Shown: in pieces, positions 1 to 64,000 of the stretch
Layout: every line of letters begins with the position of its first letter
Numbering within the stretch: the stretch's first letter is position 1
DNA from: Patescibacteria group bacterium
GTDB taxonomy: Bacteria; Patescibacteriota; Patescibacteriia; UBA10025; JAHIVO01
Length of the DNA: 64,000 bases
Direction of reading: 5' to 3'
Assembly (NCBI GenBank): GCA_049325535.1
Contig: JBMOKY010000001.1
Coordinates: 621,942-685,941 of the forward strand
Made by a program: the position numbers and the translations under genes
Notes under the pieces: model-generated
The model's database searches: none
Told to the model about the DNA's origin: nothing
What the model saw: only the letters and a program-made list of their open reading frames with translations

Positions 1-31
1 TCACCCTGCGTCTTTTTTTGGAGAGAGTATG

Positions 32-1099
32 TTACCACTTAAGACCACCAGTTTTGTACTCGGTTACTCGCGTTTCAAAAAAATTTTTCTCCTTGCGCAA
101 GTCGATAACTTCGCTCATCCACGGAAAAGGGTTTTCTGACCCATACACTTTCGGTAAATGAATACGCTCAAGTCGTCGGTCGGCAATATATTCAATATAC
201 TGCCGAATAGTGCCTGCATTCAGGCCCAATATACCTCGCGGAAGGCAGTCTTTCGCATAGGCATCCTCAAGTTCCACGGCGTGAGTAATGTTTTTTGTGA
301 TAATCGATTTGAAATCCTCGGTCCATATTTCCGGATTTTCTTGAACGATGGTATTAATCAAATCAACCCCAAATGCCAAATGCACCGATTCATCGCGCAG
401 GATGAATTGAAATTGCTCCCCTACCCCGACCATCTTATTTTGGCGCATGAATGAAAGCATCATGACGAAGCCGGCGTAGAAAAAAATACCTTCCATGATG
501 ACGTAAAATCCGACCAAATCGTGGACGAAGCGGCGGATATTTTCCGTCCCCTGCGTACTAAAATTCGGATCGAGAATTGATTTCGTCATATCAACCACAA
601 AATCATCCTTGTCTTTGATGCTCGGAATTTTATTATACATCGTGTACACCTCTTCCGGATCGAGTCCCAGTGTATCACAACAGTAGATAAATGTATCCGT
701 ATGCACCGCCTCTTCATAGGCTTGTCGCAGCAAATACTGGCGGCATTCGGGATTGGTAATATGCCGGTAAATTATTAAAACGATGTTATTTGCCGTCAGG
801 CTTTCGGCCGTAGAAAAAAACCCCATATTCCACATGACCAAGCGCCGCTCATCCGGACTGAGCACATCTGGACTGTTCCACATTTCTACGTCTTTCTGCA
901 TGTTCACTTCCTCCGGCACCCAATTATTAGCCACGCCATTTTTATAATGGTCCCGCGCCCATAAATATTTCATGGGTAAAATCTTGTTTGGATCAGTGAC
1001 GGCACAGTTAAGAATCTTTTTTTCTTCTTGGGCTTGTTCTGTCATACTGTTCTGATTTAGTGATAAATAACTATTGGCAGGCTTCACATTCCTCATCAT
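32..1099 (-). CDS. nrdB: ribonucleotide reductase class Ia small subunit (R2/NrdB); alternative start at 1045 (MTEQ...) would remove the 29-nt overlap with nrdA
   Basis: Full-length similarity to di-iron/tyrosyl-radical R2 proteins (FFSTAESL, EEAVHTDTF, FYAGFV, RDESVHL, C-terminal EYKTGG); sits directly downstream of nrdA on the same strand. Confidence 0.9.
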   Translation of the reverse strand: MMRNVKPANSYLSLNQNSMTEQAQEEKKILNCAVTDPNKILPMKYLWARDHYKNGVANNWVPEEVNMQKDVEMWNSPDVLSPDERRLVMWNMGFFSTAESLTANNIVLIIYRHITNPECRQYLLRQAYEEAVHTDTFIYCCDTLGLDPEEVYTMYNKIPSIKDKDDFVVDMTKSILDPNFSTQGTENIRRFVHDLVGFYVIMEGIFFYAGFVMMLSFMRQNKMVGVGEQFQFILRDESVHLAFGVDLINTIVQENPEIWTEDFKSIITKNITHAVELEDAYAKDCLPRGILGLNAGTIRQYIEYIADRRLERIHLPKVYGSENPFPWMSEVIDLRKEKNFFETRVTEYKTGGLKW

Positions 1100-3890
1100 T
1101 GACTGCCGCGCTTGGTACGGCTACGGGTACACGAGTCATGATTGAGGCTGGCGGTGCCACGGGCGCGGCGGTCGGCATTTGCGGGGACGCTGACTGGATC
1201 GGAGCAGCCACACGAATGGCCGCAGGTGCCTCGAACTTTTTATTGATGTCTAATGTTGATTTTTCAATAGCCGATGCGCCCAGCGTCCGCAGGTAATACG
1301 TAGTTTTCAGCCCCATTTTCCAGGCAGTCAAGTATATGTCAGATATCATCGATCCTGAATCAGAGCTGGTGAAGATATTGACTGACTGACTTTGATCTAT
1401 CCACTTACCGCGGTATGCGGCATGTTTCACAATCCAGAATGTATCCGTCTCGAAAACCTCCTTATATTTTGCTTTCAGGTCGGCAGGTATCTCAGTAATC
1501 CGCTGAATACTGCCGTCGAAATACTTTATCTTTTCCAGCATTTCTTGACCCCATAAACCGAGCCGTTTCAAATCCTCGACGAGGTAGCGATTAACGACGG
1601 TAAATTCACCACTGACATTTGATTTCACGTACAGATTTTTGTAGATAGGCTCAATCGATGGGAGGCAGCCGGTAATATTCGCGATCGTGGCAGTCGGCGC
1701 GATAGCCAAACAGTTTGAATTGCGCATACCGTGCTCTTTGACGTGTTTGCGAACCGGTTCCCAATCAAGCGCGGCGGTCTGTGACACTCCCGTGACCATG
1801 CCTCGCTCCTCCTCCAGGAGCTTCAGGGTATCAATGGGGAAAAGATTTCTGTCCCATTTGGATCCTGCATACGTCTGATACGTCCCTCGTTCTTTCGCCA
1901 GTTCTGAAGAGCCTAGAATAGCGTAGTACGAGATAAACTCCATAATGTGATCAGCGAGCTCCACTGCTTCATCACTATCAAATGTCATATTTAATTCATA
2001 CAATACGTCCTGGAAGCCCATCACGCCAAGTCCAACCGGACGATGCTTGAAATTTGAGTGTTTCGCCTCTTTGGTCGGATAAAAATTCAAATCAATGACA
2101 TTGTCCAGCATGCGCATCGCTACCCGCACCGTCTGCCGCATCTGATCCTTATCCAGTTCCCCACTGACGATGTGCCGCGGTAAATTAATTGATCCAAGAT
2201 TACATACGGCCGTTTCCTCCTTTGACGTATTGAGGGTAATTTCAGTACACAGGTTTGAGCTATGCACCACGCCGACATGATCCTGAGGTGAACGAACATT
2301 ACAGGGATCCTTAAAAGTGATCCATGGGTGACCAGTTTCAAACATCATGGTGATGATTTTTCGCCACAGTTTGATTGCCGGCATCCGTTTGAAGAGGCGT
2401 ATTTCACCCGCATCCGCTTTGCGTTCATACTCAATATACCGGCGCTCAAATTCCCGGCCATAGACATGGTGTAAATCAGGCGTTTCATCAGTAGAAAAAA
2501 GCGTCCATTGTTCATTATTCAGCACTCGTTTCATGAATAAATCCGGTATCCAGTTTGCGGTATTGATGTCGTGAGTACGGCGTCGTTCATCACCTGTATT
2601 TTTTCGTAATTCAAGAAATGACTCGATATCATAGTGCCACGTCTCGAGATAGACGCACGTAGCCCCACGACGCTTACCGCTTCGGTTGATGGCTGCGGTG
2701 GTCGAATCGACAATCTTTAAAAACGGTATGACACCCTGGCTGCCTACGTTCGTCGACTTTATCAGCGAACCGGTACCGCGAATGTTTGTCCAATCATTAC
2801 CGAGCCCTCCTGACCACTTCGAAAGCTGTGCATTATCACCAATGCATTTGAAAATGTGATCAAGGTCATCTTCAACTGTCGTCAAATAACATGAACTCAT
2901 CTGTGGATGATGGGTACCCGCGTGGAACAAAGTCGGGGTTGATGGAACGTACAGCATTTGAGATATTATTTCGTAAAACTCGGTGGCTCGTTTTTCCTTT
3001 TCCAACTCATTCAGCGACAGCCCCATGGCGATGCGCATCCAAAAATACTGAGGAGTTTCTAAAATTTGCTGTTCATGCGTGCGAACAAAATAGCGATCAT
3101 ATAGCGTCTGGGCGCCCAGATACATGAATAAATTATCACGCTCAGGCTTGATGGCAGCTTGTAATATTTCCATGTCAAAATTGAGTAACCGCGGGTCATA
3201 ACGACCGGCAGCTACCCCTTCATTTATTTTTTTTGCCAATGTGGTGCGATAGACTGACTCAAAATGTGGATCAGAAATATCCGTCCCGAGTACTTCGGTA
3301 TACAAATCATTAAACAAAAAACGCGCAGCTAACGATGAGTATCCCGGATCTCGTTCGATGCGCCCCTTGATGGCCATCAGCACCGCTTTATTGATCTCTT
3401 TAGTGGTGATTCCGTCATGCACGTTTGCCAGCGACTCTTCCACGATCTCATGTATTGCCTCCCGATTGAGATGACCATTACATTTTAACACCGCGGTTTC
3501 TATCTGCCTGATATCAAAATCAGCCACACTACCATCGCGCTTTCGCACCTTAAGCTGGCGGGCTTTGGCCCGGTCGTACAGCTCTTTACGAAGCTGTTCT
3601 CGCGCCTGTTCTCGTTCCCGACGGTATATAATATATGCCTTTGAAACGTCAAAATAACCCCGCTCAGCTATTTTCCGCTCAACGATGTCCTGAATATCCT
3701 CGACGCCCGGCACCCGATCTCCATATCGGGTTTCCAGTAGACTAATGACGTCATCAGTTATAGAAATTATTATCTCATCTGTATATTCCGTTTCCGTAGC
3801 CGTAAATGCCTTCCGAATAGCTGATTCAATACGCGACCGATCAAAAGGCACAATTGTACCGACCCGCTTTTTTACCTGTGCTATTGCCAT
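1071..3890 (-). CDS. nrdA: ribonucleotide reductase class Ia large subunit (R1/NrdA)
   Basis: N-terminal ATP-cone (VKKRVGTIVPFDRSRIESAIRKA); catalytic-core motifs including NLCTEI; C-terminal redox Cys pair ECEACQ after a Pro/Ala-rich tail; 939 aa. Confidence 0.9.
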   Translation of the reverse strand: MAIAQVKKRVGTIVPFDRSRIESAIRKAFTATETEYTDEIIISITDDVISLLETRYGDRVPGVEDIQDIVERKIAERGYFDVSKAYIIYRREREQAREQLRKELYDRAKARQLKVRKRDGSVADFDIRQIETAVLKCNGHLNREAIHEIVEESLANVHDGITTKEINKAVLMAIKGRIERDPGYSSLAARFLFNDLYTEVLGTDISDPHFESVYRTTLAKKINEGVAAGRYDPRLLNFDMEILQAAIKPERDNLFMYLGAQTLYDRYFVRTHEQQILETPQYFWMRIAMGLSLNELEKEKRATEFYEIISQMLYVPSTPTLFHAGTHHPQMSSCYLTTVEDDLDHIFKCIGDNAQLSKWSGGLGNDWTNIRGTGSLIKSTNVGSQGVIPFLKIVDSTTAAINRSGKRRGATCVYLETWHYDIESFLELRKNTGDERRRTHDINTANWIPDLFMKRVLNNEQWTLFSTDETPDLHHVYGREFERRYIEYERKADAGEIRLFKRMPAIKLWRKIITMMFETGHPWITFKDPCNVRSPQDHVGVVHSSNLCTEITLNTSKEETAVCNLGSINLPRHIVSGELDKDQMRQTVRVAMRMLDNVIDLNFYPTKEAKHSNFKHRPVGLGVMGFQDVLYELNMTFDSDEAVELADHIMEFISYYAILGSSELAKERGTYQTYAGSKWDRNLFPIDTLKLLEEERGMVTGVSQTAALDWEPVRKHVKEHGMRNSNCLAIAPTATIANITGCLPSIEPIYKNLYVKSNVSGEFTVVNRYLVEDLKRLGLWGQEMLEKIKYFDGSIQRITEIPADLKAKYKEVFETDTFWIVKHAAYRGKWIDQSQSVNIFTSSDSGSMISDIYLTAWKMGLKTTYYLRTLGASAIEKSTLDINKKFEAPAAIRVAAPIQSASPQMPTAAPVAPPASIMTRVPVAVPSAAVNDEECEACQ

Positions 3891-4142
3891 AGTATTTATT
3901 TTTATTACTCAGTTTGAGAAAGTAATTGACCTGGCTCACATGCCTATAATCGAATAATTGCACGGTACAAACTCCGCCGAGACAAAAAAGCCCCGCTGTC
4001 ACTGCCATGACTCCCAGCCTTCCATGATCTACTCCGCCTGCCTCCAGTATATTTCTCTAGTTTTTGATTTTTATGAAATAGAGCGTATACGTGCATATAC
4101 AGTATAGCGCATCCAAACAGAAAACTCAACTGTGGATAAACT

Positions 4143-4186
4143 ACATGTAGTATCATATGTGTAATAGATAACACTATAGATAGTAT
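4143..4186 (-). promoter_or_regulatory. candidate NrdR-box-like palindromes upstream of nrdAB
   Basis: AT-rich region upstream of nrdA contains ACATGTAGTATCATATGTGT and ACACTATAGATAGTAT; these resemble the 16-bp NrdR operator palindrome (acaCwAtATaTwGtgt) as recalled from the literature; not computed. Confidence 0.2.
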
Positions 4187-4311
4187 ATTTAAGCTAATGA
4201 TAGCCAATATCATTATAGAATTCTTGGGCGTATCGTTTTCTCGATGCATAAAAAATCGCGTACCACCATAAAAAAATGTGGCGTACGTTACTGAGCCATG
4301 GGTACACCTAA

Positions 4312-4364
4312 GGCTGTGGCAGGGCTGGATTCGAACCCGCACACAATAATTTGCCCTGCGCCAC
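4312..4364 (-). other. tRNA-like top-half fragment (T-arm GGTTCGAATCC plus acceptor-like stem, no D or anticodon arms)
   Basis: Minus-strand sequence GTGGCGCAGGG-N13-GCGGGTTCGAATCCAGCCCTGCCAC folds as acceptor-like stem plus T-arm only; lies about 35 nt 3' of tRNA-Gln. Confidence 0.3.
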
Positions 4365-4397
4365 AATAACGCGGTAAATATCCATTCTCATTCTCTA

Positions 4398-4468
4398 CTG
4401 CCGGGGCAGGAATCGAACCTACATACTGGGCTTCAAAGGCCCATGTCCTACCATTAGACGACCCGGCA
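4398..4468 (-). tRNA. tRNA-Gln (anticodon UUG)
   Basis: Hand-folded cloverleaf: U1:A72 acceptor, U8, D-stem GTCT/GGAC, anticodon loop CUUUGAA, T-loop TTCGATT, G73 discriminator. Confidence 0.85.
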
Positions 4469-4664
4469 GCAGAGAATGTAATGTTATTTTTTGAGTTTCC
4501 TACACACCCTCTAGAAATAAATCACATTTCGAGACGATGCGACGACCTGCCTGCTATGCACGCAGCTCCCCCACTTCTATCGACCCCTCTGTAGGATACC
4601 ACCAAAAAATAGCGGCGTACCGTATTGTAGGACGAGTCGGGCAAGACGTCAAACGAGGTAATCG

Positions 4665-5579
4665 CTAAACTTTCAGATATCGACCGATGGCTATACTTGA
4701 ACTGATTCCACTCAATAATATGGCGAAGAGAAGCTGCAAACCTGCCAGCATGACCAAATTATCATTGACATACTGAATCATGTCCAGATCATACCCCTCA
4801 AAAAAAGAATTTAGCTGCGGCGCAATTACATTCAGTACCGGATACAGAATGAGCAGCGTGATGATCACCGCTACAATAGCATATAAAAATGTTTCGATGA
4901 TAAATGGCATGCGCACAAAGGCATTGCTCCCGCCCACCAGTTTCATGATGCCGATTTCTTCACGATGGGTATAAATATTTATGCGAATCGTGTTGAAAAT
5001 TATGAGTACTGCTATCAGCACAAAAATGCCGCTGACGATTATACCGACTTGCTCAATCCGGTTAGAAACGTCAGACAAACGTTCGATGACCGTTTGGTTA
5101 TTGTCAAAACTACGCTCCTCTATGAGCGCATCGTATTGTGGCTGATCTAAAATATCAATGATAGCGCTATACTCATCAATCGACGAAGCTTTAATGACAA
5201 TTGTTGCGCTGAGCGGATTCTCCTCAAGCTGGTCTATCGCATCAAGTATCACCGAATCGTCCTCGTGCTGCTTTCTGAACTTTTCTAGTGCATCATCCTT
5301 CGAAACATAAACTACCTCCTTGACTTGTGGCAGCGCCAGCAGCGTATCGCGGACGGCTATCGCATCTTGCTCAGCGGTATCCTGTTTAAAATAAATCGAA
5401 ACATCGACTCTGTCTTGAACCGAGCTAATTGCTTGATCGGCTACTACATTGATCCCCGCCACCATGGTGATGGAGAATAGCGTTAAGACCAAAATAATAA
5501 TGGTTACGATAGACAGCCAAAAATTTCTGAAAAAACCCTGTATGGCGAATTTGATTGTGCGTGTGAGAAATAACAACAT
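4665..5579 (-). CDS. ftsX: cell-division ABC transporter permease FtsX
   Basis: Four TM segments with a large periplasmic loop; N-terminus typical of FtsX (IKFAIQGFFRN); directly follows ftsE. Confidence 0.8.
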   Translation of the reverse strand: MLLFLTRTIKFAIQGFFRNFWLSIVTIIILVLTLFSITMVAGINVVADQAISSVQDRVDVSIYFKQDTAEQDAIAVRDTLLALPQVKEVVYVSKDDALEKFRKQHEDDSVILDAIDQLEENPLSATIVIKASSIDEYSAIIDILDQPQYDALIEERSFDNNQTVIERLSDVSNRIEQVGIIVSGIFVLIAVLIIFNTIRINIYTHREEIGIMKLVGGSNAFVRMPFIIETFLYAIVAVIITLLILYPVLNVIAPQLNSFFEGYDLDMIQYVNDNLVMLAGLQLLFAILLSGISSSIAIGRYLKV

Positions 5580-5582
5580 ACG

Positions 5583-6263
5583 TTACAAAATATATTTACC
5601 GCTCTGCTGATCTGAAATGATACTCCCCTGGTCGACGGTAATCACCCGTTTACGCAGTGCATTGACCACTTCACGGTTATGGGTTACCAGCACCACCGTG
5701 GTGCCAAACTCATTTATTTTTTTCAGCAAATTAATGATTTCCTGCGAATTGATGGAGTCTAAATTTCCGGTCGGCTCATCAGCTACCAGTATTTTTGGTC
5801 GATGGACGAGCGCTCGGGCAATGGCCGTCCGCTGCTGTTCGCCACCCGACAACTGCTGAGGAAATCGATCACGTTTCTGGTCGAGTCCCACTATTTTCAA
5901 AACTTGTGGGACGATTTCATTGATGCGCTTACTCTTCGCGCCGGCTACCTCCAAACCAAATGACACATTTTCAAAAACCGTTTTTCGAGGGAGAAGTTTG
6001 AAATCCTGAAAGATAACTCCGATTTGCCTCCGGAGAATGGGAATTTCACTTGATTTAATGCCGGTAATATCCCAATCGCCAATAATCACCCGGCCTTTAC
6101 TGGGCCGCTCTTCAGCGATTATCATTTTGACCAGGGTAGTTTTCCCGGTTCCGGATTGGCCAACGACCGACACAAATTCGCCCGGTTTTATGTGCAGATT
6201 CACATTCTTCAGGGCGTACGTGTCGGGTGGATAAATTTTTGATACGTTTTTGAATCGAATCAT
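5583..6263 (-). CDS. ftsE: cell-division ABC ATPase FtsE
   Basis: Walker A GQSGTGKTT, ABC signature LSGGEQQR, Walker [13 protein letters not shown]; about 226 aa immediately upstream of ftsX. Confidence 0.85.
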   Translation of the reverse strand: MIRFKNVSKIYPPDTYALKNVNLHIKPGEFVSVVGQSGTGKTTLVKMIIAEERPSKGRVIIGDWDITGIKSSEIPILRRQIGVIFQDFKLLPRKTVFENVSFGLEVAGAKSKRINEIVPQVLKIVGLDQKRDRFPQQLSGGEQQRTAIARALVHRPKILVADEPTGNLDSINSQEIINLLKKINEFGTTVVLVTHNREVVNALRKRVITVDQGSIISDQQSGKYIL

Positions 6264-6278
6264 GCGTTAAAAAATCCC

Positions 6279-7583
6279 TCACTCATATTTTAGCGCATCT
6301 ATAGGATCAAGTCGAGCAGCCCGAATGGCGGGCGCTACGCCAAAAAATACGCCGACCACCACTGTAAAAACAAATGCTAATAATATTGTTTCCACAGAAA
6401 TTATTGCCGCGAGGCCAATCTGAGCCTGCAGGATAGCACCGGTAACGAACGCCAGAGAAACACCGATTGCGCCTCCTAAAAAAGTTAAAAATATTGCTTC
6501 AACGAGAAATTGAACCAATATATCACTTCCAGAAGCTCCAATAGCTTTACGCAACCCGATTTCCTTGATCCGCTCGGTCACTGAAACAAGCATAATATTC
6601 ATTACCCCGATCCCTCCGACCAGCAACGAAATGGCTGCGATACCGGTCAACATGGATGTGATAATGCCCAACACCTGATCAAAAACGCTCAAGATATCCT
6701 CCTGAGTCAAAACACTGAAGTCGTCCACACCTTCATGGTTCGTAAGCAATGCCCGCTCAACCTGGCTTTTTAATTGGTTAATGTCGTTGGTATCCTCGGC
6801 TGTGAGAACAATGCGAGTAATCTGAACGGACTCGTTAACCGATTTTGCTGTCGAATAAGGGATAATAATTACATTTGAAAACTGATTGGTTGCACTGAGC
6901 AGACTGTCAGCATCCTGTTTTGCCTCGAGTAAACCAACTATCGTAAAGGCTTCCTTTCCGATGTATACCGTATTGCCGATAGTGTCACTGTAGGATTGTC
7001 CGGGAAACAGCTGGTCAATGGCCCCCGAATATCCGACGGCAACCCGGGCACCGGCCTCATACTCCTCCTGGGTGAACATACGACCATACTCCTGACCTTC
7101 CGTCATCTGCCCGGTAAATGCGGTACGAACGTCAATCGTGCTGCCAATCACCATAATTGGCGAGCCCGTCGCGGCGGCGGACGGGACTGGACCCTCGTTT
7201 GTCGGCAAGGAGACAGGAATTTTTGGTTCAGTTGCCGATGCGGGTATTGACAGCATAGCCATCGGTACCACATTTTTTACCCCATCAAGCCCATTCAAAA
7301 CTTCCAGGTCGGACTCAGTTAGCGTGCTGGAACCTACGAAGCTGGCTCCCGAAGTGGCGCCGGATGAACTGTCGATTTTCCCCGACGCGATGAAAAGCAG
7401 GTTTGAGCCCAATCCTTCGATTTGACCAGTCACTTCCTGCTTCACTCCTTCACCAATAGATACCAGCATGACGATGGCGTACACACCAATAATAACACCG
7501 AGCATGGTTAGAAATGAGCGAGTTTTCTTTGACCAGACGGCGGCCAATGCCAAACGAATATTTTCAAGTATTTTTATAAACAT
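6279..7583 (-). CDS. ABC transporter permease, MacB/FtsX-like with large periplasmic domain
   Basis: N-terminal TM helix, about 250-aa extracytoplasmic domain, C-terminal FtsX-type 3-TM bundle; paired with the ATPase upstream. Confidence 0.8.
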   Translation of the reverse strand: MFIKILENIRLALAAVWSKKTRSFLTMLGVIIGVYAIVMLVSIGEGVKQEVTGQIEGLGSNLLFIASGKIDSSSGATSGASFVGSSTLTESDLEVLNGLDGVKNVVPMAMLSIPASATEPKIPVSLPTNEGPVPSAAATGSPIMVIGSTIDVRTAFTGQMTEGQEYGRMFTQEEYEAGARVAVGYSGAIDQLFPGQSYSDTIGNTVYIGKEAFTIVGLLEAKQDADSLLSATNQFSNVIIIPYSTAKSVNESVQITRIVLTAEDTNDINQLKSQVERALLTNHEGVDDFSVLTQEDILSVFDQVLGIITSMLTGIAAISLLVGGIGVMNIMLVSVTERIKEIGLRKAIGASGSDILVQFLVEAIFLTFLGGAIGVSLAFVTGAILQAQIGLAAIISVETILLAFVFTVVVGVFFGVAPAIRAARLDPIDALKYE

Positions 7584-7585
7584 AG

Positions 7586-8281
7586 CTATGATCCGATTAT
7601 GCCATCAATAATTCTAATAGTTCGTGTAGTCTGCTCGGCGACTGACGGATCATGGGTGACGAGGATAATCGTGACCCCTTTGGCATTGAGCGCACGCAGT
7701 ACGTCCATCACCTGAGCGCCATTTTTTGAATCCAAATTGCCCGTCGGTTCATCAGCTAATATAATTGACGGATGCGTAATCAAGGCACGGGCAATGGCCA
7801 CTCGCTGCTGCTCGCCGCCCGACAGCATGGCTGGACGGCTTTTAAATTTTTCAGCCAGTCCCACCTGGGTCAATACTTCCCGCGCGCGCCGTCGGCGTTC
7901 TGTAAGCTTCACCCCCTGGTATATCAGTGGGAGTTCCACATTCGCCTGGGCGGTCAGTCGCGGTAATAAATTATAATTCTGAAAAACAAATCCGATTTTG
8001 TGCCGCCTGATCTTCACCAGTTCTGAGCTGGATTGGTCAGAAACAAGCTCACCAGCAAAATAATATTCACCAGAGGTGGGCCGATCGAGACAGCCTAAAA
8101 TATTCATCAGTGTCGACTTACCTGATCCTGACACGCCCATCACCGCTACAAATTCACCCTGTTCCACAGCCAAGCTGATGCCGTGCAATGCGGTATACTG
8201 CTGCTCCTTATTTTTACCGTAGGTTTTTACTACTTTTTTTAATTCAATGAGTGCCATAGGTTTATAAAACCGATAATCCAT
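7586..8281 (-). CDS. ABC transporter ATP-binding protein (MacB/LolD-like)
   Basis: Walker [10 protein letters not shown], signature [13 protein letters not shown], Walker [13 protein letters not shown]-loop VTHD. Confidence 0.85.
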
Positions 8282-9836
8282 ACTGAATCAGCTGCTTTGT
8301 TTCATCCCATCGTTGGCGGTCGGATCCGGCGCCCAGTACGACGGTCACGATCTCCGGCTCTCCCCGCGTCCGGCTCGTTTTGATGACATAGCAATACCCA
8401 GCCTCATCGAGATAGCCAGTTTTCATACCAGTAATGACATAGGGGCTTCCCTGCATGCCGGTGGAGGTATTTTTTATCGTGTGCGGCCTACCCGCGCTGA
8501 TAGTACTGAAGCTATACGTCCATGTCGAGGTCGCCTGCATGATGCGGAAATCTGCAAAAGCGCGCTTTGCCAGACGGGAAATGTCATAGACGGTCGAAGT
8601 ATTTGCCGGGTCCAGTCCAGTGACATCGACAAACCGTGTGTGCGTCAGTCCCCACGCCTTCGCTTTTGCATTCATGCGTGACACAAACTCCTCAGTTGAC
8701 AATCCAGTAGCGCGTGCCAGTGTTTTTGCAGCGTTATTTGCCGAACCAACGAGCATGGTATACCACAGGTCTTTGACCGTCAGTGTTTCACCAGGAAGGA
8801 TAGACAGCGACGATCCGATAGCGTTATCCTCACCTGCGTAGGCCACCACCCGGTCAAAGGGCGTATCGGTATCCAGAAATACTAGTGCGGTCATCAATTT
8901 GGTAATGCTGGCCAACGGACGGGACGTATCAAAATTTTTTGAATACAGTATCCGGTCGTCCGATGCCTGAATCGTGATGACTGCGGCCGATCCGATACGA
9001 GGTTCCGGGACTGATGCTTGGACCGTTTCGCTGCCAAGGACCGTTCCCCCATTATCCAATCGTGATACCTGCACACGCGCCGTGCCTTCATATCTATTCT
9101 CAATCTGTTCAAAAGCGGTCAGGCTCAAGTCAATCACCCGGCGCTCATTGAATGGTCGAAACGGACCGGTCGATACCACCTCGACATCAACGATCTTTCC
9201 ATTATCGACATTACGTACACGGAGTTTGGCGCCCATGGGAAAATCATTACTCGCGGCGCCATACGGATAACGGGTCGATCGATACCAGGACGCATACCCC
9301 TCAGTGCCGTTTTGATCCTCAAATACGGCCACTCGGGAAAAAGGCAGATGCGTAACGCCGTATACATACCCGGTATCATAATTTATAAATGACGGAAGCG
9401 GCACCCACTGCCGAGCCGGAGAACTCCAATAGAAAATTCGTTTCCGCCACAAATTACCTGAATCAAATTTGAGCGCCAGATGAAAAGGCTTATTCAGAAC
9501 GAGTGGACCTTCCAGCTGCTTGTCCTGACGCAGGATGTCATACAGATAATAATTGCTGACCCGTTTCATGCCATCCGGATCAGGATACCCGCTTTCATTG
9601 AACTGCTTCAGATCCAGATTGATCCGCTCATTGACTAAACCGGGTAAGATGCCGACGAGAAAATTCCCCCACTGGACGCCCGGGGCAGCGTCAAAACTGG
9701 CGGTATAGCCGCGCTGTATGGCCTCAGCGGTAAATCGCACCCGCATATCCGGAGTCAGCGCCTGTGCCGTGTGCCCTGCGACGAATAAGCCGCAGATAAC
9801 GATTGACAGACTAACTAAAAAACCGTATCTTTTCAT
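8262..9836 (-). CDS. secreted D-alanyl-D-alanine carboxypeptidase (S11, DacA-like) fused to an RlpA-like DPBB domain
   Basis: Signal peptide; mid-protein GYASWY...GAKLRVRNVDNGKIVDVEVVSTGPF (RlpA double-psi beta-barrel); C-terminal half has SITK (SxxK), SAN (SxN) and KTG motifs of PBP5/6-type DD-carboxypeptidases. Confidence 0.75.
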   Translation of the reverse strand: MKRYGFLVSLSIVICGLFVAGHTAQALTPDMRVRFTAEAIQRGYTASFDAAPGVQWGNFLVGILPGLVNERINLDLKQFNESGYPDPDGMKRVSNYYLYDILRQDKQLEGPLVLNKPFHLALKFDSGNLWRKRIFYWSSPARQWVPLPSFINYDTGYVYGVTHLPFSRVAVFEDQNGTEGYASWYRSTRYPYGAASNDFPMGAKLRVRNVDNGKIVDVEVVSTGPFRPFNERRVIDLSLTAFEQIENRYEGTARVQVSRLDNGGTVLGSETVQASVPEPRIGSAAVITIQASDDRILYSKNFDTSRPLASITKLMTALVFLDTDTPFDRVVAYAGEDNAIGSSLSILPGETLTVKDLWYTMLVGSANNAAKTLARATGLSTEEFVSRMNAKAKAWGLTHTRFVDVTGLDPANTSTVYDISRLAKRAFADFRIMQATSTWTYSFSTISAGRPHTIKNTSTGMQGSPYVITGMKTGYLDEAGYCYVIKTSRTRGEPEIVTVVLGAGSDRQRWDETKQLIQYGLSVL

Positions 9837-9878
9837 ATTACTCAGAGTTAGCTATACTCATACGTACAACCCTTTCCT

Positions 9879-9949
9879 GCGGGTATCGTATAGCGGTAGT
9901 ACGCGACCTTCCCAAGGTTGAAGTACGGGTTCGACTCCCGTTACCCGCT
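9879..9949 (+). tRNA. tRNA-Gly (anticodon CCC)
   Basis: Cloverleaf GCGGGTA/TACCCGC acceptor, anticodon loop UUCCCAA, T-arm ACGGGTTCGACTCCCGT. Confidence 0.85.
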
Positions 9950-9972
9950 TGTCGGGCTTGATTCGACCGTAT

Positions 9973-10048
9973 GCCGGCGTAGCTCAGTTGGTAGAGCAAT
10001 GCTTTCGTAAAGCAGAGGTCGGAGGTTCGACTCCTCTCGCCGGCTCCA
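9973..10048 (+). tRNA. tRNA-Thr (anticodon CGU), CCA encoded
   Basis: GCCGGCG acceptor, D-arm GCTCAGTTGGTAGAGC, anticodon loop UUCGUAA, T-arm GGAGGTTCGACTCCTCT, 3' CCA present. Confidence 0.85.
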
Positions 10049-10058
10049 GCCACCCACA

Positions 10059-11270
10059 TTACTGTTGGGCTTCGTTGGTATTGATCGTTTCGTCGGTGAC
10101 GTCGGAATTGGTGTCCGTTTCGGTAGTGTCGGGTGTGGTGGCGGTATTCTGGGCAGCAGCAACATCTAGTAATTCATTCTGATCGCATGTTTCTGTTTTT
10201 GCCAATACTAATCCGCAATCGTCTTTCCATTCTAAACCCTTGGGGAAAATGCTGATCGAAGCATCGGCCAGCTGCTGATTGGTCCAGGTATCGATATCGG
10301 ATGTTTTGATCAGGATGTGTGACGCCCGTACCTGCTCTGGGGCATCATCTGTCGCGGCAACACGCTCGGTGACGTTGATAATATGGTACCCGTACTGAGT
10401 TTTGACCAAACCGGACATCTCACCGGCCTGCAGGGCAAACGCCGCAGTCTCAAACTCCTCTACCATCTGCCCTTGGCTGAAATATCCCAAATCGCCACCC
10501 GTCGAAGCAGTGGTATCCTCGCTGTACTGTTTTGCCGCATCCTCAAAACTTAGAGTTCCTGAATTAATTTTTGCCAGCACCTCTTCAGCGAGTGTTTTCG
10601 CCTCAGCATTGATCGAATCATCGGTCGCGATTTTTTCCTGAAGCTTATTCCGCAAAATATACGGCTGTAGCACTTTCATCTTGAATTGATCGGGTGTCCA
10701 ATTGTACAGCCGGGTCAGCGTGTCCATCACCTCCTGCTCATTTGTGGCTTGAGCGACTACATTTTGATATTCATCATCCAATTCCTGGCTGCTCACCGTG
10801 ATCCCATATGCTGCTGCCTGATCAGCGGTGAATCGCTCACGAATCATGCGGGATAAAACGCTTTTTTGCAGAAAACCGTCGGTCGGTAACTGTACCACGC
10901 CGGGATTTTCATTTTGCTGAGCTTCATAGAAAAAATGCAGCGTGTCTATATCCTCCTGATAATCATGGTAAGAAATCGGCGTGTAATCATACATGGCCAC
11001 CGGAAGGTGAAGGCTGCTCACTACACCCCGGGTTACGGAATTGTCCCAACCAAATTTATACAGACCGAGAGTAAACACAATGATGATAACGAGGAGCAAT
11101 GCCACAATTGACCCAGCACCGATCCACATCATTCTGGTGGCCGAAGCCGCCGACGATTGCCGAGGTTGTGCTGTTGTAGATGATCCTGCAACTGCGCGCT
11201 CCGATGAGGCGGCTGCTGCTGACGAGGACTGATCGCCTTTTGGCGGAACTGACTTCATGTCTGGGGTCAT
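10059..11270 (-). CDS. membrane-anchored PpiC-type peptidyl-prolyl isomerase (PrsA/SurA-like foldase)
   Basis: N-terminal TM anchor; parvulin domain (ASHILIKT...[28 protein letters not shown]); acidic T/D-rich C-terminal tail. Confidence 0.75.
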
Positions 11271-11289
11271 ACGTTTAGATTACTTAACA

Positions 11290-11721
11290 TTAAGATGATA
11301 TTGTCGAAAAGAAATAATTCCACCACCGCTGGGGATTTGATACTGACGCCGCCCTGTCCGACTGAACGGGGGAGGCGGCCGCACTCTCACTCTCGCCGGC
11401 TTGTGTTTCTACTCCGAGGACGGTCACCACTGACTCTCCCTGCTTCTGCATGCCAAGTTTTTGCCGAGCCTGGGATTCGGTATACTCTGGGCTTTGGAAG
11501 TAAGAAATCAATGAATTCAACTGAATATTTGCATTTTCCAGATCATTAACCTGGGATTCGAGTGACGCTATCTCGCGCTCTATCTGATATTTACGCAGTA
11601 CTTCCTTACCCACTGCCACTCCGAGGATTATCAAAACGACCACCTCGGCGATGATCAGCGCCCGAGACTGTATCAGGCGGGAAAAAAATGATTTTTGCTT
11701 TTGCCGTACCGATTCTGTCAT
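11290..11721 (-). CDS. septum formation initiator family protein (FtsB/DivIC-like)
   Basis: Single N-terminal TM helix followed by a coiled coil (YQIEREIASLESQVNDLENANIQLNSLISYFQSPEY) typical of FtsB/DivIC. Confidence 0.55.
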   Translation of the reverse strand: MTESVRQKQKSFFSRLIQSRALIIAEVVVLIILGVAVGKEVLRKYQIEREIASLESQVNDLENANIQLNSLISYFQSPEYTESQARQKLGMQKQGESVVTVLGVETQAGESESAAASPVQSDRAASVSNPQRWWNYFFSTISS

Positions 11722-11791
11722 GGTGTGTGTTACTCAAAACGTGCGTATATCCTAACATATATTTAGGATATGGTCAACGAACCGAGAAACC

Positions 11792-12166
11792 CTAAAAATA
11801 AAAAATGGTCATCCCCTGAACCATGACCGCAATGGTAAAAGCTGCCAACAGGACGATCTGCATCACCAGCAAGACATGGAACCTTGCCCGATACCCACGA
11901 ATCCCCAAATAGAAACTGGCGATAATCGCATAGGCAGTCACCATGCCGATCAAGACAGACCAGCTTGCTTCGTCAATCTGATCACCGATATATGAATGCC
12001 GGGAACCGGCCCTGATGATGACAGCCAGCATGATGACCCCAAAAAGGGTCGCGGCCCAGAGCGTTCCCAGCGTGAAATAAACACCAATTCTGAGCCAGAA
12101 TGATGGTTCCGATTGGACGGTTTGGTCTTCAAGCTCATTATTTGTTCTTTGAGAGAGTGAGGTCAT
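11792..12166 (-). CDS. hypothetical membrane protein
   Basis: Four predicted TM helices; same-strand tight spacing with the ABC-2 transporter genes. Confidence 0.4.
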   Translation of the reverse strand: MTSLSQRTNNELEDQTVQSEPSFWLRIGVYFTLGTLWAATLFGVIMLAVIIRAGSRHSYIGDQIDEASWSVLIGMVTAYAIIASFYLGIRGYRARFHVLLVMQIVLLAAFTIAVMVQGMTIFYF

Positions 12167-12176
12167 AGATGACGCG

Positions 12177-12980
12177 CTATATGGCGATGTCGCGTTTATT
12201 CCACCACCAGAGTCCGGCGGTTGTTGCCGCGATAATGACTACGCCAAATACGACGTACGTCGTCCACTCAATCGACCCATCGACCAGTGCCGCGCGCGAA
12301 TCAAAATAATGAAAAAAGGATGCCCACTTGATTACGGCAAACTGATCCCGAAGCAACGACACCAATTTAATCACATACATCCCGACGAGCATCGCGCCGC
12401 CAAACATAAGAGTTTTACTTCGCTCGGAAAAAAACGCCGAGAGCAGCATACTCAGGCTATAGACTGCCCATGAAAAAAGAAAGCCAGCCAGCACCAGCAT
12501 ACCATAATGAGAGGTCTGATATGATACGCCGTGCAAACCTGCCAGCGGAATCGCGGCCACAATGGAGCAGACATTAAAAAGCGCGACGGCCGCCAATCCA
12601 GCACCGTACTTCCCCAGAAACAAACGTGTGCGGGAGACCGGGCGGGACAGCAATAACTCAGCCGTACCTCGTTCTACTTCAGCTGACAGATTATGCCCGG
12701 CAAATGACACGCTCATAAAAAGCGCCAACATCGGCCAGACAATGCTGAAATGCTCGACCGCCAAAAATTTTTCGAGCGTATCAAAACTCAAATCCTCAAC
12801 GCCGAAAGCCTTCATGAAACCTTCAGGATAATTTTTTAATATCTCAGCAAATTCCGCTGCTTGCGCCTGGATCGATGGATACATCGCCACATACATCCAC
12901 ATGAATGCGACCCCCGCTAGACAATACACCAGAGTAGAAATTTTTCTGTCTTTAATTGTCTGCCACAAGACTGATCCCAT
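12177..12980 (-). CDS. ABC-2 family transporter permease
   Basis: Six TM helices, ABC-2-like topology; immediately downstream of the ABC ATPase. Confidence 0.6.
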   Translation of the reverse strand: MGSVLWQTIKDRKISTLVYCLAGVAFMWMYVAMYPSIQAQAAEFAEILKNYPEGFMKAFGVEDLSFDTLEKFLAVEHFSIVWPMLALFMSVSFAGHNLSAEVERGTAELLLSRPVSRTRLFLGKYGAGLAAVALFNVCSIVAAIPLAGLHGVSYQTSHYGMLVLAGFLFSWAVYSLSMLLSAFFSERSKTLMFGGAMLVGMYVIKLVSLLRDQFAVIKWASFFHYFDSRAALVDGSIEWTTYVVFGVVIIAATTAGLWWWNKRDIAI

Positions 12981-12982
12981 AG

Positions 12983-13855
12983 TTATTCGTAAAATTCCAA
13001 AAATATATCTTCAAGCGATGCATGTTCAATTTGCACATCACGAAGGGGAAACCGCTGAAGCAATGCTATCAGCGGATTGATGTCGCCCTTCAGCGTCAGT
13101 TCGATGCCATGGTCAAACTCTCGGGTTATATGAAATCCATTATACTGGAAAGCCTGGCGATCGAAGGGACCATTAAAAAAAGCGGTGACGGTGTACAGTC
13201 GCTTGCCTTTCAGACTGGCGATGCTCTCCGTCGTCACCATCGTGCCGCGTTTGATGACGCCCACCCGACTGCAGACACGCTCCACTTCAGCCAGATTATG
13301 TGACGACATAAATACGGTTGCTCCCCATGATGTAGATTCGGCAATCAGCTGGTACACCTCATTTTGCAGCAGCGGATCAAGCGCATTGGTCGGCTCATCC
13401 ATGATGAGCAGCTTGGGCCGGTGCATGAAAGCCAAAATAATACCGAGTTTCTGAACATTTCCCGATGATAATTGTTTTATTTTGATATCAGGATTGAAAT
13501 CAAACCGTTTCATCAGTTCATCGGCCATGTCGTTTTCCTGATGCATGAACGTACGCGCGAAATCAATATGCATTCGCCCGGTCCACCGCGAGTACAACCG
13601 TACCGAACCGGACAAATAGCCAATCTGTCCCTTGAGAGCCACCGAATCTTGGTGCGCGTCTTTCCCCAACATGGTGATACTACCGCCTGACGGACGGATA
13701 AAATCCATCAAACAGCGGATGGTGGTCGTTTTACCAGCACCGTTGGGCCCGAGAAAACCAAACACCTCTCCTTGTTCCACGCTGAAGGAGATGTCGTTCA
13801 CGGCCCATGTCGAGCCAAAATTTTTCCGCAAATGCGAGACCTGTACGACTGACAT
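12983..13855 (-). CDS. ABC transporter ATP-binding protein; start trimmed to MSVVQV, the track ORF extends spuriously to 14185
   Basis: Walker A GPNGAGKTT, Q-loop, signature LSGNVQKLG, Walker B LLIMDEPTNALD; conserved ABC N-terminus begins MSVVQVSHLRKNFG; the upstream 110 codons are low-complexity and overlap the divergent promoter region. Confidence 0.8.
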   Translation of the reverse strand: MSVVQVSHLRKNFGSTWAVNDISFSVEQGEVFGFLGPNGAGKTTTIRCLMDFIRPSGGSITMLGKDAHQDSVALKGQIGYLSGSVRLYSRWTGRMHIDFARTFMHQENDMADELMKRFDFNPDIKIKQLSSGNVQKLGIILAFMHRPKLLIMDEPTNALDPLLQNEVYQLIAESTSWGATVFMSSHNLAEVERVCSRVGVIKRGTMVTTESIASLKGKRLYTVTAFFNGPFDRQAFQYNGFHITREFDHGIELTLKGDINPLIALLQRFPLRDVQIEHASLEDIFLEFYE

Positions 13856-13946
13856 AGTGCATAAAGTATAGCATTTTTGCTCAAATCTGACCATCACATA
13901 TCCTACATCAACCCCCATATAATAACTAGCAGTACTTCGCGGATAT

Positions 13947-14492
13947 ATGCTATACTTTTTCCAGAATATGACTCCCGAAACAACAGTTCCGCAACCAGCA
14001 CCAAAACCGACAGGAAAAAAGCTCCGCATCGGCTGGTTTTCATTTTCCTGCTGCGAAGATTCTACCGTCGTTTTTACCGAGCTGATGAATGACCGCTGGG
14101 AGCTATGGAAAAAAGTGCTGGACATCCGGCATGCCCGAGTGCTACAAACGCATAATGTACTTGACCAGCTGGATGTAGCCTTCATCGAGGGGGCACTCGC
14201 TTCGCAGGATCACGTCGACCGGGTCAAAGAAATCCGATCCAAATCCACGAAAGTTGTAGCCATCGGCGCCTGCGCCTGCGACGGCGTGCCGTCGGCTCAG
14301 CGAAACGATTTTGATGACGCACGACGCACCGAGATTCAACCGATTTTAGAACACTTTAATTATCTGGAAAAAGTGCAAAAACTATCGGATGTAATAACTG
14401 TCGACGTAAAAATTCCCGGATGCCCGATGAATGAAAAAACATTTCTCACCGCGCTTGATTCATTGCTCAAAGAATTTAACATCGTCACCTAA
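13947..14492 (+). CDS. [NiFe]-hydrogenase small subunit, short proximal-cluster-only form; start may be 13968 (MTPETT)
   Basis: Homology pattern to HoxY/MvhG/NuoB-like small subunits: KLRIGWFSFSCCEDS (first Cys motif, tandem CC), VAFIEGAL, VVAIGACACDGVP, KIPGCPMN; 181 aa; stop overlaps the large-subunit start (TAATG). Confidence 0.75.
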   Translation: MLYFFQNMTPETTVPQPAPKPTGKKLRIGWFSFSCCEDSTVVFTELMNDRWELWKKVLDIRHARVLQTHNVLDQLDVAFIEGALASQDHVDRVKEIRSKSTKVVAIGACACDGVPSAQRNDFDDARRTEIQPILEHFNYLEKVQKLSDVITVDVKIPGCPMNEKTFLTALDSLLKEFNIVT

Positions 14493-15847
14493 TGCATCTC
14501 ATCGACCTCACCCTAAACAAAGAAATTACCAAAGTGGAAGGATCAGCCACGCTGGATGTGCGTATTACCGGGGGTAAGGTTGACCATTGCCGATTCGGTA
14601 TCTCCGAGTACAAACGTTTCTATACTCAGGCTATGCGCGGTAAACCATATCGCGCACTTCCGACGCTTCTTGCCCGTATTTGCGGCACCTGCTCAAATGC
14701 CCATCTCCTAGCCAGTATCGAGGCATGCGAAAAGGCGCTTGGTTTCAAACCATCGGATCAGACGCTGCTGATGAAGAAACTGACTATGTACGGCCTGAAC
14801 ATCCGTGATCACGCGCTGCACCTGTACCTCTTCGCCATGCCGGATATGTATGGCAAAGACTCATTCCTGGAGTTTGATGAAAATAAATCAGACGAGCACC
14901 AAATTCTCCATGACGCTTTTACGATCAAGGCGGCGGGCAACTATTTATCAATCATCATCGCTGGACGATCTGTCCACGCTATCAAACCCCAAATAGGTGG
15001 TTTTGCCGGTATCCCGACGGCCGAAGAAATTACTGAAGCAATACATAAATTAGAAATGGCGCGCCCCGCAGCACTGCGAACGATCGAACGATTCATGAAA
15101 TCGCCTGACCGATTCGACCGCCAGACAAAATTTATGGCTATGGTAGCGAACCCCTTTTCATACAATGAAGGGCACATCGTCAGCGACGACGGTGACTATA
15201 TCGAAGAAAAAGACTACCGGGAGCATCTCGAACACACCATTATCCCCTATTCTCACGCTTCAGGATACAAATTCAAAGGAAGGTCATTCATGGTTGGGGC
15301 GCTGGCTCGCATCAATTTGGCGAAAGACACGCTCCACCTGGCAACTCAAAAAAGTGCCGCGGCCGCACTGGAACTCTTCCCTTCTACAAATATTTTCCAC
15401 AATAACCTAGCCCAAGCAATCGAAATATTACATTGCATCGATCATACTATAGAAATACTTCATACGCATCGATTTGAACGCGAACCACTGGGACAGCCGG
15501 CCCTCGAACGCGGGACCGGCATCGGAGTCGTTGAGGCGCCACGCGGTACACTCTACCACAAAGTGACTATCGGGAGCGATGGTAATGTGGTTGAAGGTGA
15601 GATTGTCGTACCCACCGGTCAAAATCAAATCAATATCGAGCAGGATCTGGCCCGTCGCATCGAGGAGCTGATTCCGACTGACCCGGACGCGGACAAACTG
15701 CAACTGGAACTGGAAAAATTGATACGGGCATATGATCCGTGCATGAGTTGCGCCTCGCACTTTCTTAAAGTCCGTATTGGCGGAGCAACGGTACGAGCTG
15801 GGAAAAAGCTGTTTCAGGATCCAGCTGGGACGGTATCCCAAAAATAA
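14492..15847 (+). CDS. [NiFe]-hydrogenase large (catalytic) subunit
   Basis: N-terminal L1 motif RICGTCSNAH, C-terminal L2 motif DPCMSCASH followed by a 28-aa tail (substrate of a maturation endopeptidase); 451 aa. Confidence 0.9.
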   Translation: MHLIDLTLNKEITKVEGSATLDVRITGGKVDHCRFGISEYKRFYTQAMRGKPYRALPTLLARICGTCSNAHLLASIEACEKALGFKPSDQTLLMKKLTMYGLNIRDHALHLYLFAMPDMYGKDSFLEFDENKSDEHQILHDAFTIKAAGNYLSIIIAGRSVHAIKPQIGGFAGIPTAEEITEAIHKLEMARPAALRTIERFMKSPDRFDRQTKFMAMVANPFSYNEGHIVSDDGDYIEEKDYREHLEHTIIPYSHASGYKFKGRSFMVGALARINLAKDTLHLATQKSAAAALELFPSTNIFHNNLAQAIEILHCIDHTIEILHTHRFEREPLGQPALERGTGIGVVEAPRGTLYHKVTIGSDGNVVEGEIVVPTGQNQINIEQDLARRIEELIPTDPDADKLQLELEKLIRAYDPCMSCASHFLKVRIGGATVRAGKKLFQDPAGTVSQK

Positions 15848-16145
15848 ATAATTCACGAGGTAATTTCCCCAGCTTACGCATAAACTGAAGCTGGGTACCC
15901 AAATCAAAGTCATGCATGGTCACATGCGGGGCATTTTGAAATGCCTCCAGTGATGTAAATACACTGACGAGATCCACGCCCTGCACCGTATCTATGATGT
16001 ACAGCCGCTCCGGCATATCCCATTCATCCAGCGGATCTTGATGGATAAATAAGTGGTGCGGAAATACCTGGGCCAACCGCGGAAGCAGTCGAACCGGCAC
16101 CGCATCCTCAGACAAATCTGGATTACCAAAAACCCATACCTGCAT
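15765..16145 (-). CDS. hydrogenase maturation endopeptidase (HycI/HybD/HoxW family)
   Basis: About 126 aa with VFGNPDLSEDA (GxGN...D/E), IIDTV and MHDFDL (metal-ligand Asp/His positions) and IFGIPS, the arrangement of hydrogenase C-terminal proteases; convergent, 3' end overlaps the large-subunit tail by about 80 nt. Confidence 0.6.
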   Translation of the reverse strand: MQVWVFGNPDLSEDAVPVRLLPRLAQVFPHHLFIHQDPLDEWDMPERLYIIDTVQGVDLVSVFTSLEAFQNAPHVTMHDFDLGTQLQFMRKLGKLPRELFIFGIPSQLDPETAFSQLVPLLRQYGL

Positions 16146-16148
16146 AGG

Positions 16149-16958
16149 TCAGAGCGTTTGATTGGCTAATTGCAAATGTTTTTGGGTGTAGTATTCAAGC
16201 CAGCGCACATTTGCCGGTGTAATGATCTCGCAGGGCATACCCCAATGCATGCTGATCATATCACCCACTGAAAGCTCTTCAAATGTGTGATCATCGTCGA
16301 GCCGCCGTACCACACTGACTGACTCAGTCGGCCCCAAATACAAACGGTGACCATCCACCATGAGCGGCTTGCGATCAACCGTAATTTTTGGCCCGGTAAT
16401 GGATGTCACCGAGCCCCAGCTGATGCGGCACGCGTCCATACTCTCGAGCGTATGTAATATCTCAAAATGTCCCGTGCGTTTATACACATTGAAGACGTGA
16501 AATGAATGGTGCATGCGGGCGCCACGGGGAAGTTTTTCAGTCAGCTCATCAAAACTTTTCGGCTGAATCTTTTTTTTCAAGCCAAGTACGTCGCGTAAAT
16601 GTGAGTAAAACGTATTGGGCGAGATAGTTTCCAGGAGCTGATTACCCAGCCAATACGCCTCCACGACACGTAGGTCAAACGGATCGGCGATGTGATTTGC
16701 TTTAGCGATGGTCTGCAAGTATGGATACAGTGTCCGAAACCCTCCCAGAATTGCATTGAGCCCGGCGTCGGTGGCATTTGCATCGATATATGATCCCAGC
16801 TCCCGCTGCATGTCAGGACCACACATCCTGAGCTTATTTGGTCCAAAGGCATACCGGGCGCACTTGCTGACGCCATCGACACTAGTTGTCAGCACCGACT
16901 GCATTGGATGGGACATGTGAGTGGTTTCGACGTACTTCCCAGAGCAGGAGGAATACAC
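16149..16958 (-). CDS. hypothetical protein co-transcribed with the hydrogenase maturation protease
   Basis: 269-aa ORF 3 nt upstream of the protease on the same strand; no family recognised (contains CARYAFGPNKLRMCGPD); start may be an internal Met because of overlap with the EamA gene. Confidence 0.5.
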   Translation of the reverse strand: MYSSCSGKYVETTHMSHPMQSVLTTSVDGVSKCARYAFGPNKLRMCGPDMQRELGSYIDANATDAGLNAILGGFRTLYPYLQTIAKANHIADPFDLRVVEAYWLGNQLLETISPNTFYSHLRDVLGLKKKIQPKSFDELTEKLPRGARMHHSFHVFNVYKRTGHFEILHTLESMDACRISWGSVTSITGPKITVDRKPLMVDGHRLYLGPTESVSVVRRLDDDHTFEELSVGDMISMHWGMPCEIITPANVRWLEYYTQKHLQLANQTL

Positions 16959-17805
16959 CGAGCAGCATAGCCGCCGCGCTCGTCACCTGGGCGTGCGTCA
17001 TCGTATTATCCAAAAAAAGTTGCGAGAGTATATTGGTGATGAGGGAGGCAGGAACCAGCAGACTCGCTACCAGCGTGGCCGGTGCCCGCTTCAAGGCGCT
17101 GTACCAGGTGGTCACATATCCAAAAAGCAGAACCGCTGAAATAAGTGTCCAAATCCACTGCACGCCAGTGAGCCCTATCAGCATGTGGCCATCACCGCGC
17201 ACCAAAATATAGCCTAGCAATATGATGGAACCGATGACCATCCGAGCAGCAGCAACTGTCATGCTGCTCACCTGTAGCAACACTTTCTTTGCAATGATAT
17301 TTTCCGCCGCCCAAAATAGCGTCGCCCCCAGTATGAGCAATTCGCCAGTGCCCCATCGGAAACTATTGATTCCGCCCAGGGCAAAATTACCAAAAACGAG
17401 CAGCAAGAGAGCACTCGCCTGAAGAGCACCGATGCGTTCGCGCAGCATTGGTACAGCGAGCAATGCCACCCAAATAAATAGTGTCTTATGGATGAGGCTG
17501 GCGCTCAGGGCGCTGGTCATGGTGAGGCCAGTAAAAAACATGGCGAACGGAATGCTGCCGCCGACAATACCAATGGCTATGAGGAGAGCCCACTGCCGAC
17601 GGGACAGGTGCATGAGCTCCTTCATTTTTCGAAATAATACAATCGCACCCACCAAGAGCAGGCCAACTGCGGCATTTTTGAGAAATGTAAATACAACCGG
17701 ATCATTGGCAGCACTGACGCCCACTTTGGCGATGACATTTGAAACCCCGGAAATAATGGCTGTGCCGAGCGCCAGGATGACGGCAATACCGATTTTGTTA
17801 TTCAT
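16882..17805 (-). CDS. EamA/DMT-family transporter
   Basis: Ten TM helices in two 5-TM EamA repeats. Confidence 0.75.
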   Translation of the reverse strand: MNNKIGIAVILALGTAIISGVSNVIAKVGVSAANDPVVFTFLKNAAVGLLLVGAIVLFRKMKELMHLSRRQWALLIAIGIVGGSIPFAMFFTGLTMTSALSASLIHKTLFIWVALLAVPMLRERIGALQASALLLLVFGNFALGGINSFRWGTGELLILGATLFWAAENIIAKKVLLQVSSMTVAAARMVIGSIILLGYILVRGDGHMLIGLTGVQWIWTLISAVLLFGYVTTWYSALKRAPATLVASLLVPASLITNILSQLFLDNTMTHAQVTSAAAMLLGVFLLLWEVRRNHSHVPSNAVGADN

Positions 17806-17871
17806 GGTAAAAATTGTTTATAGGAATAGTGACTGTAGTATACGATGGACAGCGCCATCTGACAATTGCCG

Positions 17872-18471
17872 TCAGGGTTTACGCTGCAATACGCAAAAAA
17901 GTGCCCGCACCGGGGGGTAGCTGCCGAAAAATACTGACTCCTCCAGCGATACAAAAGAAAAAAGCTGCTGATAATATGCCCGGATATCAGCCGGTGCAAA
18001 ACGATGCGGACCGTCACTGCCAGGTTGGAGATGACTGAAACATTTCAGCAACATATACCCTTCCGGCCGAAGCAGCTGATACACCGTGCGAATATACGCT
18101 GTACGGTCAGACGGCGCAAATGTGTGGAATACTCCCCGATCAAGGACATAATCAAACGGGCCAGTCATATCGCTGTGCAGGATATTGTCCACCCGGAAAT
18201 GAACCTCGGTGCCGCGCTCCCGGGCCCTCACCCGAGCCTGCTCGATAGCTGCAGGAGAGACGTCGATACCCACTACCGAAAAGCCCCGCTCAGCCAAAGC
18301 GATTGCCTGGGTGCCAGGTCCGGTACCGATATCCAGCACGCGTTTTGTGTCCCCAGCGATTGCCTGCAGTGCTTGGTCAAAATCAGGGTCGAGATCAGCA
18401 AAAAACCAGGGTAATTTTTCTACCGGCGTTTTTCGGTATACGTCATCCCATTCTGCGGGTGTTCGATCCAT
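17872..18471 (-). CDS. class I SAM-dependent methyltransferase
   Basis: Motif I VLDIGTGPGTQAIALAERG, post-I acidic residue and motif II consistent with the Rossmann methyltransferase fold. Confidence 0.8.
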   Translation of the reverse strand: MDRTPAEWDDVYRKTPVEKLPWFFADLDPDFDQALQAIAGDTKRVLDIGTGPGTQAIALAERGFSVVGIDVSPAAIEQARVRARERGTEVHFRVDNILHSDMTGPFDYVLDRGVFHTFAPSDRTAYIRTVYQLLRPEGYMLLKCFSHLQPGSDGPHRFAPADIRAYYQQLFSFVSLEESVFFGSYPPVRALFCVLQRKP

Positions 18472-18508
18472 AAATACAGTGTATCACGAATCATCATGTT
18501 GATAATCA

Positions 18509-21500
18509 CTAATGCATAGTGGTCATAAATATTCCACCCTGAAACACCGGCGAATAGGCATAAAATTCTTTACGGATAAAATTGAAATTGGAAATGCTGT
18601 ATATCCGCACTAGCGGACTGCTCTGTGACCTGACGCCAACTAAAATTTCATCAGCACGATCATAATCAATATTCCCCGTGGCGACGCTTACGCCACCGCG
18701 AAATTGTGAAAGAAAAACGATAAATCCAGGATGAATGACACCCATCACCCCATTTTTAGTCCGACCAAATACCCGCACGTGTGGACCGCCAGCGACAGTA
18801 CCAGTTACGATTTCATCCAATCCATCGCCGTTGACATCTCCACAGGCGACGGTGATACCACCACGATAGCCCGGATCATAGGCCATCAAGCCCAGCGTTA
18901 CCGGCCGGAACTCGCGGTTACGGATGCCAAAGATGCGCAATTGGGGCCCGCCGGCCCGAGCCGGACCGGTAACCACCTCATCAATGCCATCGCCCTCAAT
19001 ATCACAGGTAGCCAGCGAAATACCGCCTCTGAACCGTTCGTCGTATGCCCAAAAACTTCTGACCAATGGAACAAACGCGCCCTCTCGGTATCCAAACACC
19101 CGTACCTGCGGTCCGCCGCCGCCCATCGGGCTGACTACGATTTCGCCCTCTCCATTGCCATCAAAATCTCCAACCGCAAGCGATACCCCACCCCGGAACC
19201 CTTCATCAAACGCATAAAACTCATTGAGCAATGAACCATTTCGACGGAAAACGCGTACCAGCGGCGGACTACCCGGCCCAGGAGCGGTGATGATTTCATC
19301 GTGCCCGTCCCCACCGAGATCACCCGCGGCTACCGATATACCGCTCCGCAGAGCACTGTCATATGCGAAAAATTGGCTCACCACCGTGCCATGACGATCA
19401 AACACCCGCACCTGCGGTCCGCCGCCATTGTTTGGCGCGGTGACGATATAGGTATCCACCTGAACCCGGAAACTGACAAGCGCGGCAGATGCGTCAATAT
19501 TTCCGGCAGTGTCCCGTGCCCGGACATACACTGTATGCGCGCCATTTGACAGTGTATGCAGCGTCACGCTAGTCTGCGCGCTCCAGGCTGACCAGGATCC
19601 ACTATCGAGGCGGTATGAGTAGCGTAACTGACTGGTCGGCGTGCTATCATCACTCCCTGTCCACGTGATAGTCACCACGGAGCTCTTCACTGCGGAGCGC
19701 GGGTAGGACACGAGTCGGGTATGTGGCGCCTCGTCAATCGGAACAGTACTCGTACAACTACGCGTGGTGCTCGGACGTTTAGCAATGGTGCCGCAGGCAT
19801 TCGCATCGGTACACGTTCGCGACTGACTACCACTGGCACAGGTGGACCAGCTGCCGCAAGACCATGATTCTGTGCACACCGGAACACTGCACGACTGACT
19901 CAACGCGGGACGGCTGATCATTGTCCCACAGGCATTCGCATCGGTACACGTTCGCGACTGACTACCACTGGCACAGGCGGACCAGCTGCCGCAAGACCAT
20001 GATTCAGTGCAGGAAAGAGTAATAAATGTCGCATCACTACTGGTGGCTAGGTTATCCGAACCATCACGGGACCTGACTCGATAATGATACGTCGTACCCG
20101 GCGTCAAGCCAGACAAAACACGACTATGGGACGTAGTAAGTACACTGTCCAGTCCAGTACTGGAGCCATAGGCGGCGGTGAGACCGTACTCCACTTGTGT
20201 GTCAGCCTGCTCATTCGTCGTCCAGGTGACGGTGGCGACCGCTTGGCCGATCGAGCCGACCGATACGTCGGAAATCACCGGAGCGGTCATATCAACCACA
20301 GCGTCAGTACGCTCTACTGCTCCGAGATCCGGAGCGCTTCCCTGCCAGTGCCGGCATCCGGTTTGATCAGGGTCGACATCATCCGACTGCGGACAATGGT
20401 AGCCGGCGATAATTTCACCTTGGTCAATAGCCGGACTCACTGACTGGAGTTGATAATTATGAGCGGCTTTATTCAGAAATAACGGGTCAGATTCGAAACT
20501 GTCCGCATCCTGGCTTGATGCCGTTTGCCAGGCTCCGAGCGTGGCATAGGTCGTCAGGGCGCTGGCCCGGTTTCCGGCAGTGCGCATGGCAAATGCCGTC
20601 GGACTGCTCGGGTGGTAGAAGAGATTATGGTTTGAAACGGCATTTGAAAATGAATTCCAATACAGTGAGATAAAACGGGTGCCCTGGGGTGAGGTGTAGG
20701 TTGGCACCAGATTTGAAATAATGTTATTTTTCGCCGTCAGATACGCTTCATCAAGATTGCACCCGCCCTGGGCGTCTGCCTCTGTCGTCACATGCAGACC
20801 GGACGTATCGACAATCGTATTATGGTACACCGCATACCGATTGTCCCCGCAGCCGTTAAAAATCGCGTAGCCACTGGCTTTTTGATCGGTTCGTGAAATG
20901 ATATTGAAAAAAATATTACCCTCAATGGTGCCGGCAACTTGTCCAGTGGCAGTCGGCCAACCGAGCCAGATACCTTCACGAGCGTCATGAATGACATTAT
21001 TTTTGACCGTGATGTCGATATCGCCGCGTTTCAGAGCGATCGGCTGGGCGATATTATAAAATTCATTGCCCTCTATCAGACTATCCATGACACCATACCA
21101 CTCGATGCCAGCCCCGAGATGCGCGGCTTCAAATCGCCAATCACCATATGACGGCCCGCGGTCACTGCCCGCGTCATGAATCAGATTATCCTTGATGACG
21201 TACCCAGGAGTATTTGGCAGATACGCCGCACCAGTGGCGCTGCCATTGTAAATTGCCGCGGGATTGCCGAGACAATAGCTGTCCCCAGTAGTAAAGGCGA
21301 TTTCGTTGTTTTCTATGGTGATATCCCCTGGATCGTCCTCGTACGGACTAAATGTCAACGCCCGGCCGTTTGATTGCATCAGAGTCATGTTACTCAATTC
21401 GAAATGGTACACGGACGGATGAGCAGAATATTCGCCAACCCTGACAATCGGACGCTGCGAGCATTCGATCGTGTGACTGGCCGGATTGTCGCTGTCGGGC

Positions 21501-22117
21501 ATCCACACATAGAGGTAATCAGTCAATTCGTCATACCAATATTCCCCCGCCTCATCTAAATCATCGAGTGTATCTTCCTGCACGGTTGGGTCGGCACGCA
21601 ACAACCATAACGAACGGTCGATCCAGCAGTTGGTATTATTAACTGAATAAATGTCGTTGCCGTCATAGCGGCACTGTGTCGGCGCGTCAAATTGGGCTCG
21701 ATATATGCTCCCGGAATAGAGCGACCATGACGCCGGGTCAATTTCGTCGCTGCCTAAAATGATGGTCTGCCCATAGTCCGTGGAATATCCCGAATAGATC
21801 GTCGGCTGCGCAGCATCCACGCCTGCTTTCGGAATTAGTTCTTCGCGATACTCGCCCTTGATCATTACCGTATCCCCCGCGGTATGAGCGGAATTTGCCC
21901 GATCGATGGTGCACCATGGGTGGTCAATATCGTTTTCCCCGGTCGTATAAGCGTCATCACAATCTATGTGCGTATTATCCACGTAATACACATTGCCCGC
22001 CGCTCTCGTCTCTATGGGATCGGCATACGCCAATGTCAACACTGTCAATCCGATGACCACGATTCCCCAGATAAGTATGCACCACTCGCGATATTTAATG
22101 ATACCCTTCATAGGCAA
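18509..22117 (-). CDS. giant secreted/surface protein: right-handed beta-helix, Fn3 domains, tandem Cys-rich repeats and C-terminal FG-GAP beta-propeller
   Basis: Signal/anchor N-terminus; pectate-lyase-like NNxI/GNxF repeats (IENNEIAF, IKDNLIHDAG, IEGNEFYN, VKNNVIHDA); Fn3-like segments; two near-identical 45-aa Cys repeats (CTESWSCGSWSxCASGSQSRTCTDANACG); six to seven FG-GAP repeats (GDLGGDGHDEI, GDFDGNGEGEI, CDIEGDGIDEV, GDVNGDGLDEI with GGPQxRVF). Confidence 0.8.
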   Translation of the reverse strand: MPMKGIIKYREWCILIWGIVVIGLTVLTLAYADPIETRAAGNVYYVDNTHIDCDDAYTTGENDIDHPWCTIDRANSAHTAGDTVMIKGEYREELIPKAGVDAAQPTIYSGYSTDYGQTIILGSDEIDPASWSLYSGSIYRAQFDAPTQCRYDGNDIYSVNNTNCWIDRSLWLLRADPTVQEDTLDDLDEAGEYWYDELTDYLYVWMPDSDNPASHTIECSQRPIVRVGEYSAHPSVYHFELSNMTLMQSNGRALTFSPYEDDPGDITIENNEIAFTTGDSYCLGNPAAIYNGSATGAAYLPNTPGYVIKDNLIHDAGSDRGPSYGDWRFEAAHLGAGIEWYGVMDSLIEGNEFYNIAQPIALKRGDIDITVKNNVIHDAREGIWLGWPTATGQVAGTIEGNIFFNIISRTDQKASGYAIFNGCGDNRYAVYHNTIVDTSGLHVTTEADAQGGCNLDEAYLTAKNNIISNLVPTYTSPQGTRFISLYWNSFSNAVSNHNLFYHPSSPTAFAMRTAGNRASALTTYATLGAWQTASSQDADSFESDPLFLNKAAHNYQLQSVSPAIDQGEIIAGYHCPQSDDVDPDQTGCRHWQGSAPDLGAVERTDAVVDMTAPVISDVSVGSIGQAVATVTWTTNEQADTQVEYGLTAAYGSSTGLDSVLTTSHSRVLSGLTPGTTYHYRVRSRDGSDNLATSSDATFITLSCTESWSCGSWSACASGSQSRTCTDANACGTMISRPALSQSCSVPVCTESWSCGSWSTCASGSQSRTCTDANACGTIAKRPSTTRSCTSTVPIDEAPHTRLVSYPRSAVKSSVVTITWTGSDDSTPTSQLRYSYRLDSGSWSAWSAQTSVTLHTLSNGAHTVYVRARDTAGNIDASAALVSFRVQVDTYIVTAPNNGGGPQVRVFDRHGTVVSQFFAYDSALRSGISVAAGDLGGDGHDEIITAPGPGSPPLVRVFRRNGSLLNEFYAFDEGFRGGVSLAVGDFDGNGEGEIVVSPMGGGGPQVRVFGYREGAFVPLVRSFWAYDERFRGGISLATCDIEGDGIDEVVTGPARAGGPQLRIFGIRNREFRPVTLGLMAYDPGYRGGITVACGDVNGDGLDEIVTGTVAGGPHVRVFGRTKNGVMGVIHPGFIVFLSQFRGGVSVATGNIDYDRADEILVGVRSQSSPLVRIYSISNFNFIRKEFYAYSPVFQGGIFMTTMH
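19793..20062 (-). repeat. intragenic tandem direct repeat, 2 x 135 bp, encoding the Cys-rich 45-aa repeats
   Basis: Copy 1 starts at 19793 and copy 2 at 19928, nearly identical (single-base differences visible, for example caggtgg versus caggcgg). Confidence 0.6.
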
Positions 22118-22251
22118 TAAAAAGATGCACGCTGCGGTGCATTACTCCCACACATAATAATTTGTAATTGATGCTGGTGCCAATTACACACGCTATTGAA
22201 TATTATTGATTACCATTATCAGTATAGCATATTGATAGCAAAAAATCCAGA

Positions 22252-23499
22252 CTACTCCATGGTATCTACAGTAACCAGATCGCCTTGAAATTCCGCTGCA
22301 ACTGATTTACGGAAGCCAACGCGATCTGGCGCATGTATGCCCCCCAGCTTCAGCAATTCCCCCTGCACCACCGTCTCCTCGCCGTACTTATTATTGATCA
22401 TATCAAGTGCTCGTGCCAATGCTGGAGATATTTTTTTGTTCTGAAACAGCGACAGCTGGTCCACTCGCGGTCGCAGACGATATACCCCGACAGCATACCA
22501 GTGAGGCGTATCACCGCCCAGATACGGACGCACCGCCTCCCAGGCCATCTGGAATATCTGACTGGTATGAATGACGGGATGGTGTACTATTCTGCTGAAT
22601 CCAACGGCACCCCGACGAACCAATGAACTATGAAAATACACCCCCTGCGCCTCCAGCTCGCGCTCCCGTAACCTCCTACCCGTCCGCTCGCACAGTCGCA
22701 TCAGCACCGCCTGATGAAATCTGACATCCTGCGTTCGCCGCCGCAAAATGTGACTATGACCGATTGATTTCGGCTGACGCTGCACTTCCACACCCGCCAG
22801 CTCGATACCATGCAGATTCGCCCAGAGATAGTACCCGCGCACGCCCAATGTCGCCATCAGATTTGCCACCGGGTACTGAGCCAGTTCATCCAGCGTGGCA
22901 ATGCCCAATGCCTGCAGCCGGCCAGCAGTAGCGCCGGCAATCCCCCATGCTTCCTCCAATACCCGACCCCGGAGATACGCAGCCATGACATCCGGCGTCA
23001 GCACCACCACACCGCCCTTTGGTGCCGTATCACTGGCAAATTTAGCGAGCCAACGCGTAGGAGCCACACCTACGGAACATAGCAACCATTCACCGACTTC
23101 CTCCCGGATCCGCCGCTGTATTTCGACGGCAATACGATGCGCTTCATCATATGATGAAGCGACGCCCGTCAAATCCAAAAATGCCTCGTCGATCGAGTAC
23201 GGCTCAATCGCTTCCGAATACTCCGCCGCGATACTGAATATCCGCTCGCTGGTCGATCGGTACTTTGGCGGATCGACCTCAACTAGTACCACATCGGGGT
23301 ATAATTGCTGCGCCTCTGGGATACGACAACCGGTTTTGATGCCGATCTTTTTTGCTTCACGCGATGAAGCGATGATGCAGCCGTGCGGAGTCATAGTAGC
23401 GACTACACCGATCGGGCGACCACGCAAGCGAGGGTTCGCCTGCTGTTCCACGCTGGCAAAATACGATGCCATGTCGAAATGTAATATGATACGCTGCAT
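22252..23499 (-). CDS. dinB: Y-family DNA polymerase IV (DinB)
   Basis: N-terminal HFDMASYFASVEQ (catalytic DMD/FF motif equivalent), palm/fingers/little-finger arrangement, 415 aa. Confidence 0.85.
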   Translation of the reverse strand: MQRIILHFDMASYFASVEQQANPRLRGRPIGVVATMTPHGCIIASSREAKKIGIKTGCRIPEAQQLYPDVVLVEVDPPKYRSTSERIFSIAAEYSEAIEPYSIDEAFLDLTGVASSYDEAHRIAVEIQRRIREEVGEWLLCSVGVAPTRWLAKFASDTAPKGGVVVLTPDVMAAYLRGRVLEEAWGIAGATAGRLQALGIATLDELAQYPVANLMATLGVRGYYLWANLHGIELAGVEVQRQPKSIGHSHILRRRTQDVRFHQAVLMRLCERTGRRLRERELEAQGVYFHSSLVRRGAVGFSRIVHHPVIHTSQIFQMAWEAVRPYLGGDTPHWYAVGVYRLRPRVDQLSLFQNKKISPALARALDMINNKYGEETVVQGELLKLGGIHAPDRVGFRKSVAAEFQGDLVTVDTME

Positions 23500-23588
23500 T
23501 GACGAGTACCAAGCTGAATGATAAGCTCAAAGACTCAAAAAAAGTACCTACACACTCACCTACATACATCACCCATAGGAGGGGTTCG

Positions 23589-24086
23589 ATGAACAATAAA
23601 CACATCCTCACCGTTTGTTTCAAAGATAATTCCAGTACCGCCGCCATGCTGCAATCAGCGCTGGCTGCCGCGGTGCAACACCATGACATGACGGTCACCG
23701 GCTCAGTCATGCTGGATGAACTGATCGCCGAGCACCCCTCGGAAAAAACGCTGTCGCTCCTCGAACGCGCACCCGACCTGCTCATCCTGTGGATCGACAT
23801 GCTGACACCAAATCCGCTCGAACGGACCAACCAGCTGCTCATCACGCTCAATGGCGACCAGCGCTTCCAGTTCACCCACTACCATGGGGTCATACTGAAG
23901 GAGGGTTTGGGTGATACCCAATCGTACAACAGCCTGCGTAGGCATTTTGGTTCTCTACTGAATCTGCCGCCGCAGCGACGACTGACCGAAGCTCCCGACC
24001 TGAATCCTGAAGCTCCCACCGTGTGGGATCGCTTCATCGGCCAAATCATTGCCGATCTTCGGAACCAACGCATCGAACGCCGATAG
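23589..24086 (+). CDS. hypothetical protein
   Basis: Strong SD AGGAGGGG 5 nt upstream of the ATG at 23589; rho-independent terminator downstream; no recognisable domain. Confidence 0.5.
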   Translation: MNNKHILTVCFKDNSSTAAMLQSALAAAVQHHDMTVTGSVMLDELIAEHPSEKTLSLLERAPDLLILWIDMLTPNPLERTNQLLITLNGDQRFQFTHYHGVILKEGLGDTQSYNSLRRHFGSLLNLPPQRRLTEAPDLNPEAPTVWDRFIGQIIADLRNQRIERR

Positions 24087-24106
24087 TCGAACAGCCAGCC
24101 CATCTG

Positions 24107-24142
24107 CCACCGCCAGCGCCATGCTGCAGCGGTGGTTTTTTT
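24107..24142 (+). terminator. rho-independent terminator
   Basis: CCACCGC-N15-GCGGTGG hairpin followed by TTTTTTT. Confidence 0.6.
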
Positions 24143-24191
24143 ATAAGACATAGGATATACTAAAGGACTAAAATGCTAATCCCCCAAACAT

Positions 24192-24845
24192 ATGCACAAC
24201 CCCGAACAGGAACAATTCTCAGCCAATGAACTGGCCATCATGGAAAAAACGCTCCCCGGCCGCAGCCTGCTCGAGCAAAGTGGCGACCTGGCGCTGGCAG
24301 AAAAGCTCCACGACATGGATAACCGCGACCGCCTTATCAGCGAACGAATCGATGATCAGGGAGGACGAGAGGCTTGGCGTAAAAATATCAGCTACGTAAA
24401 GCAAAAAAACTCTGAAACGGGAGCATGGGAACATACTGACGAGATAAAAGCCATCACCGAGCAAACATTTACCCGCGACGAAAAAACAGGCGCGATTACC
24501 GACATCATAGGTACTAACCTCGACCGTGAACACAGCTGGCATGAATCGCTGACCTATGACGAGCACGGTACGCTCATCGGCCACTCAGGCGAGGTCACCG
24601 AGGGCGAACGACAAGGTGAAACCTGGAACAAGTCGTTTTCCACTGAACGAATTGGAGCGTACACGAAAAATATCGAAACCACGACCGGCAAAAAAATGGT
24701 TGATGGCGCGCTGCAGGATTTTGAAGTGGTAAAGATCAATTATACTGATAGCCAAGGTACTGTCGTGTATGGACATCAGGAGGAAACCGGCAAACCGGAA
24801 TCTGCCATGAGCTGGGGCGAAAAACCAGCCGATCTGGAGTCCTAG
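24192..24845 (+). CDS. hypothetical acidic hydrophilic protein
   Basis: 217-aa ORF, no TM, D/E/T-rich; no recognisable family. Confidence 0.45.
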   Translation: MHNPEQEQFSANELAIMEKTLPGRSLLEQSGDLALAEKLHDMDNRDRLISERIDDQGGREAWRKNISYVKQKNSETGAWEHTDEIKAITEQTFTRDEKTGAITDIIGTNLDREHSWHESLTYDEHGTLIGHSGEVTEGERQGETWNKSFSTERIGAYTKNIETTTGKKMVDGALQDFEVVKINYTDSQGTVVYGHQEETGKPESAMSWGEKPADLES

Positions 24846-25106
24846 TTACCCATCCAGCTGGATCTCCCTGAGTGTCCACCGCAACGAGTATGGGTCATAA
24901 AAAAGCACGTACGTATTTGCGCTATCCGACACGGCAAAACACCAGTGGTATCGATCACCAACTCTCGTCCGGTACACCAGATTGACTTGACTGATATCAT
25001 ACCGATGCTCCTGCTGGCGGATAAACGCCAGAGGTTTGACGGTGGTACCGCTAAAATCAGCTATCACCCGAATAGGTTCATTGAGCTTTTCTACATACAT
25101 ACTCAT
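24846..25106 (-). CDS. hypothetical small protein
   Basis: 86-aa ORF convergent with the previous gene; no recognisable family. Confidence 0.35.
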   Translation of the reverse strand: MSMYVEKLNEPIRVIADFSGTTVKPLAFIRQQEHRYDISQVNLVYRTRVGDRYHWCFAVSDSANTYVLFYDPYSLRWTLREIQLDG

Positions 25107-25237
25107 GTATAAGTATACCCGAAGAAAAACCGAAAGTCAAATCCATAAATATCCCCGTCCGCACGATATGTGTCAGACGGGGTTTACGAGGGAGGCGAAT
25201 CGGCAAAAGCCGATCAAATGAAAATCTACAATCCCTA

Positions 25238-25480
25238 CTACAGGGGGAGATAGCCCCCTTCGGCCTGGGACTGGCGCTCATATTTCACGCACCAGCGGGG
25301 AAAAAGACAGATACAGATAATTCCGCCGACGATACAGCCGGCCAGCGTGGTCGGCAAAAGCCACCAACTGAAACCATCGGCGATGAGGCTGATGATTAAA
25401 CCTGCGACGGCAGGTATGCCAAGGGTTATCACCACCCGAGGGCCAAAGAAAAAGAGCCGTTCCATACTGCTTACCTCCAT
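25238..25480 (-). CDS. hypothetical small membrane protein
   Basis: 80 aa, two TM helices. Confidence 0.35.
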   Translation of the reverse strand: MEVSSMERLFFFGPRVVITLGIPAVAGLIISLIADGFSWWLLPTTLAGCIVGGIICICLFPRWCVKYERQSQAEGGYLPL

Positions 25481-25603
25481 GTACTACGCTTAATGCACCC
25501 GGAATTCCTGATTAACGACACCCTACCATATTTCAAAGCAAAGTCAATACCACAAACGCCGGGCTCCTACCAGACGTTTGCGGAAACTACTACCTATTCT
25601 GAG

Positions 25604-27091
25604 CTAACGAGACAGATCGTCAACCGGTACTGGCATAGTCGCCGTCCCCGATCCCGCACTCCCCGTCACTACTCCCTGGGTTTCAATCAGTTCCGCCGCC
25701 AGCGGCACCACTACCCGCTGCTTCCAGGGACTTTTCTCAGGGTCAGCCGGGTCAATAGCAAATGCCAGTGCCGGTACGTATAGTTCATTGGTCCCGGTAT
25801 CATCGTACTGACTCATGATTATATAGGCAAATTCGGGGGCCTGAAGACGAATCTCAACCGTATTGGTAGCCGGCTCCGGCTGATACTCATATAAACCACC
25901 GCGCTCGATGATGGCGCGAAGCTCATCCACATCAGTTTCATTGGCATATTCCGAACTGTCAAAATCCATCGACTGTAGAGGATAGACAGAGGAAACACGC
26001 AGATCCGGTAAGCTCAGTGACACTTGCAGACCCTGCTGCTCACCATACGCACCATATACCGAAAGCCCGCCTATCTGTAGGGGGAAGATGACGGTCATAC
26101 TGGAAACATATGGTGCTGATTCACGGTACAGCAGCGGTTCTACTCCACCGTATCCAGCGACAGAGACGACTTCTGGCTCACCATACCCACTATAGGAAAT
26201 GTCGTGGGCATCGAGAAACGACCTGGCGGCCATAATCAGTTTTTCATCTGCGGGTATATCAGCGGTTCCCTGGGGCGTGGCAGCGGTCTCCGCGCAGTCC
26301 TCGCCGACACAATCGACCGCCACATCTCGGGTGGCATAGAGCATGTCACTGCTGATGCTGATCAGGCCATCCTGCACGTTGATATCGATAGCATACCCAC
26401 CCTCGGCAGTCTGGGCCAATGAAACGTGGCGCGTTTCTAAATCAGCAAAAGAAGACATGCGCATCAAATCCAGACCATAGGATTCTAGGTTTGCGGACAC
26501 TGAGGTAGTGGGACGGATACGGCGTACCACCTGGCTGGACGCCGGAATATCAGGAAACTCTCCACTATAAACATAGCGGTAGCTTGTAATTTCAGCATTC
26601 TGATCCGGCACAGGGAACGTACCGGGTTCTATGGCCGTTGCTGTGGTATCCGATGCCATTTCATCGGCGACATTGGTTGACTGGCGAGAGGATGATGGAC
26701 TACTCGATGATAAATCGCCAAACGCATTCGCTGACAGCTGCTGGATACCGCCTGGGGGGGTAAAAATATCATCAGTGCCTGAGGGTTGCCACCACACGTA
26801 CCAGGAAACTCCCACCACAACCACCAAGACCAGCAGACTCGCAGCTGGCACCATGGGATGAGCGCTGAGCCATCCAAACCACGAGGTTCGTACCGCTGAA
26901 CCGGCTTCCGGCTGAATAGTACGCAGCCGTTCGCGCAAAGCAGCGCGGAATTGCTCATCGATATGAACGGTCGGTTGGCTCTGGAGCAGTGCCGTGACGA
27001 TTTGCCGGACACGATCTTCATGTCCGAGGAGACGATGGTCATCGGCCACCAGCTCACTAACCAATTGATCAATACGTTCGGGGGAAATCAT
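25604..27091 (-). CDS. putative anti-sigma factor with large extracytoplasmic domain
   Basis: Directly downstream of the ECF sigma gene; cytoplasmic N-terminal domain, one TM helix (PMVPAASLLVLVVVVGVSWYVWW), about 390-aa extracytoplasmic part. Confidence 0.55.
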   Translation of the reverse strand: MISPERIDQLVSELVADDHRLLGHEDRVRQIVTALLQSQPTVHIDEQFRAALRERLRTIQPEAGSAVRTSWFGWLSAHPMVPAASLLVLVVVVGVSWYVWWQPSGTDDIFTPPGGIQQLSANAFGDLSSSSPSSSRQSTNVADEMASDTTATAIEPGTFPVPDQNAEITSYRYVYSGEFPDIPASSQVVRRIRPTTSVSANLESYGLDLMRMSSFADLETRHVSLAQTAEGGYAIDINVQDGLISISSDMLYATRDVAVDCVGEDCAETAATPQGTADIPADEKLIMAARSFLDAHDISYSGYGEPEVVSVAGYGGVEPLLYRESAPYVSSMTVIFPLQIGGLSVYGAYGEQQGLQVSLSLPDLRVSSVYPLQSMDFDSSEYANETDVDELRAIIERGGLYEYQPEPATNTVEIRLQAPEFAYIIMSQYDDTGTNELYVPALAFAIDPADPEKSPWKQRVVVPLAAELIETQGVVTGSAGSGTATMPVPVDDLSR

Positions 27092-27100
27092 ATGCTTGTA

Positions 27101-27664
27101 TTATATAGTTATCGTGATAATAAATATCAGTGTGGCCACAGCAGCCAATGCAATTCGCGTTTGCCGGAGCACCCGTGAAATTTGCATCTTACATTGGCCC
27201 TCGGTCATGCCGGCTATCTGGGCGATTTCACGGTATGACAAGCCATCCCATATGCGCAGCAATACCACATCGCGATGTCGAGGCGATAATCCAGACAGAT
27301 ATTGGCGCACCTCCGACAGCAGTGCCAATTGTTCAGACGAATTTTCCGTACGTGGTTCACGACTGGTTTGCAGTATCACATCGAGGGGGATGACGGCTTT
27401 TGCAGTACGGTAATGATCGATGATGGTGTGCCGGGCGATGCGGTACAGCCAGGCGCGAAACGATCCCCCGCGATACCTTCCGATATGCCCCAGTGCCTTG
27501 ATAAATACAGCACTGGTCAGATCTTCCGCCGTTTCTCGGTGCAGCGTCCGCGCATATACAAACGCGTACATTCGATCGACGTAGTCGTCGTACAATTCAC
27601 CAAATCGTTCCATATCCCCTGCCTGGCAGGCAGCGATGGCCTCCGTTTCTCGTACGGTATCCAT
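27101..27664 (-). CDS. ECF-type RNA polymerase sigma-70 factor
   Basis: Region 2 (FRAWLYRIARHTIIDHYR) and region 4 HTH (LSYREIAQIAGMTEGQCKMQISRVLRQ). Confidence 0.85.
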   Translation of the reverse strand: MDTVRETEAIAACQAGDMERFGELYDDYVDRMYAFVYARTLHRETAEDLTSAVFIKALGHIGRYRGGSFRAWLYRIARHTIIDHYRTAKAVIPLDVILQTSREPRTENSSEQLALLSEVRQYLSGLSPRHRDVVLLRIWDGLSYREIAQIAGMTEGQCKMQISRVLRQTRIALAAVATLIFIITITI

Positions 27665-27770
27665 AGAGTGTTCTGTTTGAATCGCATTAATGCCCTCTAA
27701 CTATACAAACGATGTATAATCAAAAAAGTAACACGGCAGGACTCAACTAACACAAGTAACTGACGCGCTC

Positions 27771-28169
27771 TTATTCCGTTGTTGTGCCGTCAAAATCCTC
27801 ATCATCAGCTTCAGCGGCTGCTTTTGTTTCATGCACGATACCATCTCGATGGTGAGCCGGGGCATACAGAGTATACATTTTCAGCGGCTGATCAGCGGAT
27901 GTATTGATGACATTGTGTTCAGCCCCCGCTGGCACGATGACGGCCATTCCGTCGCTCACCGCATATTCATTATTATCGATAATTACTGTACCCGTGCCTG
28001 ACTCAAACCGAAAAAACTGGTCATTATCAGGATGCGTCTCCAGGCCAATTTCCTCTTTTGGCTGCAGGCTCATCAGTACCAGTTGGCTGTGTTTTCCTGA
28101 GTACAGAACTTTACGGAAGTAACTATTTGATACAGTAGCTTCCTCAATATTTTGAGCAAATCCTTTCAT
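27771..28169 (-). CDS. cupin-domain protein
   Basis: Cupin motifs G(x)5HxH...E and G(x)5PxG...H pattern (ETHPDNDQFF...GTGTVII...VPAGAEHNV). Confidence 0.75.
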   Translation of the reverse strand: MKGFAQNIEEATVSNSYFRKVLYSGKHSQLVLMSLQPKEEIGLETHPDNDQFFRFESGTGTVIIDNNEYAVSDGMAVIVPAGAEHNVINTSADQPLKMYTLYAPAHHRDGIVHETKAAAEADDEDFDGTTTE

Positions 28170-28223
28170 ATAATTTATTTGGCTAATAATCAGATATAAT
28201 CAGTATACCACCGTGTGGTACAT

Positions 28224-28258
28224 AAAAAAACCCGCAGCGTGTATTTTCAAACTGCGGG
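28224..28258 (-). terminator. rho-independent terminator (minus strand)
   Basis: CCCGCAG-N14-CTGCGGG hairpin; on the minus strand it is followed by a run of seven U. Confidence 0.6.
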
Positions 28259-28287
28259 CGGGCGGGTGGACGACGTACGGCCAGGCG

Positions 28288-28410
28288 CTACTTTTTGGGC
28301 AGCGGGGTGGGCTTGATCGCACCAGTCATCGGCAAGCCGATGTGGTTCAGGGGCCCCTGATAGACCATGATGGTCGTCTTCACCGGTTGATTGACGCGTC
28401 GCTTTGGCAT
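28288..28410 (-). CDS. unannotated small ORF (40 aa) MPKRRVNQPVKTTIMVYQGPLNHIGLPMTGAIKPTPLPKK
   Basis: Below the 60-aa track cutoff; perfect SD GGAGGG 5 nt upstream of the ATG; intrinsic terminator 30 nt after the stop codon. Confidence 0.45.
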   Translation of the reverse strand: MPKRRVNQPVKTTIMVYQGPLNHIGLPMTGAIKPTPLPKK

Positions 28411-28474
28411 GTGTCCCTCCTTCACGAAGAGCGTATTGACGCTGAACAAAGCAATCCTGACTTATAGTTTCAAT

Positions 28475-28972
28475 TCAGTCAACGTGAATGATCTGACAGC
28501 GGGACTGTCGACTGCCTATAGTTAGAATAAATGTATCACCCTGCAGTTTTCCGAGTAGCGCGCTTCCGATGGGAGAGGTATGAGAAATAATCCCGCGTCC
28601 GGGATCTGACTCGGATGAACCGAGAATGGTAAATATCTTTTGCTCACCGTCAATCGCAACGGCAACCCGGCTGCCGATCTGCACATGGCCATCCTCAGCG
28701 CGGGCGATGACGACCGCTGACCGAATCATATATTCCAGTTCATCGATTCGGGCGTTGATGCCGCGCAACCGCCCCTTGGCCAACTGATACTCCGCATTTT
28801 CAGAAAAATCCCCCAGCTCACCCAGCCGCTTTGTTTCAGCGATAGCCGCCGGCTGCCGTACCCGCCGCAGGGTATCAAGTTCACGCCGCAGGGCATCCAG
28901 TTTTACCTGGGTCATATGCGGATCAAACGGCATGGTGGTATAGCGGCCGGATTTGCGTTTTGGAATTTGCAT
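28475..28972 (-). CDS. greA: transcription elongation factor GreA; start may be internal (MPFDPHM... at about 28933)
   Basis: N-terminal coiled-coil with conserved acidic tip residues (GDFSENAEYQ) and C-terminal FKBP-like domain (ISHTSPIGSALLGKLQGDTF). Confidence 0.85.
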   Translation of the reverse strand: MQIPKRKSGRYTTMPFDPHMTQVKLDALRRELDTLRRVRQPAAIAETKRLGELGDFSENAEYQLAKGRLRGINARIDELEYMIRSAVVIARAEDGHVQIGSRVAVAIDGEQKIFTILGSSESDPGRGIISHTSPIGSALLGKLQGDTFILTIGSRQSRCQIIHVD

Positions 28973-28975
28973 GTC

Positions 28976-29215
28976 TCAATTAAAAAAATGCTGCCAGACA
29001 CTCTCACGGTATGTGGGGCACGGCAGACAATAGCTCGCCTCTTCGGGACACGGAACGCACTGCGCCGGTACCGAAAGATATGGAATACTCACTGCCGCTA
29101 TCACGATAGCGATAACTATTAACCACAGCCACCACCGTCTGACCGCGGGTGGCCGCTGGGGCGAGACATGCGATCCATTCATATTTTTAGAAATCATACC
29201 AATCAATCGGATCAA
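28976..29215 (-). CDS. hypothetical small membrane protein with Cys-Pro-rich tail
   Basis: 79 aa, one TM helix, C-terminal CVPCPEEASYCLPCP. Confidence 0.35.
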   Translation of the reverse strand: MIRLIGMISKNMNGSHVSPQRPPAVRRWWLWLIVIAIVIAAVSIPYLSVPAQCVPCPEEASYCLPCPTYRESVWQHFFN

Positions 29216-29681
29216 TATCAGTCACCTGCTCCGACCGGCCAACGCTCACCGCGATTGGCGCGTGTGACGGGCAATCATATTCCATGCCGCAGGTGACAAA
29301 TTTCGTATACAGTGCCTGGTAATCGCCCTCCTGATAACCAGTCAGCGCATTGAGCTCGGTCACCTCATGACTAAATACCGTATAGACCCCGGGCGGTACT
29401 GAGATATTATAGCCATACCCATTAGCATACTTGTCACTCTCAATCATTTCATAGGTACAGTACTGTTCTGACGCGTTCTGAGTTTGCGCACAGACGCCCA
29501 AAGCCGGAATAAAATCACTAGGATAGCTCAGTGACCCGGAAATCGAACCCCAATGTGCCTGTATGTCTGTCTGCTCCACTGCGTAGGTTTCTGCCGGAAC
29601 GTGGCGCAGCACCAACGCTCCAGCCCCCAGCATAATAACCAGGCACCCCACAATAGTGGAAATAGCGCCAATTTTTTTCAT
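29187..29681 (-). CDS. hypothetical secreted protein
   Basis: Signal peptide/anchor, four Cys, no recognised domain. Confidence 0.45.
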   Translation of the reverse strand: MKKIGAISTIVGCLVIMLGAGALVLRHVPAETYAVEQTDIQAHWGSISGSLSYPSDFIPALGVCAQTQNASEQYCTYEMIESDKYANGYGYNISVPPGVYTVFSHEVTELNALTGYQEGDYQALYTKFVTCGMEYDCPSHAPIAVSVGRSEQVTDIDPIDWYDF

Positions 29682-29684
29682 AAA

Positions 29685-31016
29685 TTAACTAATGCGAATA
29701 TATGACCAGCCTTTGATAAATTCCCGTACTGTGGTTATTTCTTTTTTATACGGATCCAAAACCTTGGCGTCCAGCAGCCGCGGGTCTACCCTGTCCAATT
29801 TGGTCGGCAAAATGCCGGGATTGCCTTCGGCGCCACCAGATAGTTGCTTCAGCTCCGTCACGATATCCTCCCATTCCATATTCGATATACCAGCCGGACG
29901 GATAAGGAGAGAAGTGTGATTGAGTAAATTGCTAAATTTCTCGCCGGTAATCGAGAGCATGGCTTCATGTTTTTGTCCTGGTTCATCCGGATTGTCTCCG
30001 AGATGCATTTCTGACGATAAATTCCGCTCCAGCCACTGCATCGAATCACCACAGCGTCCGTAATTATGCACATCAACAAAATCAGCACTATTGCCATTGA
30101 ACCCATGGTCCAGGATGGCCACGACGTGCTGCCACCAAAACTGCGGATTGAGCATGTTCGTCGAGGTTTCGATTGGACTCATCTGTTGATGAAACCAAGC
30201 GTCAACCTTCTCAGGGGCAAGCAATTCATCTATCTGCGCTTCGGTATAGCGGTAGCCGAGCCGCTGACGAATTCTCTCAATTTCATCTTGGCGATTTATG
30301 ATTTGCCGCGATAGCAATGCGCCGGTTGCAGGGTCAAACGTATAAGTGGTTTCTATCGGTCCTTCGACTTTTATGGTTTGCGATACTTCCCCGCCCTGCC
30401 GCACATCGATCTGACAGATGCAATCCGGAGGATTCCCACTAGCCGAAATGACGGTAGCGTTGTTCCGGCCTCGCAGATATTTTGCGCATACGTCTGTACA
30501 ATTCGCGCCACCGGTGCCGCTGGTACTCAGTGACGGCGCGACAGAATTATCCATATTCACATTCTGATTTACCGACTGATTGACATTCGCTGATGTGTTA
30601 GTGGACGGGGTGGAAGCGGAATTGACATCCCTATTTGTCACCGATGTGGTATTTGTATTTACCGTGGCGGATGGCGTGTCACCCGGGCAATCTTCATCTA
30701 TGTGAACACAGGCATAGAGACATCCGGGACACGCGGAATAATCGTTGCCATAGTAGCAGGCCTTATTCGGGTCAGCTGGATTTTCATTGATACTTCCCGC
30801 TGATCCACAGATGCATCGACTGGTATACGAGTAGTGAGCATCGGGGACTAAACCACAGTTTATCTGCACACAGCCGACGCCGCTGGATGGCTGAAATTCA
30901 TATCCTGTCGGACAGTCGTCAATCGCTGCAGCAGCAGGTATAGCGACGATGAGCATGATCAGCATGCCCAGACAACCGCCCACCCAAACCAATGATGAAT
31001 ATTTCATTGTTACCAT
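29685..31016 (-). CDS. hypothetical secreted Cys-rich protein
   Basis: 443 aa; signal peptide, N-terminal Cys-rich module (CPTGYEF...CVQINCG...CICG...CPGCLYAC), S/T/N-rich linker, C-terminal globular domain of unknown family. Confidence 0.55.
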   Translation of the reverse strand: MVTMKYSSLVWVGGCLGMLIMLIVAIPAAAAIDDCPTGYEFQPSSGVGCVQINCGLVPDAHYSYTSRCICGSAGSINENPADPNKACYYGNDYSACPGCLYACVHIDEDCPGDTPSATVNTNTTSVTNRDVNSASTPSTNTSANVNQSVNQNVNMDNSVAPSLSTSGTGGANCTDVCAKYLRGRNNATVISASGNPPDCICQIDVRQGGEVSQTIKVEGPIETTYTFDPATGALLSRQIINRQDEIERIRQRLGYRYTEAQIDELLAPEKVDAWFHQQMSPIETSTNMLNPQFWWQHVVAILDHGFNGNSADFVDVHNYGRCGDSMQWLERNLSSEMHLGDNPDEPGQKHEAMLSITGEKFSNLLNHTSLLIRPAGISNMEWEDIVTELKQLSGGAEGNPGILPTKLDRVDPRLLDAKVLDPYKKEITTVREFIKGWSYIRIS

Positions 31017-31069
31017 ATCCTGTCTCTAGTACCAATGGTAGCGCAGTCATTCAGGTTTCGCAACTAGTA

Positions 31070-31098
31070 TTGACGGCATCGAACGACTGCTCTATACT
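31070..31098 (+). promoter_or_regulatory. sigma-70-like promoter (TTGACG-17nt-TATACT)
   Basis: Near-consensus -35 and -10 hexamers with a 17-nt spacer, read directly; no plus-strand gene upstream. Confidence 0.45.
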
Positions 31099-31215
31099 CA
31101 CTGGTGCTATGACACGTATCCGCTCCATAGTCCAAAACCCGCCAAAAAACGAGGCTCCTCATACCCTCGTGGCTGGTGCTATGTAGCGATTTGACCGCAT
31201 AACCAGTACCCAATT

Positions 31216-31240
31216 CCGGCCATGCATGGGCCGGTTTTTT
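31216..31240 (+). terminator. intrinsic terminator inside a 5' leader (attenuator/riboswitch-like or sRNA 3' end)
   Basis: CCGGCCATGCATGGGCCGG hairpin followed by TTTTTT, about 45 nt upstream of the ATG at 31287. Confidence 0.55.
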
Positions 31241-31286
31241 GGTATATGCAAAAATTGTTCATTCCTATATCCATGGAGGTTGTCCA

Positions 31287-31514
31287 ATGAAACCCGAACA
31301 CCTGGTCACCGCGACCGTCGAAGAACTCTTCGACCAGTTCATGCTTCCCGGGCACATCACGTCTGTTGAGGAAGAAACTATGCTTCTCAGCGAACTCTTG
31401 TTCCGGAAACTGACCATCGGCCAGCGCGTCGCCATCCGCCGTAAGATGACTGAGCGCAGGCGCCTGTACAATTACCAATGCATCATGGCACTGGTACATG
31501 ATCAGCTGAGCTGA
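31287..31514 (+). CDS. hypothetical small protein (75 aa)
   Basis: SD GGAGG 7 nt upstream of the ATG at 31287; strong terminator right after the stop codon. Confidence 0.5.
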   Translation: MKPEHLVTATVEELFDQFMLPGHITSVEEETMLLSELLFRKLTIGQRVAIRRKMTERRRLYNYQCIMALVHDQLS

Positions 31515-31535
31515 TATGCAGGATGAGAGGGATAA

Positions 31536-31567
31536 ACGGCTGTGTTTTCTGCACAGCCGTTTTTTTC
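31536..31567 (+). terminator. rho-independent terminator
   Basis: ACGGCTGTG-TTTTCT-CACAGCCGT hairpin followed by TTTTTTT. Confidence 0.65.
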
Positions 31568-31750
31568 TATAAAAAAATTCGGCGGCTAAACACATACCGA
31601 ACACCGGCAGAAAAGTCTTTATGGCACGTGGAACAGCTCATATCGTCCATCCTGCCTCAACGCTCCTTTTTGACAGATACCATGATGAATGGTACAGTGC
31701 AACAATTTAAAAGAGATCATTACATCATATAACCATACAGGAGACACGCC

Positions 31751-32422
31751 ATGGCTGGCTCATTTTCCCGTTTTTTACACAGGGTCAGGAACATTAGTTT
31801 CCTTCCTCGAAACCAGCGTTTCTTCGCTATCTACCAAGCGCAAGTGGATGAAATCCATTTCGCGGCAACCCAGCTCAGCGCGCTGGCGAACAATTCCCAC
31901 CATGCGGTCAAACGCGGCGAACTGCACCGTGAAATCAAGCAGTCTGAATCGCGCGGCGACCAGCAGGTTCGCGACCTATCGCGACTGATCAACGATGCTA
32001 TCACCACACCTTTCTCCCGGGACGCAATCATGCAATTCGGCCAAATCCTCGATGACATCCTTGATGGCATCGAAAGTGCGGCTGATACGCTAGTCAATTT
32101 CGAAGTGCACAATCCGCCCGACGATGTGCGTAAAATGGTCGAGCTGATTGCTCAGGCGGCTGATTGTTTCCGTAATTCTATCGGATACTTCAGCCGATTC
32201 GAAAACCCTATCGAAATCTACGAGGTCATCCGGGAGATCGAGCATGCGGCCGACGAGATCAATAAACTGGGCATCGCGCGAGTGTATCTCAATGCGACTT
32301 CAGTCGATGATCTGATCGCCGCTCAGGCTTTTTCACGGGTCATTGCCCGACTCGAAGACACCGCGGACAAATTCCGTCACGCGGCGGATACCATGAAAGG
32401 AGTGATAGCAAAACGTGTATGA
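31751..32422 (+). CDS. DUF47 (PhoU-like) protein associated with the PiT phosphate transporter
   Basis: All-helical, about 220 aa, immediately upstream of and overlapping the PiT gene, as in known pit-associated DUF47 (TIGR00153-type) genes. Confidence 0.7.
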   Translation: MAGSFSRFLHRVRNISFLPRNQRFFAIYQAQVDEIHFAATQLSALANNSHHAVKRGELHREIKQSESRGDQQVRDLSRLINDAITTPFSRDAIMQFGQILDDILDGIESAADTLVNFEVHNPPDDVRKMVELIAQAADCFRNSIGYFSRFENPIEIYEVIREIEHAADEINKLGIARVYLNATSVDDLIAAQAFSRVIARLEDTADKFRHAADTMKGVIAKRV

Positions 32423-33410
32423 CATACTGTTCCTGATATTCGTGATCATCGCCGCGCTTGCCTATGACTTTGTCAATGGGTTCCATGACGCGGCAAACGC
32501 CATCGCTACCAGCATCGCCAGTAACGCGCTGCAGCCGCGAGCGGCTATCCTGCTCGCCACCACCTTCAACTTCATCGGGGCACTGTCCCATACGGCCGTC
32601 GCTTACACGATCGGCAAAGGCGTCGTCGACTCCAGTGTCATCACCCAGGAGATGCTGGCCGCGGCACTAGTGGCGGCTATCGCCTGGAATCTTGTCACGT
32701 GGAAATGGGGACTCCCCTCTTCGTCGACACATGCCCTGATCGGCGGCTTGATCGGCGCGGCGGTGGTAGGCACGCATTTCGATTGGTCAATCCTGATGCT
32801 GCCGAGCATAAAAAAAATCATGCTCGCCATGATTTTCGCACCGATTGCCGCCTTTATTCTGGCTCTGCTCGTGATCACCGTGATTACATGGACACTGCAC
32901 CGCATGCAGCTCCGACATCGCCAGGTGAATAAACGGGTTAAATCGCTGCAGATCCTATCTGCGGCCTGGATGTCATTTTCCCACGGGATGAATGACGCCC
33001 AAAATGCCATGGGCATCATCACCATCTCGTTGCTGACCTACGGCGTCATTCACCAATTTGAAGTCCCGATGCCAATCCGCATTCTCTGCGCGGCCTCGAT
33101 GGGTGCCGGTACGTTGTTTGGGGGTTGGAGAATCATCCGGACGATAACCGATGAACTGTCAGGAGATGAGCCAATGCCGGTAGATGGTTTTTCCGCGCAA
33201 ACCTCGGCTGGTGGGGTTATCTTCCTCCTCTCACTCTGGGGTGTTCCGATCAGCACTTCCCATGCCATTTCCAGCTGCGTGATGGGTACGACGGCGGCTA
33301 AGCGATTTGGGCTGGTCAATTGGAAAATCGGCGGTAACATGCTCGTCGCCTGGCTGATCACCATCCCGGCGACGGTAATACTGGCCGGACTCCTGACCTA
33401 TGTATTCTAA
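32415..33410 (+). CDS. pit: inorganic phosphate transporter, PiT family
   Basis: N-terminal GFHDAANAIATSI and internal SHGMNDAQNAMG PiT signature repeats; multi-TM. Confidence 0.9.
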   Translation: MYDILFLIFVIIAALAYDFVNGFHDAANAIATSIASNALQPRAAILLATTFNFIGALSHTAVAYTIGKGVVDSSVITQEMLAAALVAAIAWNLVTWKWGLPSSSTHALIGGLIGAAVVGTHFDWSILMLPSIKKIMLAMIFAPIAAFILALLVITVITWTLHRMQLRHRQVNKRVKSLQILSAAWMSFSHGMNDAQNAMGIITISLLTYGVIHQFEVPMPIRILCAASMGAGTLFGGWRIIRTITDELSGDEPMPVDGFSAQTSAGGVIFLLSLWGVPISTSHAISSCVMGTTAAKRFGLVNWKIGGNMLVAWLITIPATVILAGLLTYVF

Positions 33411-33433
33411 CATCGACCTTTTCACACAACATC

Positions 33434-33470
33434 AAACAGCGGCTCGGCTCCCCGAATCGCTGTTTTTTTT
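33434..33470 (+). terminator. rho-independent terminator after pit
   Basis: AAACAGCG-N16-CGCTGTTT hairpin followed by TTTTTTTT. Confidence 0.6.
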
Positions 33471-33484
33471 ATTTATACGTACCA

Positions 33485-34285
33485 CTATCGGCTGTGGAAC
33501 GCCCGATATAGCGCAATCGCTGCCGCTAAGGCGACATTCAGCGATTCCACTGACCCGCCTGCCATTTCTATAGCGACAGAAGTGGATAGATATCGGTACA
33601 CCTCGGGGCTGATACCACGCGCTTCATTTCCCAGCACCAGACAAAAAGGATGCTGCCACTCAACCTCCTGTAACGGAGTAGCGCCATTGACCGCCAGACC
33701 ATACATTGGCATTTTTTTTCGTACGTCAGCGAGGGCAGCCGAGGAAACGCGACTGAGACTGAGAATAAATATCGACTCCTTAGCCGCGGCAACCGTCTTT
33801 GGATTATAAAAATCGGCGGTGTCCATATCAGCCATGATCGACCGGACGCCAAATGCCGCGGAGGTTCTGAGGATAGTGCCGACGTTTCCCGGATCACCGA
33901 CTCCGTCCAGATAGACTATCGGGGCGTCCAGACTGGCGGGAATGGACTGAATGCGGCACACCGCGATCATTCCCTGCGTATGTTCGGTGAGGCATACCTT
34001 TTGCAGCAGCGCATCGCTCACTCGAACGACGACTTCTGGTTTGAGCGGCGTGGCGATGGCGGAAAATAATTCCCGCTCTCGGGAGGCAAATGAATCACCG
34101 ACTAATAGTGATTTTATCTGCGCGCCGTGATGCAGTCCGTCACGAACCGTCAGTGGATTATCCACCACAAATAAACCGAGCTGATCGCGATATTTTTTCT
34201 GCTGGAGTTTATGTACCAGCATGACTGCGGGATTGTGAATACTGGTGATGAGAGTCATAGTACGAAAAGCTTGTGCCGGATACAA
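33485..34285 (-). CDS. TrmH/SpoU-family RNA 2'-O-methyltransferase (RlmB-like)
   Basis: SPOUT motifs (GNVGTILRTSAAFG, LVLGNEARGIS, SLNVALAAAIALY). Confidence 0.8.
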   Translation of the reverse strand: MYPAQAFRTMTLITSIHNPAVMLVHKLQQKKYRDQLGLFVVDNPLTVRDGLHHGAQIKSLLVGDSFASRERELFSAIATPLKPEVVVRVSDALLQKVCLTEHTQGMIAVCRIQSIPASLDAPIVYLDGVGDPGNVGTILRTSAAFGVRSIMADMDTADFYNPKTVAAAKESIFILSLSRVSSAALADVRKKMPMYGLAVNGATPLQEVEWQHPFCLVLGNEARGISPEVYRYLSTSVAIEMAGGSVESLNVALAAAIALYRAFHSR

Positions 34286-34821
34286 TCAATTAATTCAGGA
34301 AACTCACGTACCGGGCGGTCAGCTGAACCAAAATGGCCCCGGTCGTCATATTCATAGTACTCCGTCCGCAGCTGTTCGTGAATGTGACGCGCCTCGGCGA
34401 TGGGGATAAACGGATCGTCAATGGAGGCAAATTCGATTATCCAGCGCTGGTTTCGCCGAATCCGCTCCCATTGCCATGGGCGATCATAGTACCCACTTAC
34501 TTTTTCGCTCTGCCACCCCAGGTCGGTGTAACAAGCACCGACCAAAACCGAGCCGAGCAATTGGTGCGTTTCCGCGTAGCGCATAGCAGCCACCGCTCCT
34601 GACGAATGGCCGATGATGATCGTGTCTTCAGCCGCACCAAGCACTTCCATATATGGTAACCACACCGACGCTTTTGCTTCAATCGGGTCGGGGAAATCCG
34701 GAGCGAGAACCGGGCAACCCATATGGGTGAGCTGTTCAGCCGCCCAGGGAAACCAATGGTCGCGGCCGGTGCCACCACCATTTCCATGAATCATGAGCAC
34801 GCGCACATCCATGGCCGTCAA
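34255..34821 (-). CDS. alpha/beta serine hydrolase (RBBP9/YdeN-like)
   Basis: LMIHGNGGG...IIGHSSG nucleophile elbow, about 188 aa. Confidence 0.65.
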   Translation of the reverse strand: MTAMDVRVLMIHGNGGGTGRDHWFPWAAEQLTHMGCPVLAPDFPDPIEAKASVWLPYMEVLGAAEDTIIIGHSSGAVAAMRYAETHQLLGSVLVGACYTDLGWQSEKVSGYYDRPWQWERIRRNQRWIIEFASIDDPFIPIAEARHIHEQLRTEYYEYDDRGHFGSADRPVREFPELIDCIRHKLFVL

Positions 34822-36182
34822 ACAAGTTTTACAAACGCGCGCTGTACCACCTCGCTCATAGCCGGATGAATATGGACGCTATCGGTGATAGCCGCGACGC
34901 TTCCACCGGCGCGCATAGCCACTACTACTTCGTGAATCAGGGTCGATGCCTCAGGTCCGATGATGTGACAGCCGAGAATCAGCTGTTTTTTTTCATCAGC
35001 CAGCACTTTCACGAATCCATCCCGCTCCTGATACGCCTCACCCATGGCTGTGGAACTATAGTCAGCCCGACCGACCGTGTACGGTCGGCCTGATTGCCGC
35101 AATTCAGTTTCCGTCGCTCCCACGCCAGCTACCTGCGGATGGGAAAATACCGCGTGCGGCATGACGGCCATGTCTACGGCTATGTGCTGGTCAGTAAACA
35201 TATTTTGGATTGCGTACCGTGCTTGCCAATTCGCACTATGGCGAAACATATGACCGCCGATGACATCGCCGATGGCAAATACACCCGGGACGGATGTTTC
35301 CAGATACTCATTTACCTTGATAAATCCCCGTTCGTCTATGTCGATATCTCCGGCCCGAACCGTGGTCGTGTCAGCATTCGGCGTCACACCCGTGGCGACC
35401 AGCAGTTGGTCAGCACCGATCTCCCGTTTTCCTGTCGGGCCCTGAACGGTAACGGTGAACTGGCCGGCGGTATATTCAACCTTTGTCGCTGTATGCTTGA
35501 GTAATACCGTCTGGCTCCGGGAAAAGACATCGGTAAATACCCGTGCGACATCTTCGTCTTCCCGGTCAATCAAACGGTCACTTGCCTGCACCACGGTCAC
35601 GCGAGTACCCAATGCACTGAAAAAACCACCGAGCTCCACGCCGATATACCCTCCGCCGATGACGACGAGCTCCCGAGGTAATGTGCGTAGCCGCAGCGCT
35701 TCAGTACTAGTGAGATATGGGGTTCCGGCCAGTCCGTCGATCGATGGGATAAACGGACGCGCGCCGACAGCGATAAGTATTTTTTCCGCCGTAATATGCT
35801 CTCCATGTATCTGCAGGGTTTTTTTTCCGACAAATTCTGCATGGCCCTGATACAGTGTAATATTCGGATTACGTTTGGTGCCGCTTTCCATTTTTTGGGC
35901 ATGACTGTCGGTGTAGCCGGTCACGCGCTTCACCAAGCCCGCAAAATCAGTGCCGTCAAACGATGCCTGGAGATTAAAAATCCCCGCCTGCCGGATGGCA
36001 CGCGCGATATCAGCCGTATGCACGTATATTTTCGACGGGATGCACCCCCGGTTGAGGCAAGTTCCGCCAAGCGGGCCGTCCTCGATCAGGGCGACGCGCA
36101 TGCCTCGCTGAGCCGCAAACGACGAAATCTTTGCACCAGCGCCCGAGCCGATGACGATCACGTCAAATTGTTTTTCATTCAT
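34818..36182 (-). CDS. FAD-dependent pyridine nucleotide-disulfide oxidoreductase (dihydrolipoyl dehydrogenase / glutathione-reductase family)
   Basis: FAD-binding GSGAGA, redox-active GGTCLNRGCIPSK, NAD-binding GGGYIG, C-terminal interface domain with the HxxxxE pair. Confidence 0.8.
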   Translation of the reverse strand: MNEKQFDVIVIGSGAGAKISSFAAQRGMRVALIEDGPLGGTCLNRGCIPSKIYVHTADIARAIRQAGIFNLQASFDGTDFAGLVKRVTGYTDSHAQKMESGTKRNPNITLYQGHAEFVGKKTLQIHGEHITAEKILIAVGARPFIPSIDGLAGTPYLTSTEALRLRTLPRELVVIGGGYIGVELGGFFSALGTRVTVVQASDRLIDREDEDVARVFTDVFSRSQTVLLKHTATKVEYTAGQFTVTVQGPTGKREIGADQLLVATGVTPNADTTTVRAGDIDIDERGFIKVNEYLETSVPGVFAIGDVIGGHMFRHSANWQARYAIQNMFTDQHIAVDMAVMPHAVFSHPQVAGVGATETELRQSGRPYTVGRADYSSTAMGEAYQERDGFVKVLADEKKQLILGCHIIGPEASTLIHEVVVAMRAGGSVAAITDSVHIHPAMSEVVQRAFVKLV

Positions 36183-36898
36183 ATGGTTCCGGATAAATAC
36201 TGCTGACGACGGTGCTCGGGAAACTTTTCGATGGCGTAGCGCAACATGGTTCGCGGCATAGCTTGGTAGTTCTTTTTGAGAAACCGCTCCTCGATGCTGC
36301 GATTACGGTTACCGACTTCCCGGAGCATCCAGCCGACCGCTTTATGCATCAGGTCATGCTGATCGCGGAGTAACAGTGTAGCAAGTTTCAGCGTATCCGT
36401 AAAATCACCCTGACGGATGAAGGTATAGGTGGCCAAGATGGCGATCCGCCGGTCCCAGAGGTTTTTCGAACGCGCCAACCGGTACAGTATAGCACGGGGG
36501 CGGTCGAGCAGATATGCGCCGATAATGTTCGGCGCGGTCGTATCCACTAGATCCCAATTATTAATAGAACGCCGATGGCGAAGGTACATACGATTAATTT
36601 TTTTCTTCTGAGTGGCGTCGCCTCGCTCATACTGCTGAATCATGATGTACAGTGACACCATCCGATATTCATGAATCGGGCTCACCAGCAAACGTACGGC
36701 ATCCGAAAGCGGCAGACCCCGGTAGCGCTTGGCGATCGACCGGAGTACAGGAACCCTGATGCCGATAAACTGATCACCCGCTCCATAGTCTCCTTTCCCG
36801 GTTTTGAAAAACCATCGGGCGATTTTTGCCTGAGCCGGACTCGACGCGCCGCGTAATTCATGGCGCAGGGCGGCTAGTGATGATTTGAGCGTTGGCAT
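36179..36898 (-). CDS. DNA alkylation repair protein (AlkD/AlkC-like HEAT-repeat glycosylase)
   Basis: All-helical HEAT-like repeats; family pattern (FFKTGKGDYGAGDQFIGIRVP, WDLVD, MLRYAIEKF). Confidence 0.7.
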   Translation of the reverse strand: MPTLKSSLAALRHELRGASSPAQAKIARWFFKTGKGDYGAGDQFIGIRVPVLRSIAKRYRGLPLSDAVRLLVSPIHEYRMVSLYIMIQQYERGDATQKKKINRMYLRHRRSINNWDLVDTTAPNIIGAYLLDRPRAILYRLARSKNLWDRRIAILATYTFIRQGDFTDTLKLATLLLRDQHDLMHKAVGWMLREVGNRNRSIEERFLKKNYQAMPRTMLRYAIEKFPEHRRQQYLSGTI

Positions 36899-36999
36899 AC
36901 CACTGGGAATGATATCAGAGAATTACAGACTGGACAAAATCGTTAAAATACGCTATAATACATATAGAAAATGAAAAACAAAAACTAACACCAGCACGA

Positions 37000-38856
37000 A
37001 TGCGGAACGGTTCCCTAACTCGAACATCGTTTTATTTCGGCGTCGCCACTGCCGCAGTGGCGCTGATTTTCGGTTATCGGACGCTGGCCACTACTGTACC
37101 CTCAGTCGTCCAAGCGGAAATAAGCGATAGCGACATCAGTCTCATCGATGGTACCTATATTTCCGATATTCTCCACACCGAGCGTCCGTTCTCTGTGGCG
37201 GGTTTTGCATGGCGCGGCGACAGCCAGATGGTTTCATTTTCATTTCGACTGAATGACGCGAGCGGATGGAGCGAATGGTATGACGTCGAGTCAGACAGTT
37301 TCGTGGAGGTGGATGGCTATCAGTACCTGCGTGAACCATTTACGGCCGACCAAGCCACGCGTATCCAATATGAGGTAACTGCTGATGGGACACTCGATGA
37401 AATAAAACTTATCTATTTGGATCCGACTGAGTCGACTGCAACCGATGGATTCAATCTGTTTGACTGGCTTTTTAAACCGGTATCTGCCGCCAGTACACTG
37501 ACCATCATCCCCCGTTCTGGCTGGCAAGCAAACGAATCGTGGCGCTACGACAGCGAAGGTAACGAGGAATGGCCGACGGAAATAGTCACTCCGGAAAAAT
37601 TTATCGTGCATCACACCGCTGGCGATCCAGGAACCAGTGATCCGGCAAAGACGATTCAGGGAATTTACTATTGGCACGCCGTCGTATTGAAATGGGGCGA
37701 TATCGGCTACAATTATCTGATTGACCAGAATGGGAAGATCTACGAGGGCCGTGCTGGCGGGGACGGGGTCATCGGCGCACATGCCTACCGTTCCGCAGCC
37801 TGTGCCGCTTCCCGATTCGGCGGATCACAGAATGAAGCGGGATTTAACCGCGGCACTGTGGGGATCGCCATCTTGGGAAATTATGAATCCAGTTTGAAGC
37901 TGAACGATGCTGTCGCTGCCGCCCTGGCTAACCTGATCGGCACCAAAGCCGCTCTCTTCGGCATTGATCCGAGCCAATCCGGTTTTTTCGTAGATAAAAC
38001 ATACCCCCATGTGATCGGCCACAGTGACGTCGACTGCACCGATTGCCCGGGTACCAATCTCTACAGCCACTTGAGCGCCGTTCGCACCGCCGCCCATGAT
38101 ATATTTATCGCCCGAGGTGGCACCGTCGGCAGCACGCAGTACAGCTACAGCGGCGAGGTAACTCATCAAAATATCCTGCCGGCCACATTTACCGGCGCGC
38201 GGCAAACGGTGACGACGGTGGTGACAAATACCGGAACCAAAACATGGAAAAAGGGCGAGGTCAAACTCAATATCTACGACCTGGGCAGCCAGGTCAGTCG
38301 CTTCCGTGACTCCAGCTGGCCGCATCAGCACGGCGGTTTTGATTTCGTGGAATCAGAAGTAAAACCCGGCGCCACAGCTACTTTTACCAGCGTATTTACC
38401 AGCCCAAGCCAACTCGGTCAGTATTTAAATATCTACCGACTGACTGGTCCAGCACAGCTGGTACAGCAGGACGACCGTTCAATCACCCGCGTGGATTCAC
38501 GGTATCAGGCATCACTCATCAGTCAGACCCTGCCCCCTGCCCTGCTCTACACCTGGCGGCCGATGATTACCGTCCGATTCAAAAATACCGGACTGGCCAC
38601 CTGGGACCGCCACGTCACTCTGGACACGTTTGACCTGGGGGGCGCTGTCAGCCGATTCGTGGATCGCTCTTGGCCATCACGCCACACGCCTGCCGTACTC
38701 CAGGAATCGAGTGTCAAACCCGGACAAACCGGTACATTTGTCTTTCGTATCGATCCGCCCACTCCCGGTCTCTACCTGAATACTTTTTACCTGCAGCGCT
38801 GGGGTGAGCCCATCCAGGATGGTCGCTTCAGCCTGATCACCCGGGTCGACGGGTAA
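37000..38856 (+). CDS. secreted N-acetylmuramoyl-L-alanine amidase (PGRP/Amidase_2) with two C-terminal Ig-like repeats
   Basis: Signal peptide; Amidase_2 core (FIVHHTAG...GDIGYNYLID...VIGAHAY...GIAILGNY); Cys-x-x-Cys (CTDCPG); two about 115-aa repeats (TNTGTKTWKKGEVKLNIYDLGSQVSRFRDSSWP / KNTGLATWDRHVTLDTFDLGGAVSRFVDRSWP). Confidence 0.8.
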   Translation: MRNGSLTRTSFYFGVATAAVALIFGYRTLATTVPSVVQAEISDSDISLIDGTYISDILHTERPFSVAGFAWRGDSQMVSFSFRLNDASGWSEWYDVESDSFVEVDGYQYLREPFTADQATRIQYEVTADGTLDEIKLIYLDPTESTATDGFNLFDWLFKPVSAASTLTIIPRSGWQANESWRYDSEGNEEWPTEIVTPEKFIVHHTAGDPGTSDPAKTIQGIYYWHAVVLKWGDIGYNYLIDQNGKIYEGRAGGDGVIGAHAYRSAACAASRFGGSQNEAGFNRGTVGIAILGNYESSLKLNDAVAAALANLIGTKAALFGIDPSQSGFFVDKTYPHVIGHSDVDCTDCPGTNLYSHLSAVRTAAHDIFIARGGTVGSTQYSYSGEVTHQNILPATFTGARQTVTTVVTNTGTKTWKKGEVKLNIYDLGSQVSRFRDSSWPHQHGGFDFVESEVKPGATATFTSVFTSPSQLGQYLNIYRLTGPAQLVQQDDRSITRVDSRYQASLISQTLPPALLYTWRPMITVRFKNTGLATWDRHVTLDTFDLGGAVSRFVDRSWPSRHTPAVLQESSVKPGQTGTFVFRIDPPTPGLYLNTFYLQRWGEPIQDGRFSLITRVDG

Positions 38857-38875
38857 TGGCATACCGAGTCTCTCC

Positions 38876-38900
38876 AAACCCGCCGTATGGCGGGTTTTTT
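38876..38900 (+). terminator. rho-independent terminator
   Basis: AAACCCGCC-GTAT-GGCGGGTTTTTT. Confidence 0.65.
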
Positions 38901-39003
38901 ATCTACATCACTTGACACTGCGCCTGGGTGTCCACTAAGATTGCTGCAAACAACAGAGTTCTTGGAAAACCAATCATAGCGCTCGTACCGAAGGAGGTTC
39001 TCG

Positions 39004-39438
39004 ATGGATCAAATGAAACATGTGCTGATCGCGGCTGACCATGGCGGATTTCCGCTGAAGGAACAGCTAACGGAGGATTTACGGCAGCGCGGATACCAGG
39101 TCACGGACTATGGCACGGCCAATCACGATTCGGTGGACTACCCCGACTTTGCCGATCGCGTTTGCCGAGATATCAGCCCCAACACCTGCGGCATACTCAT
39201 CTGCGGAACCGGTATCGGCATGTCCATGGCGGCAAATCGCCACCGCCATGTACGCGCGGCACTGTGTACCAGTGTCCGGATGGCTCTGCTCTCCCGCCAG
39301 CACAACGACGCCAATGTGCTGTGTCTCGGCGCGCGGACGACCCAGCCATCCACTGCCCTGGAGATCGTCCTGGCCTGGCTGGATACCGAATTCAGCGGCG
39401 AACCGCGCCATCGCCAGCGCATCAAAAAATTCTCCTGA
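39004..39438 (+). CDS. rpiB: ribose-5-phosphate isomerase B (RpiB/LacAB family)
   Basis: ADHGGFPLKE, GILICGTGIGMSMAANR and catalytic-region conservation; SD GAAGGAGG upstream. Confidence 0.85.
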   Translation: MDQMKHVLIAADHGGFPLKEQLTEDLRQRGYQVTDYGTANHDSVDYPDFADRVCRDISPNTCGILICGTGIGMSMAANRHRHVRAALCTSVRMALLSRQHNDANVLCLGARTTQPSTALEIVLAWLDTEFSGEPRHRQRIKKFS

Positions 39439-39464
39439 TTCATGTTCTACTCGGAGGATGTATG

Positions 39465-39497
39465 GCCCGGAACAATTACCGTTCCGGGCATTTTTTT
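39465..39497 (+). terminator. rho-independent terminator
   Basis: GCCCGGAAC-AATTACC-GTTCCGGGC followed by a T-run. Confidence 0.6.
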
Positions 39498-40446
39498 AGT
39501 CCGCGGCTACAAACCGAAGCTCATCCGGAGAAATGCCAAATCCTTCGATGATGGTATCATCATAGGCCTGTAACTCTTCACCCATGAAAGTAATTTTAGT
39601 CTGGCCAGTATAGTGCCGCAGCGGTATGTAATCGAAGCGGCCAAAAACATAATTGAGCAGCTCAAAGCCACCGGTGAATTTGATCATACCCTTGATGCGG
39701 TAAAACTCGGTCCGGGGGAGCGCGCGCAGTGCCGCGTCTACTTGTTCCCGGGTAAATGTCCGGTCGCTGACCAATTCTGCGATTTCCACCTCCTGCTCAT
39801 GGTGATGCACGTTCCGACCCGCATTTGCCGCGTCCACTTCCGCCTGGGTCATGAATAATTTCGTGTCCAAACCGAATATCAGATCTGGACTGATCATCCC
39901 ATGGTCGGTCTTTACTTTTGGCGTATGTGGATTGAGCTCATATACATCATCCAGGGTCTGGTCCAGCGTTCGCTCATCCACCTGTTCGTGTTTATTGATC
40001 AGGATCAAATCAGTATACTCCGCCTGAATTTTTGCGGTAAAGCTTTTGTCAGCGTAGCCTTCGAAATTAATAGCGTCGATGACGGTCACGATCGAGTCAA
40101 GTTTTAGCCGGTCTCCCATTTTTCGTATCTCCAGGGCGATCGGCGCTGGATACGCCGAGCCTGACGTCTCGATGATAATCCGGTCGGGATGATACTGTTT
40201 GAGCAGCTCATCGATGGCATTGCCCATTTTCCCCACCAAAATGCAGCACAGGCAGCCATTCAGCATCTCAGTGACTTTGATATTTGATTCTTTGGCGAGC
40301 TGTGAATCCACCGCCACGTCGCCGAATTCATTCTTGAGCCAAACCATATTGTACCCGACTGGCATCTGCTTGATCAGATTCAGTATAATCGTGGTCTTGC
40401 CACTGCCCAAGTACCCGGTAAATACGGTGACGGGGATTTTTTCCAT
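39496..40446 (-). CDS. CobW/P47K-family G3E GTPase (metal chaperone-like); start at MEKIPV, the ORF extends to 40500
   Basis: P-loop GYLGSGKTT, CxCC motif (GCLCCIL), C-terminal CobW_C-like domain. Confidence 0.8.
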   Translation of the reverse strand: MEKIPVTVFTGYLGSGKTTIILNLIKQMPVGYNMVWLKNEFGDVAVDSQLAKESNIKVTEMLNGCLCCILVGKMGNAIDELLKQYHPDRIIIETSGSAYPAPIALEIRKMGDRLKLDSIVTVIDAINFEGYADKSFTAKIQAEYTDLILINKHEQVDERTLDQTLDDVYELNPHTPKVKTDHGMISPDLIFGLDTKLFMTQAEVDAANAGRNVHHHEQEVEIAELVSDRTFTREQVDAALRALPRTEFYRIKGMIKFTGGFELLNYVFGRFDYIPLRHYTGQTKITFMGEELQAYDDTIIEGFGISPDELRFVAAD

Positions 40447-40447
40447 A

Positions 40448-41653
40448 TTACGTCTGCGATGGCGCGGCTGATGCCCGATCCATGACTTGACGCGCTCCAT
40501 AATGGATTAGTAATATCGCAAACAACGCCCCAGCGGCGCTGATAAAACTGACGTGGAATACGTACACAGCCACTACCAAACCAGTATACAGTATTACTTT
40601 TGAAAACATGGAGGAGGCATTGCGATAGGTCGACGCGGATAAAGGATCGATCCGCTCACCTTTTTCGAAAAGCGTGCTCATGACCGGGACGCTGATCATG
40701 ACCGAGCAAAAACCAACCACAAAAATACTGGCGTATAAAAATATCGAATCGTCGACACCCAGCCGCAGGAGCCACAGCAAACCGGCTATGAATGAACCGA
40801 TGATAATACTGTAGACACGGTGTGATCGCTGGATCCGACCGGCGAAAAAAGTAAATATAATCATAGCCGCCGCGCCCAGTACAGCCACCGCCGCTACCGA
40901 TTCGACGTTCCCCAGCAGCAAAAAAAGGAAAATCGGGAAGAGCTCAAGTTCCGCACTCATATGGACGCCATAGAGCATGGTGGAGACGTAATCCCGCGCT
41001 ACCTCCCACCTGCCAAAAAAACTGCGGAACGGCTGTGATGGTGCGGTTGGGCGATCAGGTACGCCGCGGATGCGGAACAATGGGATGATGGACAACGCTA
41101 CCACCGCCGCGCTTACATAAATCAGCACCTGATCACCAAACAAGATGATCAACCCCGCTCCGATCGCCGGAGCCAATACCTCGGCCAATTGCTGGACGAT
41201 AAAAAGGCCGCTGGTATCCCGGGAGATGTTTTGCTTGTGTTTGCTGCACACCATGAAATAATATAGGTGCGCTACCCAGTACAAAGCGTCATACGCCGCA
41301 GCAAATACAGCAATCATCACCACGATCCCCCAGTGATCCGGCGACAGCCCCGACAGACTGAGGAAGTACGCCAGCATGAATAGTGAACCCATGATGATCA
41401 CCAGACGTGCGCCCACTCGTTTGATCAGCCATCGCGATAGGAAATTGAGCGGTACGTCGATAGCATTGAATATCAAAAAATATACCATCACCTCACCAAC
41501 GGCATACCCCGCCTGAAGCAGAAGGATAGGAACGAAAATCGAAATCAGTGATCGGGCGAAAGTGTGCATCCATACCGACCACTCAAAAAGCCCAAGTGAC
41601 GAGTGGAGCGCCCGGCTCAGACGGAGGCTGTGATGTGCGTGTGAATGATGCAT
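40448..41653 (-). CDS. MFS transporter (12 TM)
   Basis: About 12 TM helices with MFS loop 2-3 motif (RWLIKRVGAR). Confidence 0.7.
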   Translation of the reverse strand: MHHSHAHHSLRLSRALHSSLGLFEWSVWMHTFARSLISIFVPILLLQAGYAVGEVMVYFLIFNAIDVPLNFLSRWLIKRVGARLVIIMGSLFMLAYFLSLSGLSPDHWGIVVMIAVFAAAYDALYWVAHLYYFMVCSKHKQNISRDTSGLFIVQQLAEVLAPAIGAGLIILFGDQVLIYVSAAVVALSIIPLFRIRGVPDRPTAPSQPFRSFFGRWEVARDYVSTMLYGVHMSAELELFPIFLFLLLGNVESVAAVAVLGAAAMIIFTFFAGRIQRSHRVYSIIIGSFIAGLLWLLRLGVDDSIFLYASIFVVGFCSVMISVPVMSTLFEKGERIDPLSASTYRNASSMFSKVILYTGLVVAVYVFHVSFISAAGALFAILLIHYGARQVMDRASAAPSQT

Positions 41654-41656
41654 GAA

Positions 41657-42244
41657 CTACAATATATGTTTACGGAGCGAAACGATGTAGCTGGCGCTCC
41701 CAATACACAACAGCGCCATCACCACGAATATAGTATCAAAACTGGTCAGCGTAACGATAATACCGCCCACCAGCGCACCACCGGCGATAGTGAAATAATT
41801 CATCATTTCCCACCGGCCCCACTCACTCCCCTGCGCGTGTTTCGTCAGGTGTCGGGAATACACACCGTCAAATGCCGGTGAGTACACGGCCTCACCGATG
41901 CCGATGACTACCTGCGCAAAGAGTAAATGTCCGATGGAGCTCGCCTGGGTCAGCACCAAATATCCCACGCCCATCATCAGATATCCGGCGACGATCACAA
42001 ATTCACCGCGTTTCATGCGATCGGCAAACCGGCCGGATACGTACGCCGTCACCCCAGCCGATGCGGCAAAAACCGCTCCGGCCAGGCTGGCATCAAGCAA
42101 ATCACCGCCGACGTCCTTCACAAACAGAGCGTAAATCGGCCCGAGCATGGCGCCGGCGATGAGCACCAGGCCATTGGTGACCAGGAGAATATTGAGAGCG
42201 CGCGTATTGGCCCGCCGACGAAATAAGTAATTAAACAAACTCAT
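41657..42244 (-). CDS. MFS transporter N-terminal-half protein (6 TM) or gene fragment
   Basis: Six TM helices with MFS motif A (GRFADRMKRGE); ends with TAG 3 nt before the next MFS gene. Confidence 0.5.
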   Translation of the reverse strand: MSLFNYLFRRRANTRALNILLVTNGLVLIAGAMLGPIYALFVKDVGGDLLDASLAGAVFAASAGVTAYVSGRFADRMKRGEFVIVAGYLMMGVGYLVLTQASSIGHLLFAQVVIGIGEAVYSPAFDGVYSRHLTKHAQGSEWGRWEMMNYFTIAGGALVGGIIVTLTSFDTIFVVMALLCIGSASYIVSLRKHIL

Positions 42245-42254
42245 GTGATAATAG

Positions 42255-42818
42255 CTATATTTTGCCGACTAACGCGATGTCCGGCTTCAGCGTTTTGTCA
42301 CCCGGTTTCCAGCTGGCTGGGCATACTTCACCGGCATGTTCATGCACGTACTGAGACGCCTGTAATTTGCGGTAAATTTCTTCGATCGAGCGGCCGATGC
42401 TGTTGTCATGGATATCCATGGCGCGCAATCGTCCCTCCGGATCGATGATCAACGAAGCGCGCAGCGACAGCCCTTCATCCTCGAGATAGGTGCCAAACGC
42501 TCGGCACACCTGGCCGGTTGGATCGGCAAGCATGGGAAAAGTTATTTTATGAATGGCTTTTGATTCATCGTGCCACGCTTTGTGCACGTACGCCGTATCA
42601 GTACTGATACTGACGATTTCAGCATTGATCGCCTGAAAGCGATCATAATAATCTGCGGCCGCTGACAGTTCCGTCGGGCAGACAAACGTAAAATCAGCGG
42701 GGTAAAATAGCATCACCAGCCATCTGCCGCGATACTCCGACAATCGTATCTTGTGAAAATCATTTTTATAAAAAGACTCTAACTCAAAATCCGGGATTTC
42801 CCTGCCAATCAAGACCAT
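42255..42818 (-). CDS. peroxiredoxin (AhpC/TSA family)
   Basis: Peroxidatic Cys motif FYPADFTFVCPTE, thioredoxin fold length about 187 aa. Confidence 0.85.
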   Translation of the reverse strand: MVLIGREIPDFELESFYKNDFHKIRLSEYRGRWLVMLFYPADFTFVCPTELSAAADYYDRFQAINAEIVSISTDTAYVHKAWHDESKAIHKITFPMLADPTGQVCRAFGTYLEDEGLSLRASLIIDPEGRLRAMDIHDNSIGRSIEEIYRKLQASQYVHEHAGEVCPASWKPGDKTLKPDIALVGKI

Positions 42819-42839
42819 ACATCGATCTAATTTATTTTT

Positions 42840-43895
42840 TTAATTTCCAGCCGCTTTTGGCTGTTCGTATTTCAGGTATAACTCTATGGTCGTCACCAAT
42901 AAAATCATAATCACCGGTCCATAGATGAATCCAAGCATGCCAAATACCTGTAAACCGCCTAGCACCCCGATCAATACCAGTGCCGGATGGAGTGATGCCT
43001 TCTTCGACACCAGTTTTGGCCGGAGATAATTATCGATATTACTGGTGATCAGCAGATTCGTGCCGATCAAAAAGAACCCCTGCCATAGATTGCCGGTAAA
43101 GATGAGAAATAGCGCGATTGGCAGAACCACCACTGTGGCTCCGAGCATGGGGATGATGCCGACGAACAACATCAGTATCATCCAGAAAAGTATATAATCA
43201 ACACCAGCGATGACCAAGAAAACTGCGGAAGCAAGCGCCTGGACAAAGGCGATAAAGAATGTCCCTTTGACCATTGACCGAGACATTTCCACGATCCGTG
43301 TCAGATACATCTGATCGACGCGGTCATCCATGGGGCTGAGGCGCTCGATAAATTTCAAGAACTTATGCTGTACCGGAAATAGGGAAAAGAGTACGACGAT
43401 ATATATGAATGCGGAAGTAAACGCGGTGGCAGCGCCGGAACCGATTTTTGGCAGCTGCCGCACGAAAAACTGCCCGATGTTTCCGGCAAATGTCTTCAGC
43501 TCGGCTTGAACGTCTTCGAGCTGGATCTCATACGTCACGCCAATCGTCTCCAGTGCGCTATTGCCCAGTCGTACTACCTCCTGCACATCTAGCGTCCCCT
43601 GGCCCGAGAGATCGTTGTTGAACTGCACGATTTGATTGACCGTAGCGGCTATGACCAGCGAAACGGGAATGATAACCGCGACGATCACTACAAGGACGGT
43701 AACAAAACTTGCTGATTTTGCCCGGCCATGAAACGCGTGGTGAAAGTATTCGTATACCGGTTTAAAAAATAAAGCGGTGATAAAAGCTAATACAACGGCG
43801 GATACAAACGGACGCATTACCAAGAAAGATAATGCCACGACGATCACCACCAACACGTAAAAAAAAGGTTGTTTACGCAGAGTTTCCATATTCAT
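42840..43895 (-). CDS. AI-2E family transporter (PerM/UPF0118)
   Basis: Eight TM helices with AI-2E-type arrangement and conserved C-terminal TM block. Confidence 0.75.
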   Translation of the reverse strand: MNMETLRKQPFFYVLVVIVVALSFLVMRPFVSAVVLAFITALFFKPVYEYFHHAFHGRAKSASFVTVLVVIVAVIIPVSLVIAATVNQIVQFNNDLSGQGTLDVQEVVRLGNSALETIGVTYEIQLEDVQAELKTFAGNIGQFFVRQLPKIGSGAATAFTSAFIYIVVLFSLFPVQHKFLKFIERLSPMDDRVDQMYLTRIVEMSRSMVKGTFFIAFVQALASAVFLVIAGVDYILFWMILMLFVGIIPMLGATVVVLPIALFLIFTGNLWQGFFLIGTNLLITSNIDNYLRPKLVSKKASLHPALVLIGVLGGLQVFGMLGFIYGPVIMILLVTTIELYLKYEQPKAAGN

Positions 43896-44131
43896 GCCAT
43901 AATTATAGCATTTTTTTAAACATTTGTCGAACCTGCTTCACGCCCGTACTGACAGAACCCGGATGCGTGACTAACATGAATTAAAATTCCACGTACGTAC
44001 TACTATCTACGATTACTAGTAATAGATTGCATGCACCGCTGGTCAATCAGCTACCGATATCGCTATGACGAGGAGACTAAAACACCGACCGCACACAATA
44101 CGATCGGTGTTTTTTATGCATATCGTGAGAC

Positions 44132-44635
44132 CTATTCGCTATCGCCGGTGGTCAGGATAATGATGGTAATTCCGTCGGCTTCGGAAATTCCGACAGTCAT
44201 CATCCGATTATCTTTTTCACCGCTCATGCTGACCGTATCGCCCATATCGAGCGATGCCAGCACATTCCATCCATCATCAGCCATTGCCGATTCATATTCA
44301 CCCTTCAGCTGGCTGACCGGTACGTCAGTCTGGATGCTCACTGAGTATCCGTTGTTTTCATCCACCGTGGTCGCCGCCGTGATGGTGCCATCAGCTACAT
44401 GGACATCGGTCGGAAAACCATCGGGCAGTGACACGCTTTCACCTGCCTGAAAAGTGGCACCATTCGTATTGATGGTCACCGTATCGTTATCGAAATCGAC
44501 GTCCGCCTCGCCATTGGTCGATTGCTCGACGGCCGTTTCCGCTACTTTTTCCGCGGGGCTGGTGCAGGCGCTGAGCACCACTGCCATGGCGATTATTCCC
44601 ATCGTTAGAAAAACCTTGTACATAGGCGTATTCAC
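44132..44635 (-). CDS. hypothetical lipoprotein
   Basis: Signal peptide with lipobox LSAC; D/T/G-rich beta-rich body. Confidence 0.5.
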   Translation of the reverse strand: MNTPMYKVFLTMGIIAMAVVLSACTSPAEKVAETAVEQSTNGEADVDFDNDTVTINTNGATFQAGESVSLPDGFPTDVHVADGTITAATTVDENNGYSVSIQTDVPVSQLKGEYESAMADDGWNVLASLDMGDTVSMSGEKDNRMMTVGISEADGITIIILTTGDSE

Positions 44636-44765
44636 GTTAATGATAGTGGCCTAAGTATAGCAGAAAAAGAACCTCACTGCACGCACCACCACAAAACGTG
44701 TCGCCGCATGCCGCATCACGGTACGCGTAAAAGCCTGTGGTCTTCCCCGGCATTATGAAAATACA

Positions 44766-45944
44766 TCACAACCGCCCCGCGCAGTAGTATTCATGGCACT
44801 CACTTTCATCCAGCAAATAGTCGAGTGCCAGTCGATCTAAAATTTGACGCGCGATAACCGGATCGGAAATGAGATGCGGCTGGCTGTAATCATCGATCTC
44901 TACCGGTATCACCCGCACATCCACTACTGCTTCATGATCCAGCGTGATATCCAGTGCTATCCCCCGGCGGGTGTCCACTGACCACATCTGGTCAAATATG
45001 TAATTCCCCAGACTGTAAAAAATATATTTACCTCGGTATACTTCGGCGGTCTGTACCACATGCGGATGGTGTCCAATCACCAGATCAGCGCCCGCATCGA
45101 TTGCCGCGTGAGCAAAATCCGTCTGTCGGACACTCGGTAACGGTACATACTCATTTCCGGCGTGCATGGTGACGATGACCACGTCGGCCAGATCACGGAC
45201 GGCACCAACCGCCGTCTGCATCATCTCAATATCCATCAAGGCGGTTCCAGCATGCTCATCACCAGAAAAATACGAATCCGGCACCACGTCCGTATCATTA
45301 TAGGCCAAAAAAGCTACGGTCAAATCCCGGACGCGTCGTATGGCTGGCGACTCCGCCTCTATGCGATCCATGCCCGCGCCGGTGTGTGCGATTCCAGCAG
45401 CATCCAATGCCTCGAGCGTATCCCAAATACCGTCGCTCCCCTGATTGGGCAGATGATTATTGGCCAATCCAACCACGTCAAATCCAGCGTCGGCCAAAGC
45501 CTGCGCCCATTCCGTATCAGCCCGAAACACCATACTCTCCGTGACGACTGAATCACCCGGCGTCAGCGGGGATTCCAGATTCCCCATGGTGATGTCCGCG
45601 GATTGCAGAATATCCAGAGTCCGCGCGAACGGGTATGTATACCCGGTGCGCCGTTTGCTGACCGACTCCACGTCCCGCCCAAACATCATATCGCCGACAA
45701 ATAGAACTGACACCGGTTCGCTGATTTCCTGAGCGTGGGTTTGTACCACTGACCAATCCCGACAGCGTCCTTCGTCATTGAGGGAAATCACGCCGGTACA
45801 ATTGAGCATCAGCAGTGTCAGGGTACTGATGCTGATCAGCACCAAACCGGCAATCGTGGCGATAACGCTTGCCATATGTGCCCGAGAAGCATTTTTTTGA
45901 TTTTTTTGTGCCATTTCTCGCGCCATGGATACAGTATAGCACAA
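44766..45944 (-). CDS. CapA-family metallophosphatase (poly-gamma-glutamate capsule synthesis-like)
   Basis: N-terminal anchor; calcineurin-like motifs (VLFVGDMMFGRD, GLANNH, VTMHAGNEY, IGHHPH). Confidence 0.75.
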   Translation of the reverse strand: MCYTVSMAREMAQKNQKNASRAHMASVIATIAGLVLISISTLTLLMLNCTGVISLNDEGRCRDWSVVQTHAQEISEPVSVLFVGDMMFGRDVESVSKRRTGYTYPFARTLDILQSADITMGNLESPLTPGDSVVTESMVFRADTEWAQALADAGFDVVGLANNHLPNQGSDGIWDTLEALDAAGIAHTGAGMDRIEAESPAIRRVRDLTVAFLAYNDTDVVPDSYFSGDEHAGTALMDIEMMQTAVGAVRDLADVVIVTMHAGNEYVPLPSVRQTDFAHAAIDAGADLVIGHHPHVVQTAEVYRGKYIFYSLGNYIFDQMWSVDTRRGIALDITLDHEAVVDVRVIPVEIDDYSQPHLISDPVIARQILDRLALDYLLDESECHEYYCAGRL

Positions 45945-46065
45945 TGAAAATAAAAAAACTGCGCGCGTATCACAGTTACTATTGACGAACCAGCGGTAAT
46001 GCTCTATGGTACATTGTTACTCATAAGTTCTTTACACAAAAACCTCACGAAAGGAGGTGATCATC

Positions 46066-46578
46066 GTGAAGTGGGTAAAGGCGGCGGTAATTCTTTGGCT
46101 CATGCTGCTTGCCACCGGCGGAATCGCCATTCAATTTGAATCTGAAACAGCGCAAACCATCGCTCAGATCTCGCTGTTCCTGTTTGCCCTTCCTTTTTAC
46201 CTCGGGATTATCGTCCTCATCATCTATGGCACATATGTTCATGAAAAAAATGGAAATGAACAGCGATCACGAGAAGCGGCATCGAAGCGAGTCGAAGCGG
46301 AAGAAACGCTCAAGCGGCTAATCGCGGAACGCGACCCGCGGGTGGTCGAGTACGTGGACATGAGTAAACAACCAGTCCCTCTCGACAAACAAGCTCCCCA
46401 GAGCACACGCTGGCAAGACGGATGGGATTTCATGAACAAACGAGTCCCCAATTTCAGGGAAACGTACGAGAAAGACGAAACCATAAACGAAGCGCTCAGC
46501 GAATGCCGATGCAAGGAACTGGGCTCGACCTGCCTCCACTGCTCTTGGATTATGTGCGGCTTTGCTGATGATGATTAG
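46066..46578 (+). CDS. hypothetical membrane protein (GTG start with SD AAGGAGG; the track starts it at 46057)
   Basis: Two TM helices then a charged helical region and a C-terminal Cys cluster (CRCKELGSTCLHCSWIMC); terminator follows. Confidence 0.45.
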   Translation: MKWVKAAVILWLMLLATGGIAIQFESETAQTIAQISLFLFALPFYLGIIVLIIYGTYVHEKNGNEQRSREAASKRVEAEETLKRLIAERDPRVVEYVDMSKQPVPLDKQAPQSTRWQDGWDFMNKRVPNFRETYEKDETINEALSECRCKELGSTCLHCSWIMCGFADDD

Positions 46579-46580
46579 TG

Positions 46581-46618
46581 AGAGGTTTGCACGCTTAGGC
46601 GTGCGAGCCTCTTTTTTT
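46581..46618 (+). terminator. rho-independent terminator
   Basis: AGAGGTTTGCACGC-TTAG-GCGTGCGAGCCTCT followed by TTTTTTT. Confidence 0.55.
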
Positions 46619-47279
46619 ATTTTTTCCTACCTAAATCCGCCACCACTGCAACTATCCCTTCGACCTGCCCCTGCGACAGCCGTGCTGGCCGATTGGTGAT
46701 AACTTCACCAAGCCACCGCCGACCGATCACATATACTCCATCCACCGGCCGCTGACCAAAACCTATTTTTACTCGGTAAGCAAATACGACCACCGGTAAT
46801 ACAAATACCTGCCACTGCATTTGCTCCCTCAGATACTGGCCAAGTCCCGCCGCCTCACCCCGCATCTGCCGCAGTACGTCCTTTTCAAAATACTGATTAT
46901 TACGCGTGAGTAGTCCGTGATTTAATCCGATGACACCACGATGACTTTTTACTTCAATAGTCCACACTCCACTCGGACCCACCACTACAAAATCAATATT
47001 CCACTGCTGACCGGGCAACCGCACGTCCTGAAAGACATGATATTCATGTGGTAACCGCCGCAGGGCATACCATATTGCTCCCTCACCCTTTTGCCCCCGT
47101 GTATACTGATCTGCCTTATCGAACGCCCGATTCCCGAATCGATATAGCACCAAACTTACCACAATAAACACAGCTGAAACCCACCAGTATTTAGCAACAT
47201 CATCGATATGCTCAAAATACAATGTTGCACAAACCGTTAATATCACCAACACCAATAGAGCCCAAACGCGATATGACAC
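46617..47279 (-). CDS. NERD-domain (nuclease-related) membrane-anchored protein
   Basis: N-terminal two TM helices, then NERD signature (GEGAIWYAL...YHVFQDVRL...IDFVVVGPSGVWTIEVKSHRG). Confidence 0.7.
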   Translation of the reverse strand: MSYRVWALLVLVILTVCATLYFEHIDDVAKYWWVSAVFIVVSLVLYRFGNRAFDKADQYTRGQKGEGAIWYALRRLPHEYHVFQDVRLPGQQWNIDFVVVGPSGVWTIEVKSHRGVIGLNHGLLTRNNQYFEKDVLRQMRGEAAGLGQYLREQMQWQVFVLPVVVFAYRVKIGFGQRPVDGVYVIGRRWLGEVITNRPARLSQGQVEGIVAVVADLGRKK

Positions 47280-47425
47280 ACGCTTCTTTTCTAAGTACCC
47301 ACTTGGTTGTCCGTGTAGGTGAGGCGTAGTTATGATGCTTCGGTTAAGCTGAACTAGATGGCCTGATTATGAATAATATTTTTACTCAATGGCTTCGAAA
47401 AACTAATTGCCCGCTGTTCGTAAGG

Positions 47426-47923
47426 TTATTCCACCGCCGCCAAATTAAAATTTTTACCGCTCTGTTGTTCATTTTCACCGAGACCAGGTGGATCGGCAAT
47501 CTGATTGCGATAATTCGTATGCCAAATCCATACCCCCATCACTACTACTAATATGCCAAAGCCAAATAAGAATAATTTCATGTCGCTACGTTTACTACGT
47601 TTGGGTATTAATCGAAAGATACTGTAAGCTAGCGCAACATACAGTAACCAGTTACTCAGCAAATTACGAACAATTAATTTACCTCCACCCGGGGCTTCTG
47701 GCCAGACACAATCTGCAAAAACTGTGCCTCCAGGCTGATCGGGCAATACCGAAGTGTAATTATACTGTGGTCGTGCGTACTGGACGGGTAACGGGAATCC
47801 ATAGACATTATTCTCACAGTACCCATACATCTGGCTTGAAGCTATTGTAATTTCCATGGTGACCAGGGTGACTCCCAGTCCGACGAATACCGCGAGTGGA
47901 ACCAACCACCATCGTATGTACAT
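47426..47923 (-). CDS. hypothetical membrane protein
   Basis: Three TM helices; no recognised family. Confidence 0.4.
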   Translation of the reverse strand: MYIRWWLVPLAVFVGLGVTLVTMEITIASSQMYGYCENNVYGFPLPVQYARPQYNYTSVLPDQPGGTVFADCVWPEAPGGGKLIVRNLLSNWLLYVALAYSIFRLIPKRSKRSDMKLFLFGFGILVVVMGVWIWHTNYRNQIADPPGLGENEQQSGKNFNLAAVE

Positions 47924-48153
47924 ACGTGTTATTCAAATTATTTCAGATACCGGCGTTCAGAGCTACTTGAAACAATATGATACTTATCATGGTATCATCC
48001 GCTTTCCATTCAAACAAGATATCTCTGTTCATTTAAAAATAGTAATAAATTCTAGAGAAAATCTAATGAAGAAAATTTTAAAACACTAGAAAAAACCTAA
48101 TATCAAAGATAGCAGGCTGGATCAAGCGCATCCGTAAATGTAACATAGTCAAA

Positions 48154-48192
48154 TAAAAAAACCTGTAGACACACAATGAGTGCCAACAGGTT
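48154..48192 (-). terminator. rho-independent terminator (minus strand)
   Basis: AACCTGT-N19-ACAGGTT hairpin, followed on the minus strand by a seven-U run. Confidence 0.5.
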
Positions 48193-48215
48193 ACACTGGA
48201 AACGGCGTGCTGATA

Positions 48216-48404
48216 TCAGCGCAGCCGTGGTTTGGCCGACATGCCCGGACGAAGTCCGGGGATTCGTATGGATGTGCACGTGTGTACAATGGTGGCGCCG
48301 CAGTGGGCGCCACATAAGCGACAGATGCCATCGGCATCAATAGGTTCGGTGCGAATAGCATTGCGTTTTGTGCCCCTGCGATCATAACTGCGGTCACCTG
48401 ACAT
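48216..48404 (-). CDS. hypothetical small Cys-containing protein (62 aa; CxxCx3Cx6C)
   Basis: SD GGAGG 5 nt upstream of the ATG at 48404; terminator downstream; other overlapping ORFs in this interval lack an SD. Confidence 0.4.
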   Translation of the reverse strand: MSGDRSYDRRGTKRNAIRTEPIDADGICRLCGAHCGATIVHTCTSIRIPGLRPGMSAKPRLR

Positions 48405-48558
48405 GCTGCCTCCTTGGCCGGGATTGTGATGAACTTATACCACTACACATGGTTGATCATGAACCATCGAAGGTATAGTCGTGTACATACTACACTATAC
48501 TAAAACTATTGTCAATAGTGATTATCAATAACTCACTCCCCGGCTACGCCATACGCCA

Positions 48559-48600
48559 TAAAAAACCAACACTGGCGCTTCGGGCGAAGCACCAGTGTGG
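48559..48600 (-). terminator. rho-independent terminator (minus strand)
   Basis: CCACACTGGTGCTTCG-CC-CGAAGCGCCAGTGTTGG followed by TTTTTT on the minus strand. Confidence 0.6.
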
Positions 48601-48625
48601 GAAAGGGTTGTATGGGGTACTTTTT

Positions 48626-49174
48626 TTATTCCACCGATGATGTCTGGGGTGGACGTCCATGCATGCTCATACCTGCATGGCCCGTATGTTGCTGGATATG
48701 TTCTAGGCGCTCATCCATCTCATCCTGGGTGATAGTACCATTGTCTACCATTTCCTGTAGATGAGTTTTGGCCTCAAGTGTTCTCTGCTCTCGCATCTGC
48801 TCCTGAAGGGCAGTATGGCTGATACCTTTTTCATCGAGCAGCTGGGCAAATGTTTTATCCTTGAGCTGCTGAGTCAGTTCATCGGTGCTGATACCCAGCA
48901 CGTCTGCCTGATGCTCGAGCCGCTGCTGTGAACGAAGGGTGTCGAGCTCCTGATGGCTGACCCCATGACTGTCGAGGAAAGACGCCATGCCATCCTGAGC
49001 GATTTCCTGCTCCGCTTCACTGACGCTGACATTTGCGAATTCCGCCAGTTGTTCAGTTGGCGCTCCTGGGCCGAAACCTCCGCCGATTCCACGCGCCGCA
49101 GCGACGGTGCCGCCGACGAGGAGAAAGGCGGAGAGGCCAAGGATTGCGCCGAGTGCGTACTTGTTCATGCGCAT
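48626..49174 (-). CDS. hypothetical secreted protein with repeated helical G[IV]S[HT]xEL motifs; start trimmed to MRMNKY
   Basis: Signal peptide; three repeats (GVSHQELDTL / GISTDELTQQL / GISHTALQEQM); terminator downstream. Confidence 0.5.
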   Translation of the reverse strand: MRMNKYALGAILGLSAFLLVGGTVAAARGIGGGFGPGAPTEQLAEFANVSVSEAEQEIAQDGMASFLDSHGVSHQELDTLRSQQRLEHQADVLGISTDELTQQLKDKTFAQLLDEKGISHTALQEQMREQRTLEAKTHLQEMVDNGTITQDEMDERLEHIQQHTGHAGMSMHGRPPQTSSVE

Positions 49175-49244
49175 TCGGTGATTAATAATTAGGGGTGATG
49201 ATCGATCTGTCGACCTGCACCCCTTACTACGCCGACGTGATGAA

Positions 49245-50021
49245 TTATTTTTCAAACCGGTAAAATATCTCCATGCGTTCGTGATGCGGGATCACTCCCT
49301 GGCTAATGCCAGGGCCGATATACAGCGGCAGTACCTGGCTCGCCACGAAAATATCTGATTGCGAACCCTGGATATGCCCAATCACGCGCACAAAATCACC
49401 AACATTCGGATCAAACCGCCGTGGCATACTGAAATCCTGCGCCGGCTGAATAATCCAGGAATTGCCGTCAAACGACATCAGCTGAAACATCCCGACCCCG
49501 CTCAGCATGGTCGTCACCTGCCCGGCGAGCAACCCTTGCTGTGGCTGCATCCAGATGAGGATGCGATCGTCAGGGCCACGGAACAGAAATGGCGCCCGTT
49601 CCGCAAGCAACCGGTCAATTTTCGGCCCCAGTCCAAATCCATATAGCGCACCGCCAACGACCATGCTGAAAACGATACTGGCAGCCACCAGCCAATACGC
49701 GTGATATTTATAAGCGCCACGAGTATGCCGGACATTGTAGTACGCCAGGCCGATGAAGAGGATAAGTACGCCAATCCATATGTAGGGCAACGTGGTGACC
49801 ACGTGCGTAATCGGCGGTTTAGGCAGATACTCGAGCACTTCCCAGTCATTATTGACCACTTCAAACAGCATCACGCTGAATGACACACTCCCCAAGAGCG
49901 CGGCAAATCCAGCCGCCGTCCACACCAGTGACCGCTGCACCAGAAACTGCCAGCGCGGTTTAGGCACGATATGCTGTTCTTTGATGGTATGGAGTATTTT
50001 GTCGGTTAATTGCTCGTTCAT
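49245..50021 (-). CDS. putative membrane anti-sigma factor
   Basis: Overlaps and follows the ECF sigma gene; four TM helices and an extracytoplasmic C-terminus. Confidence 0.5.
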   Translation of the reverse strand: MNEQLTDKILHTIKEQHIVPKPRWQFLVQRSLVWTAAGFAALLGSVSFSVMLFEVVNNDWEVLEYLPKPPITHVVTTLPYIWIGVLILFIGLAYYNVRHTRGAYKYHAYWLVAASIVFSMVVGGALYGFGLGPKIDRLLAERAPFLFRGPDDRILIWMQPQQGLLAGQVTTMLSGVGMFQLMSFDGNSWIIQPAQDFSMPRRFDPNVGDFVRVIGHIQGSQSDIFVASQVLPLYIGPGISQGVIPHHERMEIFYRFEK

Positions 50022-50608
50022 AGTTCGATATTCTCCTTCTCAATAATACTACGCAGCTGAGCCTTTGCCCGATGCATCAGGGTGCCGATCGTCCCCACTG
50101 GTTTTTGCATGATATCGGATATTTCCTGATAGTCTTTTTCTTCCACATACCGCAGTAATAGCACATCGGCGTATTTACGGTCGAGGCGCTGGATCAAACG
50201 CTGGACAGTAGCCGCGTCCAAGCGCTGGCTTACCTCCGTATGTACGTCACGCTCATCTTTGACCATTTCCAAAAATTGTTCCGCAGATTCTCCGCCGATG
50301 AGCTGTACCCGGGCCGTTCGTTTGCGGTGGTCGCTGATGGTTGCATTGCGTGTAATCCGGTATATCCACGAGGAAAATTTGAGAGCGGGGTCAAAATCCC
50401 GCAAATTACGGTACGCATTGATAAATACTTCCTGGAGTATGTCCTCGGCATCCTCCGCCGAAAGGCCGGAAAGCCGCCGAATGTACCGTAGGAGCGGCGC
50501 CTGATAGCGCTCCACCAAACACCCATACCACTCCTGATCCTGCAGGGTTCGCTGGACAATCTCTTCATCGGTTGTTTCGGCGCAATCCTTCAGCATGCAA
50601 AAAAACAA
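50018..50608 (-). CDS. ECF-type RNA polymerase sigma-70 factor
   Basis: Region 2 (FSSWIYRITRNATISDHRKR) and region 4 (YQEISDIMQKPVGTIGTLMHRAKAQLR). Confidence 0.85.
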   Translation of the reverse strand: MFFCMLKDCAETTDEEIVQRTLQDQEWYGCLVERYQAPLLRYIRRLSGLSAEDAEDILQEVFINAYRNLRDFDPALKFSSWIYRITRNATISDHRKRTARVQLIGGESAEQFLEMVKDERDVHTEVSQRLDAATVQRLIQRLDRKYADVLLLRYVEEKDYQEISDIMQKPVGTIGTLMHRAKAQLRSIIEKENIEL

Positions 50609-50677
50609 GATATTAGAGTATTGTATCTACTACGCCGCATCAGACGAAAAAATTTCACAATCAGAGCCACGGCCAAA

Positions 50678-51142
50678 CTAAAAATCATCAGGCTCCATCC
50701 AGCTATCCAACTGCGTCACCGGCAGTAATTGGGCTATGTGTACTGCCACTTTTCGGACAGTCCGATCCACGGTGCCGGTAGTCTGGATTACCCGGTCTTC
50801 ATTACCACTGCCCTGAATCGGTAAAATATCGCACGTACCCTGCCCTAGCTGGAGCGTCTCCCCGCCCGCGTATCCACTGTCCATCCGGAGTTGATTCAGC
50901 GCGTATTCAGCACAGGCATCAGCCAATCCGCGTGCTTCCGCCGATTGCTGACCGCTCAGGCTCGTCTGGGCGCTGCTGATACCGAAGGTCATCAGAGTGG
51001 ACGCCACAGCCAATCCCACCACGCTGATCACCAGTACGCTGATCAGTACGACGTATCCCCGCTGCCGGGATTGATGCTTAGCGAAGGCTGGCTGTGGCAT
51101 AAAAAGTTTGTTCATATGAATACGCATATTGACCGCCGGCAT
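50678..51142 (-). CDS. PilX-like type IV pilus minor pilin/assembly protein
   Basis: N-terminus QRGYVVLISVLVISVVGLAVAS resembles the PilX_N hydrophobic segment; about 150 aa. Confidence 0.5.
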   Translation of the reverse strand: MPAVNMRIHMNKLFMPQPAFAKHQSRQRGYVVLISVLVISVVGLAVASTLMTFGISSAQTSLSGQQSAEARGLADACAEYALNQLRMDSGYAGGETLQLGQGTCDILPIQGSGNEDRVIQTTGTVDRTVRKVAVHIAQLLPVTQLDSWMEPDDF

Positions 51143-51584
51143 TACGGCGTGATAGTTGCAGCACTATGCGCACGGCGCCTGGACTACCTGGGGTCGTTAC
51201 CGAAGTGACGCTGAAAGTGTCGACGGCGACCTGACGTGAAGTAAGCGCCACCGAAGATCCGGCTCCCTGAGTAATCATAAGCGTCCCATCGACAACTGAA
51301 AACGTAGTCGGACTGAGCGCGGCATCGGCGACATCAATGGTTAGGACCTGGCCAGTGCCGCTCGCCGGAGCCTGAAGCGTAGTCGCGGATCGAACAGCCT
51401 GAGTCATTACCCGGAGCACGTGTACCCCCTGCTGCTCCACTTCACTGATGCTCTCCGTACGGATCCGGGCGGTCAGTGTCATAAATAATAATGACGATAC
51501 ACCGGCTACCACAATCCCCGCGATGCCGATGTAGACGAGCAACTCGAGCAAGGTAAATCCGCGTGGTACAGCTGAGGATTTCAT
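51078..51584 (-). CDS. type IV pilin-like protein (prepilin N-terminal methylation motif)
   Basis: RGFTLLELLVYIGIAGIV class III signal peptide with Glu at +5. Confidence 0.7.
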   Translation of the reverse strand: MKSSAVPRGFTLLELLVYIGIAGIVVAGVSSLLFMTLTARIRTESISEVEQQGVHVLRVMTQAVRSATTLQAPASGTGQVLTIDVADAALSPTTFSVVDGTLMITQGAGSSVALTSRQVAVDTFSVTSVTTPGSPGAVRIVLQLSRRNAGGQYAYSYEQTFYATASLR

Positions 51585-52978
51585 TGGGGCATGATAATAA
51601 TGCACTCGTTACTATTTTGGGTACCGGCCAATACAGCGCGATCAAGCGTACTGCTGTATGCGACCCCGCGGAGCGGCCCGTTCACATCGAGGGTGGATAC
51701 CTCGACGATGTTTTCCAAATCAGAAATATCTGCCACCTTGAAGTCAGCCGACGTCTGCCCGGTAGCCAAAAAGACATATTGATTACCCGCCCCCAGCGCC
51801 ATGTCATACACCGCGCCGCTGGCATTATAGATACCCAGCGGTTTCGGTGTCAGGGGCGTGGCTATATCAATAGTCTCGACGGCATTCCCAGCCGTACCCA
51901 GCACTATCGTATTCCCAAAACCAGCCACACTAAGCCCATCAGCCGTACCTGAGGCGTTATAGCTGGCCACCTGCGTGATAACCGCCGGATTGGCTACATT
52001 AATAACCGTTAATTCTTGCGCGTTATTGGCTGAGGCAACATACGCATACGTACCCAAAACAATGACATCATTAGCCTGGCTTCCCAGATTCATCGAGTCC
52101 TGCAGATGCGGGCTGGCGGGTGTGCTCACGTCAATGGCAAAAAATTCGTCACTGGTACTGGACGCGCGTACTAGATACACAGTCGAACCGGCTACGGTTA
52201 CCCCGAGGGCGTTTGCCACGCCAGCGGCATTATAGCTTCGTACCGTTACCGGCGCCGATGGTGTGGAAATATCCACTATTTGCAATTCCGCGTTATTATC
52301 ACTGGAAGCGACGTATGCATACTGTCCTGCCAGTGTAATATCGTTTCCGCCGGTAGCTAGATTGAGGCTGCCGGCTACCTGCGGCGAAGTAGGATCGCTA
52401 ATATCAATAACCATAAAATTTGGCGTTCCACTTGGACGGACCATATACGCGTACGAGCCGCTGATCTGCACTTTTACTGCGTCTGCATTGCCAGCCAGAT
52501 TCAGTGATGCCTCCACCGTAGGATTCGTCCAGGAGGCCAGTGACTGAACCTGATGCCAATCGGTCAAATACGTCACCAGCGAAATGGTGCCCGTCCGCCC
52601 GCCGGACTGTGGCCACGTCACCCGGCTGGTGATTTCCCGAGTCTGCGCATCAAGCGAGCGTATGGTTATAGTACGAGTAAAATCATCAGTCCGGTCGCTA
52701 CTGCCAGCGAATTGCCAGTTATCACCCACCAACTGCAGTCCATACGTACCATCGGTGAATATGCCAAAATCAGCGTCGCGGATCGTGCGGGATGCTTCCA
52801 GACCTTCATCGGCCAATTGCACCGCCCGTTCTCGAGCGCCAGCCGTCAGTGCCGCATCCTGACTGGTGATATATGAGCCGACGAGGATAACGATGATAAT
52901 TGCGAAAATCCCGCCCGCGACGAGTATTTCGACCAGGGATATGCCAGACTGTGATTGTCGCGGGAGGTGGTGTGTCAT
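51581..52978 (-). CDS. PilV-like minor pilin fused to an LVIVD-repeat beta-propeller
   Basis: N-terminus GISLVEILVAGGIFAIIIV (prepilin type); C-terminal six repeats with LVIVD-type signatures (MVIDISDPTSP, LQIVDISTPSAP, FAIDVSTPASP, LTVINVANPAV, VETIDIATPLTP, KVADISDLENI). Confidence 0.7.
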   Translation of the reverse strand: MTHHLPRQSQSGISLVEILVAGGIFAIIIVILVGSYITSQDAALTAGARERAVQLADEGLEASRTIRDADFGIFTDGTYGLQLVGDNWQFAGSSDRTDDFTRTITIRSLDAQTREITSRVTWPQSGGRTGTISLVTYLTDWHQVQSLASWTNPTVEASLNLAGNADAVKVQISGSYAYMVRPSGTPNFMVIDISDPTSPQVAGSLNLATGGNDITLAGQYAYVASSDNNAELQIVDISTPSAPVTVRSYNAAGVANALGVTVAGSTVYLVRASSTSDEFFAIDVSTPASPHLQDSMNLGSQANDVIVLGTYAYVASANNAQELTVINVANPAVITQVASYNASGTADGLSVAGFGNTIVLGTAGNAVETIDIATPLTPKPLGIYNASGAVYDMALGAGNQYVFLATGQTSADFKVADISDLENIVEVSTLDVNGPLRGVAYSSTLDRAVLAGTQNSNECIIIMPQ

Positions 52979-52981
52979 GGG

Positions 52982-53440
52982 TTATTGGCTTACCATACCA
53001 TGGGAATTTATAGTCACAGTCAGAGTACGTTCGCGAGCGCTGAAAGAAATAATACCCGTACTGACCGGCAGGCCGCTCACTTTTGAAAACACCACTTCGG
53101 TCATTCCGCCCAATGTCAGCGCTGTATTGATAGCGGTAACCTCATCAAACTGAGCATCACGGTTGGCATATGACTCACCCTGGAATACGACGATGCTACC
53201 TGGACCGACACGCACCCCCCAGGTACTGTCGCCGGCGCTGGCCATAGCCAGCGACTGTGCCCGGCGAAGATTATGAACGGTGCTGAGCGCGGCTATATCT
53301 ACATCTGCGCGAACCTGAAATGACTGATACACCGGCGCCGCAAAACCGGCCAGCAAGCCGATGACCGTGACGGTCACCAGTACCTCCAATAAAGTAAACC
53401 CAGAAATCCGGCTGATAGTCTGTACTGCGAATTGATGCAT
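52982..53440 (-). CDS. type IV pilin-like protein (FimT/GspH-like)
   Basis: SGFTLLEVLVTVTVIG prepilin motif; start trimmed to MHQFAV. Confidence 0.7.
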   Translation of the reverse strand: MHQFAVQTISRISGFTLLEVLVTVTVIGLLAGFAAPVYQSFQVRADVDIAALSTVHNLRRAQSLAMASAGDSTWGVRVGPGSIVVFQGESYANRDAQFDEVTAINTALTLGGMTEVVFSKVSGLPVSTGIISFSARERTLTVTINSHGMVSQ

Positions 53441-53567
53441 ACTGCTTGCAAAAAATACCCCCTTCGGTGTACCATTGCTGATGTCTACATGTGGCATATG
53501 GTGGCTATAGTATACCATATTTTACAGATTTCCGAGCAAAGTACATAAACCTCATCCTGGCATCCTC

Positions 53568-54017
53568 ATGAAGTCATCACTCCGAAATATTTTATTTGGA
53601 CTGATCGTCGGCGGTTTGCTGCTCGGCACTGCTGGGTATTTCCTGATTAAAAACACCGAAAAAGTCGTGACTGAACCCGCCCCATCGGCTCCCGGTGAAA
53701 CGGCGCAACCAGAACCCCTGCCCGTCTCCACTCCGCAGCCAGAACCGCCAACCGTATCATTAGTGTCCGCGCCGTATTTTTTTAGCCCGGTTCGTATCAC
53801 CATACCCGAGGGAACGACTGTCCGTTTTAATGTCACGAATTTCGGCAAACATACATTTACCTCCAGCCAGCTCGGCGTGCGCATTCCCCTGGAGCAGACC
53901 CACCAGTCATTTTCGCTCACTCCGACCAAAACCGGAGTTTTTGAATTTTACAGCACCGTCAATAATGACCGGGCACGTGGTATGGAAGGCGCGATCGTTG
54001 TCGTCCCAAATTCCTAG
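53568..54017 (+). CDS. membrane-anchored cupredoxin-like domain protein lacking an evident copper site
   Basis: TM anchor, Pro-rich linker, about 90-aa beta domain with cupredoxin-like pattern (RITIPEGTTVRFNVTN...GVFEFYS...GAIVVV) but no Cys/Met ligands. Confidence 0.4.
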   Translation: MKSSLRNILFGLIVGGLLLGTAGYFLIKNTEKVVTEPAPSAPGETAQPEPLPVSTPQPEPPTVSLVSAPYFFSPVRITIPEGTTVRFNVTNFGKHTFTSSQLGVRIPLEQTHQSFSLTPTKTGVFEFYSTVNNDRARGMEGAIVVVPNS

Positions 54018-54021
54018 CTAC

Positions 54022-54049
54022 AAAAAAAGGCGCACCATCGTGATGCGCC
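54022..54049 (-). terminator. rho-independent terminator (minus strand)
   Basis: GGCGCA-N9-TGCGCC hairpin followed on the minus strand by TTTTTTT. Confidence 0.5.
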
Positions 54050-54062
54050 CATGAGCAACTGA

Positions 54063-54437
54063 CTAATCAGATTCAGAATTTTTTTCGTTCGCCAGTTCAT
54101 CTGCTGCTGCAGAATCCCGTAGCTGTACGCGCTGAGCGTAACCAAGAGCGCCACCATTATTGATGTAATACATAATGAGTGCGTCTTTGCCGGCATCAGT
54201 GCTGAGGTCGGCGTCAATCCCTGTCGCCAGTCGGTAGAAGTTCCGGTTGTCATCGCCGAGAGCTTCAGTTATTTGAATCTGATTATATTCAGAAAGTGCT
54301 GTATCTTTGTGGTCGGCCGCTGAGGCTGGGTCTTTGTCCTGCGCGGTACACATGTGTTGCCTCCATTTCGGATTCCGAAAAACCGCTTCACCGCAGTATA
54401 CACCAATGGGTAAAAAAAGAAAGACCCACAGTGTCAC
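54063..54437 (-). CDS. hypothetical protein
   Basis: 124-aa ORF with a terminator downstream; signal-like N-terminus. Confidence 0.4.
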   Translation of the reverse strand: MTLWVFLFLPIGVYCGEAVFRNPKWRQHMCTAQDKDPASAADHKDTALSEYNQIQITEALGDDNRNFYRLATGIDADLSTDAGKDALIMYYINNGGALGYAQRVQLRDSAAADELANEKNSESD

Positions 54438-54538
54438 GTACTGCGGGTTTGCCGATCATTAGCGGTAGTCTCTAAAAGGTAAAAAGTCCTCACTGGAAAT
54501 AAGTGGGCAAAAACAGAAAGTCAGTCAGCATAAATCTA

Positions 54539-54922
54539 TTATGCCAAACCCAATTTTCGCTGCACCTCCCCGACGATACCGTCTAAATCATAGGACGTTT
54601 TGAGCAGGTAGTCGTTGGCTCCGTATTTTAGGGCGGTGGCCACCTTTTCTGGATCCGCATACCCAGTGAGTAGCATCACGTGCACAGTTTTGCCCCATTC
54701 ATCTGCGCGAAGTGCTTTGAGCATTTCCAGACCATCCATCTTCGGCATGACGATATCCAGTAATATAAGACGAGGATGCTGAGTGAGTGCCATTTCCAGG
54801 CCCATCTCACCGTCCATCGCTTCGATGACTGTGAATTGGGCTTCCCGCAGGGCTTCGGATACTGCGGTTCGTTTTACATCTTCGTCGTCAACTACCAAGA
54901 TGGCTGGTTTATTGTTCTTCAT
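54539..54922 (-). CDS. response regulator, receiver domain only (CheY-like)
   Basis: DD pair, phospho-acceptor Asp (LILLDIVMP), conserved T and K; 127 aa with no output domain. Confidence 0.85.
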   Translation of the reverse strand: MKNNKPAILVVDDEDVKRTAVSEALREAQFTVIEAMDGEMGLEMALTQHPRLILLDIVMPKMDGLEMLKALRADEWGKTVHVMLLTGYADPEKVATALKYGANDYLLKTSYDLDGIVGEVQRKLGLA

Positions 54923-54928
54923 AGGTTT

Positions 54929-55312
54929 TTATGCTGATAAACGTTTTTTTATCTCTTCCACAAATGGGAGTAATTTGGTTTCGTTTTTTACCATCAATTC
55001 TGTTTTGGGATGTTTGAGCGCATCCTCAATCATTTGGTCACGCGAATAATTAGTCAGTATGAGCACGGGGACGGTATTGCCCCAGGAATCCTTACGCAAC
55101 CGCACATACACATCATGTCCGTGCATTTTTGGCATCAGCCAGTCGAGCACGATCAGATCGGGATGTTCGGCCAAGGCGAAATCAATTGCCGCCTGACCAT
55201 CGGGCATACCGACAGCGCGAAACCCTTCAGCGGTCAGTGCCTGCACCAGAGCAGTCCGGACCGCATCCTCATCCTCTGCTATGAGTATTTTCTTTTGTGT
55301 CACCATATGCAC
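54929..55312 (-). CDS. response regulator, receiver domain only (CheY-like)
   Basis: Same receiver architecture (LIVLDWLMP); 127 aa. Confidence 0.85.
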   Translation of the reverse strand: MHMVTQKKILIAEDEDAVRTALVQALTAEGFRAVGMPDGQAAIDFALAEHPDLIVLDWLMPKMHGHDVYVRLRKDSWGNTVPVLILTNYSRDQMIEDALKHPKTELMVKNETKLLPFVEEIKKRLSA

Positions 55313-55345
55313 GTATCTCCTTTCTAGCTTCAGAATAGCACAGTA

Positions 55346-57106
55346 TCACCGAATGGGAAGGGTGAAATAAAAAGTGGTTCCCACTCCCAGTTCTGACACG
55401 ACATACAGCGAACCGTGATGCGCCTCGACGATCCCTTTAGCGATGACCAGACCCAGCCCAGTTCCTTTTTTCTCCTTCTTTTCCGCCTGGGACTGAAACT
55501 GAGTAAACTTATTAAACAATTGCGGTAAATGTTCACGGGCAATGCCCTGCCCCGTATCGGTGACGGCAACAATAACTGCATCCGCACGCACTGCCGGCAT
55601 CGTGTGCGGATCCTTGACGAGCCAGTGTATGCCTGCCGCTTCCGCTTCGCTCTCCACCGCCGCGCCCGAGCTGTGCAGAAATGCCTGTATGATGACACTC
55701 CCTCCACGACCGGTGAATTTGAGGCCATTGGAGATGAGATTGTTCAGTACTTGAGTGATACGATTCGCATCAATCTGAATTTCTGTCGGCAGTTTCGAGT
55801 CCAATTCGGCCCGTAGCGCCAGCCCGGCAGCCGCCGCACTGGGAGCATAAAATGCCACTCGGTCTTTGATGAGACTGGCCAGGCTGGCCGGCGCCCGGTG
55901 GATTTCAAATTTGCCTGCCTCCAATTTTGCCGCGTCCAGCAGGTCATTGACCAGCGTCAACATATTCTCCGTGCTGGTACGAATCAGATCGGTGCGCTCC
56001 TTGAGTTGCTTTATGTCGATTTTACGCTTCTGTTTCTGCATCAACTGAGTCATCATGTAAATGCCATTCAGCGGCGAGCGCAGTTCGTGCACCATCATAG
56101 ACGTAAAATCTTCTCGAATTCGGTCAAGTTCCTTGTCATGAGTGATATCCCGAAAAATGACTGCGCCACCCAATACCTCGTCACTGGTTATACCGCCTGC
56201 GGCTATAACCGGGGCGACAAAAAGCTGGAAGTAGCGGTCACCAATCAAGACATCATCGGTCATATGTACTTTGTGCAATTTGACGCTTTCCTCGAGCTGG
56301 CCCCGTATGTCAAATTTCCCGCCGAGATGATCGATAAAATCAAATATGGTCACTTCTTTTTGCTCAGGTGGAATGCCGACGGCTTTTTTTGCCGCAGGAT
56401 TTACCACTACGATGCGGAAATCATTATCCACCATGACCACCCCTTCGGTCATACTCTCTACCATGGAATTGAGCTTCCGCTGTTCCGTCTGTATCACGTC
56501 CTGTAATCGAGTGACCGCCTGAGACGCCTGTTGGGTAAGTTTATACAAAATCGTCGTTTCTTCCTCGCCGTATCGGTCCTGCGCCGTATCAGCGATGGTG
56601 AGTACCCCAACCACTTTTTCACCGATGACCAGGGGGATATTGAAAAAAGATTGTACCGGAGTCTCCACCTCATCGACGAGGATTGCGCCAGTCATCACTT
56701 CCTCAACCTGAATATGATCAAAACTTTTGTCGAGCAGGGCGCTTAATGATTTGAGCATGCGGTCACGGATATCGCTGATGAATTGCCGTGTGACTGATTT
56801 TTCCAGGTCTACTTTAAAAATAATCTTATCCGGCTGAAGCAGCATATATGACACAGCGCTGTAATCCATAAACTGATGCAGCGATCCGGTAATGATATCT
56901 ATGATATTCTGGACATTCAGCGAATATCCGGTGCGCTCCTGCAACTCTTTCAGGATCGCCAGTTCATACATTCGCCGTTCCATTTTCTGCTCCCGATGCC
57001 GAAGGTCAACCAACTGCCGCCGGCTGCGCCAATACAAAAAAGCTCCTCCGCCCAGAGCCACGGCGGCCAAAACCAAGGTAAGGATATTTGAGCTCCCCAG
57101 TCCCAT
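55346..57106 (-). CDS. sensor histidine kinase with TM anchor and GAF/PAS sensing domains
   Basis: H-box HELRSPLNGI, N-box, G1/G2 boxes (GTGLGLVIAKGIVEAHHG); N-terminal TM; GAF-like and PAS-like segments. Confidence 0.85.
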   Translation of the reverse strand: MGLGSSNILTLVLAAVALGGGAFLYWRSRRQLVDLRHREQKMERRMYELAILKELQERTGYSLNVQNIIDIITGSLHQFMDYSAVSYMLLQPDKIIFKVDLEKSVTRQFISDIRDRMLKSLSALLDKSFDHIQVEEVMTGAILVDEVETPVQSFFNIPLVIGEKVVGVLTIADTAQDRYGEEETTILYKLTQQASQAVTRLQDVIQTEQRKLNSMVESMTEGVVMVDNDFRIVVVNPAAKKAVGIPPEQKEVTIFDFIDHLGGKFDIRGQLEESVKLHKVHMTDDVLIGDRYFQLFVAPVIAAGGITSDEVLGGAVIFRDITHDKELDRIREDFTSMMVHELRSPLNGIYMMTQLMQKQKRKIDIKQLKERTDLIRTSTENMLTLVNDLLDAAKLEAGKFEIHRAPASLASLIKDRVAFYAPSAAAAGLALRAELDSKLPTEIQIDANRITQVLNNLISNGLKFTGRGGSVIIQAFLHSSGAAVESEAEAAGIHWLVKDPHTMPAVRADAVIVAVTDTGQGIAREHLPQLFNKFTQFQSQAEKKEKKGTGLGLVIAKGIVEAHHGSLYVVSELGVGTTFYFTLPIR

Positions 57107-57132
57107 GTGCGGAAATATTGCCTATTGCTTGA

Positions 57133-57480
57133 TTACTTCGCGGATTGACTGCCCCCCGTGAGCTGCTCGGTTTCTTTCCGGGCTGAATGTAACACCCGCA
57201 GACTCCAGACGAACGTGATGAACCACACACCAAATACGACCAGAGAAACCCAAACGCCAGTCTGTTCATCGGCAAACATATAAAAGGTTGCGATAGCGCC
57301 GAGACTGTACATACCGACCAACATGGATATGACCAGCACTTTAGTCACCCGGCCGACCAGCGAACCCTTGAGGAGTTTATACACTTTTCCACCACTGACG
57401 ATGAGATACACGCTGCCGATGACCAAAACAGGCCAGCCAATACCTAAAATTATCGTACGCACCATAGATGTTAATTCCAT
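57133..57480 (-). CDS. hypothetical membrane protein
   Basis: Four TM helices. Confidence 0.4.
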   Translation of the reverse strand: MELTSMVRTIILGIGWPVLVIGSVYLIVSGGKVYKLLKGSLVGRVTKVLVISMLVGMYSLGAIATFYMFADEQTGVWVSLVVFGVWFITFVWSLRVLHSARKETEQLTGGSQSAK

Positions 57481-57512
57481 AAGTCTATTAGAATAATGGA
57501 TTAGGGAAGTGG

Positions 57513-57869
57513 TTATTTGCCCTCGGCAATCGATGGGTATTTGGCAAATACGGAATTCAAAGCGTTCTTGACTATCAATCCCGACAGCTCCACATATTTA
57601 TCAACGAGATCCTGAATTAATTTCTTAGGATCTCCTTCATAATCCGTCACGGTACCGTCATCACTTACCTTAAGTCCGCTGACGCTGCGTGCTTTCAGCA
57701 CGGCAATATCAGGCCCAAGCACAACCGCCTGCTTACCGATAATCTCAGTAAGGAGGGCTTTGTACTGTTCTTTTTCCTCCATGGTTTTGGTGTTAATGAT
57801 AATTTTTTTATTTTCTGTACTAATTATAGCATTTTTTTCGACTTTAAGCAAGGTCGGCAGCCTTTTCAC
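57513..57869 (-). CDS. hypothetical protein
   Basis: 118-aa ORF (likely start MEEKEQ), soluble alpha/beta. Confidence 0.35.
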   Translation of the reverse strand: MKRLPTLLKVEKNAIISTENKKIIINTKTMEEKEQYKALLTEIIGKQAVVLGPDIAVLKARSVSGLKVSDDGTVTDYEGDPKKLIQDLVDKYVELSGLIVKNALNSVFAKYPSIAEGK

Positions 57870-57889
57870 ACGCGCGCCTCGTTCACGAG

Positions 57890-58363
57890 CTATTGCTGAC
57901 GATCTGCCAAATAGTTGTCAATCTGGATGTCTGGAAACAAACGAAACCAGATAGAGTCTTTTTTTGAAAAAAATCCTAACACCGGCAAAAGAAAATCCAC
58001 ATACCGCTGCGCCTGATCTTCACCACGCCACTCGTACACGCCTCCGTATTCCTTGGTCTCCATATTGACCATCCAGAGCTTTACCCGAAAACCCGCCATG
58101 CCCGCCCAAAAAGGGGTAGTCATGATGCACAGCCGCTGAAACAACCAGTGGAGCAATGGCTGCGCCCCAATCGCTTTTAGCCGAAAACCTATAACCACCA
58201 CCACCGGTGGTGCATCAGCCGGCTGTGAATTTTCCGTCTCGCGAAATACTGAAAAATCGCCCCGATGTTCGATGCGGAAAATGTGACCCACGCGTTGCCG
58301 GCGTAGATGCAGGGAGCCGGCAACATTTGGAAAACGAAGCAAAGAATCTATGATATGCGTCAT
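57890..58363 (-). CDS. hypothetical protein
   Basis: 157-aa ORF, no recognised motif. Confidence 0.35.
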   Translation of the reverse strand: MTHIIDSLLRFPNVAGSLHLRRQRVGHIFRIEHRGDFSVFRETENSQPADAPPVVVVIGFRLKAIGAQPLLHWLFQRLCIMTTPFWAGMAGFRVKLWMVNMETKEYGGVYEWRGEDQAQRYVDFLLPVLGFFSKKDSIWFRLFPDIQIDNYLADRQQ

Positions 58364-58854
58364 ACGAGATTGTGCTCATTATCGTTACCGCTGACAACCG
58401 CGTTGCCCCACGCGCGTGCCCGCTCCAATTCTCCATCCTTGAGTGGCCCTTCTTTCCCGGCGACGATAAACCCCTCCGAGCCGGCAGCATTGCCACCCTT
58501 CTGTTTAAGCTGATTGAGGATTTTTTCCCCGGCATATTGAATGGTTTTCATCAGCAGTCGCAATGCAAAATTTTGTTTAGCCTCCTCAAACCGGGTATCA
58601 AATCCGGCAACGACAATCCCCTGCAGCGCCTGATCCGGGATATGCGATAAAAAATCTTGGATTGCTTTTGTCGAACGACCGCCCTGGGTCGGCGAACCGA
58701 CGATCAGCGCGGATACCATTTGCCAATCGATGTCACGAATCGCGGTCACCCGGACCGCGTCCGCTTCCCCAGCTTCACCCGCACCCGTGGCGATCGCCTT
58801 GGCGATGCGCTCAGTATTGCCAAAAGTAGAATCATAAATAACCAGCGTTTTCAT
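58360..58854 (-). CDS. flavodoxin-family protein
   Basis: MKTLVIYDSTFGNTERIA FMN phosphate-binding loop at the N-terminus; start codon directly abuts the NUDIX stop. Confidence 0.7.
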   Translation of the reverse strand: MKTLVIYDSTFGNTERIAKAIATGAGEAGEADAVRVTAIRDIDWQMVSALIVGSPTQGGRSTKAIQDFLSHIPDQALQGIVVAGFDTRFEEAKQNFALRLLMKTIQYAGEKILNQLKQKGGNAAGSEGFIVAGKEGPLKDGELERARAWGNAVVSGNDNEHNLV

Positions 58855-59300
58855 CGGACGGGATCCTCCGGTAGATAAAAGGCTTTTTTGAGGAAACATG
58901 CCACTCCCATCCGACTGGCATCAAAATGCGGCTGGGGTAACTGCCGGGGGTCGACCCACCGCCACTCACTGCATTTTTCGGGCTCTCTGATTACCGGCTC
59001 ACCTCGATGTGACCCGGCCTGCAAAACGACGGAAATATAATGTAGTCCTGACTCCCGGTACGTTTCGAGATTATTAGTTATGGCAATCACGCGCGGTTGG
59101 GATATATCCATGCCGGTTTCTTCTCGTACTTCACGAATGGCCGCCTGTTCAAATGTTTCCCCCATGTCCAGATGTCCACCGGGAATAGAATAATACGGCG
59201 CATGACTGCCGATACGTTTGCCGACCAGGATATTGCCTTCAGCATTTACGATGATGACACCGAGGCCCACCCGAGGACGATTTTTATCAGTACTGATCAT
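58851..59300 (-). CDS. NUDIX hydrolase
   Basis: Nudix box GGHLDMGETFEQAAIREVREETGMD. Confidence 0.8.
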   Translation of the reverse strand: MISTDKNRPRVGLGVIIVNAEGNILVGKRIGSHAPYYSIPGGHLDMGETFEQAAIREVREETGMDISQPRVIAITNNLETYRESGLHYISVVLQAGSHRGEPVIREPEKCSEWRWVDPRQLPQPHFDASRMGVACFLKKAFYLPEDPVR

Positions 59301-59352
59301 GTTCGCAGTATAGCAAAAAATCCAACAAAAACCCACCGGCGTTGTCGATTAT

Positions 59353-59577
59353 TTACTCTGAAAGAATACGCGTTGCCTGATACCCGACAGCCTCAATAGC
59401 AGCGATCAATTGTTCAGGAGTAACGGCGCTCGCCGGTTCCATCTCGATTGTGGTTTGAGCCCGAGCATAGTTCGTGCGGCTGGACACAACCCCAGGTACA
59501 TCCTCCAGCGCGTCGTCGATGTTCATGGCACAGCTCGTACAGTGCATGCCACGTATGTTCAGGGTAATTGTGGTCAT
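59353..59577 (-). CDS. copZ: heavy-metal-associated copper chaperone (CopZ-like)
   Basis: 74-aa ferredoxin-like HMA fold with metal-binding GMHCTSC. Confidence 0.8.
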   Translation of the reverse strand: MTTITLNIRGMHCTSCAMNIDDALEDVPGVVSSRTNYARAQTTIEMEPASAVTPEQLIAAIEAVGYQATRILSE

Positions 59578-59590
59578 AAGGTATCAGAGG

Positions 59591-60652
59591 CTATAAGACT
59601 TCCATCACTCCGGAATACATGCCCATGGAACAAGCAAAGGTGTATTTACCTGGCTTGGTCGGGGTAAAGGTAAAGGTTTGGGAGTCGGTCGGCTTGAGCG
59701 TGGTGCTGATTCCGAATTCTCGAAAAGTGAACGCTGATGCGCAAGTGTACACGTCATCGGTCATCAGCGTCAGTGCAACCGGTATACCTGCGCGTACCGA
59801 AATCCGATTGGGTATGTACCCCCGATCTTCCACATTGATCGTCACCCGCTGAAGCTGTTCAGCGCTCATCGGCCCCGAAGTATCGAGCGGTACCGACACC
59901 ACCGGAGTTGCATCGCGCGTCAGGGACTGGGTCATTTTCTGCCAGGAAATAGGGGCATCCAGGACAAGCAAAACACCATTGGCACTATACAAAAACATGA
60001 AGACGAGCAGGGCAGCGGCTGCCTTCAGAAATTTTGATCGCCAGGCTTCGGACAATTTTGCGGTAACTATTCCGACCAGGCTAAAAACTGGCGCCGTACC
60101 GAGAACAAATGTTGCCATGATCAGAGCGCCGGACAGGGCATTGCCGCTGGAAATGGCCAGTATCTCCATAGCCTGCGTAACCCCACAGGGCACCAGGATA
60201 GTCAAAAATCCGACTACCGCCGGGGCGAACCACGACGTGCCACGGGTCGACCGGCGCACCCACCGCTGCATAAACCGCGGTGGCTGAAAGCTCATAAAGC
60301 GAAATATGGGATGAACCTGAAGCAGATTGAGCGCGGTGGCGAGCATAAAAAGAGCGGCGATAATTTGGAACGTGATGCGCATCCCCAGGCTGAAGGTTAG
60401 CACCGATCCGATCGCGCCCAATGCGGCGCCAAACAGCGTATGCGATACTAATTTCGCTCCGAGGAATATGACAACTGGCAGCCAGTCTTCCCGATCAAAC
60501 GACCGTGCACTGAGCGAAGGATTACCGGGATTCTCATTTAGATCTTTTCCTTTCTGATTGGCAATCACCGAGGCCAGCAGGCCTCCTTGCATCGCCACGC
60601 ATGACAACCCCCCGGTGGTCAAGCCTGTGATAAAAATAAACCAAAGGTTCAT
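59591..60652 (-). CDS. CcdA/DsbD-like membrane domain fused to a C-terminal cupredoxin_1 domain
   Basis: TM1 GGLSCV and TM4 VPCG cysteines in the CcdA arrangement; C-terminus FTFTPTKPGKYTFACSMGMYSGVMEV matches the cupredoxin_1 pattern (F.C.MGMH.G). Confidence 0.6.
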   Translation of the reverse strand: MNLWFIFITGLTTGGLSCVAMQGGLLASVIANQKGKDLNENPGNPSLSARSFDREDWLPVVIFLGAKLVSHTLFGAALGAIGSVLTFSLGMRITFQIIAALFMLATALNLLQVHPIFRFMSFQPPRFMQRWVRRSTRGTSWFAPAVVGFLTILVPCGVTQAMEILAISSGNALSGALIMATFVLGTAPVFSLVGIVTAKLSEAWRSKFLKAAAALLVFMFLYSANGVLLVLDAPISWQKMTQSLTRDATPVVSVPLDTSGPMSAEQLQRVTINVEDRGYIPNRISVRAGIPVALTLMTDDVYTCASAFTFREFGISTTLKPTDSQTFTFTPTKPGKYTFACSMGMYSGVMEVL

Positions 60653-60658
60653 AGCTCG

Positions 60659-62878
60659 TTATGATAATTTCTTAGCACCGCGTTTTAAGAGCAGCGAATT
60701 TGTCACTACCGATACACTGGAAAAAGCCATGGCTGCGCCAGCGAGCTCGGGTCGGAGTTGCCAGCCAAAAATGGGGAAAAAAATGCCAGCCGCGATGGGA
60801 ATCCCAGCCACGTTATACACCAGTGCCCAAAAAAGATTTTGCACAATCTTACGAAACGTCTTGCGGGACAGTCTAATGCCACGAGCCACATCCCGTAAAT
60901 CATTTTTGACGAGGACTATTTGCCCTGTTTCCAGAGCGACATCGGTACCCGAACCAATGGCAATCCCCAGATCGGCCTGGGCCAGGGCTGGTGCGTCATT
61001 GATGCCATCCCCCACAAAAGCAACGTTCTTCCCGATCGACTGTAATTGCTCGACCTGATAGGATTTCTCATGCGGCAGCACCTCTGCCAGGACGTGCGTG
61101 ATTCCCACCTGGCCAGCGATGGCAGTAGCGGTTTGTGTATTATCTCCGGTAATCATAACTACTTCGATCTTCATTTTTTTGAGTTGAGCCACAGCAGCAG
61201 CTGACGTTTCTTTGACCGTGTCCGCAACTGCGATACACCCCGTCAGTTTTTTATTCTGTGCCAACAGCATGACAGTCTTGCCACCCAGTTCCATTTTCTC
61301 AATATGGGGAGCTAAGCCAGCAATGTCAATTCCTTCATCGATCATTAATGTTTTATTGCCCAGTAGAGTATCGACCCCACCAACGATTCCCCGCACTCCA
61401 TGTCCGGGAATCGCAGCAAAATCGGTGACGTGATACAATGCCATGTTTAGCGCCTCCGCATGCTTGACGATAGCCTCAGCCAATGGATGTTCGGACTGTT
61501 TTTCTATCGATGCCGCCACGGCAATCACCATCTGCTCGTCATTTCCCGGGGTGACACGCACATCGGTGACAGTCGGTTTTCCATTTGTCAGAGTGCCTGT
61601 CTTATCAAATATCACTGTGTCAATTTTCCGCGCTGCCTCGAGCGCCTCGCCACCTTTGATCAAAATACCCCTACTCGCCCCCAACCCAGTACCGGTGATA
61701 ATGGCCGTCGGCGTAGCCAAACCGAGCGCGCACGGACAGGCTATCACCAATACCGCAACAAACGCCATCAGACTCGGGACAAATTGCTGACCAGCCAGGA
61801 AATACCACGAAATAAATGTAATCAACGATATAGCAATAACGGTAGGCACAAAATACGCTGATACCCGATCGGCAAACCGCTGGATAGGCGCTTTTGATGC
61901 TTGCGCCTGTTCTACCAAACGTATGATACCGGATAAAAGAGTATCCTTGCCAACTTTTGTAGCTATATACGTAAACGACCCATGCGTATTGATCGTACCG
62001 CCGATGACGACATCGTTTGGATTTTTTTCGATGGGAATACTTTCACCCGTAACCATAGATTCATCGACTGACGAATGACCTTCCTCAACCGTGCCATCAA
62101 CCGGAATCTTCGCGCCCGGTTTCACCCGGATCACATCTCCTACCTGCACCTGATCCATAGAGATTTCCTGCTCGACGCCATCACGAATAACAATTGCTGT
62201 TTTCGGCGCCAACCCCATCAGTTTTTTTACGGCTTCGTTGGTTTTGCCTTTAGCCCGCGCTTCAAGCCATTTGCCCAGCAGAACAAAAGCAATCAAGATG
62301 CTGCCGATTTCAAAATATACCTCACCCTCGATCAGTCCGACGACTACTACGACCGAATACCCATAGGCAGCCGAGGTGCCCAAGGCAATCAAGCTGTCCA
62401 TATTGGCGGTGCGGGAGCGCAGCGCATCCCATGAGCCACGATAAAATTGCCACCCTGACCAAAATTGGATCGGCGTGGCAAAGAGGAACTGCAGCCAGCC
62501 GCGATACGGTATCATTTCAATTCCCGGGATGATAAGCATGCCCATACTCAAAATCAGCACAGGAATGGCGAGCCCCAAACTTATCCAAAATGTACGACGG
62601 ATTTTTTTTATTTCCGCCTCCTTATCCATGGACTCAGTATTGTGCCCACGATCGAGCACGCTCCCCTGGTAGCCCGCCGCCACTACCGCTTTGATCAATT
62701 GGTCGGTTGTTACCGTGTCTGATGCATACGAGACATGGGCTCGTTCAGTCCCATAATTAACCACCGCCCGTTCGACTCCCGGCACTTTTCGCAAACGACG
62801 CTCAATTAACTGAGCACAGCTGGCGCAGTGCATGCCACCCAGTGAAATAATTTTTTCTTGAGTCATAGGGTTCAGCAT
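60659..62878 (-). CDS. copA: copper-translocating P1B-type ATPase CopA; start trimmed to MLNPMTQ
   Basis: N-terminal HMA (GMHCASC), CPC metal-translocation motif ([10 protein letters not shown]), [15 protein letters not shown]. Confidence 0.9.
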
Positions 62879-62882
62879 ACGA

Positions 62883-63257
62883 TCATTCGTTGACGATAAT
62901 TTTCCCCTGGTACATACCCATATCACAGGTGAAGGATATTTCACCCTTTTCTTTCGGCGTGAAATCGACATCCGTCATAGCGAACGGTTTTAAGTCTTTG
63001 CGGATCCCTAGTCCGTCAAACGTCACAAATCGTGAGCACTCGGCGTCCTCCTGCCGATTGAAATGAATGCGTAATGGCACGCCAGACTGCACCGTAATCT
63101 CATTTGGATCATATGCCCCTTTAACCAATATGGTAATTTCTTGGATGGCACCCTTTATTTCTGCGCGCTCCTGACGACGCTGGAATCTGAGCCAGAGCCA
63201 AAATACCCCGATGACCAGGATTATCAGCAACGTGCCTATCATTTGGCGAGTGTCCAT
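62883..63257 (-). CDS. membrane-anchored cupredoxin_1 domain protein
   Basis: N-terminal TM then [18 protein letters not shown]-terminal cupredoxin_1 signature; 4 nt upstream of copA. Confidence 0.65.
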
Positions 63258-63263
63258 GGATAA

Positions 63264-63746
63264 TTATTGAGTTACTATATATTTTTCCGGATGTTCAACA
63301 AATGACGCATGGCACCCTGACGCACAAAAGTAATAGGTCGAACGACGGTATTGCGCAGACCACCCTGCCGTCTGTGGAGATATCGTCATGCCGCATACGG
63401 GGTCTGTCACGTGGGGTATAGGGACACGCTCCCGAGAAACTATCCGGGGAGCCCTGATTTTCTTGCGATCAACCAAAATATGCTGCACATCGTCGAGTGC
63501 GCGGATGATGCGCGGATGCGACAGGCAGTACGTGATTTCCTTACCCGCACGTCGGGGTACCACCACGGCGTAGCGACGAAGTACTTGGAGATGTTGACTC
63601 ACGTTTGCCTGCGCCATACCAGTCATACGCCGGATCTCCTCCACCCGCAAACACTGGCTGCGCAATAGATTGACTATTTCCAAGCGCTTGGAGCTGGCGA
63701 GTGCCTTAAATAACTGGCTATGAGGTTGAAAATGGGTTGGTGACAT
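63264..63746 (-). CDS. ArsR/SmtB-family metalloregulator with C-terminal TRASH/YHS metal-binding domain; start at MSPTHF
   Basis: wHTH (RVEEIRRMTGMAQANVSQHLQVLRR) plus C-terminal DPVCGM...YYFCASGCHASF. Confidence 0.7.
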   Translation of the reverse strand: MSPTHFQPHSQLFKALASSKRLEIVNLLRSQCLRVEEIRRMTGMAQANVSQHLQVLRRYAVVVPRRAGKEITYCLSHPRIIRALDDVQHILVDRKKIRAPRIVSRERVPIPHVTDPVCGMTISPQTAGWSAQYRRSTYYFCASGCHASFVEHPEKYIVTQ

Positions 63747-63918
63747 ATTCAATATTATGAATATATAATAAACCCTTTCATTTTGCGTGTCAAATCCCCC
63801 GCTCTCCTGAAGGATTGAGCAGGTATGCAAATACAGAGCCGCGCGCATCGTACCGACTTTCTCATCCATTCGTCCTGCACGAAAGGTGCAGGACTGCGCT
63901 CCTTATTTGGGAAGCTCA

Positions 63919-63994
63919 TGGCGGGGGTGCAAGGATTCGAACCCTGACTTGCGGTTTTGGAGACCGCCGTGCTAGCCATTGACACTACACCCCC
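63919..63994 (-). tRNA. tRNA-Trp (anticodon CCA), CCA encoded
   Basis: GGGGGTG acceptor, anticodon loop CUCCAAA, T-arm CAGGGTTCGAATCCTTG, 3' GCCA. Confidence 0.85.
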
Positions 63995-64000
63995 TCGGTT

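What the first reader, a model, noticed from the sequence alone, without database searches (positions are those of the whole stretch)
13947..15847. Minimal two-subunit [NiFe]-hydrogenase with mixed group-3 and group-4/NuoB-like signatures
Large subunit (451 aa) has the N-terminal RICGTCSNAH motif and the C-terminal DPCMSCASH motif, followed by a cleavable 28-aa tail. An L2 motif ending in His is characteristic of groups 1-3 rather than the energy-converting group 4, which ends in D/E-R/L. Small subunit is only 181 aa, with no Tat signal and room for a single proximal cluster. Its first Cys motif is a tandem SCCEDS instead of the usual CxxC. Tandem Cys is the hallmark of complex-I NuoB and group-4 small subunits (CCxxE), while the later GACACDG and PGCP motifs are conventional. 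No diaphorase, FeS electron-transfer or membrane subunit is adjacent; upstream is a divergent ABC transporter. The electron partner is therefore unknown; a flavodoxin is encoded at 58.4 kb and ferredoxin is also possible.
Basis: partly seen in the sequence, partly recalled or inferred. Interest (0 to 1): 0.75.

Follow-up and report, generated by a model that had tools for sequence, protein, structure and literature searches.

The report
CPR "hyd2" two-subunit NiFe hydrogenase core
This is a real but already described kind of stripped-down hydrogen-metabolising enzyme found in ultra-small Patescibacteria (CPR); it is not a hybrid of two hydrogenase classes, and relatives show it normally works with a small ferredoxin, a flavin reductase and a previously unnoticed set of helper genes.

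Summary
In detail: 13947-14492 (+) and 14492-15847 (+) encode a 181-aa single-cluster small subunit and a 451-aa [NiFe] large subunit with intact L1/L2 motifs and a 28-aa tail. Both subunits are group-3b-derived (best matches are Pyrococcus/Thermococcus sulfhydrogenase), with no group-4 affinity. The pair belongs to the CPR-specific "hyd2" clade published by Jaffe et al. 2020 (truncated small subunit, no beta/gamma). The tandem CC is a clade-wide hallmark (C35 78/79, C36 74/79) that arose inside 3b-like small subunits, where CCEGC intermediates exist. It resembles complex I cluster N2, not group-4 hydrogenases, which lack it. Outside the window's subclade, 32/41 loci carry an adjacent 3-Cys ferredoxin plus ferredoxin-NAD(P) reductase, fused to the small subunit in four protein clusters, and 13 loci add pyruvate:ferredoxin oxidoreductase and acetyl-CoA synthetase. 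In the window's own subclade (0/13) and in the 64-kb window, no such partner is linked. The partner here therefore remains unresolved. Known kind, with some new details; moderate interest.

The parts
13947..14492 (+). Hydrogenase small subunit (hyd2 type), 181 aa (alternative start Met8 at 13968 gives 174 aa). It carries only the proximal-cluster domain, with four conserved Cys: C35, C36, C109 and C159 (motifs FSCCEDS, GAC, PGCP).
   Evidence: Pfam Oxidored_q6 E 3e-21. NCBIfam HydD positions 4-154 of 261. PDB P. furiosus SHI delta 9e15_A E 6e-13, N-terminal 150 aa only. Cys conservation in 79 sequences.
14492..15847 (+). [NiFe]-hydrogenase large subunit, 451 aa, group-3b-derived. L1 RICGTCSNAH at 62-71, L2 DPCMSCASH at 415-423, 28-aa C-terminal extension.
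   Evidence: Pfam NiFeSe_Hases. NCBIfam ShyA 248 bits and HydA 211 bits, against FrhA 109. PDB 5yxy_A 207 bits, SHI alpha 205, MvhA 147, HoxH 107. The exact protein P0001 is named 'Ni/Fe hydrogenase subunit alpha [Patescibacteria group bacterium]'.
15765..16145 (-). Compact (126 aa), divergent hydrogenase maturation endopeptidase-like protein. It converges on the large-subunit gene and overlaps it by 83 nt.
   Evidence: TIGR00072 E 2.9e-4, below cut-off. 26/35 family members hit Pfam HycI and 24/35 hit NCBIfam maturation-protease models, with no competing family. Invariant G7 N8 D14 D52 H78 D79. Present in 70/76 loci, always on the opposite strand downstream of the large subunit.
16149..16904 (-). 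DUF6390 protein, 251 aa (the ORF extends to 16958, but the 100%-identical database protein starts at the internal Met). It has a helical N-domain with invariant Cys/His (C28, H102, H132, H133, H136) and a C-terminal OB-fold (C159, H220, C225).
16882..17805 (-). EamA/DMT-family membrane transporter, 307 aa. It is the first gene of the convergent EamA-DUF6390-protease operon and overlaps DUF6390 by 23 nt.
   Evidence: Pfam EamA E 6e-33. Present in 39/65 loci, and 12/13 in the window's subclade. EamA::DUF6390 fusion proteins of 559 and 563 aa.

Best explanation
The window encodes the catalytic core of the CPR/Patescibacteria-specific 'hyd2' enzyme, a soluble cytoplasmic [NiFe]-hydrogenase derived from group 3b. 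SHOWN: the large subunit has a complete Ni-Fe binding site. The small subunit has lost the medial/distal-cluster domain and keeps four conserved Cys (C35, C36, C109, C159). A convergent operon encoding EamA, DUF6390 and a protease-like protein is conserved with it. INFERRED: H2 <-> 2H+ + 2e- occurs at the NiFe site. Electrons pass through one proximal [4Fe-4S] cluster ligated by the tandem C35/C36 plus C109 and C159. This arrangement resembles complex I cluster N2 but evolved inside 3b small subunits: C36 is the canonical first Cys, the canonical second Cys is now Ser39, and C35 is new. Electrons then leave to an external carrier. In most of the clade that carrier is a 3-Cys ([3Fe-4S]-type) ferredoxin working with an FAD ferredoxin-NAD(P)+ reductase. 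These two functionally replace the missing beta/gamma subunits and the lost clusters. The module often sits beside pyruvate:ferredoxin oxidoreductase and ADP-forming acetyl-CoA synthetase. The likely role is therefore reversible H2/NAD(P)H/ferredoxin redox balancing during fermentation, most probably H2 evolution. The 126-aa protein most likely removes the large subunit's C-terminal tail after metal insertion. EamA-DUF6390 is most likely an accessory module for maturation or metal delivery. In this genome's subclade the ferredoxin/reductase module is not linked to the cassette, so the actual partner here is unresolved; it could be a ferredoxin or reductase encoded elsewhere, or the flavodoxin at 58.4 kb.
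For: Identity. All of the best 120 large-subunit homologs that carry a source name are Patescibacteria or unclassified 'bacterium' MAGs, at 60-85% identity, and at least 582 species-representative genomes carry one. Literature: hyd2 has a truncated small subunit (mean 164 aa), no beta/gamma, and PF07992 and FeS families near a subset. CC motif: C35 78/79, C36 74/79, C109 and C159 79/79. Motif series SCEGC, CCEGC, CCEDS among 150 representatives. Neighbourhood over 83 loci: protease 70/76, DUF6390 59/68, EamA 39/65, FdR 32/54, Fd 28/54. FdR belongs to the BphA4/putidaredoxin-reductase family. Fd is CxxAxxC..CP with three Cys in 34/36. Rosetta-stone fusions: FdR::small in P0420, P0459, P0494 and P0497, confirmed in two independent assemblies; also TrxR-like::small and NuoF-like::small. 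PFOR plus ACD lie divergent and directly upstream in 13 loci. Reciprocal DUF6390 contexts.
Against: No biochemistry exists for any hyd2 enzyme. In the window's own subclade, 0/13 loci have Fd or FdR within 10 kb. None was found among the window's ORFs, and none of the top 120 FdR homologs lies on a contig of those genomes, so the partner model may not apply here. C36 is Ser in about 5% of sequences, and CSEDS variants exist, so C36 may not be an obligatory ligand. A 3-Cys ferredoxin may have too high a potential for efficient H2 evolution, so direction is uncertain. Support for the protease is below threshold in every member. The HypC link of DUF6390 is weak.
Confidence: 0.75

Rival explanations
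1. One reading: a chimeric or intermediate hydrogenase combining a group-3 large subunit with a group-4/NuoB-type small subunit, suggesting an evolutionary link to energy-converting hydrogenases or complex I.
For: Tandem CC followed by Glu (CCE) resembles the NuoB CCxxE motif at the sequence level. The Pfam family Oxidored_q6 is shared with NuoB.
Against: The small subunit's full-length similarity is to group 3 small subunits: SHI delta E 6e-13, FrhG, MvhG, HoxY. NuoB and MbhJ match only around the C-terminal GCP motif (E 0.009-0.8). Group-4 hydrogenases lack consecutive Cys. CCEGC intermediates occur in mostly full-length 3b-like small subunits. No membrane or antiporter-like subunits appear in any of 83 loci.
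Confidence: 0.03
2. In the window's subclade, which lacks linked Fd/FdR, the heterodimer works with a different system. EamA-DUF6390 would then be the physiological redox partner or substrate-handling module, not a maturation factor. For example, H2-driven reduction of a compound moved by the EamA transporter at a His/Cys metal site in DUF6390, or a sulfhydrogenase-like reduction of sulfur species.
For: DUF6390 and EamA are the most constant neighbours in the subclade (13/13 and 12/13). DUF6390 has ten invariant or near-invariant Cys/His. EamA::DUF6390 fusions tie it to a transporter. In L095, Fd-FdR-EamA-DUF6390-protease form one operon, which could mean that DUF6390 receives electrons. 3b enzymes are classically called sulfhydrogenases.
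Confidence: 0.12
3. The cassette in this subclade is a relic or a non-catalytic (sensory or regulatory) hydrogenase-like pair that has lost its electron-transfer partners.
For: No partner lies within 10 kb in 13/13 subclade loci, nor in the part of the contig covered by the window, which extends about 14 kb upstream and 48 kb downstream of the cassette. No hyp genes are in the window.
Against: All Ni-Fe ligands and 150 or more invariant large-subunit positions are retained across the clade, including the subclade. The four small-subunit Cys are intact. The five-gene block keeps its synteny at 66-86% identity while the flanks change, which indicates purifying selection. No regulator or kinase is consistently adjacent.
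Confidence: 0.07

Closest known systems
CPR 'hyd2' subclade of group 3b [NiFe]-hydrogenases (Jaffe et al. 2020, BMC Biol 18:69, PMC7304191)
   Same: Patescibacteria origin. The large subunit is 3b-related. The small subunit is consistently truncated (~164 aa; here the core is ~158 aa). No adjacent beta/gamma subunits. PF07992 and FeS proteins lie near a subset of loci.
   Different: Nothing differs in kind; the window is a member. The paper left function and partners open, and its context plots counted only same-strand genes. As far as I could find, it does not report the CC motif, the protease-DUF6390-EamA block, the FdR::small fusions or the PFOR/ACD linkage.
Group 3b sulfhydrogenase I/II of Pyrococcus/Thermococcus (HydABGD; PDB 9e15, 9nez, 5yxy)
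   Same: Closest solved relatives of both subunits. Cytoplasmic. Same L1/L2 motifs and C-terminal processing. Linked to NAD(P)H.
   Different: The canonical enzyme is an alpha-beta-gamma-delta tetramer. Its ~260-aa delta subunit has three clusters and a CxxC first motif (SCYGC). Here delta is cut to the proximal-cluster domain, the motif is CCEDS, and beta/gamma are absent. In relatives they are functionally replaced by a non-homologous ferredoxin plus an FdR-type flavoprotein.
Single-cluster small subunits of group 3d HoxY (PDB 5xf9_C, 189 aa) and Acetomicrobium mobile HydS (PDB 7t2r_E, 179 aa)
   Same: Small subunit of ~180 aa carrying only the proximal cluster and handing electrons to a flavoprotein module. 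The NuoF-like::small fusion P0247 mimics the HoxF/HoxY logic.
   Different: The large subunit is much closer to 3b (205 bits) than to HoxH (107) or HydL (122). The usual flavoprotein is an FdR (glutathione-reductase fold), not a NuoF/NuoE/NuoG-type diaphorase.
Complex I subunit NuoB/NDUFS7 (cluster N2)
   Same: Four-Cys pattern CC...C...C(P), with two consecutive Cys in the first motif followed by an acidic residue.
   Different: Not a member. Similarity is limited to the shared fold and the C-terminal GCP motif. Here the partner is a true Ni-Fe large subunit, not a quinone-binding NuoD. The tandem Cys appears to have arisen independently within 3b small subunits, through CCEGC forms.
HypC/HupF [NiFe] maturation chaperones (PF01455; PDB 2z1c, 2ot2), compared with DUF6390
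   Same: The DUF6390 C-domain is an OB-fold. T. kodakarensis HypC superposes over 70 of its 71 residues at 1.9 A. A conserved Cys lies at the start of the barrel (C159) and a conserved His in a GDxVxxH-like motif (H220). It is genomically linked to a hydrogenase and its protease.
   Different: The Cys is internal rather than the N-terminal Cys2 of HypC. The domain is fused behind a ~155-aa His/Cys-rich helical domain with no structural match. Pfam HupF_HypC is hit only below threshold (4/10 members), and hhalign probability is 12%.
Class-I P450 / dioxygenase-type electron chains (putidaredoxin reductase, BphA4, and their ferredoxins)
   Same: The FdR of relatives is a clear family member (E 1e-35 to 1e-38). 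It is paired with a small single-cluster ferredoxin encoded immediately upstream.
   Different: The terminal partner is a hydrogenase, not an oxygenase. In several lineages the reductase is fused to the hydrogenase small subunit.

Membership tests
[NiFe]-hydrogenase large subunit (PF00374) | N-terminal RxCGxCxxxH and C-terminal DPCxxCxxH Ni-Fe ligand motifs, and the family HMM above threshold | tested here: met
   Motifs at residues 62-71 and 415-423. Pfam 97.2 bits against a cut-off of 25.8.
Group 3b (sulfhydrogenase-type) [NiFe]-hydrogenase | Large subunit most similar to 3b alpha subunits | tested here: met
   ShyA 248 bits and HydA 211 bits against FrhA 109 and VhuA 87. PDB 3b structures 202-207 bits against MvhA 147 and HoxH 107. 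The equivalog cut-offs (700/880 bits) are not reached, so it is a divergent relative. No tree or HydDB run was possible.
Group 3b (sulfhydrogenase-type) [NiFe]-hydrogenase | Delta small subunit of ~260 aa with proximal, medial and distal clusters and a CxxC first motif | tested here: not met
   Only positions 4-154 of 261 of the HydD profile are matched and the protein ends there. Four conserved Cys only. The motif is CCEDS instead of CxxC.
Group 3b (sulfhydrogenase-type) [NiFe]-hydrogenase | Beta (FeS) and gamma (FAD/NAD(P)) subunits HydB/HydG encoded with alpha/delta | tested here: not met
   None among the window ORFs scanned. An unbiased clustering of ORFs in 83 related loci recovers no such family.
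CPR 'hyd2' clade (Jaffe et al. 2020) | CPR host, 3b-related large subunit, small subunit truncated to ~164 aa, no adjacent beta/gamma | tested here: met
   Searches (all relatives are Patescibacteria; core median 158 aa), and the paper text. Placement on the authors' tree was not tested.
Group 4 energy-converting [NiFe]-hydrogenase | Large subunit related to HycE/MbhL/EchE/NuoD, small subunit of HycG/MbhJ type, membrane (antiporter-like) subunits in the operon | tested here: not met
   No group-4 or NuoD chain among PDB hits at E<1e-5. MbhJ E 0.33, covering only 24 residues. No membrane subunits other than an EamA transporter. Consecutive Cys are absent in membrane-bound hydrogenases according to PMC9474812.
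Complex I NuoB/NDUFS7 | Tandem Cys ligating N2, plus full-length NuoB homology and a NuoD partner | tested here: not met
   Tandem Cys is present, but NuoB models match only residues ~137-175 (E 2e-5 to 1e-3 in NCBIfam; PDB E 0.009). The partner is a Ni-Fe large subunit.
Hydrogenase maturation endopeptidase (HybD/HycI/HoxW; TIGR00072, PF01750) | Family HMM above threshold, Glu/Asp-Asp-His metal site, HybD-like alpha/beta fold | tested here: inconclusive
   All hits are below threshold (window protein 20.9 bits against a cut-off of 47.45), but they are consistent: 26/35 members hit HycI and 24/35 hit TIGR00072/NF045519. Invariant D14, D52 and H78 fit the pattern. The profile found no PDB protease. 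The single-sequence AF2 model had pLDDT 53, so the fold could not be tested.
DUF6390 (PF19927) | Family HMM above threshold | tested here: met
   208.7 bits against a cut-off of 25.
HypC/HupF (PF01455) | ~80-aa OB-fold with N-terminal Cys2 and a conserved His, and the family HMM above threshold | tested here: not met
Ferredoxin-NAD(P)+ reductase of the BphA4/putidaredoxin-reductase type (partner in relatives) | PF07992 plus Reductase_C/Rubredoxin_C domains, with full-length similarity to solved FdRs | tested here: met
   For L005 and L026 FdR: PDB E 1e-35 to 1e-38 over ~400 residues and the Pfam domain list. Not present in the window itself: the only PF07992 protein there (34818-36182) is a different class with a dimerisation domain and scores 28 bits to the probe.

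The most novel reading that the evidence does not exclude
hyd2 is a modular 'plug-in' hydrogenase. Its single proximal cluster would be ligated by consecutive cysteines, as in complex I cluster N2, but evolved independently inside group 3b. That would give a small soluble system in which to study what tandem-Cys ligation does to an FeS cluster next to a real Ni-Fe site. Its assembly would depend on a CPR-specific EamA-DUF6390 module: a membrane transporter coupled to a His/Cys-rich protein with a HypC-like OB-fold. That would be a previously unrecognised route for [NiFe] maturation or metal delivery. In the window's subclade, which has shed the linked ferredoxin/reductase, the core would use a still unknown partner.
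Probability: 0.3. Interest if true: 0.7.

Novelty: new member of a known kind. Interest (0 to 1): 0.42.

Why it matters
Patescibacteria are abundant, host-dependent fermenters, and their hydrogen metabolism affects subsurface and groundwater H2 budgets. The hyd2 enzyme occurs in at least 582 species-level genomes, but its function was left open in the literature. The comparative evidence here gives it a concrete, testable wiring: [3Fe-4S]-type ferredoxin plus an FdR-type reductase, often beside PFOR and ACD. It attaches a functionless Pfam family (DUF6390) and an EamA transporter to [NiFe]-hydrogenase biology. It also identifies a natural hydrogenase with a complex-I-like tandem-Cys cluster motif. 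As a finding about this window, however, it is a further example of a described clade.

Full report
OBSERVATION. The 451-aa product of 14492-15847 (+) passes Pfam NiFeSe_Hases. It carries RICGTCSNAH at residues 62-71 and DPCMSCASH at 415-423, followed by a 28-aa tail. The 181-aa product of 13947-14492 (+) passes Pfam Oxidored_q6 (E 3e-21). A start at Met8 (13968) would give 174 aa, closer to the 160-172 aa of its relatives. It aligns only with the first ~150 residues of 261-266-aa sulfhydrogenase delta subunits and ends there, so only the proximal-cluster domain is present. The divergent ABC-2 transporter and the flavodoxin at 58360-58899 are also real.

WHAT THE SUBUNITS ARE. The large subunit scores best against group 3b models: ShyA 248 bits and HydA 211 bits, against FrhA 109. 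It also scores best against group 3b structures: T. kodakarensis cytosolic hydrogenase 207 bits and P. furiosus SHI alpha 205 bits, against MvhA 147, A. mobile HydL 122 and HoxH 107. No group-4 or NuoD chain appears at E<1e-5. The small subunit's best structural relatives are SHI delta (E 6e-13), then FrhG, MvhG and HoxY. NuoB and MbhJ match only around the C-terminal GCP motif (E 0.009-0.8). Both subunits are therefore group-3b-derived, and there is no sequence evidence for a group-4 component.

WHOSE IT IS, AND THE LITERATURE. The exact large subunit is on record as 'Ni/Fe hydrogenase subunit alpha [Patescibacteria group bacterium]' on a 1.15-Mb contig. Among the best 120 homologs (60-85% identity, ~430 aa), every source name that identifies an organism is CPR or an unclassified 'bacterium' MAG. 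At least 582 species-representative genomes carry a relative. Jaffe et al. 2020 (PMC7304191) already split the CPR group-3b enzymes into hyd1 and hyd2. They describe hyd2 as sitting on a long branch, with consistently truncated small subunits (mean 164 aa) and no proximal beta/gamma subunits. They note a PF07992 family and an FeS family near a subset of loci and state that the 'function remains uncertain'. The window's cassette fits this description; the small-subunit core has a median of 158 aa.

THE TANDEM CYS. In 79 small subunits taken from related loci, C35 is present in 78, C36 in 74 (Ser in 4), and C109 and C159 in all 79. C111, the second Cys of GACAC, is present in only 21. The conserved ligand set is therefore CC...C...C, within the motif F[ST]CCED[SN]T. 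In alignments to SHI delta and to short CEGC-type relatives, C36 occupies the position of the canonical first Cys, Ser39 replaces the canonical second Cys, and C35 is an added residue one position upstream.

An exhaustive search of 1.84 billion representatives shows that this motif is plastic across 3b-like small subunits. The counts among 150 representatives are: SCEGC 37, CCEGC 14 (mostly full-length proteins of ~250-265 aa), CCEDS 46, CDEGC 5, CSEDS 6 and GCEGD 8. The CCEGC forms are plausible intermediates, so the tandem Cys arose within the 3b lineage.

The premise that CC is a group-4 hallmark is wrong. Steinhilper et al. 2022 state that the consecutive coordinating cysteines typical of complex I cluster N2 are absent in membrane-bound hydrogenases. 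The resemblance is therefore to complex I NuoB only, and it is best read as convergence. Whether both C35 and C36 ligate the cluster is inferred, not shown. The CSEDS variants suggest that C35 is the more indispensable of the two.

A 126-aa ORF (15765-16145, -) converges on the large-subunit gene and overlaps its 3' end by 83 nt. Behind it on the same strand lie DUF6390 (16149-16904; Pfam E 1e-61) and an EamA transporter (16882-17805). This block stays with the hydrogenase while the flanking genes change. Over 83 unique loci, counting only loci with enough flanking DNA, the protease-like gene is present in 70/76, DUF6390 in 59/68 and EamA in 39/65.

The 126-aa family is a divergent hydrogenase maturation endopeptidase candidate. 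Every individual hit is below threshold, but 26/35 members hit Pfam HycI and 24/35 hit the NCBIfam maturation-protease models, with no competing family. G7, N8, D14, D52 and H78 are invariant. A profile search of PDB sequences and a single-sequence AF2 model gave nothing usable.

Two further results tie the block together. EamA::DUF6390 fusion proteins exist (559 and 563 aa). Starting from three distant DUF6390 proteins, two lie in the full cassette, and the third lies in a single Fd-FdR-EamA-DUF6390-protease operon.

THE ELECTRON PARTNER IN RELATIVES. Outside the window's subclade, 32/41 loci carry a ~415-aa PF07992 flavoprotein, usually with a ~90-aa ferredoxin immediately before it. The pair lies either directly upstream of the small subunit (Fd>FdR>small>large) or just beyond EamA on the other strand. 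The flavoprotein is a clear member of the BphA4 / putidaredoxin-reductase / rubredoxin-reductase family (E 1e-35 to 1e-38). The ferredoxin has CxxAxxC...CP with exactly three Cys in 34/36 cases. From general knowledge, that is the signature of single-cluster [3Fe-4S] ferredoxins.

Four separate protein clusters are FdR::small-subunit fusions (574-622 aa). All keep FSCCEDN, and their linkers differ. One was confirmed in two independent assemblies, inside the operon NifS-NifU-NifU_C-Fd-[FdR::small]-large. Two other flavoprotein modules are also found fused to hyd2-type small subunits: a thioredoxin-reductase-like protein (P0242) and a NuoF-like FMN/[4Fe-4S] module (P0247).

Unbiased clustering of all ORFs in the loci adds a two-subunit 2-oxoacid:ferredoxin oxidoreductase and an ADP-forming acetyl-CoA synthetase. 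These lie divergent and directly upstream of the small subunit in 13 loci. NifS and NifU occur in ~15 loci.

MECHANISM. Shown: a complete Ni-Fe site, a single-cluster small subunit, and the gene linkages and fusions above. Inferred: electrons move between the Ni-Fe site and one proximal [4Fe-4S] cluster, then to a [3Fe-4S]-type ferredoxin, and then to FAD/NAD(P)H through the reductase. The ferredoxin and reductase together stand in for the lost medial/distal clusters and the beta/gamma subunits of canonical 3b enzymes. PFOR can feed the same ferredoxin pool. The most likely role is reversible redox balancing during pyruvate fermentation, probably net H2 evolution. I put that direction at about 0.6, because a three-Cys ferredoxin may have a rather positive potential. 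The tail of the large subunit is most likely removed by the 126-aa protease-like protein. EamA-DUF6390 most likely acts in maturation or metal delivery (about 0.55), rather than as a redox partner (about 0.12-0.15).

THE WINDOW'S OWN SUBCLADE. Among the 13 closest loci with enough flanking DNA (about 66% identity or more), none has Fd or FdR within 10 kb, while all 13 keep the protease and DUF6390 and 12/13 keep EamA. The window covers about 14 kb upstream and 48 kb downstream of the cassette. It contains no Fd, FdR, PFOR, HydB/HydG or hyp gene. What it does contain is a flavodoxin, a COG0523 GTPase and an unrelated class-I flavoprotein disulfide reductase. The statement 'partner unknown' therefore stands for this genome. 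The strong conservation of all catalytic residues and of synteny argues against a relic.

VERDICT. This is a genuine feature, correctly observed. It is a further member of the published CPR hyd2 clade, not a group-3/group-4 mosaic. As far as the searchable literature shows, the following appear to be new:
- the clade-wide, complex-I-like tandem-Cys motif and its origin within 3b small subunits;
- the conserved protease-DUF6390-EamA block, including the EamA::DUF6390 fusions;
- the Rosetta-stone fusions that identify an FdR-type reductase, together with a 3-Cys ferredoxin, as the replacement diaphorase;
- the frequent PFOR/ACD linkage.
Interest is moderate (0.42). The central claim is already known, but the system is uncharacterised biochemically and now has specific, testable predictions.

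Noticed in passing
P0242 (500 aa) and P0247 (702 aa): Two further kinds of flavoprotein are fused to hyd2-type small subunits. P0242 is a thioredoxin-reductase-like protein with a CVNC motif. P0247 is a NuoF-like Complex1_51K + NADH_4Fe-4S module joined through a long Pro/Thr-rich linker, and its small-subunit part carries CSEDS instead of CCEDS.
   Followed up: partly
L038:11726-13405 (-) and L039:11642-13333 (-): EamA::DUF6390 fusion proteins of 559 and 563 aa, with the transporter at the N-terminus and DUF6390 at the C-terminus. In the window the two genes overlap by 23 nt.
   Followed up: yes
L095:140-3972 (+): Fd, FdR, EamA, DUF6390 and the protease-like gene form one same-strand operon. 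No hydrogenase genes lie in the remaining 3.3 kb of this 7.3-kb contig.
   Followed up: partly
L054, L064, L071, L078, L080, L082, L085, L087 and five other loci: Compact island: NifS-NifU-Fd-Fd-FdR on one strand, ACD-OFORbeta-OFORalpha on the other, then small-large, then protease-DUF6390. This amounts to a pyruvate-to-acetate + ATP + H2 gene set.
   Followed up: partly
Representatives P0241-P0390: The first FeS-ligand motif of 3b-like small subunits is unusually variable: SCEGC, CCEGC, CCEDS, CDEGC, CSEDS and GCEGD. Asp or Ser sits at positions that are Cys elsewhere, which suggests non-Cys ligation or altered clusters in some lineages.
   Followed up: partly
window 14271-14279 (small-subunit residues 109-111, GACAC): The extra Cys111 is enriched in the window's subclade that lacks a linked FdR (11/19) compared with other hyd2 loci (10/60), but it is not exclusive to it. 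FrhG has a similar CAC.
   Followed up: partly
L007, L032, L042, L048, L053: A NicO-like (PF03824, weak) putative Ni/Co transporter gene lies upstream of the cassette or between the small- and large-subunit genes in some loci. hypC and hypD follow the cassette in L007. None of these is in the window.
   Followed up: no
window 59591-63869 (-): Copper-handling cluster: DsbD_2 + cupredoxin protein, HMA-domain P-type ATPase (770 aa), a second cupredoxin, and an ArsR-type regulator with a YHS domain.
   Followed up: no
window 39496-42244 (-): A COG0523/CobW-family GTPase (334 aa) lies next to an MFS transporter that is split into two ORFs (401 aa and 195 aa), possibly a frameshift or a split gene. 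A peroxiredoxin and an AI-2E transporter follow.
   Followed up: no
window 18509-22117 (-): A 1202-aa ORF with a signal-anchor-like N-terminus, a tandemly duplicated Cys-rich segment (CTESWSCGSWS.CASGSQSRTCTDANACGT) and C-terminal FG-GAP/VCBS-like repeats. This was read from the translation and not scanned against any family.
   Followed up: no
window 25604-27091, 29685-31016, 48626-50021 (-): Several sizeable ORFs (495, 443, 209 and 258 aa) have no Pfam family at E<=0.001. ECF-type sigma factors lie nearby at 27101-27664 and 50018-50608.
   Followed up: no

Follow-up and report, generated by a model that had tools for sequence, protein, structure and literature searches.

How is the [NiFe] hydrogenase of this locus matured, and what do the genes that face it on the opposite strand contribute? 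Assembly of [NiFe] hydrogenases has been described as requiring six Hyp proteins and a protease (PMC12134894), the genes supporting the function of the CPR 'hyd2' hydrogenases were left as 'unknown genes' (PMC7304191), and our search of the literature on CPR hydrogenase maturation found no paper treating it. We analyzed the window, that is, the whole 64,000-nucleotide stretch of DNA holding the locus, and reached a best explanation to which we give a probability of about 0.6. The locus, from a tiny-genome bacterium of the Patescibacteria (CPR), would be the accessory half (EamA permease, DUF6390 protein, and protease, in a putative operon) of a minimal hyd2 [NiFe]-hydrogenase system, with a divergent protease and with a HypC-like DUF6390 protein serving as maturation carrier or checkpoint.

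Gene arrangement and hydrogenase type

The structural genes lie on the plus strand. The small subunit is a truncated 181-aa ORF (13947-14492) with the proximal-cluster module only (Pfam Oxidored_q6, E 2.9e-21), its homologs align from about residue 24, and its upstream neighbor is an ABC ATPase gene on the opposite strand. Its stop codon overlaps the ATG of the large-subunit gene (14492-15847, 451 aa; Pfam NiFeSe_Hases, E 1.4e-27) by 1 nt. The large subunit keeps both cysteine motifs, RICGTC and DPCMSCASH, and homologs at 49-86% identity were identified in 58 related loci. Its nearest NCBIfam model was the sulfhydrogenase ShyA, at 248 bits against a cut-off of 700, and the top NCBIfam matches of the small subunit were group 3 delta/gamma subunits, each under its own cut-off. 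Judged by gene features rather than by placement in a tree, the hydrogenase appears to be of the 3b-related CPR hyd2 type. With the published hyd2 loci (Jaffe et al. 2020, PMC7304191), a clade in which the small subunit is truncated to a mean of 164 aa, it has in common the truncated small subunit, no same-strand beta/gamma (diaphorase) genes, and a Pyr_redox_2 protein (cluster c8) near some loci.

Facing these genes is a tightly packed minus-strand trio comprising an EamA/DMT-family permease (16882-17805; Pfam EamA, E 6.3e-33), the DUF6390 protein, and a protease-like ORF of 126 aa (15765-16145, as confirmed in the sequence and the list of ORFs). The DUF6390 gene was listed mechanically as a 269-aa ORF with a GTG start (16149-16958) that includes CARYAFGPNKLRMCGPD. 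An identical database protein and the homologs have 251 aa, so the real start is probably the ATG at 16904 (16149-16904), and the overlap with the EamA gene, which the initial annotation had noted, is present but probably extends over 23 nt rather than 77. The 3-nt gap that it placed between this ORF and the protease was seen in the sequence, where the stop codon TGA is followed by CCT and then by the ATG of the protease gene. Such tight spacing, with a 3-nt gap on one side of DUF6390 and a 23-nt overlap on the other, makes co-transcription of the 3 genes plausible, and the putative accessory operon would start with EamA. A sigma-70-like promoter match by consensus only (TTGTCA, 17 nt, TATACT; 10/12) sits on the minus strand in the gap upstream of EamA (17837-17865) and is a possible promoter of the operon; the region was not clearly richer in such sites than shuffled sequence.

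We compared the arrangement across 80 loci, the best of at least 588 matches; these are the closest loci, and the neighborhood statistics are therefore biased toward CPR. EamA was directly upstream of DUF6390 in 53 of the 80, the order EamA, DUF6390, protease was conserved, and in 1 case (L010/P0121) EamA and DUF6390 were fused as a single protein. The neighboring methyltransferase gene (17872-18471) was considered as a further member of the system and rejected, as it recurs in 1 of the 80 loci only.

A predicted compact protease and the tail of the large subunit

The initial annotation had called the 126-aa product a HycI/HybD-like endopeptidase, to be confirmed with Pfam HycI. That confirmation failed, as the protein scored 14.4 bits where 23 are required (PF01750, E 0.035), and TIGR00072 was likewise under its cut-off (20.9 bits against 47.45, E 2.9e-4). 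Weak sub-threshold HycI matches were found in 27 of 34 members of the protease family (best E 3.8e-5), and a profile search of PDB sequences with the protease alignment gave no HybD or HycI match. What stood of the claim was the fold, the metal triad, and the pairing with a large-subunit tail. In a Foldseek search with an AF2 model made with database homologs (pLDDT 92.3, pTM 0.87), ranks 1-8 were all hydrogenase maturation proteases or structural-genomics homologs, including HybD (1cfz, E 1.2e-5, TMq 0.67) and 5ija (TMq 0.69). D14, D52, and H78 were invariant in 3 independent alignments (34-64 homologs), and across 64 homologs at 36-79% identity both this Asp/Asp/His triad and a GN motif were invariant, which argues for selection on the active site. 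An hhalign register against the single Escherichia coli HycI sequence places the 3 residues opposite its GDDG, IVDA, and TTH, in an alignment that is itself not significant (E 0.44). The metal ligands of E. coli HybD are Glu/Asp16, Asp62, and His93.

Among well-flanked loci, defined as having 5 kb or more of sequence on each side, the protease was present in 40 of 40 with a hyd2 hydrogenase, whose large-subunit tails have 7-28 aa, and absent from all 4 with a hyd1-type hydrogenase. It carries the label 'hypothetical' at NCBI, and 118 of 120 homologs have no precomputed Pfam domain. Compared with HybD, HycI, and HyaD (PF01750; PDB 1cfz, 2kml, 5ija, 5zby), the family has the same predicted fold (TMq 0.67-0.69), its invariant Asp/Asp/His match the positions of the metal-binding triad, and its gene likewise adjoins that of a large subunit with a C-terminal extension. 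It differs in length (121-130 aa, against about 150-165 aa), in scoring under the family HMM cut-offs, and in having its gene convergent with the substrate gene, often overlapping it. The model and the alignments support the 126-aa protein as a predicted divergent, shortened HybD/HycI-type hydrogenase maturation endopeptidase.

The presumed substrate is encoded at the very end of the large-subunit gene. Following His423 of DPCMSCASH is a tail of 28 residues, FLKVRIGGATVRAGKKLFQDPAGTVSQK (15761-15844, plus strand), whereas the hyd1-type CPR large subunits (3 examined) stop exactly at the His of DPCxxCxxH. In most homologs the tail has 7-9 aa (FLKVxWxx), and 28 aa are found in the window and in locus L001 only. 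The large-subunit gene and the opposite-strand protease gene overlap at their 3' ends, as had been described (about 80 nt). The overlap measures 83 nt (15765-15847, both strands) and takes in the stop codon and 27 codons of the 28-residue tail. Its length reflects a lineage-specific growth of the tail from 7-9 to 28 aa, shared with L001 only.

Two other readings of these genes deserve weighing. The 126-aa protein could be what is left of a maturation protease that has degenerated and lost catalysis, or a small alpha/beta protein unrelated to such proteases, and the hyd2 tail would then stay uncut. This would fit the missed Pfam and TIGRFAM cut-offs, a length 25-40 residues below that of HybD and HycI (162 and 156 aa), and a short tail whose sequence is conserved, an uncommon property for a peptide that is to be thrown away. 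We nevertheless regard it as very unlikely, given that neither the triad nor the GN motif varies over so wide a range of identity, that the model matches the HybD/HycI fold specifically, and that the protease strictly tracks large subunits bearing a tail. The convergent overlap, in turn, led the initial annotation to speculate that antisense pairing might couple structural and maturation transcripts. The large-subunit/protease pair is the only one of 6 convergent pairs in the window that overlaps, the other 5 being 38-758 nt apart; 22 of the 54 related loci compared have 3' overlaps, of 8-83 nt and often 20 or 26 nt; and a scan for terminator-like sites gave no candidate between the 2 stop codons. 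Against such a device, 32 of the 54 loci have no overlap, with spacings from 1 nt to several kb, and in the window the length of the overlap is accounted for by the tail extension that L001 alone shares. An overlap present in 22 of 54 loci and varying from 8 to 83 nt is therefore not a conserved requirement, and a functional antisense role for it, a speculation from gene layout, seems improbable.

DUF6390, its HypC-like domain, and its neighborhoods

The 269-aa ORF had been described as lacking a recognizable family and as possibly lineage-specific. Both statements were wrong, as the protein matches PF19927 (DUF6390) with E 1.2e-61 and 208.7 bits (gathering cut-off 25) over profile positions 3-240 of 244, and the family, which forms some 1,345 clusters when grouped at 50% identity, occurs in Patescibacteria and in Actinobacteria, including cultured Rhodococcus, Prescottella, and Aeromicrobium. 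PF19927 is itself an uncharacterized Pfam family; a literature search for 'DUF6390' returned no result, and 2 members are labeled 'hydrogenase maturation factor' by JGI. Cys and His residues were conserved at 92-100% across 397 sequences. In the N-terminal helical domain (16458-16904, minus strand) these are C28 of a CGP motif (97%) and H133 (100%) and H136 (95%) of HHSFHV, and in the C-terminal domain C159 and H220 (99% each). Foldseek of the model found no relatives of the N-terminal domain.

The C-terminal part, from about residue 150 to residue 251 (16152-16457, minus strand), was modeled by AF2 as an OB fold and a C-terminal helix, the strands spanning 162-227 and the helix 230-247. Foldseek of the model returned HypC (2z1c_B) at TMt 0.59 with a weak E value, other OB folds scoring equally. 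Pfam HupF_HypC (PF01455) gave no match to the protein at E <= 0.1, a search of PDB sequences with the DUF6390 alignment returned nothing relevant and did not find HypC, and the whole alignment against the single E. coli HypC gave a local match only (hhalign, E 0.0016). The HypC signal needed a deeper, domain-trimmed alignment. When 249 sequences of the C-terminal domain were compared by hhalign with 5 verified HypC sequences, the probability was 93.7-95.0%, with E 1.9e-7 to 4e-8 over 61 columns, and 20 column-shuffled controls gave E of at least 0.029. Either domain against HypA, HypB, HypD, HypE, HypF, HycH, and HycI gave no signal. The profile alignment pairs C159 with C2 and H220 with H51 of HypC, residues implicated in coordinating Fe(CN)2CO (PMC12134894).

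The profile comparison and the model suggest that the C-terminal third of DUF6390 is a HypC/HupF-type OB-fold domain. As in HypC, HybG, and HupF (PF01455; PDB 2z1c), it has an OB fold and then a helix, its GDxVxxHW motif aligns with GDWVLVHVG, and it is encoded within hyp and hydrogenase clusters. In contrast to HypC, in which the essential Cys is N-terminal, C159 is internal, with about 158 residues before it. Ahead of this domain, DUF6390 has a helical one of novel type (about 150 aa) with its own invariant Cys and His, and a canonical HypC is often encoded nearby as a protein of its own.

A [NiFe] large subunit was encoded within 10 kb of DUF6390 in 44 of 46 well-flanked loci. In Actinobacteria, DUF6390 is the final gene of a hypF-hypC'-SIS-hypE-hypC-hypD cluster (L093) and, in another locus (L091), the final gene of a hydrogenase operon, directly after hypC. 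A short bona fide HypC was found beside DUF6390 in 9 CPR loci and in Actinobacteria; DUF6390 therefore does not just stand in for HypC. A tblastn search with Hyp proteins of E. coli, Actinobacteria, and CPR identified no HypB, HypD, HypE, or HypF in the window or the 80 loci (about 1.3 Mb). NicO was inserted in 3 CPR clusters. DUF6390 was also found fused, at either end of the protein, to 5 kinds of HTH domain (PadR, XRE, GntR, ArsR, and MarR), and these fusions adjoin HypC, NicO, Nik/Opp-type ABC systems (SBP_bac_5), HycI, HypA, and hydrogenase genes, as well as MFS and Fe-type ABC transporters. A 253-aa protein of L093, annotated as 'HupF_HypC (weak)', was tried as a DUF6390 paralog and rejected (hmmsearch E 0.067); like DUF6390, it ends in a HypC-like domain.

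The suggestion that the 269-aa ORF encodes a hydrogenase accessory or maturation factor gained strong support from these neighborhoods and from the HypC-like domain, and DUF6390 is a strong candidate for an unrecognized hydrogenase assembly or sensing factor. By its gene contexts, it appears to be a widespread family dedicated to hydrogenase loci. A context family with homology to hypC has been reported near both CPR hydrogenase clades (PMC7304191); that paper does not link DUF6390 to actinobacterial hyp operons or HTH fusions. Hydrogenase clusters holding DUF6390 in cultured actinobacteria still list 'hypothetical proteins' (PMC13332983).

A possible maturation carrier, checkpoint, or sensor

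In the mechanism that we propose, DUF6390 would bind a metal or metal cofactor between its 2 domains and, like HypC, dock on the large-subunit precursor or on the partners that assemble it, a role as carrier or checkpoint that we place ahead of proteolysis. The compact protease would then recognize the metal-loaded large subunit through its Asp14/Asp52/His78 site and remove the short tail after DPCxxCxxH. The EamA permease may also have a role. In other phyla, DUF6390 fused to DNA-binding domains would report the cofactor state to transcription.

A tentative alternative, which we consider possible though clearly less probable, is that DUF6390 is mainly a sensor of metal, probably nickel, or of cofactor state that controls supply, and not a chaperone. 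The HTH-fused forms would then be one-component regulators of nickel uptake and hydrogenase genes, and the CPR forms, alone or fused to EamA, would gate the permease or take cargo from it. NikR and the ArsR-family NmtR are metal-sensing one-component regulators of nickel supply, and the position of HTH-fused DUF6390 beside NicO, Nik-type transporters, and hydrogenase genes is what would be expected of a nickel-responsive regulator. The putative sensor domain is, however, unrelated to the C-terminal domain of NikR, and the DUF6390 protein of the window has no DNA-binding domain. The independent fusions to 5 HTH families argue for a sensor rather than a carrier, and the transporters beside them, the frequent placement of EamA directly upstream or in fusion, the NicO insertions, and the invariant Cys/His set are all in keeping with this role. 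Weighing against it, EamA/DMT proteins are to our knowledge not established as nickel transporters, DUF6390 closes the hypFCEDC operon of L093 with neither a transporter nor an HTH domain nearby, and homology to HypC favors binding of Fe(CN)2CO or of the large subunit. Sensing and chaperoning are compatible and need not exclude each other, and we retain the carrier or checkpoint as the preferred reading.

A broader and more speculative proposal, which we hold to be rather doubtful as a whole, is that DUF6390 is an unrecognized, widespread part of [NiFe]-hydrogenase biogenesis, a self-contained metal-cofactor module derived from HypC. Its N-terminal domain would contribute further ligands, much as HypC receives them from HypD. 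If so, a minimal CPR hydrogenase could mature with a reduced Hyp machinery alongside an EamA permease, and the HTH-fused proteins of Actinobacteria and other phyla would be a new class of sensor through which transcription responds to the status of the cofactor or of nickel. The occurrence of DUF6390 in cultured Rhodococcus, Prescottella, and Aeromicrobium makes the hypothesis directly testable.

With the predicted 126-aa endopeptidase, the hyd2 hydrogenase would gain its missing protease. One uncharacterized family, DUF6390, tracks hydrogenase and hyp genes across 2 very distant phyla and has repeatedly joined a DNA-binding domain to form transcription factors, which are encoded near nickel transporters.

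Convergent layout of the hydrogenase locus

We located the [NiFe] large-subunit gene (451 aa) at 14492-15847 on the plus strand, abutting the small-subunit gene (13947-14492, +), and a 126-aa protease ORF at 15765-16145 on the minus strand. Upstream of the protease on its own strand lie a 269-aa ORF (16149-16958, -) and an EamA ORF (16882-17805, -), the latter overlapping the 5' end of the former. The convergent geometry described in the initial annotation was seen in both the ORF table and the sequence: the large-subunit and protease genes share an 83-nt overlap at their 3' ends, and the 269-aa ORF stops at TGA, which only CCT, a 3-nt gap, separates from the protease ATG. The large subunit ends in DPCMSCASH plus 28 residues, with 27 tail codons and the stop inside the overlap, and this was the only overlapping pair among the 6 convergent ORF pairs in the window. 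The 269-aa ORF, at first described as having no recognisable family, matched Pfam DUF6390 (E 1.2e-61). Because 251 aa is the length of an identical database protein and of most homologues, its true start is probably the ATG at 16904, which would leave a 23-nt overlap with EamA.

Across the window, 59 of 68 long ORFs are on the minus strand, the few plus-strand features including the hydrogenase structural genes and a tRNA-Gly/tRNA-Thr pair (9879-10048). A 400-aa mechanical ORF (12983-14185, -) is over-extended; its ABC-transporter ATPase domain begins near 13840, which makes the seeming overlap with the small-subunit gene an ORF-calling artefact. The window also encodes a 1,202-aa protein (18509-22117, -) with beta-helix, fn3/purple-acid-phosphatase-N-like, and FG-GAP repeat regions, probably a large surface protein of the CPR (Patescibacteria) cell, and a 770-aa ORF (60659-62971, -) grouping with ORFs of other CPR loci that resemble heavy-metal P-type ATPases (cluster c20), a likeness judged by eye from the cluster representative's sequence.

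For comparison, we used 80 DUF6390 loci from one-per-species genomes, nearly all Patescibacteria; they were the closest of at least 588 matches. The window small subunit carries the tandem-Cys motif FSCCEDS plus GACACDG and IPGCP, which we take to resemble NuoB or group-4 small subunits more than typical group 3, and it appears to hold the proximal cluster only. A 414-aa Pyr_redox_2 and Rubredoxin_C oxidoreductase (cluster c8; for example, 13634-14878 of locus L039), absent from the window, immediately adjoins the gene for the truncated small subunit in 29 of the 80 loci and is a candidate electron partner of the two-subunit hyd2 hydrogenase. The division into CPR clades hyd1 and hyd2, and the truncation of the hyd2 small subunit, come from Jaffe et al. 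2020 (PMC7304191), whose "fam013" is the counterpart of c8. A hypC-related context family near both clades was also recorded there. That study left hyd2 function to depend on "unknown genes", plotted same-strand neighbours only, and did not discuss maturation, a word absent from its text.

A divergent HybD/HycI-type protease

The 126-aa protein scored below the family cut-offs, with 14.4 bits against Pfam HycI (cut-off 23) and 20.9 bits against TIGR00072 (cut-off 47.45). The identical NCBI protein is named hypothetical, and 118 of 120 homologues have no precomputed Pfam domain; weak HycI matches were found in 27 of 34 homologues. An AlphaFold model built from 40 homologues (pLDDT 92) had as its best 8 PDB matches only hydrogenase maturation endopeptidases or their structural-genomics homologues, including HybD of E. 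coli (1cfz; E 1.2e-5, TMq 0.67) and of T. kodakarensis (5ija; TMq 0.69). Residues G7, N8, D14, D37, D52, H78, and D79 are invariant, and D14, D52, and H78 fall opposite the HycI metal-ligand motifs in an hhalign comparison with a single E. coli HycI, an alignment not itself significant.

The strongest functional argument is comparative, as presence of the gene tracks tail-bearing hyd2 large subunits. Among loci flanked by 5 kb or more on each side, the protease gene was identified in 40/40 of hyd2 type and was missing from 4/4 CPR loci of hyd1 type. The large subunits of these hyd2 loci have tails 7-28 residues long; the 3 hyd1-type large subunits examined end at the His of DPCxxCxxH. From the weak HycI matches, model fold, invariant residues, and tail-linked occurrence, we conclude that this is a real, compact, divergent HybD/HycI-type protease, its activity being predicted. 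The original HycI/HybD-like assignment thus holds on fold, metal-ligand positions, and tail-linked occurrence, although not by family HMM.

Overlapping 3' ends (8-83 nt) were found in 22 of 54 related loci, the remainder being spaced by 1 nt to several kb. The usual hyd2 tail has 7-9 residues (FLKVxWxx); the 28-residue tail, and therefore the 83-nt overlap, occurs here and in the closest relative (L001) only. Most simply, a tight convergent junction would be ancestral, and in this lineage the tail would have read through into sequence antisense to the protease C-terminal helix. Antisense coupling of structural and maturation transcripts through the overlap, as initially suggested, is possible but unsupported.

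DUF6390 neighbourhoods and likeness to HypC

DUF6390 comprises ~1,345 clusters at 50% identity, and our literature search found no paper mentioning the family. The order EamA, DUF6390, protease is kept across related loci, with EamA directly upstream of DUF6390 in 53/80 and the protease directly downstream in 44 of 63 protease-bearing loci. All 54 scorable pairs have the hydrogenase small and large genes converging on this operon, and a [NiFe] large subunit lies within 10 kb of DUF6390 in 44 of the 46 loci flanked by 5 kb or more on each side. Loci of hyd1 type have the EamA-DUF6390 pair in or beside a classical four-subunit 3b operon, adjoining a short HypC.

In 3 CPR hyd2 clusters, a gene for a NicO high-affinity nickel permease is inserted. 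It separates the protease gene from the large-subunit gene in L038 (8446-9396) and L040, whereas in L073, where no hydrogenase lies within 10 kb, it comes just past the protease; 2 of the 3 clusters have EamA as well. On a contig labelled Dehalococcoidales, possibly through binning error, locus L075 (6471-10720) encodes a large subunit with a tail of 24 aa together with HycI of canonical type (E 2.8e-16), HypA, HypC, EamA, and DUF6390, so that the EamA-DUF6390 pair is also seen next to canonical maturation genes. SufS-like cysteine desulfurase and SufU/IscU-like scaffold genes (clusters c14 and c15, annotated by reading sequences, not by HMM) occur within 10 kb of hydrogenase/DUF6390 in ~17 loci, including L016, L020, L021, L029, L031, and L033.

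Among DUF6390 representatives, some are fused to EamA and others, beyond CPR, to PadR, XRE, GntR, ArsR, or MarR DNA-binding domains, and the contexts of these fusions all concern hydrogenase or metal supply. DUF6390-MarR of Pseudonocardiales directly follows hypC and closes a small/large/HycI/NifU-Rieske hydrogenase operon. XRE-DUF6390 also follows hypC, flanked by two SBP_bac_5 (Nik/Opp-type) ABC systems with HycI and a large subunit near, and ArsR-DUF6390 has NicO on one side and an MFS gene on the other, HycI, HypA, and a hydrogenase being close by. PadR-DUF6390 just precedes an SBP_bac_5 ABC system; GntR-DUF6390 is ahead of an Fe-type ABC system and has a hydrogenase small subunit 8 kb away. 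In a Nocardioidaceae MAG, stand-alone DUF6390 is the final gene of hypF-hypC'-SIS-hypE-hypC-hypD. Cultured carriers include Prescottella equi, Rhodococcus, and Aeromicrobium, and two homologues from cultured Actinobacteria bear the JGI label "hydrogenase maturation factor". Given these contexts, homologues in the sample examined were not widespread without hydrogenases. The protein is well supported as an accessory factor but, with members in Actinobacteria as well, is not the lineage-specific one first proposed.

In the AlphaFold model of DUF6390 (pLDDT 80), the N-terminal domain is helical and the C-terminal one is a beta-barrel with a trailing helix; Foldseek matched it only weakly to OB folds, T. 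kodakarensis HypC among them. Using hhalign, we aligned 249 members, trimmed to the C-terminal domain, with five HypC sequences, of which four came from annotated or Pfam-labelled genes and one, from CPR, had been identified by tblastn, obtaining Prob 94-95% and E 2e-7 to 4e-8 over 61 columns; the best of 20 column-shuffled controls reached E 0.029. Comparisons of both DUF6390 domains with HypA, B, D, E, F, HycH, and HycI gave no match. Cys159 lies opposite HypC Cys2 and His220 opposite HypC His51, residues implicated, with HypD Cys41, in holding Fe(CN)2CO (PMC12134894). Among 397 members, C28 (97%), H133 (100%), H136 (95%), C159 (99%), H220 (99%), C225 (92%), and W221 (99%) are conserved. Given the alignment, its Cys/His match, and this conservation, we interpret DUF6390 as a module derived from HypC, to which a novel N-terminal domain would add further Cys and His ligands, probably forming a metal- or cofactor-binding site.

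A simple HypC replacement was rejected, since canonical HypC is often encoded beside DUF6390. HypB, D, E, and F were not found by tblastn in the window or in ~1.3 Mb of the 80 loci. An actinobacterial hyp operon in L093 includes a gene (2283-3044) for a 253-aa protein that matches HypC over its C-terminal 40 residues (hhalign E 4e-6); its N-terminal domain is unrelated, and it is not a DUF6390 member but a second, distinct internal HypC-like domain.

Proposed roles and significance

In the most likely reading, EamA, DUF6390, and the protease would form one transcription unit, as suggested by the tight spacing of the genes (23-nt overlap and 3-nt gap) and by a promoter-like match ahead of EamA. 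DUF6390 would bind metal or Fe cofactor and contact the large-subunit precursor or assembly partners in the fashion of HypC, and the protease would then cut off the large-subunit tail. Substantial weight must also be given to a rival in which the module would serve, additionally or alternatively, as a sensor of metal or cofactor status, for which the HTH fusions and neighbouring transporter genes argue. As a putative maturation component, DUF6390 is best called HypC-like in kind.

The initial observation was largely correct and its interpretation partly supported. New here are the protease assignment for hyd2, a divergent new member of the known HybD/HycI family; the link between tail and protease; the domain-level HypC homology of DUF6390 with residue correspondence; and its cross-phylum hyp-operon and HTH-fusion contexts. 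DUF6390 matters because it is widespread, consistently hydrogenase-linked, and testable in cultured Actinobacteria.

Follow-up and report, generated by a model that had tools for sequence, protein, structure and literature searches.

A four-gene minor-pilin cassette in a Patescibacteria group bacterium with a pilin fused to a seven-bladed LVIVD beta-propeller

The stretch of DNA analysed here (the window) covers 64 kb of the 1.148-Mb genome of a Patescibacteria group bacterium. As a first-pass annotation of the sequence had reported, its list of open reading frames (ORFs) contains four consecutive pilin-like genes on the minus strand, which abut or overlap one another and are tightly packed as one unit. 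The first gene of this cassette, a 178-aa ORF (52982..53518), encodes minor pilin H, in the GspH/ComGD/FimU position, and translation probably begins at M27 (53440) or else at the ATG at 53497. The second encodes I (51581..52978; 465 aa), a modular minor pilin in the GspI/PilV/ComGE position. Minor pilin J (51078..51584), in the GspJ/PilW/ComGF position, begins at an ATG sharing bases with the stop codon of I (ATGA); a length of 168 aa from this ATG, at 51584, is more likely than the 175 aa of the longest ORF (51078-51605), which starts from a GTG at 51605. Similarly, the last gene, for the cap-type minor pilin K in the GspK/PilX/ComGG position, more likely encodes 140 aa, from M15 at 51100 (50678..51100), than the 154 aa of its longest ORF (50678-51142).

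The N-termini quoted in the first-pass annotation are present in the sequence, and three of them are canonical for prepilins of type IV filaments (class III signal peptide; Pfam PF07963, TIGR02532). A six-frame regular-expression search of the whole window found only three instances of the motif G-[hydrophobic]-x-x-x-E, all of them in the cassette. H, I and J each have Gly at -1, a hydrophobic residue at +1, Glu at +5 and then a hydrophobic run, their sites (cleavage position marked by a slash) being ISRISG/FTLLEVLV in H (G40/F41, E at +5), MTHHLPRQSQSG/ISLVE in I (G12, E17) and AVPRG/FTLLELLVY in J; the orthologues have the consensus sequences [KR]GFTLIE, GFSLVE and GFTLIELLLY, respectively. 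In K (QRG/YVVLISVLV) the Gly at -1 and the hydrophobic stretch are present, and Ile replaces Glu at +5. The same holds for its orthologues, whose consensus is [KR]GYITLISVLV, without E5: the motif was located in 48 of 66 (the remaining 18 gave no match), with a hydrophobic residue (I, L, V or M) at +5 in 38 and Glu in none. The Pfam check upholds the pilin set in part, with N_methyl passing its cut-off of 21.2 bits in H (25.9 bits) and in J (27.5 bits, 175-aa ORF), staying below it in I (14.1 bits) and giving no match in K.

K has no Pfam match of its own; that it is a pilin is argued by its N-terminus, its position, ComGG matches in 10 of 41 orthologues and an AF2 model of a helix (residues 13-73) plus five strands (pLDDT 76 overall, 86-91 in the head). 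Two Cys and one Trp (C77, C104 and W148 in the 154-aa numbering) are invariant in its family. A Foldseek comparison of the K model with the PDB gave no significant match (PilA of S. sanguinis, 7o5y, ranked highest among pilins, at TM ~0.5 and E 2.8), and a phmmer search of K and of the pilin module of I against all PDB sequences returned nothing meaningful.

I, which is 100% identical to the NCBI Patescibacteria hypothetical protein ACOYUK_03480, has the layout of a modular pilin as described by Raynaud et al. 2021 (PMC8179133), that is, an N-terminal pilin module, a short linker and a non-pilin functional module. In I these are a pilin module (aa 1-140; 52559..52978, minus strand; from the AF2 model and alignment), a short, conserved connector (aa 141-153) in which W141 and W150 are nearly invariant, and an LVIVD beta-propeller (aa 154-465; 51584..52519, minus strand). 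LVIVD repeats (Pfam PF08309, IPR013211) are tandem repeats of ~42 aa, and the Pfam LVIVD model matches I with 87.1 bits (E 4.6e-25; cut-off 20.2). The AF2 model (pLDDT 92, pTM 0.71) consists of a pilin lollipop, with an alpha-1 helix at residues 15-69 and a beta-sheet head at 77-139 (pLDDT about 90), and a closed propeller (pLDDT 93-98); the pilin fold, a long N-terminal alpha-helix on an antiparallel beta-sheet, is seen in the models of both I and K. The first-pass annotation, which had proposed a PilV-like pilin fused to a six-bladed LVIVD propeller, was thus right about the fusion and wrong about the number of blades: the model has 28 strands in seven blades of four, seven repeats of ~44-47 aa with four strands each are visible in the sequence (motifs G.YAYVA and ELxIVDIS.P; the last repeat ends ECIIIMPQ), and the top Foldseek matches are seven-bladed WD40 propellers (E ~1e-11, ~330 aligned columns, TM to target 0.6-0.83). 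Foldseek against viral structures returned generic propellers only.

Full-length relatives of I, 33-53% identical to it, are spread through Patescibacteria; a related-locus search with a 21-sequence subset alignment counted them in at least 268 species genomes. The fusion has the same length, at this level of identity, across nearly all Patescibacteria classes, and some relatives carry LVIVD regions of double length (~790-1080 aa). The pilin-LVIVD fusion is a pan-Patescibacteria family and not a peculiarity of one genome. The architecture itself has been on record since 2021, when Raynaud et al. (PNAS, PMC8179133) listed, in their Dataset S1, a prepilin motif (IPR012902) followed by 1-13 LVIVD signatures (IPR013211) in ~30 InterPro proteins, including an 860-aa protein of Candidatus Falkowbacteria. 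This is the same architecture as that of I, IPR012902-IPR013211(xN), entered there as a "motif of unknown function" without fold, blade count, quartet position, operon context, taxonomic breadth or experiment. A literature search that paired LVIVD with pilins, CPR or Patescibacteria turned up no study of the family.

In the related loci the four genes keep company with assembly genes. The quartet directly follows genes for PilB (MshEN+T2SSE) and PilC (T2SSF) in 70 of 74 related loci, and at least one of the two lies beside it in all 74 with enough upstream sequence; a highly conserved major-pilin-like gene, with the N-terminus GFTLLE[IV]LLVVAAI.ILAGIVI, lies 3' of the quartet in 52 of 75. Across the operon strings of 80 loci, the recurrent genes are only those for response regulators (RR), PilB, PilC, pilins and histidine kinases (HK). 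Comparison of the orthologues with known minor-pilin families gave weak matches that run in the gene order H-I-J-K (ComGD-E-F-G): GspH (34/35) and ComGD (33/35) for H; ComGE (38/41), XpsI (20), PilV (17) and GspI (13) for the N-terminal modules of I; PRK10557 (37/40) and ComGF (27/40) for J; and the ComGG matches noted above for K. All of these fall below the curated equivalog cut-offs. The synteny of the orthologous loci and the order of these matches lend good support to the earlier suggestion that the genes form a minor-pilin set of the kind that primes pilus assembly.

The quartet resembles GspH-I-J-K and ComGD-GG in having four genes in what is probably the same order, with a small I second and the last lacking Glu5, whereas the extra domain, which in the type II secretion system (T2SS) is found in GspK, is here in I, at the GspI position. 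The ComG-type matches (ComGD 33/35, ComGE 38/41, ComGF 27/40, ComGG 10/41) raise the alternative of a Com-like pseudopilus for DNA uptake, in which the propeller would capture DNA or anchor the filament in the wall instead of binding a host. The orthologous operons, with one ATPase, one platform protein and pilins, and without PilT or PilMNO, would suit such a system, as would the dependence of Patescibacteria on salvaged nucleotides. We nevertheless consider it unlikely: the family matches all score below cut-off and cover mainly the N-terminal helix, neither comEA nor comEC (nor a secretin or GspC/L/M) was seen in the orthologous loci, and the ATPases of these operons (546-583 aa), with their MshEN and T2SSE domains, are PilB/MshE/GspE-like and differ from the short ComGA of the Gram-positive Com pilus, which lacks MshEN/GspE-N. 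Moreover, we know of no beta-propeller that serves as the DNA receptor of a Com pilus.

The copy of the cassette in this genome is unusual in being detached from pilB/pilC and the major pilin. As had been noted earlier, these genes are absent from the window: tblastn found no PilB- or PilC-like sequence anywhere in the 64 kb, the six-frame search found no further E5 pilin motif that could mark a candidate major pilin, and a prepilin peptidase was not recognised there either. Of the loci examined, only the window and a locus of Kerfeldbacteria (L087/L088) lack PilB/PilC beside the quartet. The detached quartet, together with the ECF sigma factor pair described below, is also found in Kerfeldbacteria GCA_016214565.1 (L087) at 41-63% amino acid identity, and the detached layout is therefore conserved within this lineage.

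In the window, a gene for an ECF-type sigma factor (50018..50608, minus strand; 196 aa; Sigma70_r2 E 4.6e-17, Sigma70_r4_2 E 1.5e-14) lies 70 nt 3' of K, the interval having no terminator-like site, and is probably co-transcribed with the cassette. The next gene, whose start overlaps the sigma gene stop by 4 nt, encodes a 258-aa multi-pass membrane protein with hydrophobic segments (49245..50021, minus strand). The two had been annotated as an ECF sigma/anti-sigma pair upstream of the pilin genes; lying at lower coordinates on the minus strand, they are downstream in the direction of transcription, and Pfam confirms sigma regions 2 and 4 but finds no domain in the partner, which from its position is a putative anti-sigma factor. 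The last gene before a strong terminator-like hairpin (48569..48598, minus strand; 13 pairs plus a T-run) encodes a conserved protein of ~180 aa whose N-terminus carries a hydrophobic segment (48626..49168, minus strand), and the hairpin is likely the 3' end of the H-I-J-K-sigma-membrane-protein unit. On the other side of the cassette, a second terminator-like hairpin after the response-regulator genes (54028..54050, minus strand; 10 pairs plus a T-run) and a cupredoxin gene on the opposite strand (53568-54017, plus strand) separate the HK-RR-RR genes from the pilin genes. A scan for sigma-70 promoters performed no better than on shuffled sequence.

Orthologues of the sigma factor (63% identical) and the 258-aa membrane protein (54%) occupy the same positions in the Kerfeldbacteria locus, where the ~180-aa protein also has an orthologue (46%). 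A sigma factor link general to the family was considered and rejected: outside this lineage, within which alone the link is conserved, it was met in only one of 75 loci (L003, of Saccharimonadia), with an unrelated partner protein to which the 258-aa membrane protein has no similarity.

The isolation of the cassette could also mean that it is an orphan remnant, which lost pilB/pilC and the major pilin and is decaying or no longer used for a filament. Such a history would agree with the absence of an adjoining PilB/PilC from the window and the Kerfeldbacteria locus only, and with two further searches: no pilB or pilC pseudogene fragment was found between the response-regulator genes and H, and the source genome is missing from the best 120 of at least 8000 matches to the PilB of the nearest locus (L026). 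We regard it as very improbable, however, since the ORFs of H, I, J and K are all intact, with each invariant residue of the respective family preserved, the same layout persists in a relative whose proteins of the detached block are only 41-54% identical, and synonymous changes per site exceed non-synonymous ones in I and J among strains (pN/pS ~0.2-0.3, a figure with few substitutions behind it). Minor-pilin operons apart from the machinery genes are, besides, common in other bacteria, and locus three of the Saccharibacteria strain TM7x offers a precedent.

Taken together, we think it fairly probable that H, I, J and K are the core minor-pilin quartet of a Patescibacteria type IV filament that displays the propeller at its tip, most likely as an adhesin head. 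A prepilin peptidase would cleave each subunit after the conserved Gly, after which the hydrophobic alpha-1 helices would let H, I, J and K stack on the PilC platform. The resulting complex would prime polymerisation of the major pilin by a PilB-type ATPase and so end up at the tip of the filament, with K as the top-most subunit, for which the absence of Glu5 is as expected. Since I carries its propeller on a short, conserved connector, the propeller is probably displayed there. In this genome and the Kerfeldbacteria relative, the quartet has become detached from pilB/pilC and the major pilin and is followed by the sigma factor and its membrane partner, which are probably co-transcribed with it.

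In type IVa pili, a four-member minor-pilin complex primes assembly and holds the seven-bladed propeller of PilY1 at the tip. PilY1/PilC with FimU-PilV-PilW-PilX is thus similar to the quartet, a seven-bladed propeller on a four-member priming complex, but PilY1 is a separate, non-pilin protein with a propeller of another family (IPR008707), while the LVIVD propeller of I is covalently fused to the pilin in the PilV/GspI position and has no PilY1/Neisseria_PilC Pfam match at E<=0.1. By analogy, I would work like PilY1, its propeller most likely being a ligand-binding head and the fused counterpart of PilY1, without belonging to the PilY1 family; the propeller may also be needed for priming. 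A tip-adhesin role for I is plausible by analogy with the modular pilins (PMC8179133) and with PilX2 of Nanosynbacter lyticus TM7x (PMC11623550). PilX2, a minor pilin of the Saccharibacteria T4P-2 system and a proposed tip adhesin, likewise ends in a seven-bladed propeller, and its deletion lowered the share of host cells bound from 10.6% to 4.6% (PMC11623550). It differs from I in its RCC1-type repeats and its lack of a predicted PilD signal, a distinction drawn from its description; Pfam finds no RCC1 repeats in I, which has the canonical G-1/E+5 site. The loci differ too: PilX2 is encoded in a locus of pilins only, in a system with PilMNO, whereas orthologues of I are flanked by pilC on one side and the other minor pilins on the other.

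The propeller might instead have a structural or priming role only, starting or stabilising assembly or plugging the tip in the manner of the C-terminal domain of PilY1, with no specific ligand. In Myxococcus and Pseudomonas, priming depends on PilY1 (cited in PMC11623550). The constant length of the fusion and its 33-53% identity in nearly all Patescibacteria classes point in this direction, as does the similar conservation of the two modules (the commonest residue of a column has a mean frequency of 0.56 in the propeller and 0.62 in the pilin module); a comparison of propeller loop classes for conservation gave no clear signal of a binding face, none being obviously more conserved, and the two nearly invariant Trp of the connector would be consistent with a propeller held in one orientation on the pilin head. 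TM7x cells without PilX2 are still piliated but bind their host poorly, so that a propeller pilin can be a pure adhesin, and the double-length LVIVD regions look like diversification of a binding module; we thus take a structural role alone to be improbable. Nevertheless, the similar conservation of propeller and pilin module in lineages whose hosts presumably differ argues against a host-specific receptor and fits a generic ligand or a structural or priming role better. It is conceivable, though doubtful, that the LVIVD pilin is an ancestral, near-universal, fused PilY1-like tip of the main Patescibacteria type IV filament that binds a generic ligand of the host envelope, and that the Kerfeldbacteria-like quartet, uncoupled from pilB/pilC, has become wired into an operon with an ECF sigma factor and a membrane sensor; if true, production of the tip complex, or contact sensed through the tip, would be tied to an envelope-signalling circuit.

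A large part of bacterial diversity belongs to Patescibacteria, most of which are thought to spend their lives attached to other cells. Work on oral Saccharibacteria found pilins to be poorly conserved across the group (PMC11623550); the pilin-LVIVD family is a counter-example, present in at least 268 species genomes and occupying the same pilB-pilC operon slot in 70 of 74 loci. The fusion of pilin and propeller gives a specific candidate for a conserved module of attachment or priming, and the detached, ECF-linked cassette provides a natural variant in which to ask how production of the tip complex is controlled.

Four tightly packed minus-strand ORFs, transcribed in the order H, I, J, K, form the cluster. 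H (52982-53518, 178 aa) is followed after a 3-nt gap by I (51581-52978, 465 aa), then by J (51078-51605) and K (50678-51142). As longest ORFs, J and K measure 175 and 154 aa, and an independent gene call on the identical public contig gives 168 aa for J, with an ATG that overlaps the I stop codon (ATGA), and 149 aa for K; since Met15 of K is nearly invariant in the orthologue alignment, a 140-aa product starting at 51100 is indicated. The reading frames of J and K share about 23 nt. The prepilin N-termini quoted in the first-pass annotation are found in the cluster, and a six-frame search of the whole 64-kb window for G-[hydrophobic]-x-x-x-E followed by a hydrophobic stretch returned three instances, which are exactly those of H, I and J, so their clustering is not due to chance. 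The Pfam N_methyl model scores H and J over its gathering threshold and I under it (14.1 bits), I matches the LVIVD repeat unambiguously (Pfam E 4.6e-25), and K has no Pfam match of its own.

An AlphaFold2 model of I, built from an alignment of 54 homologues (mean pLDDT 92, pTM 0.71), predicts a pilin part with a helix at residues 15-69 and a beta-sheet head at 77-139, a short connector where confidence drops (144-146), and 28 strands across residues 154-463 that make seven blades of four strands each. The repeat domain thus models as a beta-propeller, as had been proposed, and the sequence laid out by blade likewise gives seven repeats of 44-47 residues, each with the motifs '(V)GSLNL', 'G.YAYVA' and 'ELxIVDIS.P', the seventh ending at the C-terminus with 'ECIIIMPQ'. 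Foldseek searches of the PDB match the model to seven-bladed WD40 propellers (for example, beta-TrCP, WDR61, RACK1 and G-beta) over about 330 aligned columns, with TM scores to target of 0.6-0.83 and identities of 10-14%, which confirms the predicted fold class and gives no hint on function. The six blades originally assigned to I are therefore wrong.

Orthologues of the four subunits were collected from 80 related loci and their N-termini compared. The consensus is [KR]G|FTLIE for H, G|FSLVE for I and G|FTLIELLLY for J, all with glutamate at +5, and [KR]G|YITLISVLV for K, which lacks it: among 48 motif matches in K orthologues the +5 residue is I, L, V or M in 38 and glutamate in none. GspK and other subunits at the very top of a type IV filament tip characteristically lack Glu5. 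The K alignment also has two invariant cysteines and one invariant tryptophan, and an AF2 model of K (9 sequences, pLDDT 76) predicts a helix of 60 residues leading into a sheet of five strands; Foldseek found no significant match in the PDB for this model. When each orthologue set was scanned against NCBIfam or Pfam, H matched GspH (34/35) and ComGD (33/35); the N-terminal 150 aa of I matched ComGE (38/41), XpsI (20), PilV (17) and GspI (13); J matched PRK10557 (37/40) and ComGF (27/40); and K matched ComGG (10/41) and PilX_N (1). By sequence, the best family matches fall in the canonical order, and as every score lies below the curated cut-off, this is resemblance and positional equivalence and not formal membership. 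With ComG families matched by all four orthologue sets, a Com-like DNA-uptake filament is a less likely rival identity for the quartet.

The protein I is 100% identical to the NCBI entry 'MAG: hypothetical protein ACOYUK_03480 [Patescibacteria group bacterium]', on a contig of 1,147,868 bp, and matches more than 585 clusters at E<=1e-3; among the matches listed, almost all are 450-500 aa long, with full-length coverage and 36-48% identity. A few of the listed matches are longer, at 650-800 aa, with extra LVIVD repeats. Some relatives (at L041, L060, L071, L073 and L077, and proteins P0002-P0004) reach 650-1080 aa with about twice as many LVIVD repeats, and probably carry two propellers or additional C-terminal modules. 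With each species represented by a single genome, a scan recovered relatives from at least 268 genomes, and the 80 best loci come from Paceibacteria/Parcubacteria, Saccharibacteria, Gracilibacteria, Uhr-, Moran-, Kaiser-, Woese-, Dojka-, Berkel-, Peri-, Falkow-, Jackson-, Terry-, Komeili-, Kuenen- and Staskawiczbacteria, and WWE3. Fourteen MAG records from one submitter series (L016, L020-L022, L029, L030, L038, L040, L055, L058, L060, L062, L077 and L080) are titled Gammaproteobacteria, Bdellovibrionales or Pseudomonadales and contain the typical Patescibacteria operon; these titles are probably wrong or placeholders.

Gene order at the related loci is constant: a response regulator (~120 aa), PilB (MshEN+T2SSE, ~550 aa), PilC (T2SSF, ~365 aa), H, the propeller-bearing I, J, K, and one or two pilins (~155 aa), often with a histidine kinase next. 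Counts were drawn from 82 related loci, 74 of them with enough upstream sequence: PilB and PilC both lie directly upstream of the quartet in 70/74 (one of the two in the remaining 4), and the response regulator in 57/74. A downstream pilin with the highly conserved, major-pilin-like N-terminus GFTLLE[IV]LLVVAAI.ILAGIVI is present in 52 of 75 loci, and a second ATPase in none of the related operons. Of all the evidence, this synteny argues most strongly that the quartet belongs to a type IV filament machine, and such comparative genomics strongly supports the earlier reading as minor pilins. Of the 80 genome loci, L026 (DATDWU010000004.1, 1679-11232) has the nearest full operon, which reads HK587-RR-RR-PilB-PilC-H-I-J-K-pilin174 and has the HK-RR-RR prefix in common with the window; its HK and RR proteins share only 25-37% identity with those of the window, too little to prove that the prefix has a common origin.

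Next to the window quartet there is no pilB, pilC or major pilin, and tblastn searches with PilB and PilC queries, six sequences of each, yielded only P-loop noise across the 64 kb, in agreement with the first-pass annotation. Upstream of H, a histidine kinase and two response regulators are split from it by a terminator-like hairpin (54028-54050) and a cupredoxin gene on the other strand. This lone cupredoxin-like gene (53568-54017, +) occupies the exact spot of pilB-pilC in related genomes; a copper cluster (59591-62971, -) with a P-type ATPase, a DsbD_2+cupredoxin protein and a small HMA protein lies ~6 kb from it. The sigma/anti-sigma pair, once placed upstream of the pilin genes, lies downstream: K is followed, with no intervening terminator-like site, by an ECF sigma factor (50018-50608), a 258-aa multi-pass membrane protein (49245-50021) that overlaps the sigma stop by 4 nt and is a putative anti-sigma factor by position, and a ~180-aa protein, before a strong terminator-like hairpin (48569-48598). 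The observation on the pilin cluster is real, with corrections to the blade count and to the position of the pair, and with the anti-sigma factor as a putative one.

An orphan remnant is an unlikely rival reading of so isolated a cassette. The layout recurs at ~99% nucleotide identity in three metagenome contigs from other samples, and Kerfeldbacteria GCA_016214565.1 (1.116-Mb contig) has the same block, with identities of 48, 42, 41 and 54% for H, I, J and K, and of 63, 54, 46 and 55% for the sigma factor, membrane protein, small protein and a PGA_cap protein, with no PilB or PilC within 10 kb on either side; the layout is thus no assembly accident or recent deletion. Strain variants, with few substitutions, give pN/pS of ~0.2-0.3 for I and 0.16-0.18 for J, and all family-invariant residues are retained in the window cassette, which is therefore maintained by selection. 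A protein search with the nearest PilB as query was uninformative, the window and Kerfeldbacteria contigs being absent among the best 120 of at least 8000 matches. The ECF linkage is not general in the wider family, occurring in 1/75 loci, the Saccharimonadia locus L003 (CAZBGX010000003.1, 11192-12624), where the operon is followed, past the major pilin, by an ECF sigma factor with a partner of 299 aa that is unrelated to the 258-aa protein.

From these sequence features, predicted folds and gene neighbourhoods, and from established type IV filament biology, we infer the filament steps. Prepilin peptidase would cleave H, I, J and K after the conserved glycine; the four would join via their alpha-1 helices into a priming complex on PilC; and PilB would polymerise the major pilin beneath them, leaving the quartet at the filament tip with K as its cap. 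So assembled, I would display its propeller at the tip, most likely as a ligand-binding head by analogy with modular pilins (PMC8179133), PilY1 and TM7x PilX2, the RCC1-type propeller pilin of Saccharibacteria; an adhesin role would follow from the same likeness. Deletion of PilX2, a propeller-bearing minor pilin, lowers host binding from 10.6% to 4.6% with pili still made (PMC11623550). A rival account gives the propeller a role in priming only. Mean commonest-residue frequency in I is 0.56 for the propeller versus 0.62 for the pilin module, so that the two parts are conserved to a similar degree across lineages with presumably different hosts. A host-specific receptor is no more plausible than a generic envelope ligand or a structural or priming role.

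Another candidate adhesin encoded in the window, likewise with propeller-type repeats, is a predicted 1202-aa surface protein (18509-22117, -) with a right-handed beta-helix, an fn3/purple-acid-phosphatase-N domain, C-terminal FG-GAP repeats and a duplicated Cys-rich motif of ~45 aa (CTESWSCGSWS.CASGSQSRTCTDANACGT). The window also encodes, in a ~1.15-Mb Patescibacteria genome, a [NiFe]-hydrogenase-like pair (13947-15847), namely an Oxidored_q6 small subunit (13947-14492, +) and the adjoining NiFeSe_Hases large subunit (14492-15847, +; E 1.4e-27) with both N- and C-terminal Cys motifs kept; a second ECF sigma factor (27101-27664, -) and, after it, a 495-aa protein that lacks Pfam domains (25604-27091, -); and a DUF6390 family protein (16149-16958, -; E 1.2e-61).

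The joining of a prepilin to LVIVD repeats is already on record in databases: Raynaud et al. 2021 catalogue, in their Dataset S1, ~30 proteins in which IPR012902 precedes 1-13 copies of IPR013211, and their text mentions an 860-residue Falkowbacteria protein and a 'motif of unknown function' (PMC8179133). The database entry IPR013211 is the LVIVD repeat. Our literature search found no paper linking LVIVD to Patescibacteria pili or describing the operon of I. Membership of I in the PilY1 family and among RCC1-type pilins was rejected, with no PilY1 or RCC1 Pfam match; it would work like both and belongs to neither, and is a modular, propeller-bearing minor pilin of catalogued architecture. What deserves specialist attention is the near-universal, position-fixed conservation of I across Patescibacteria, and the lineage-specific split of its quartet from pilB and pilC and joining to an ECF sigma operon.
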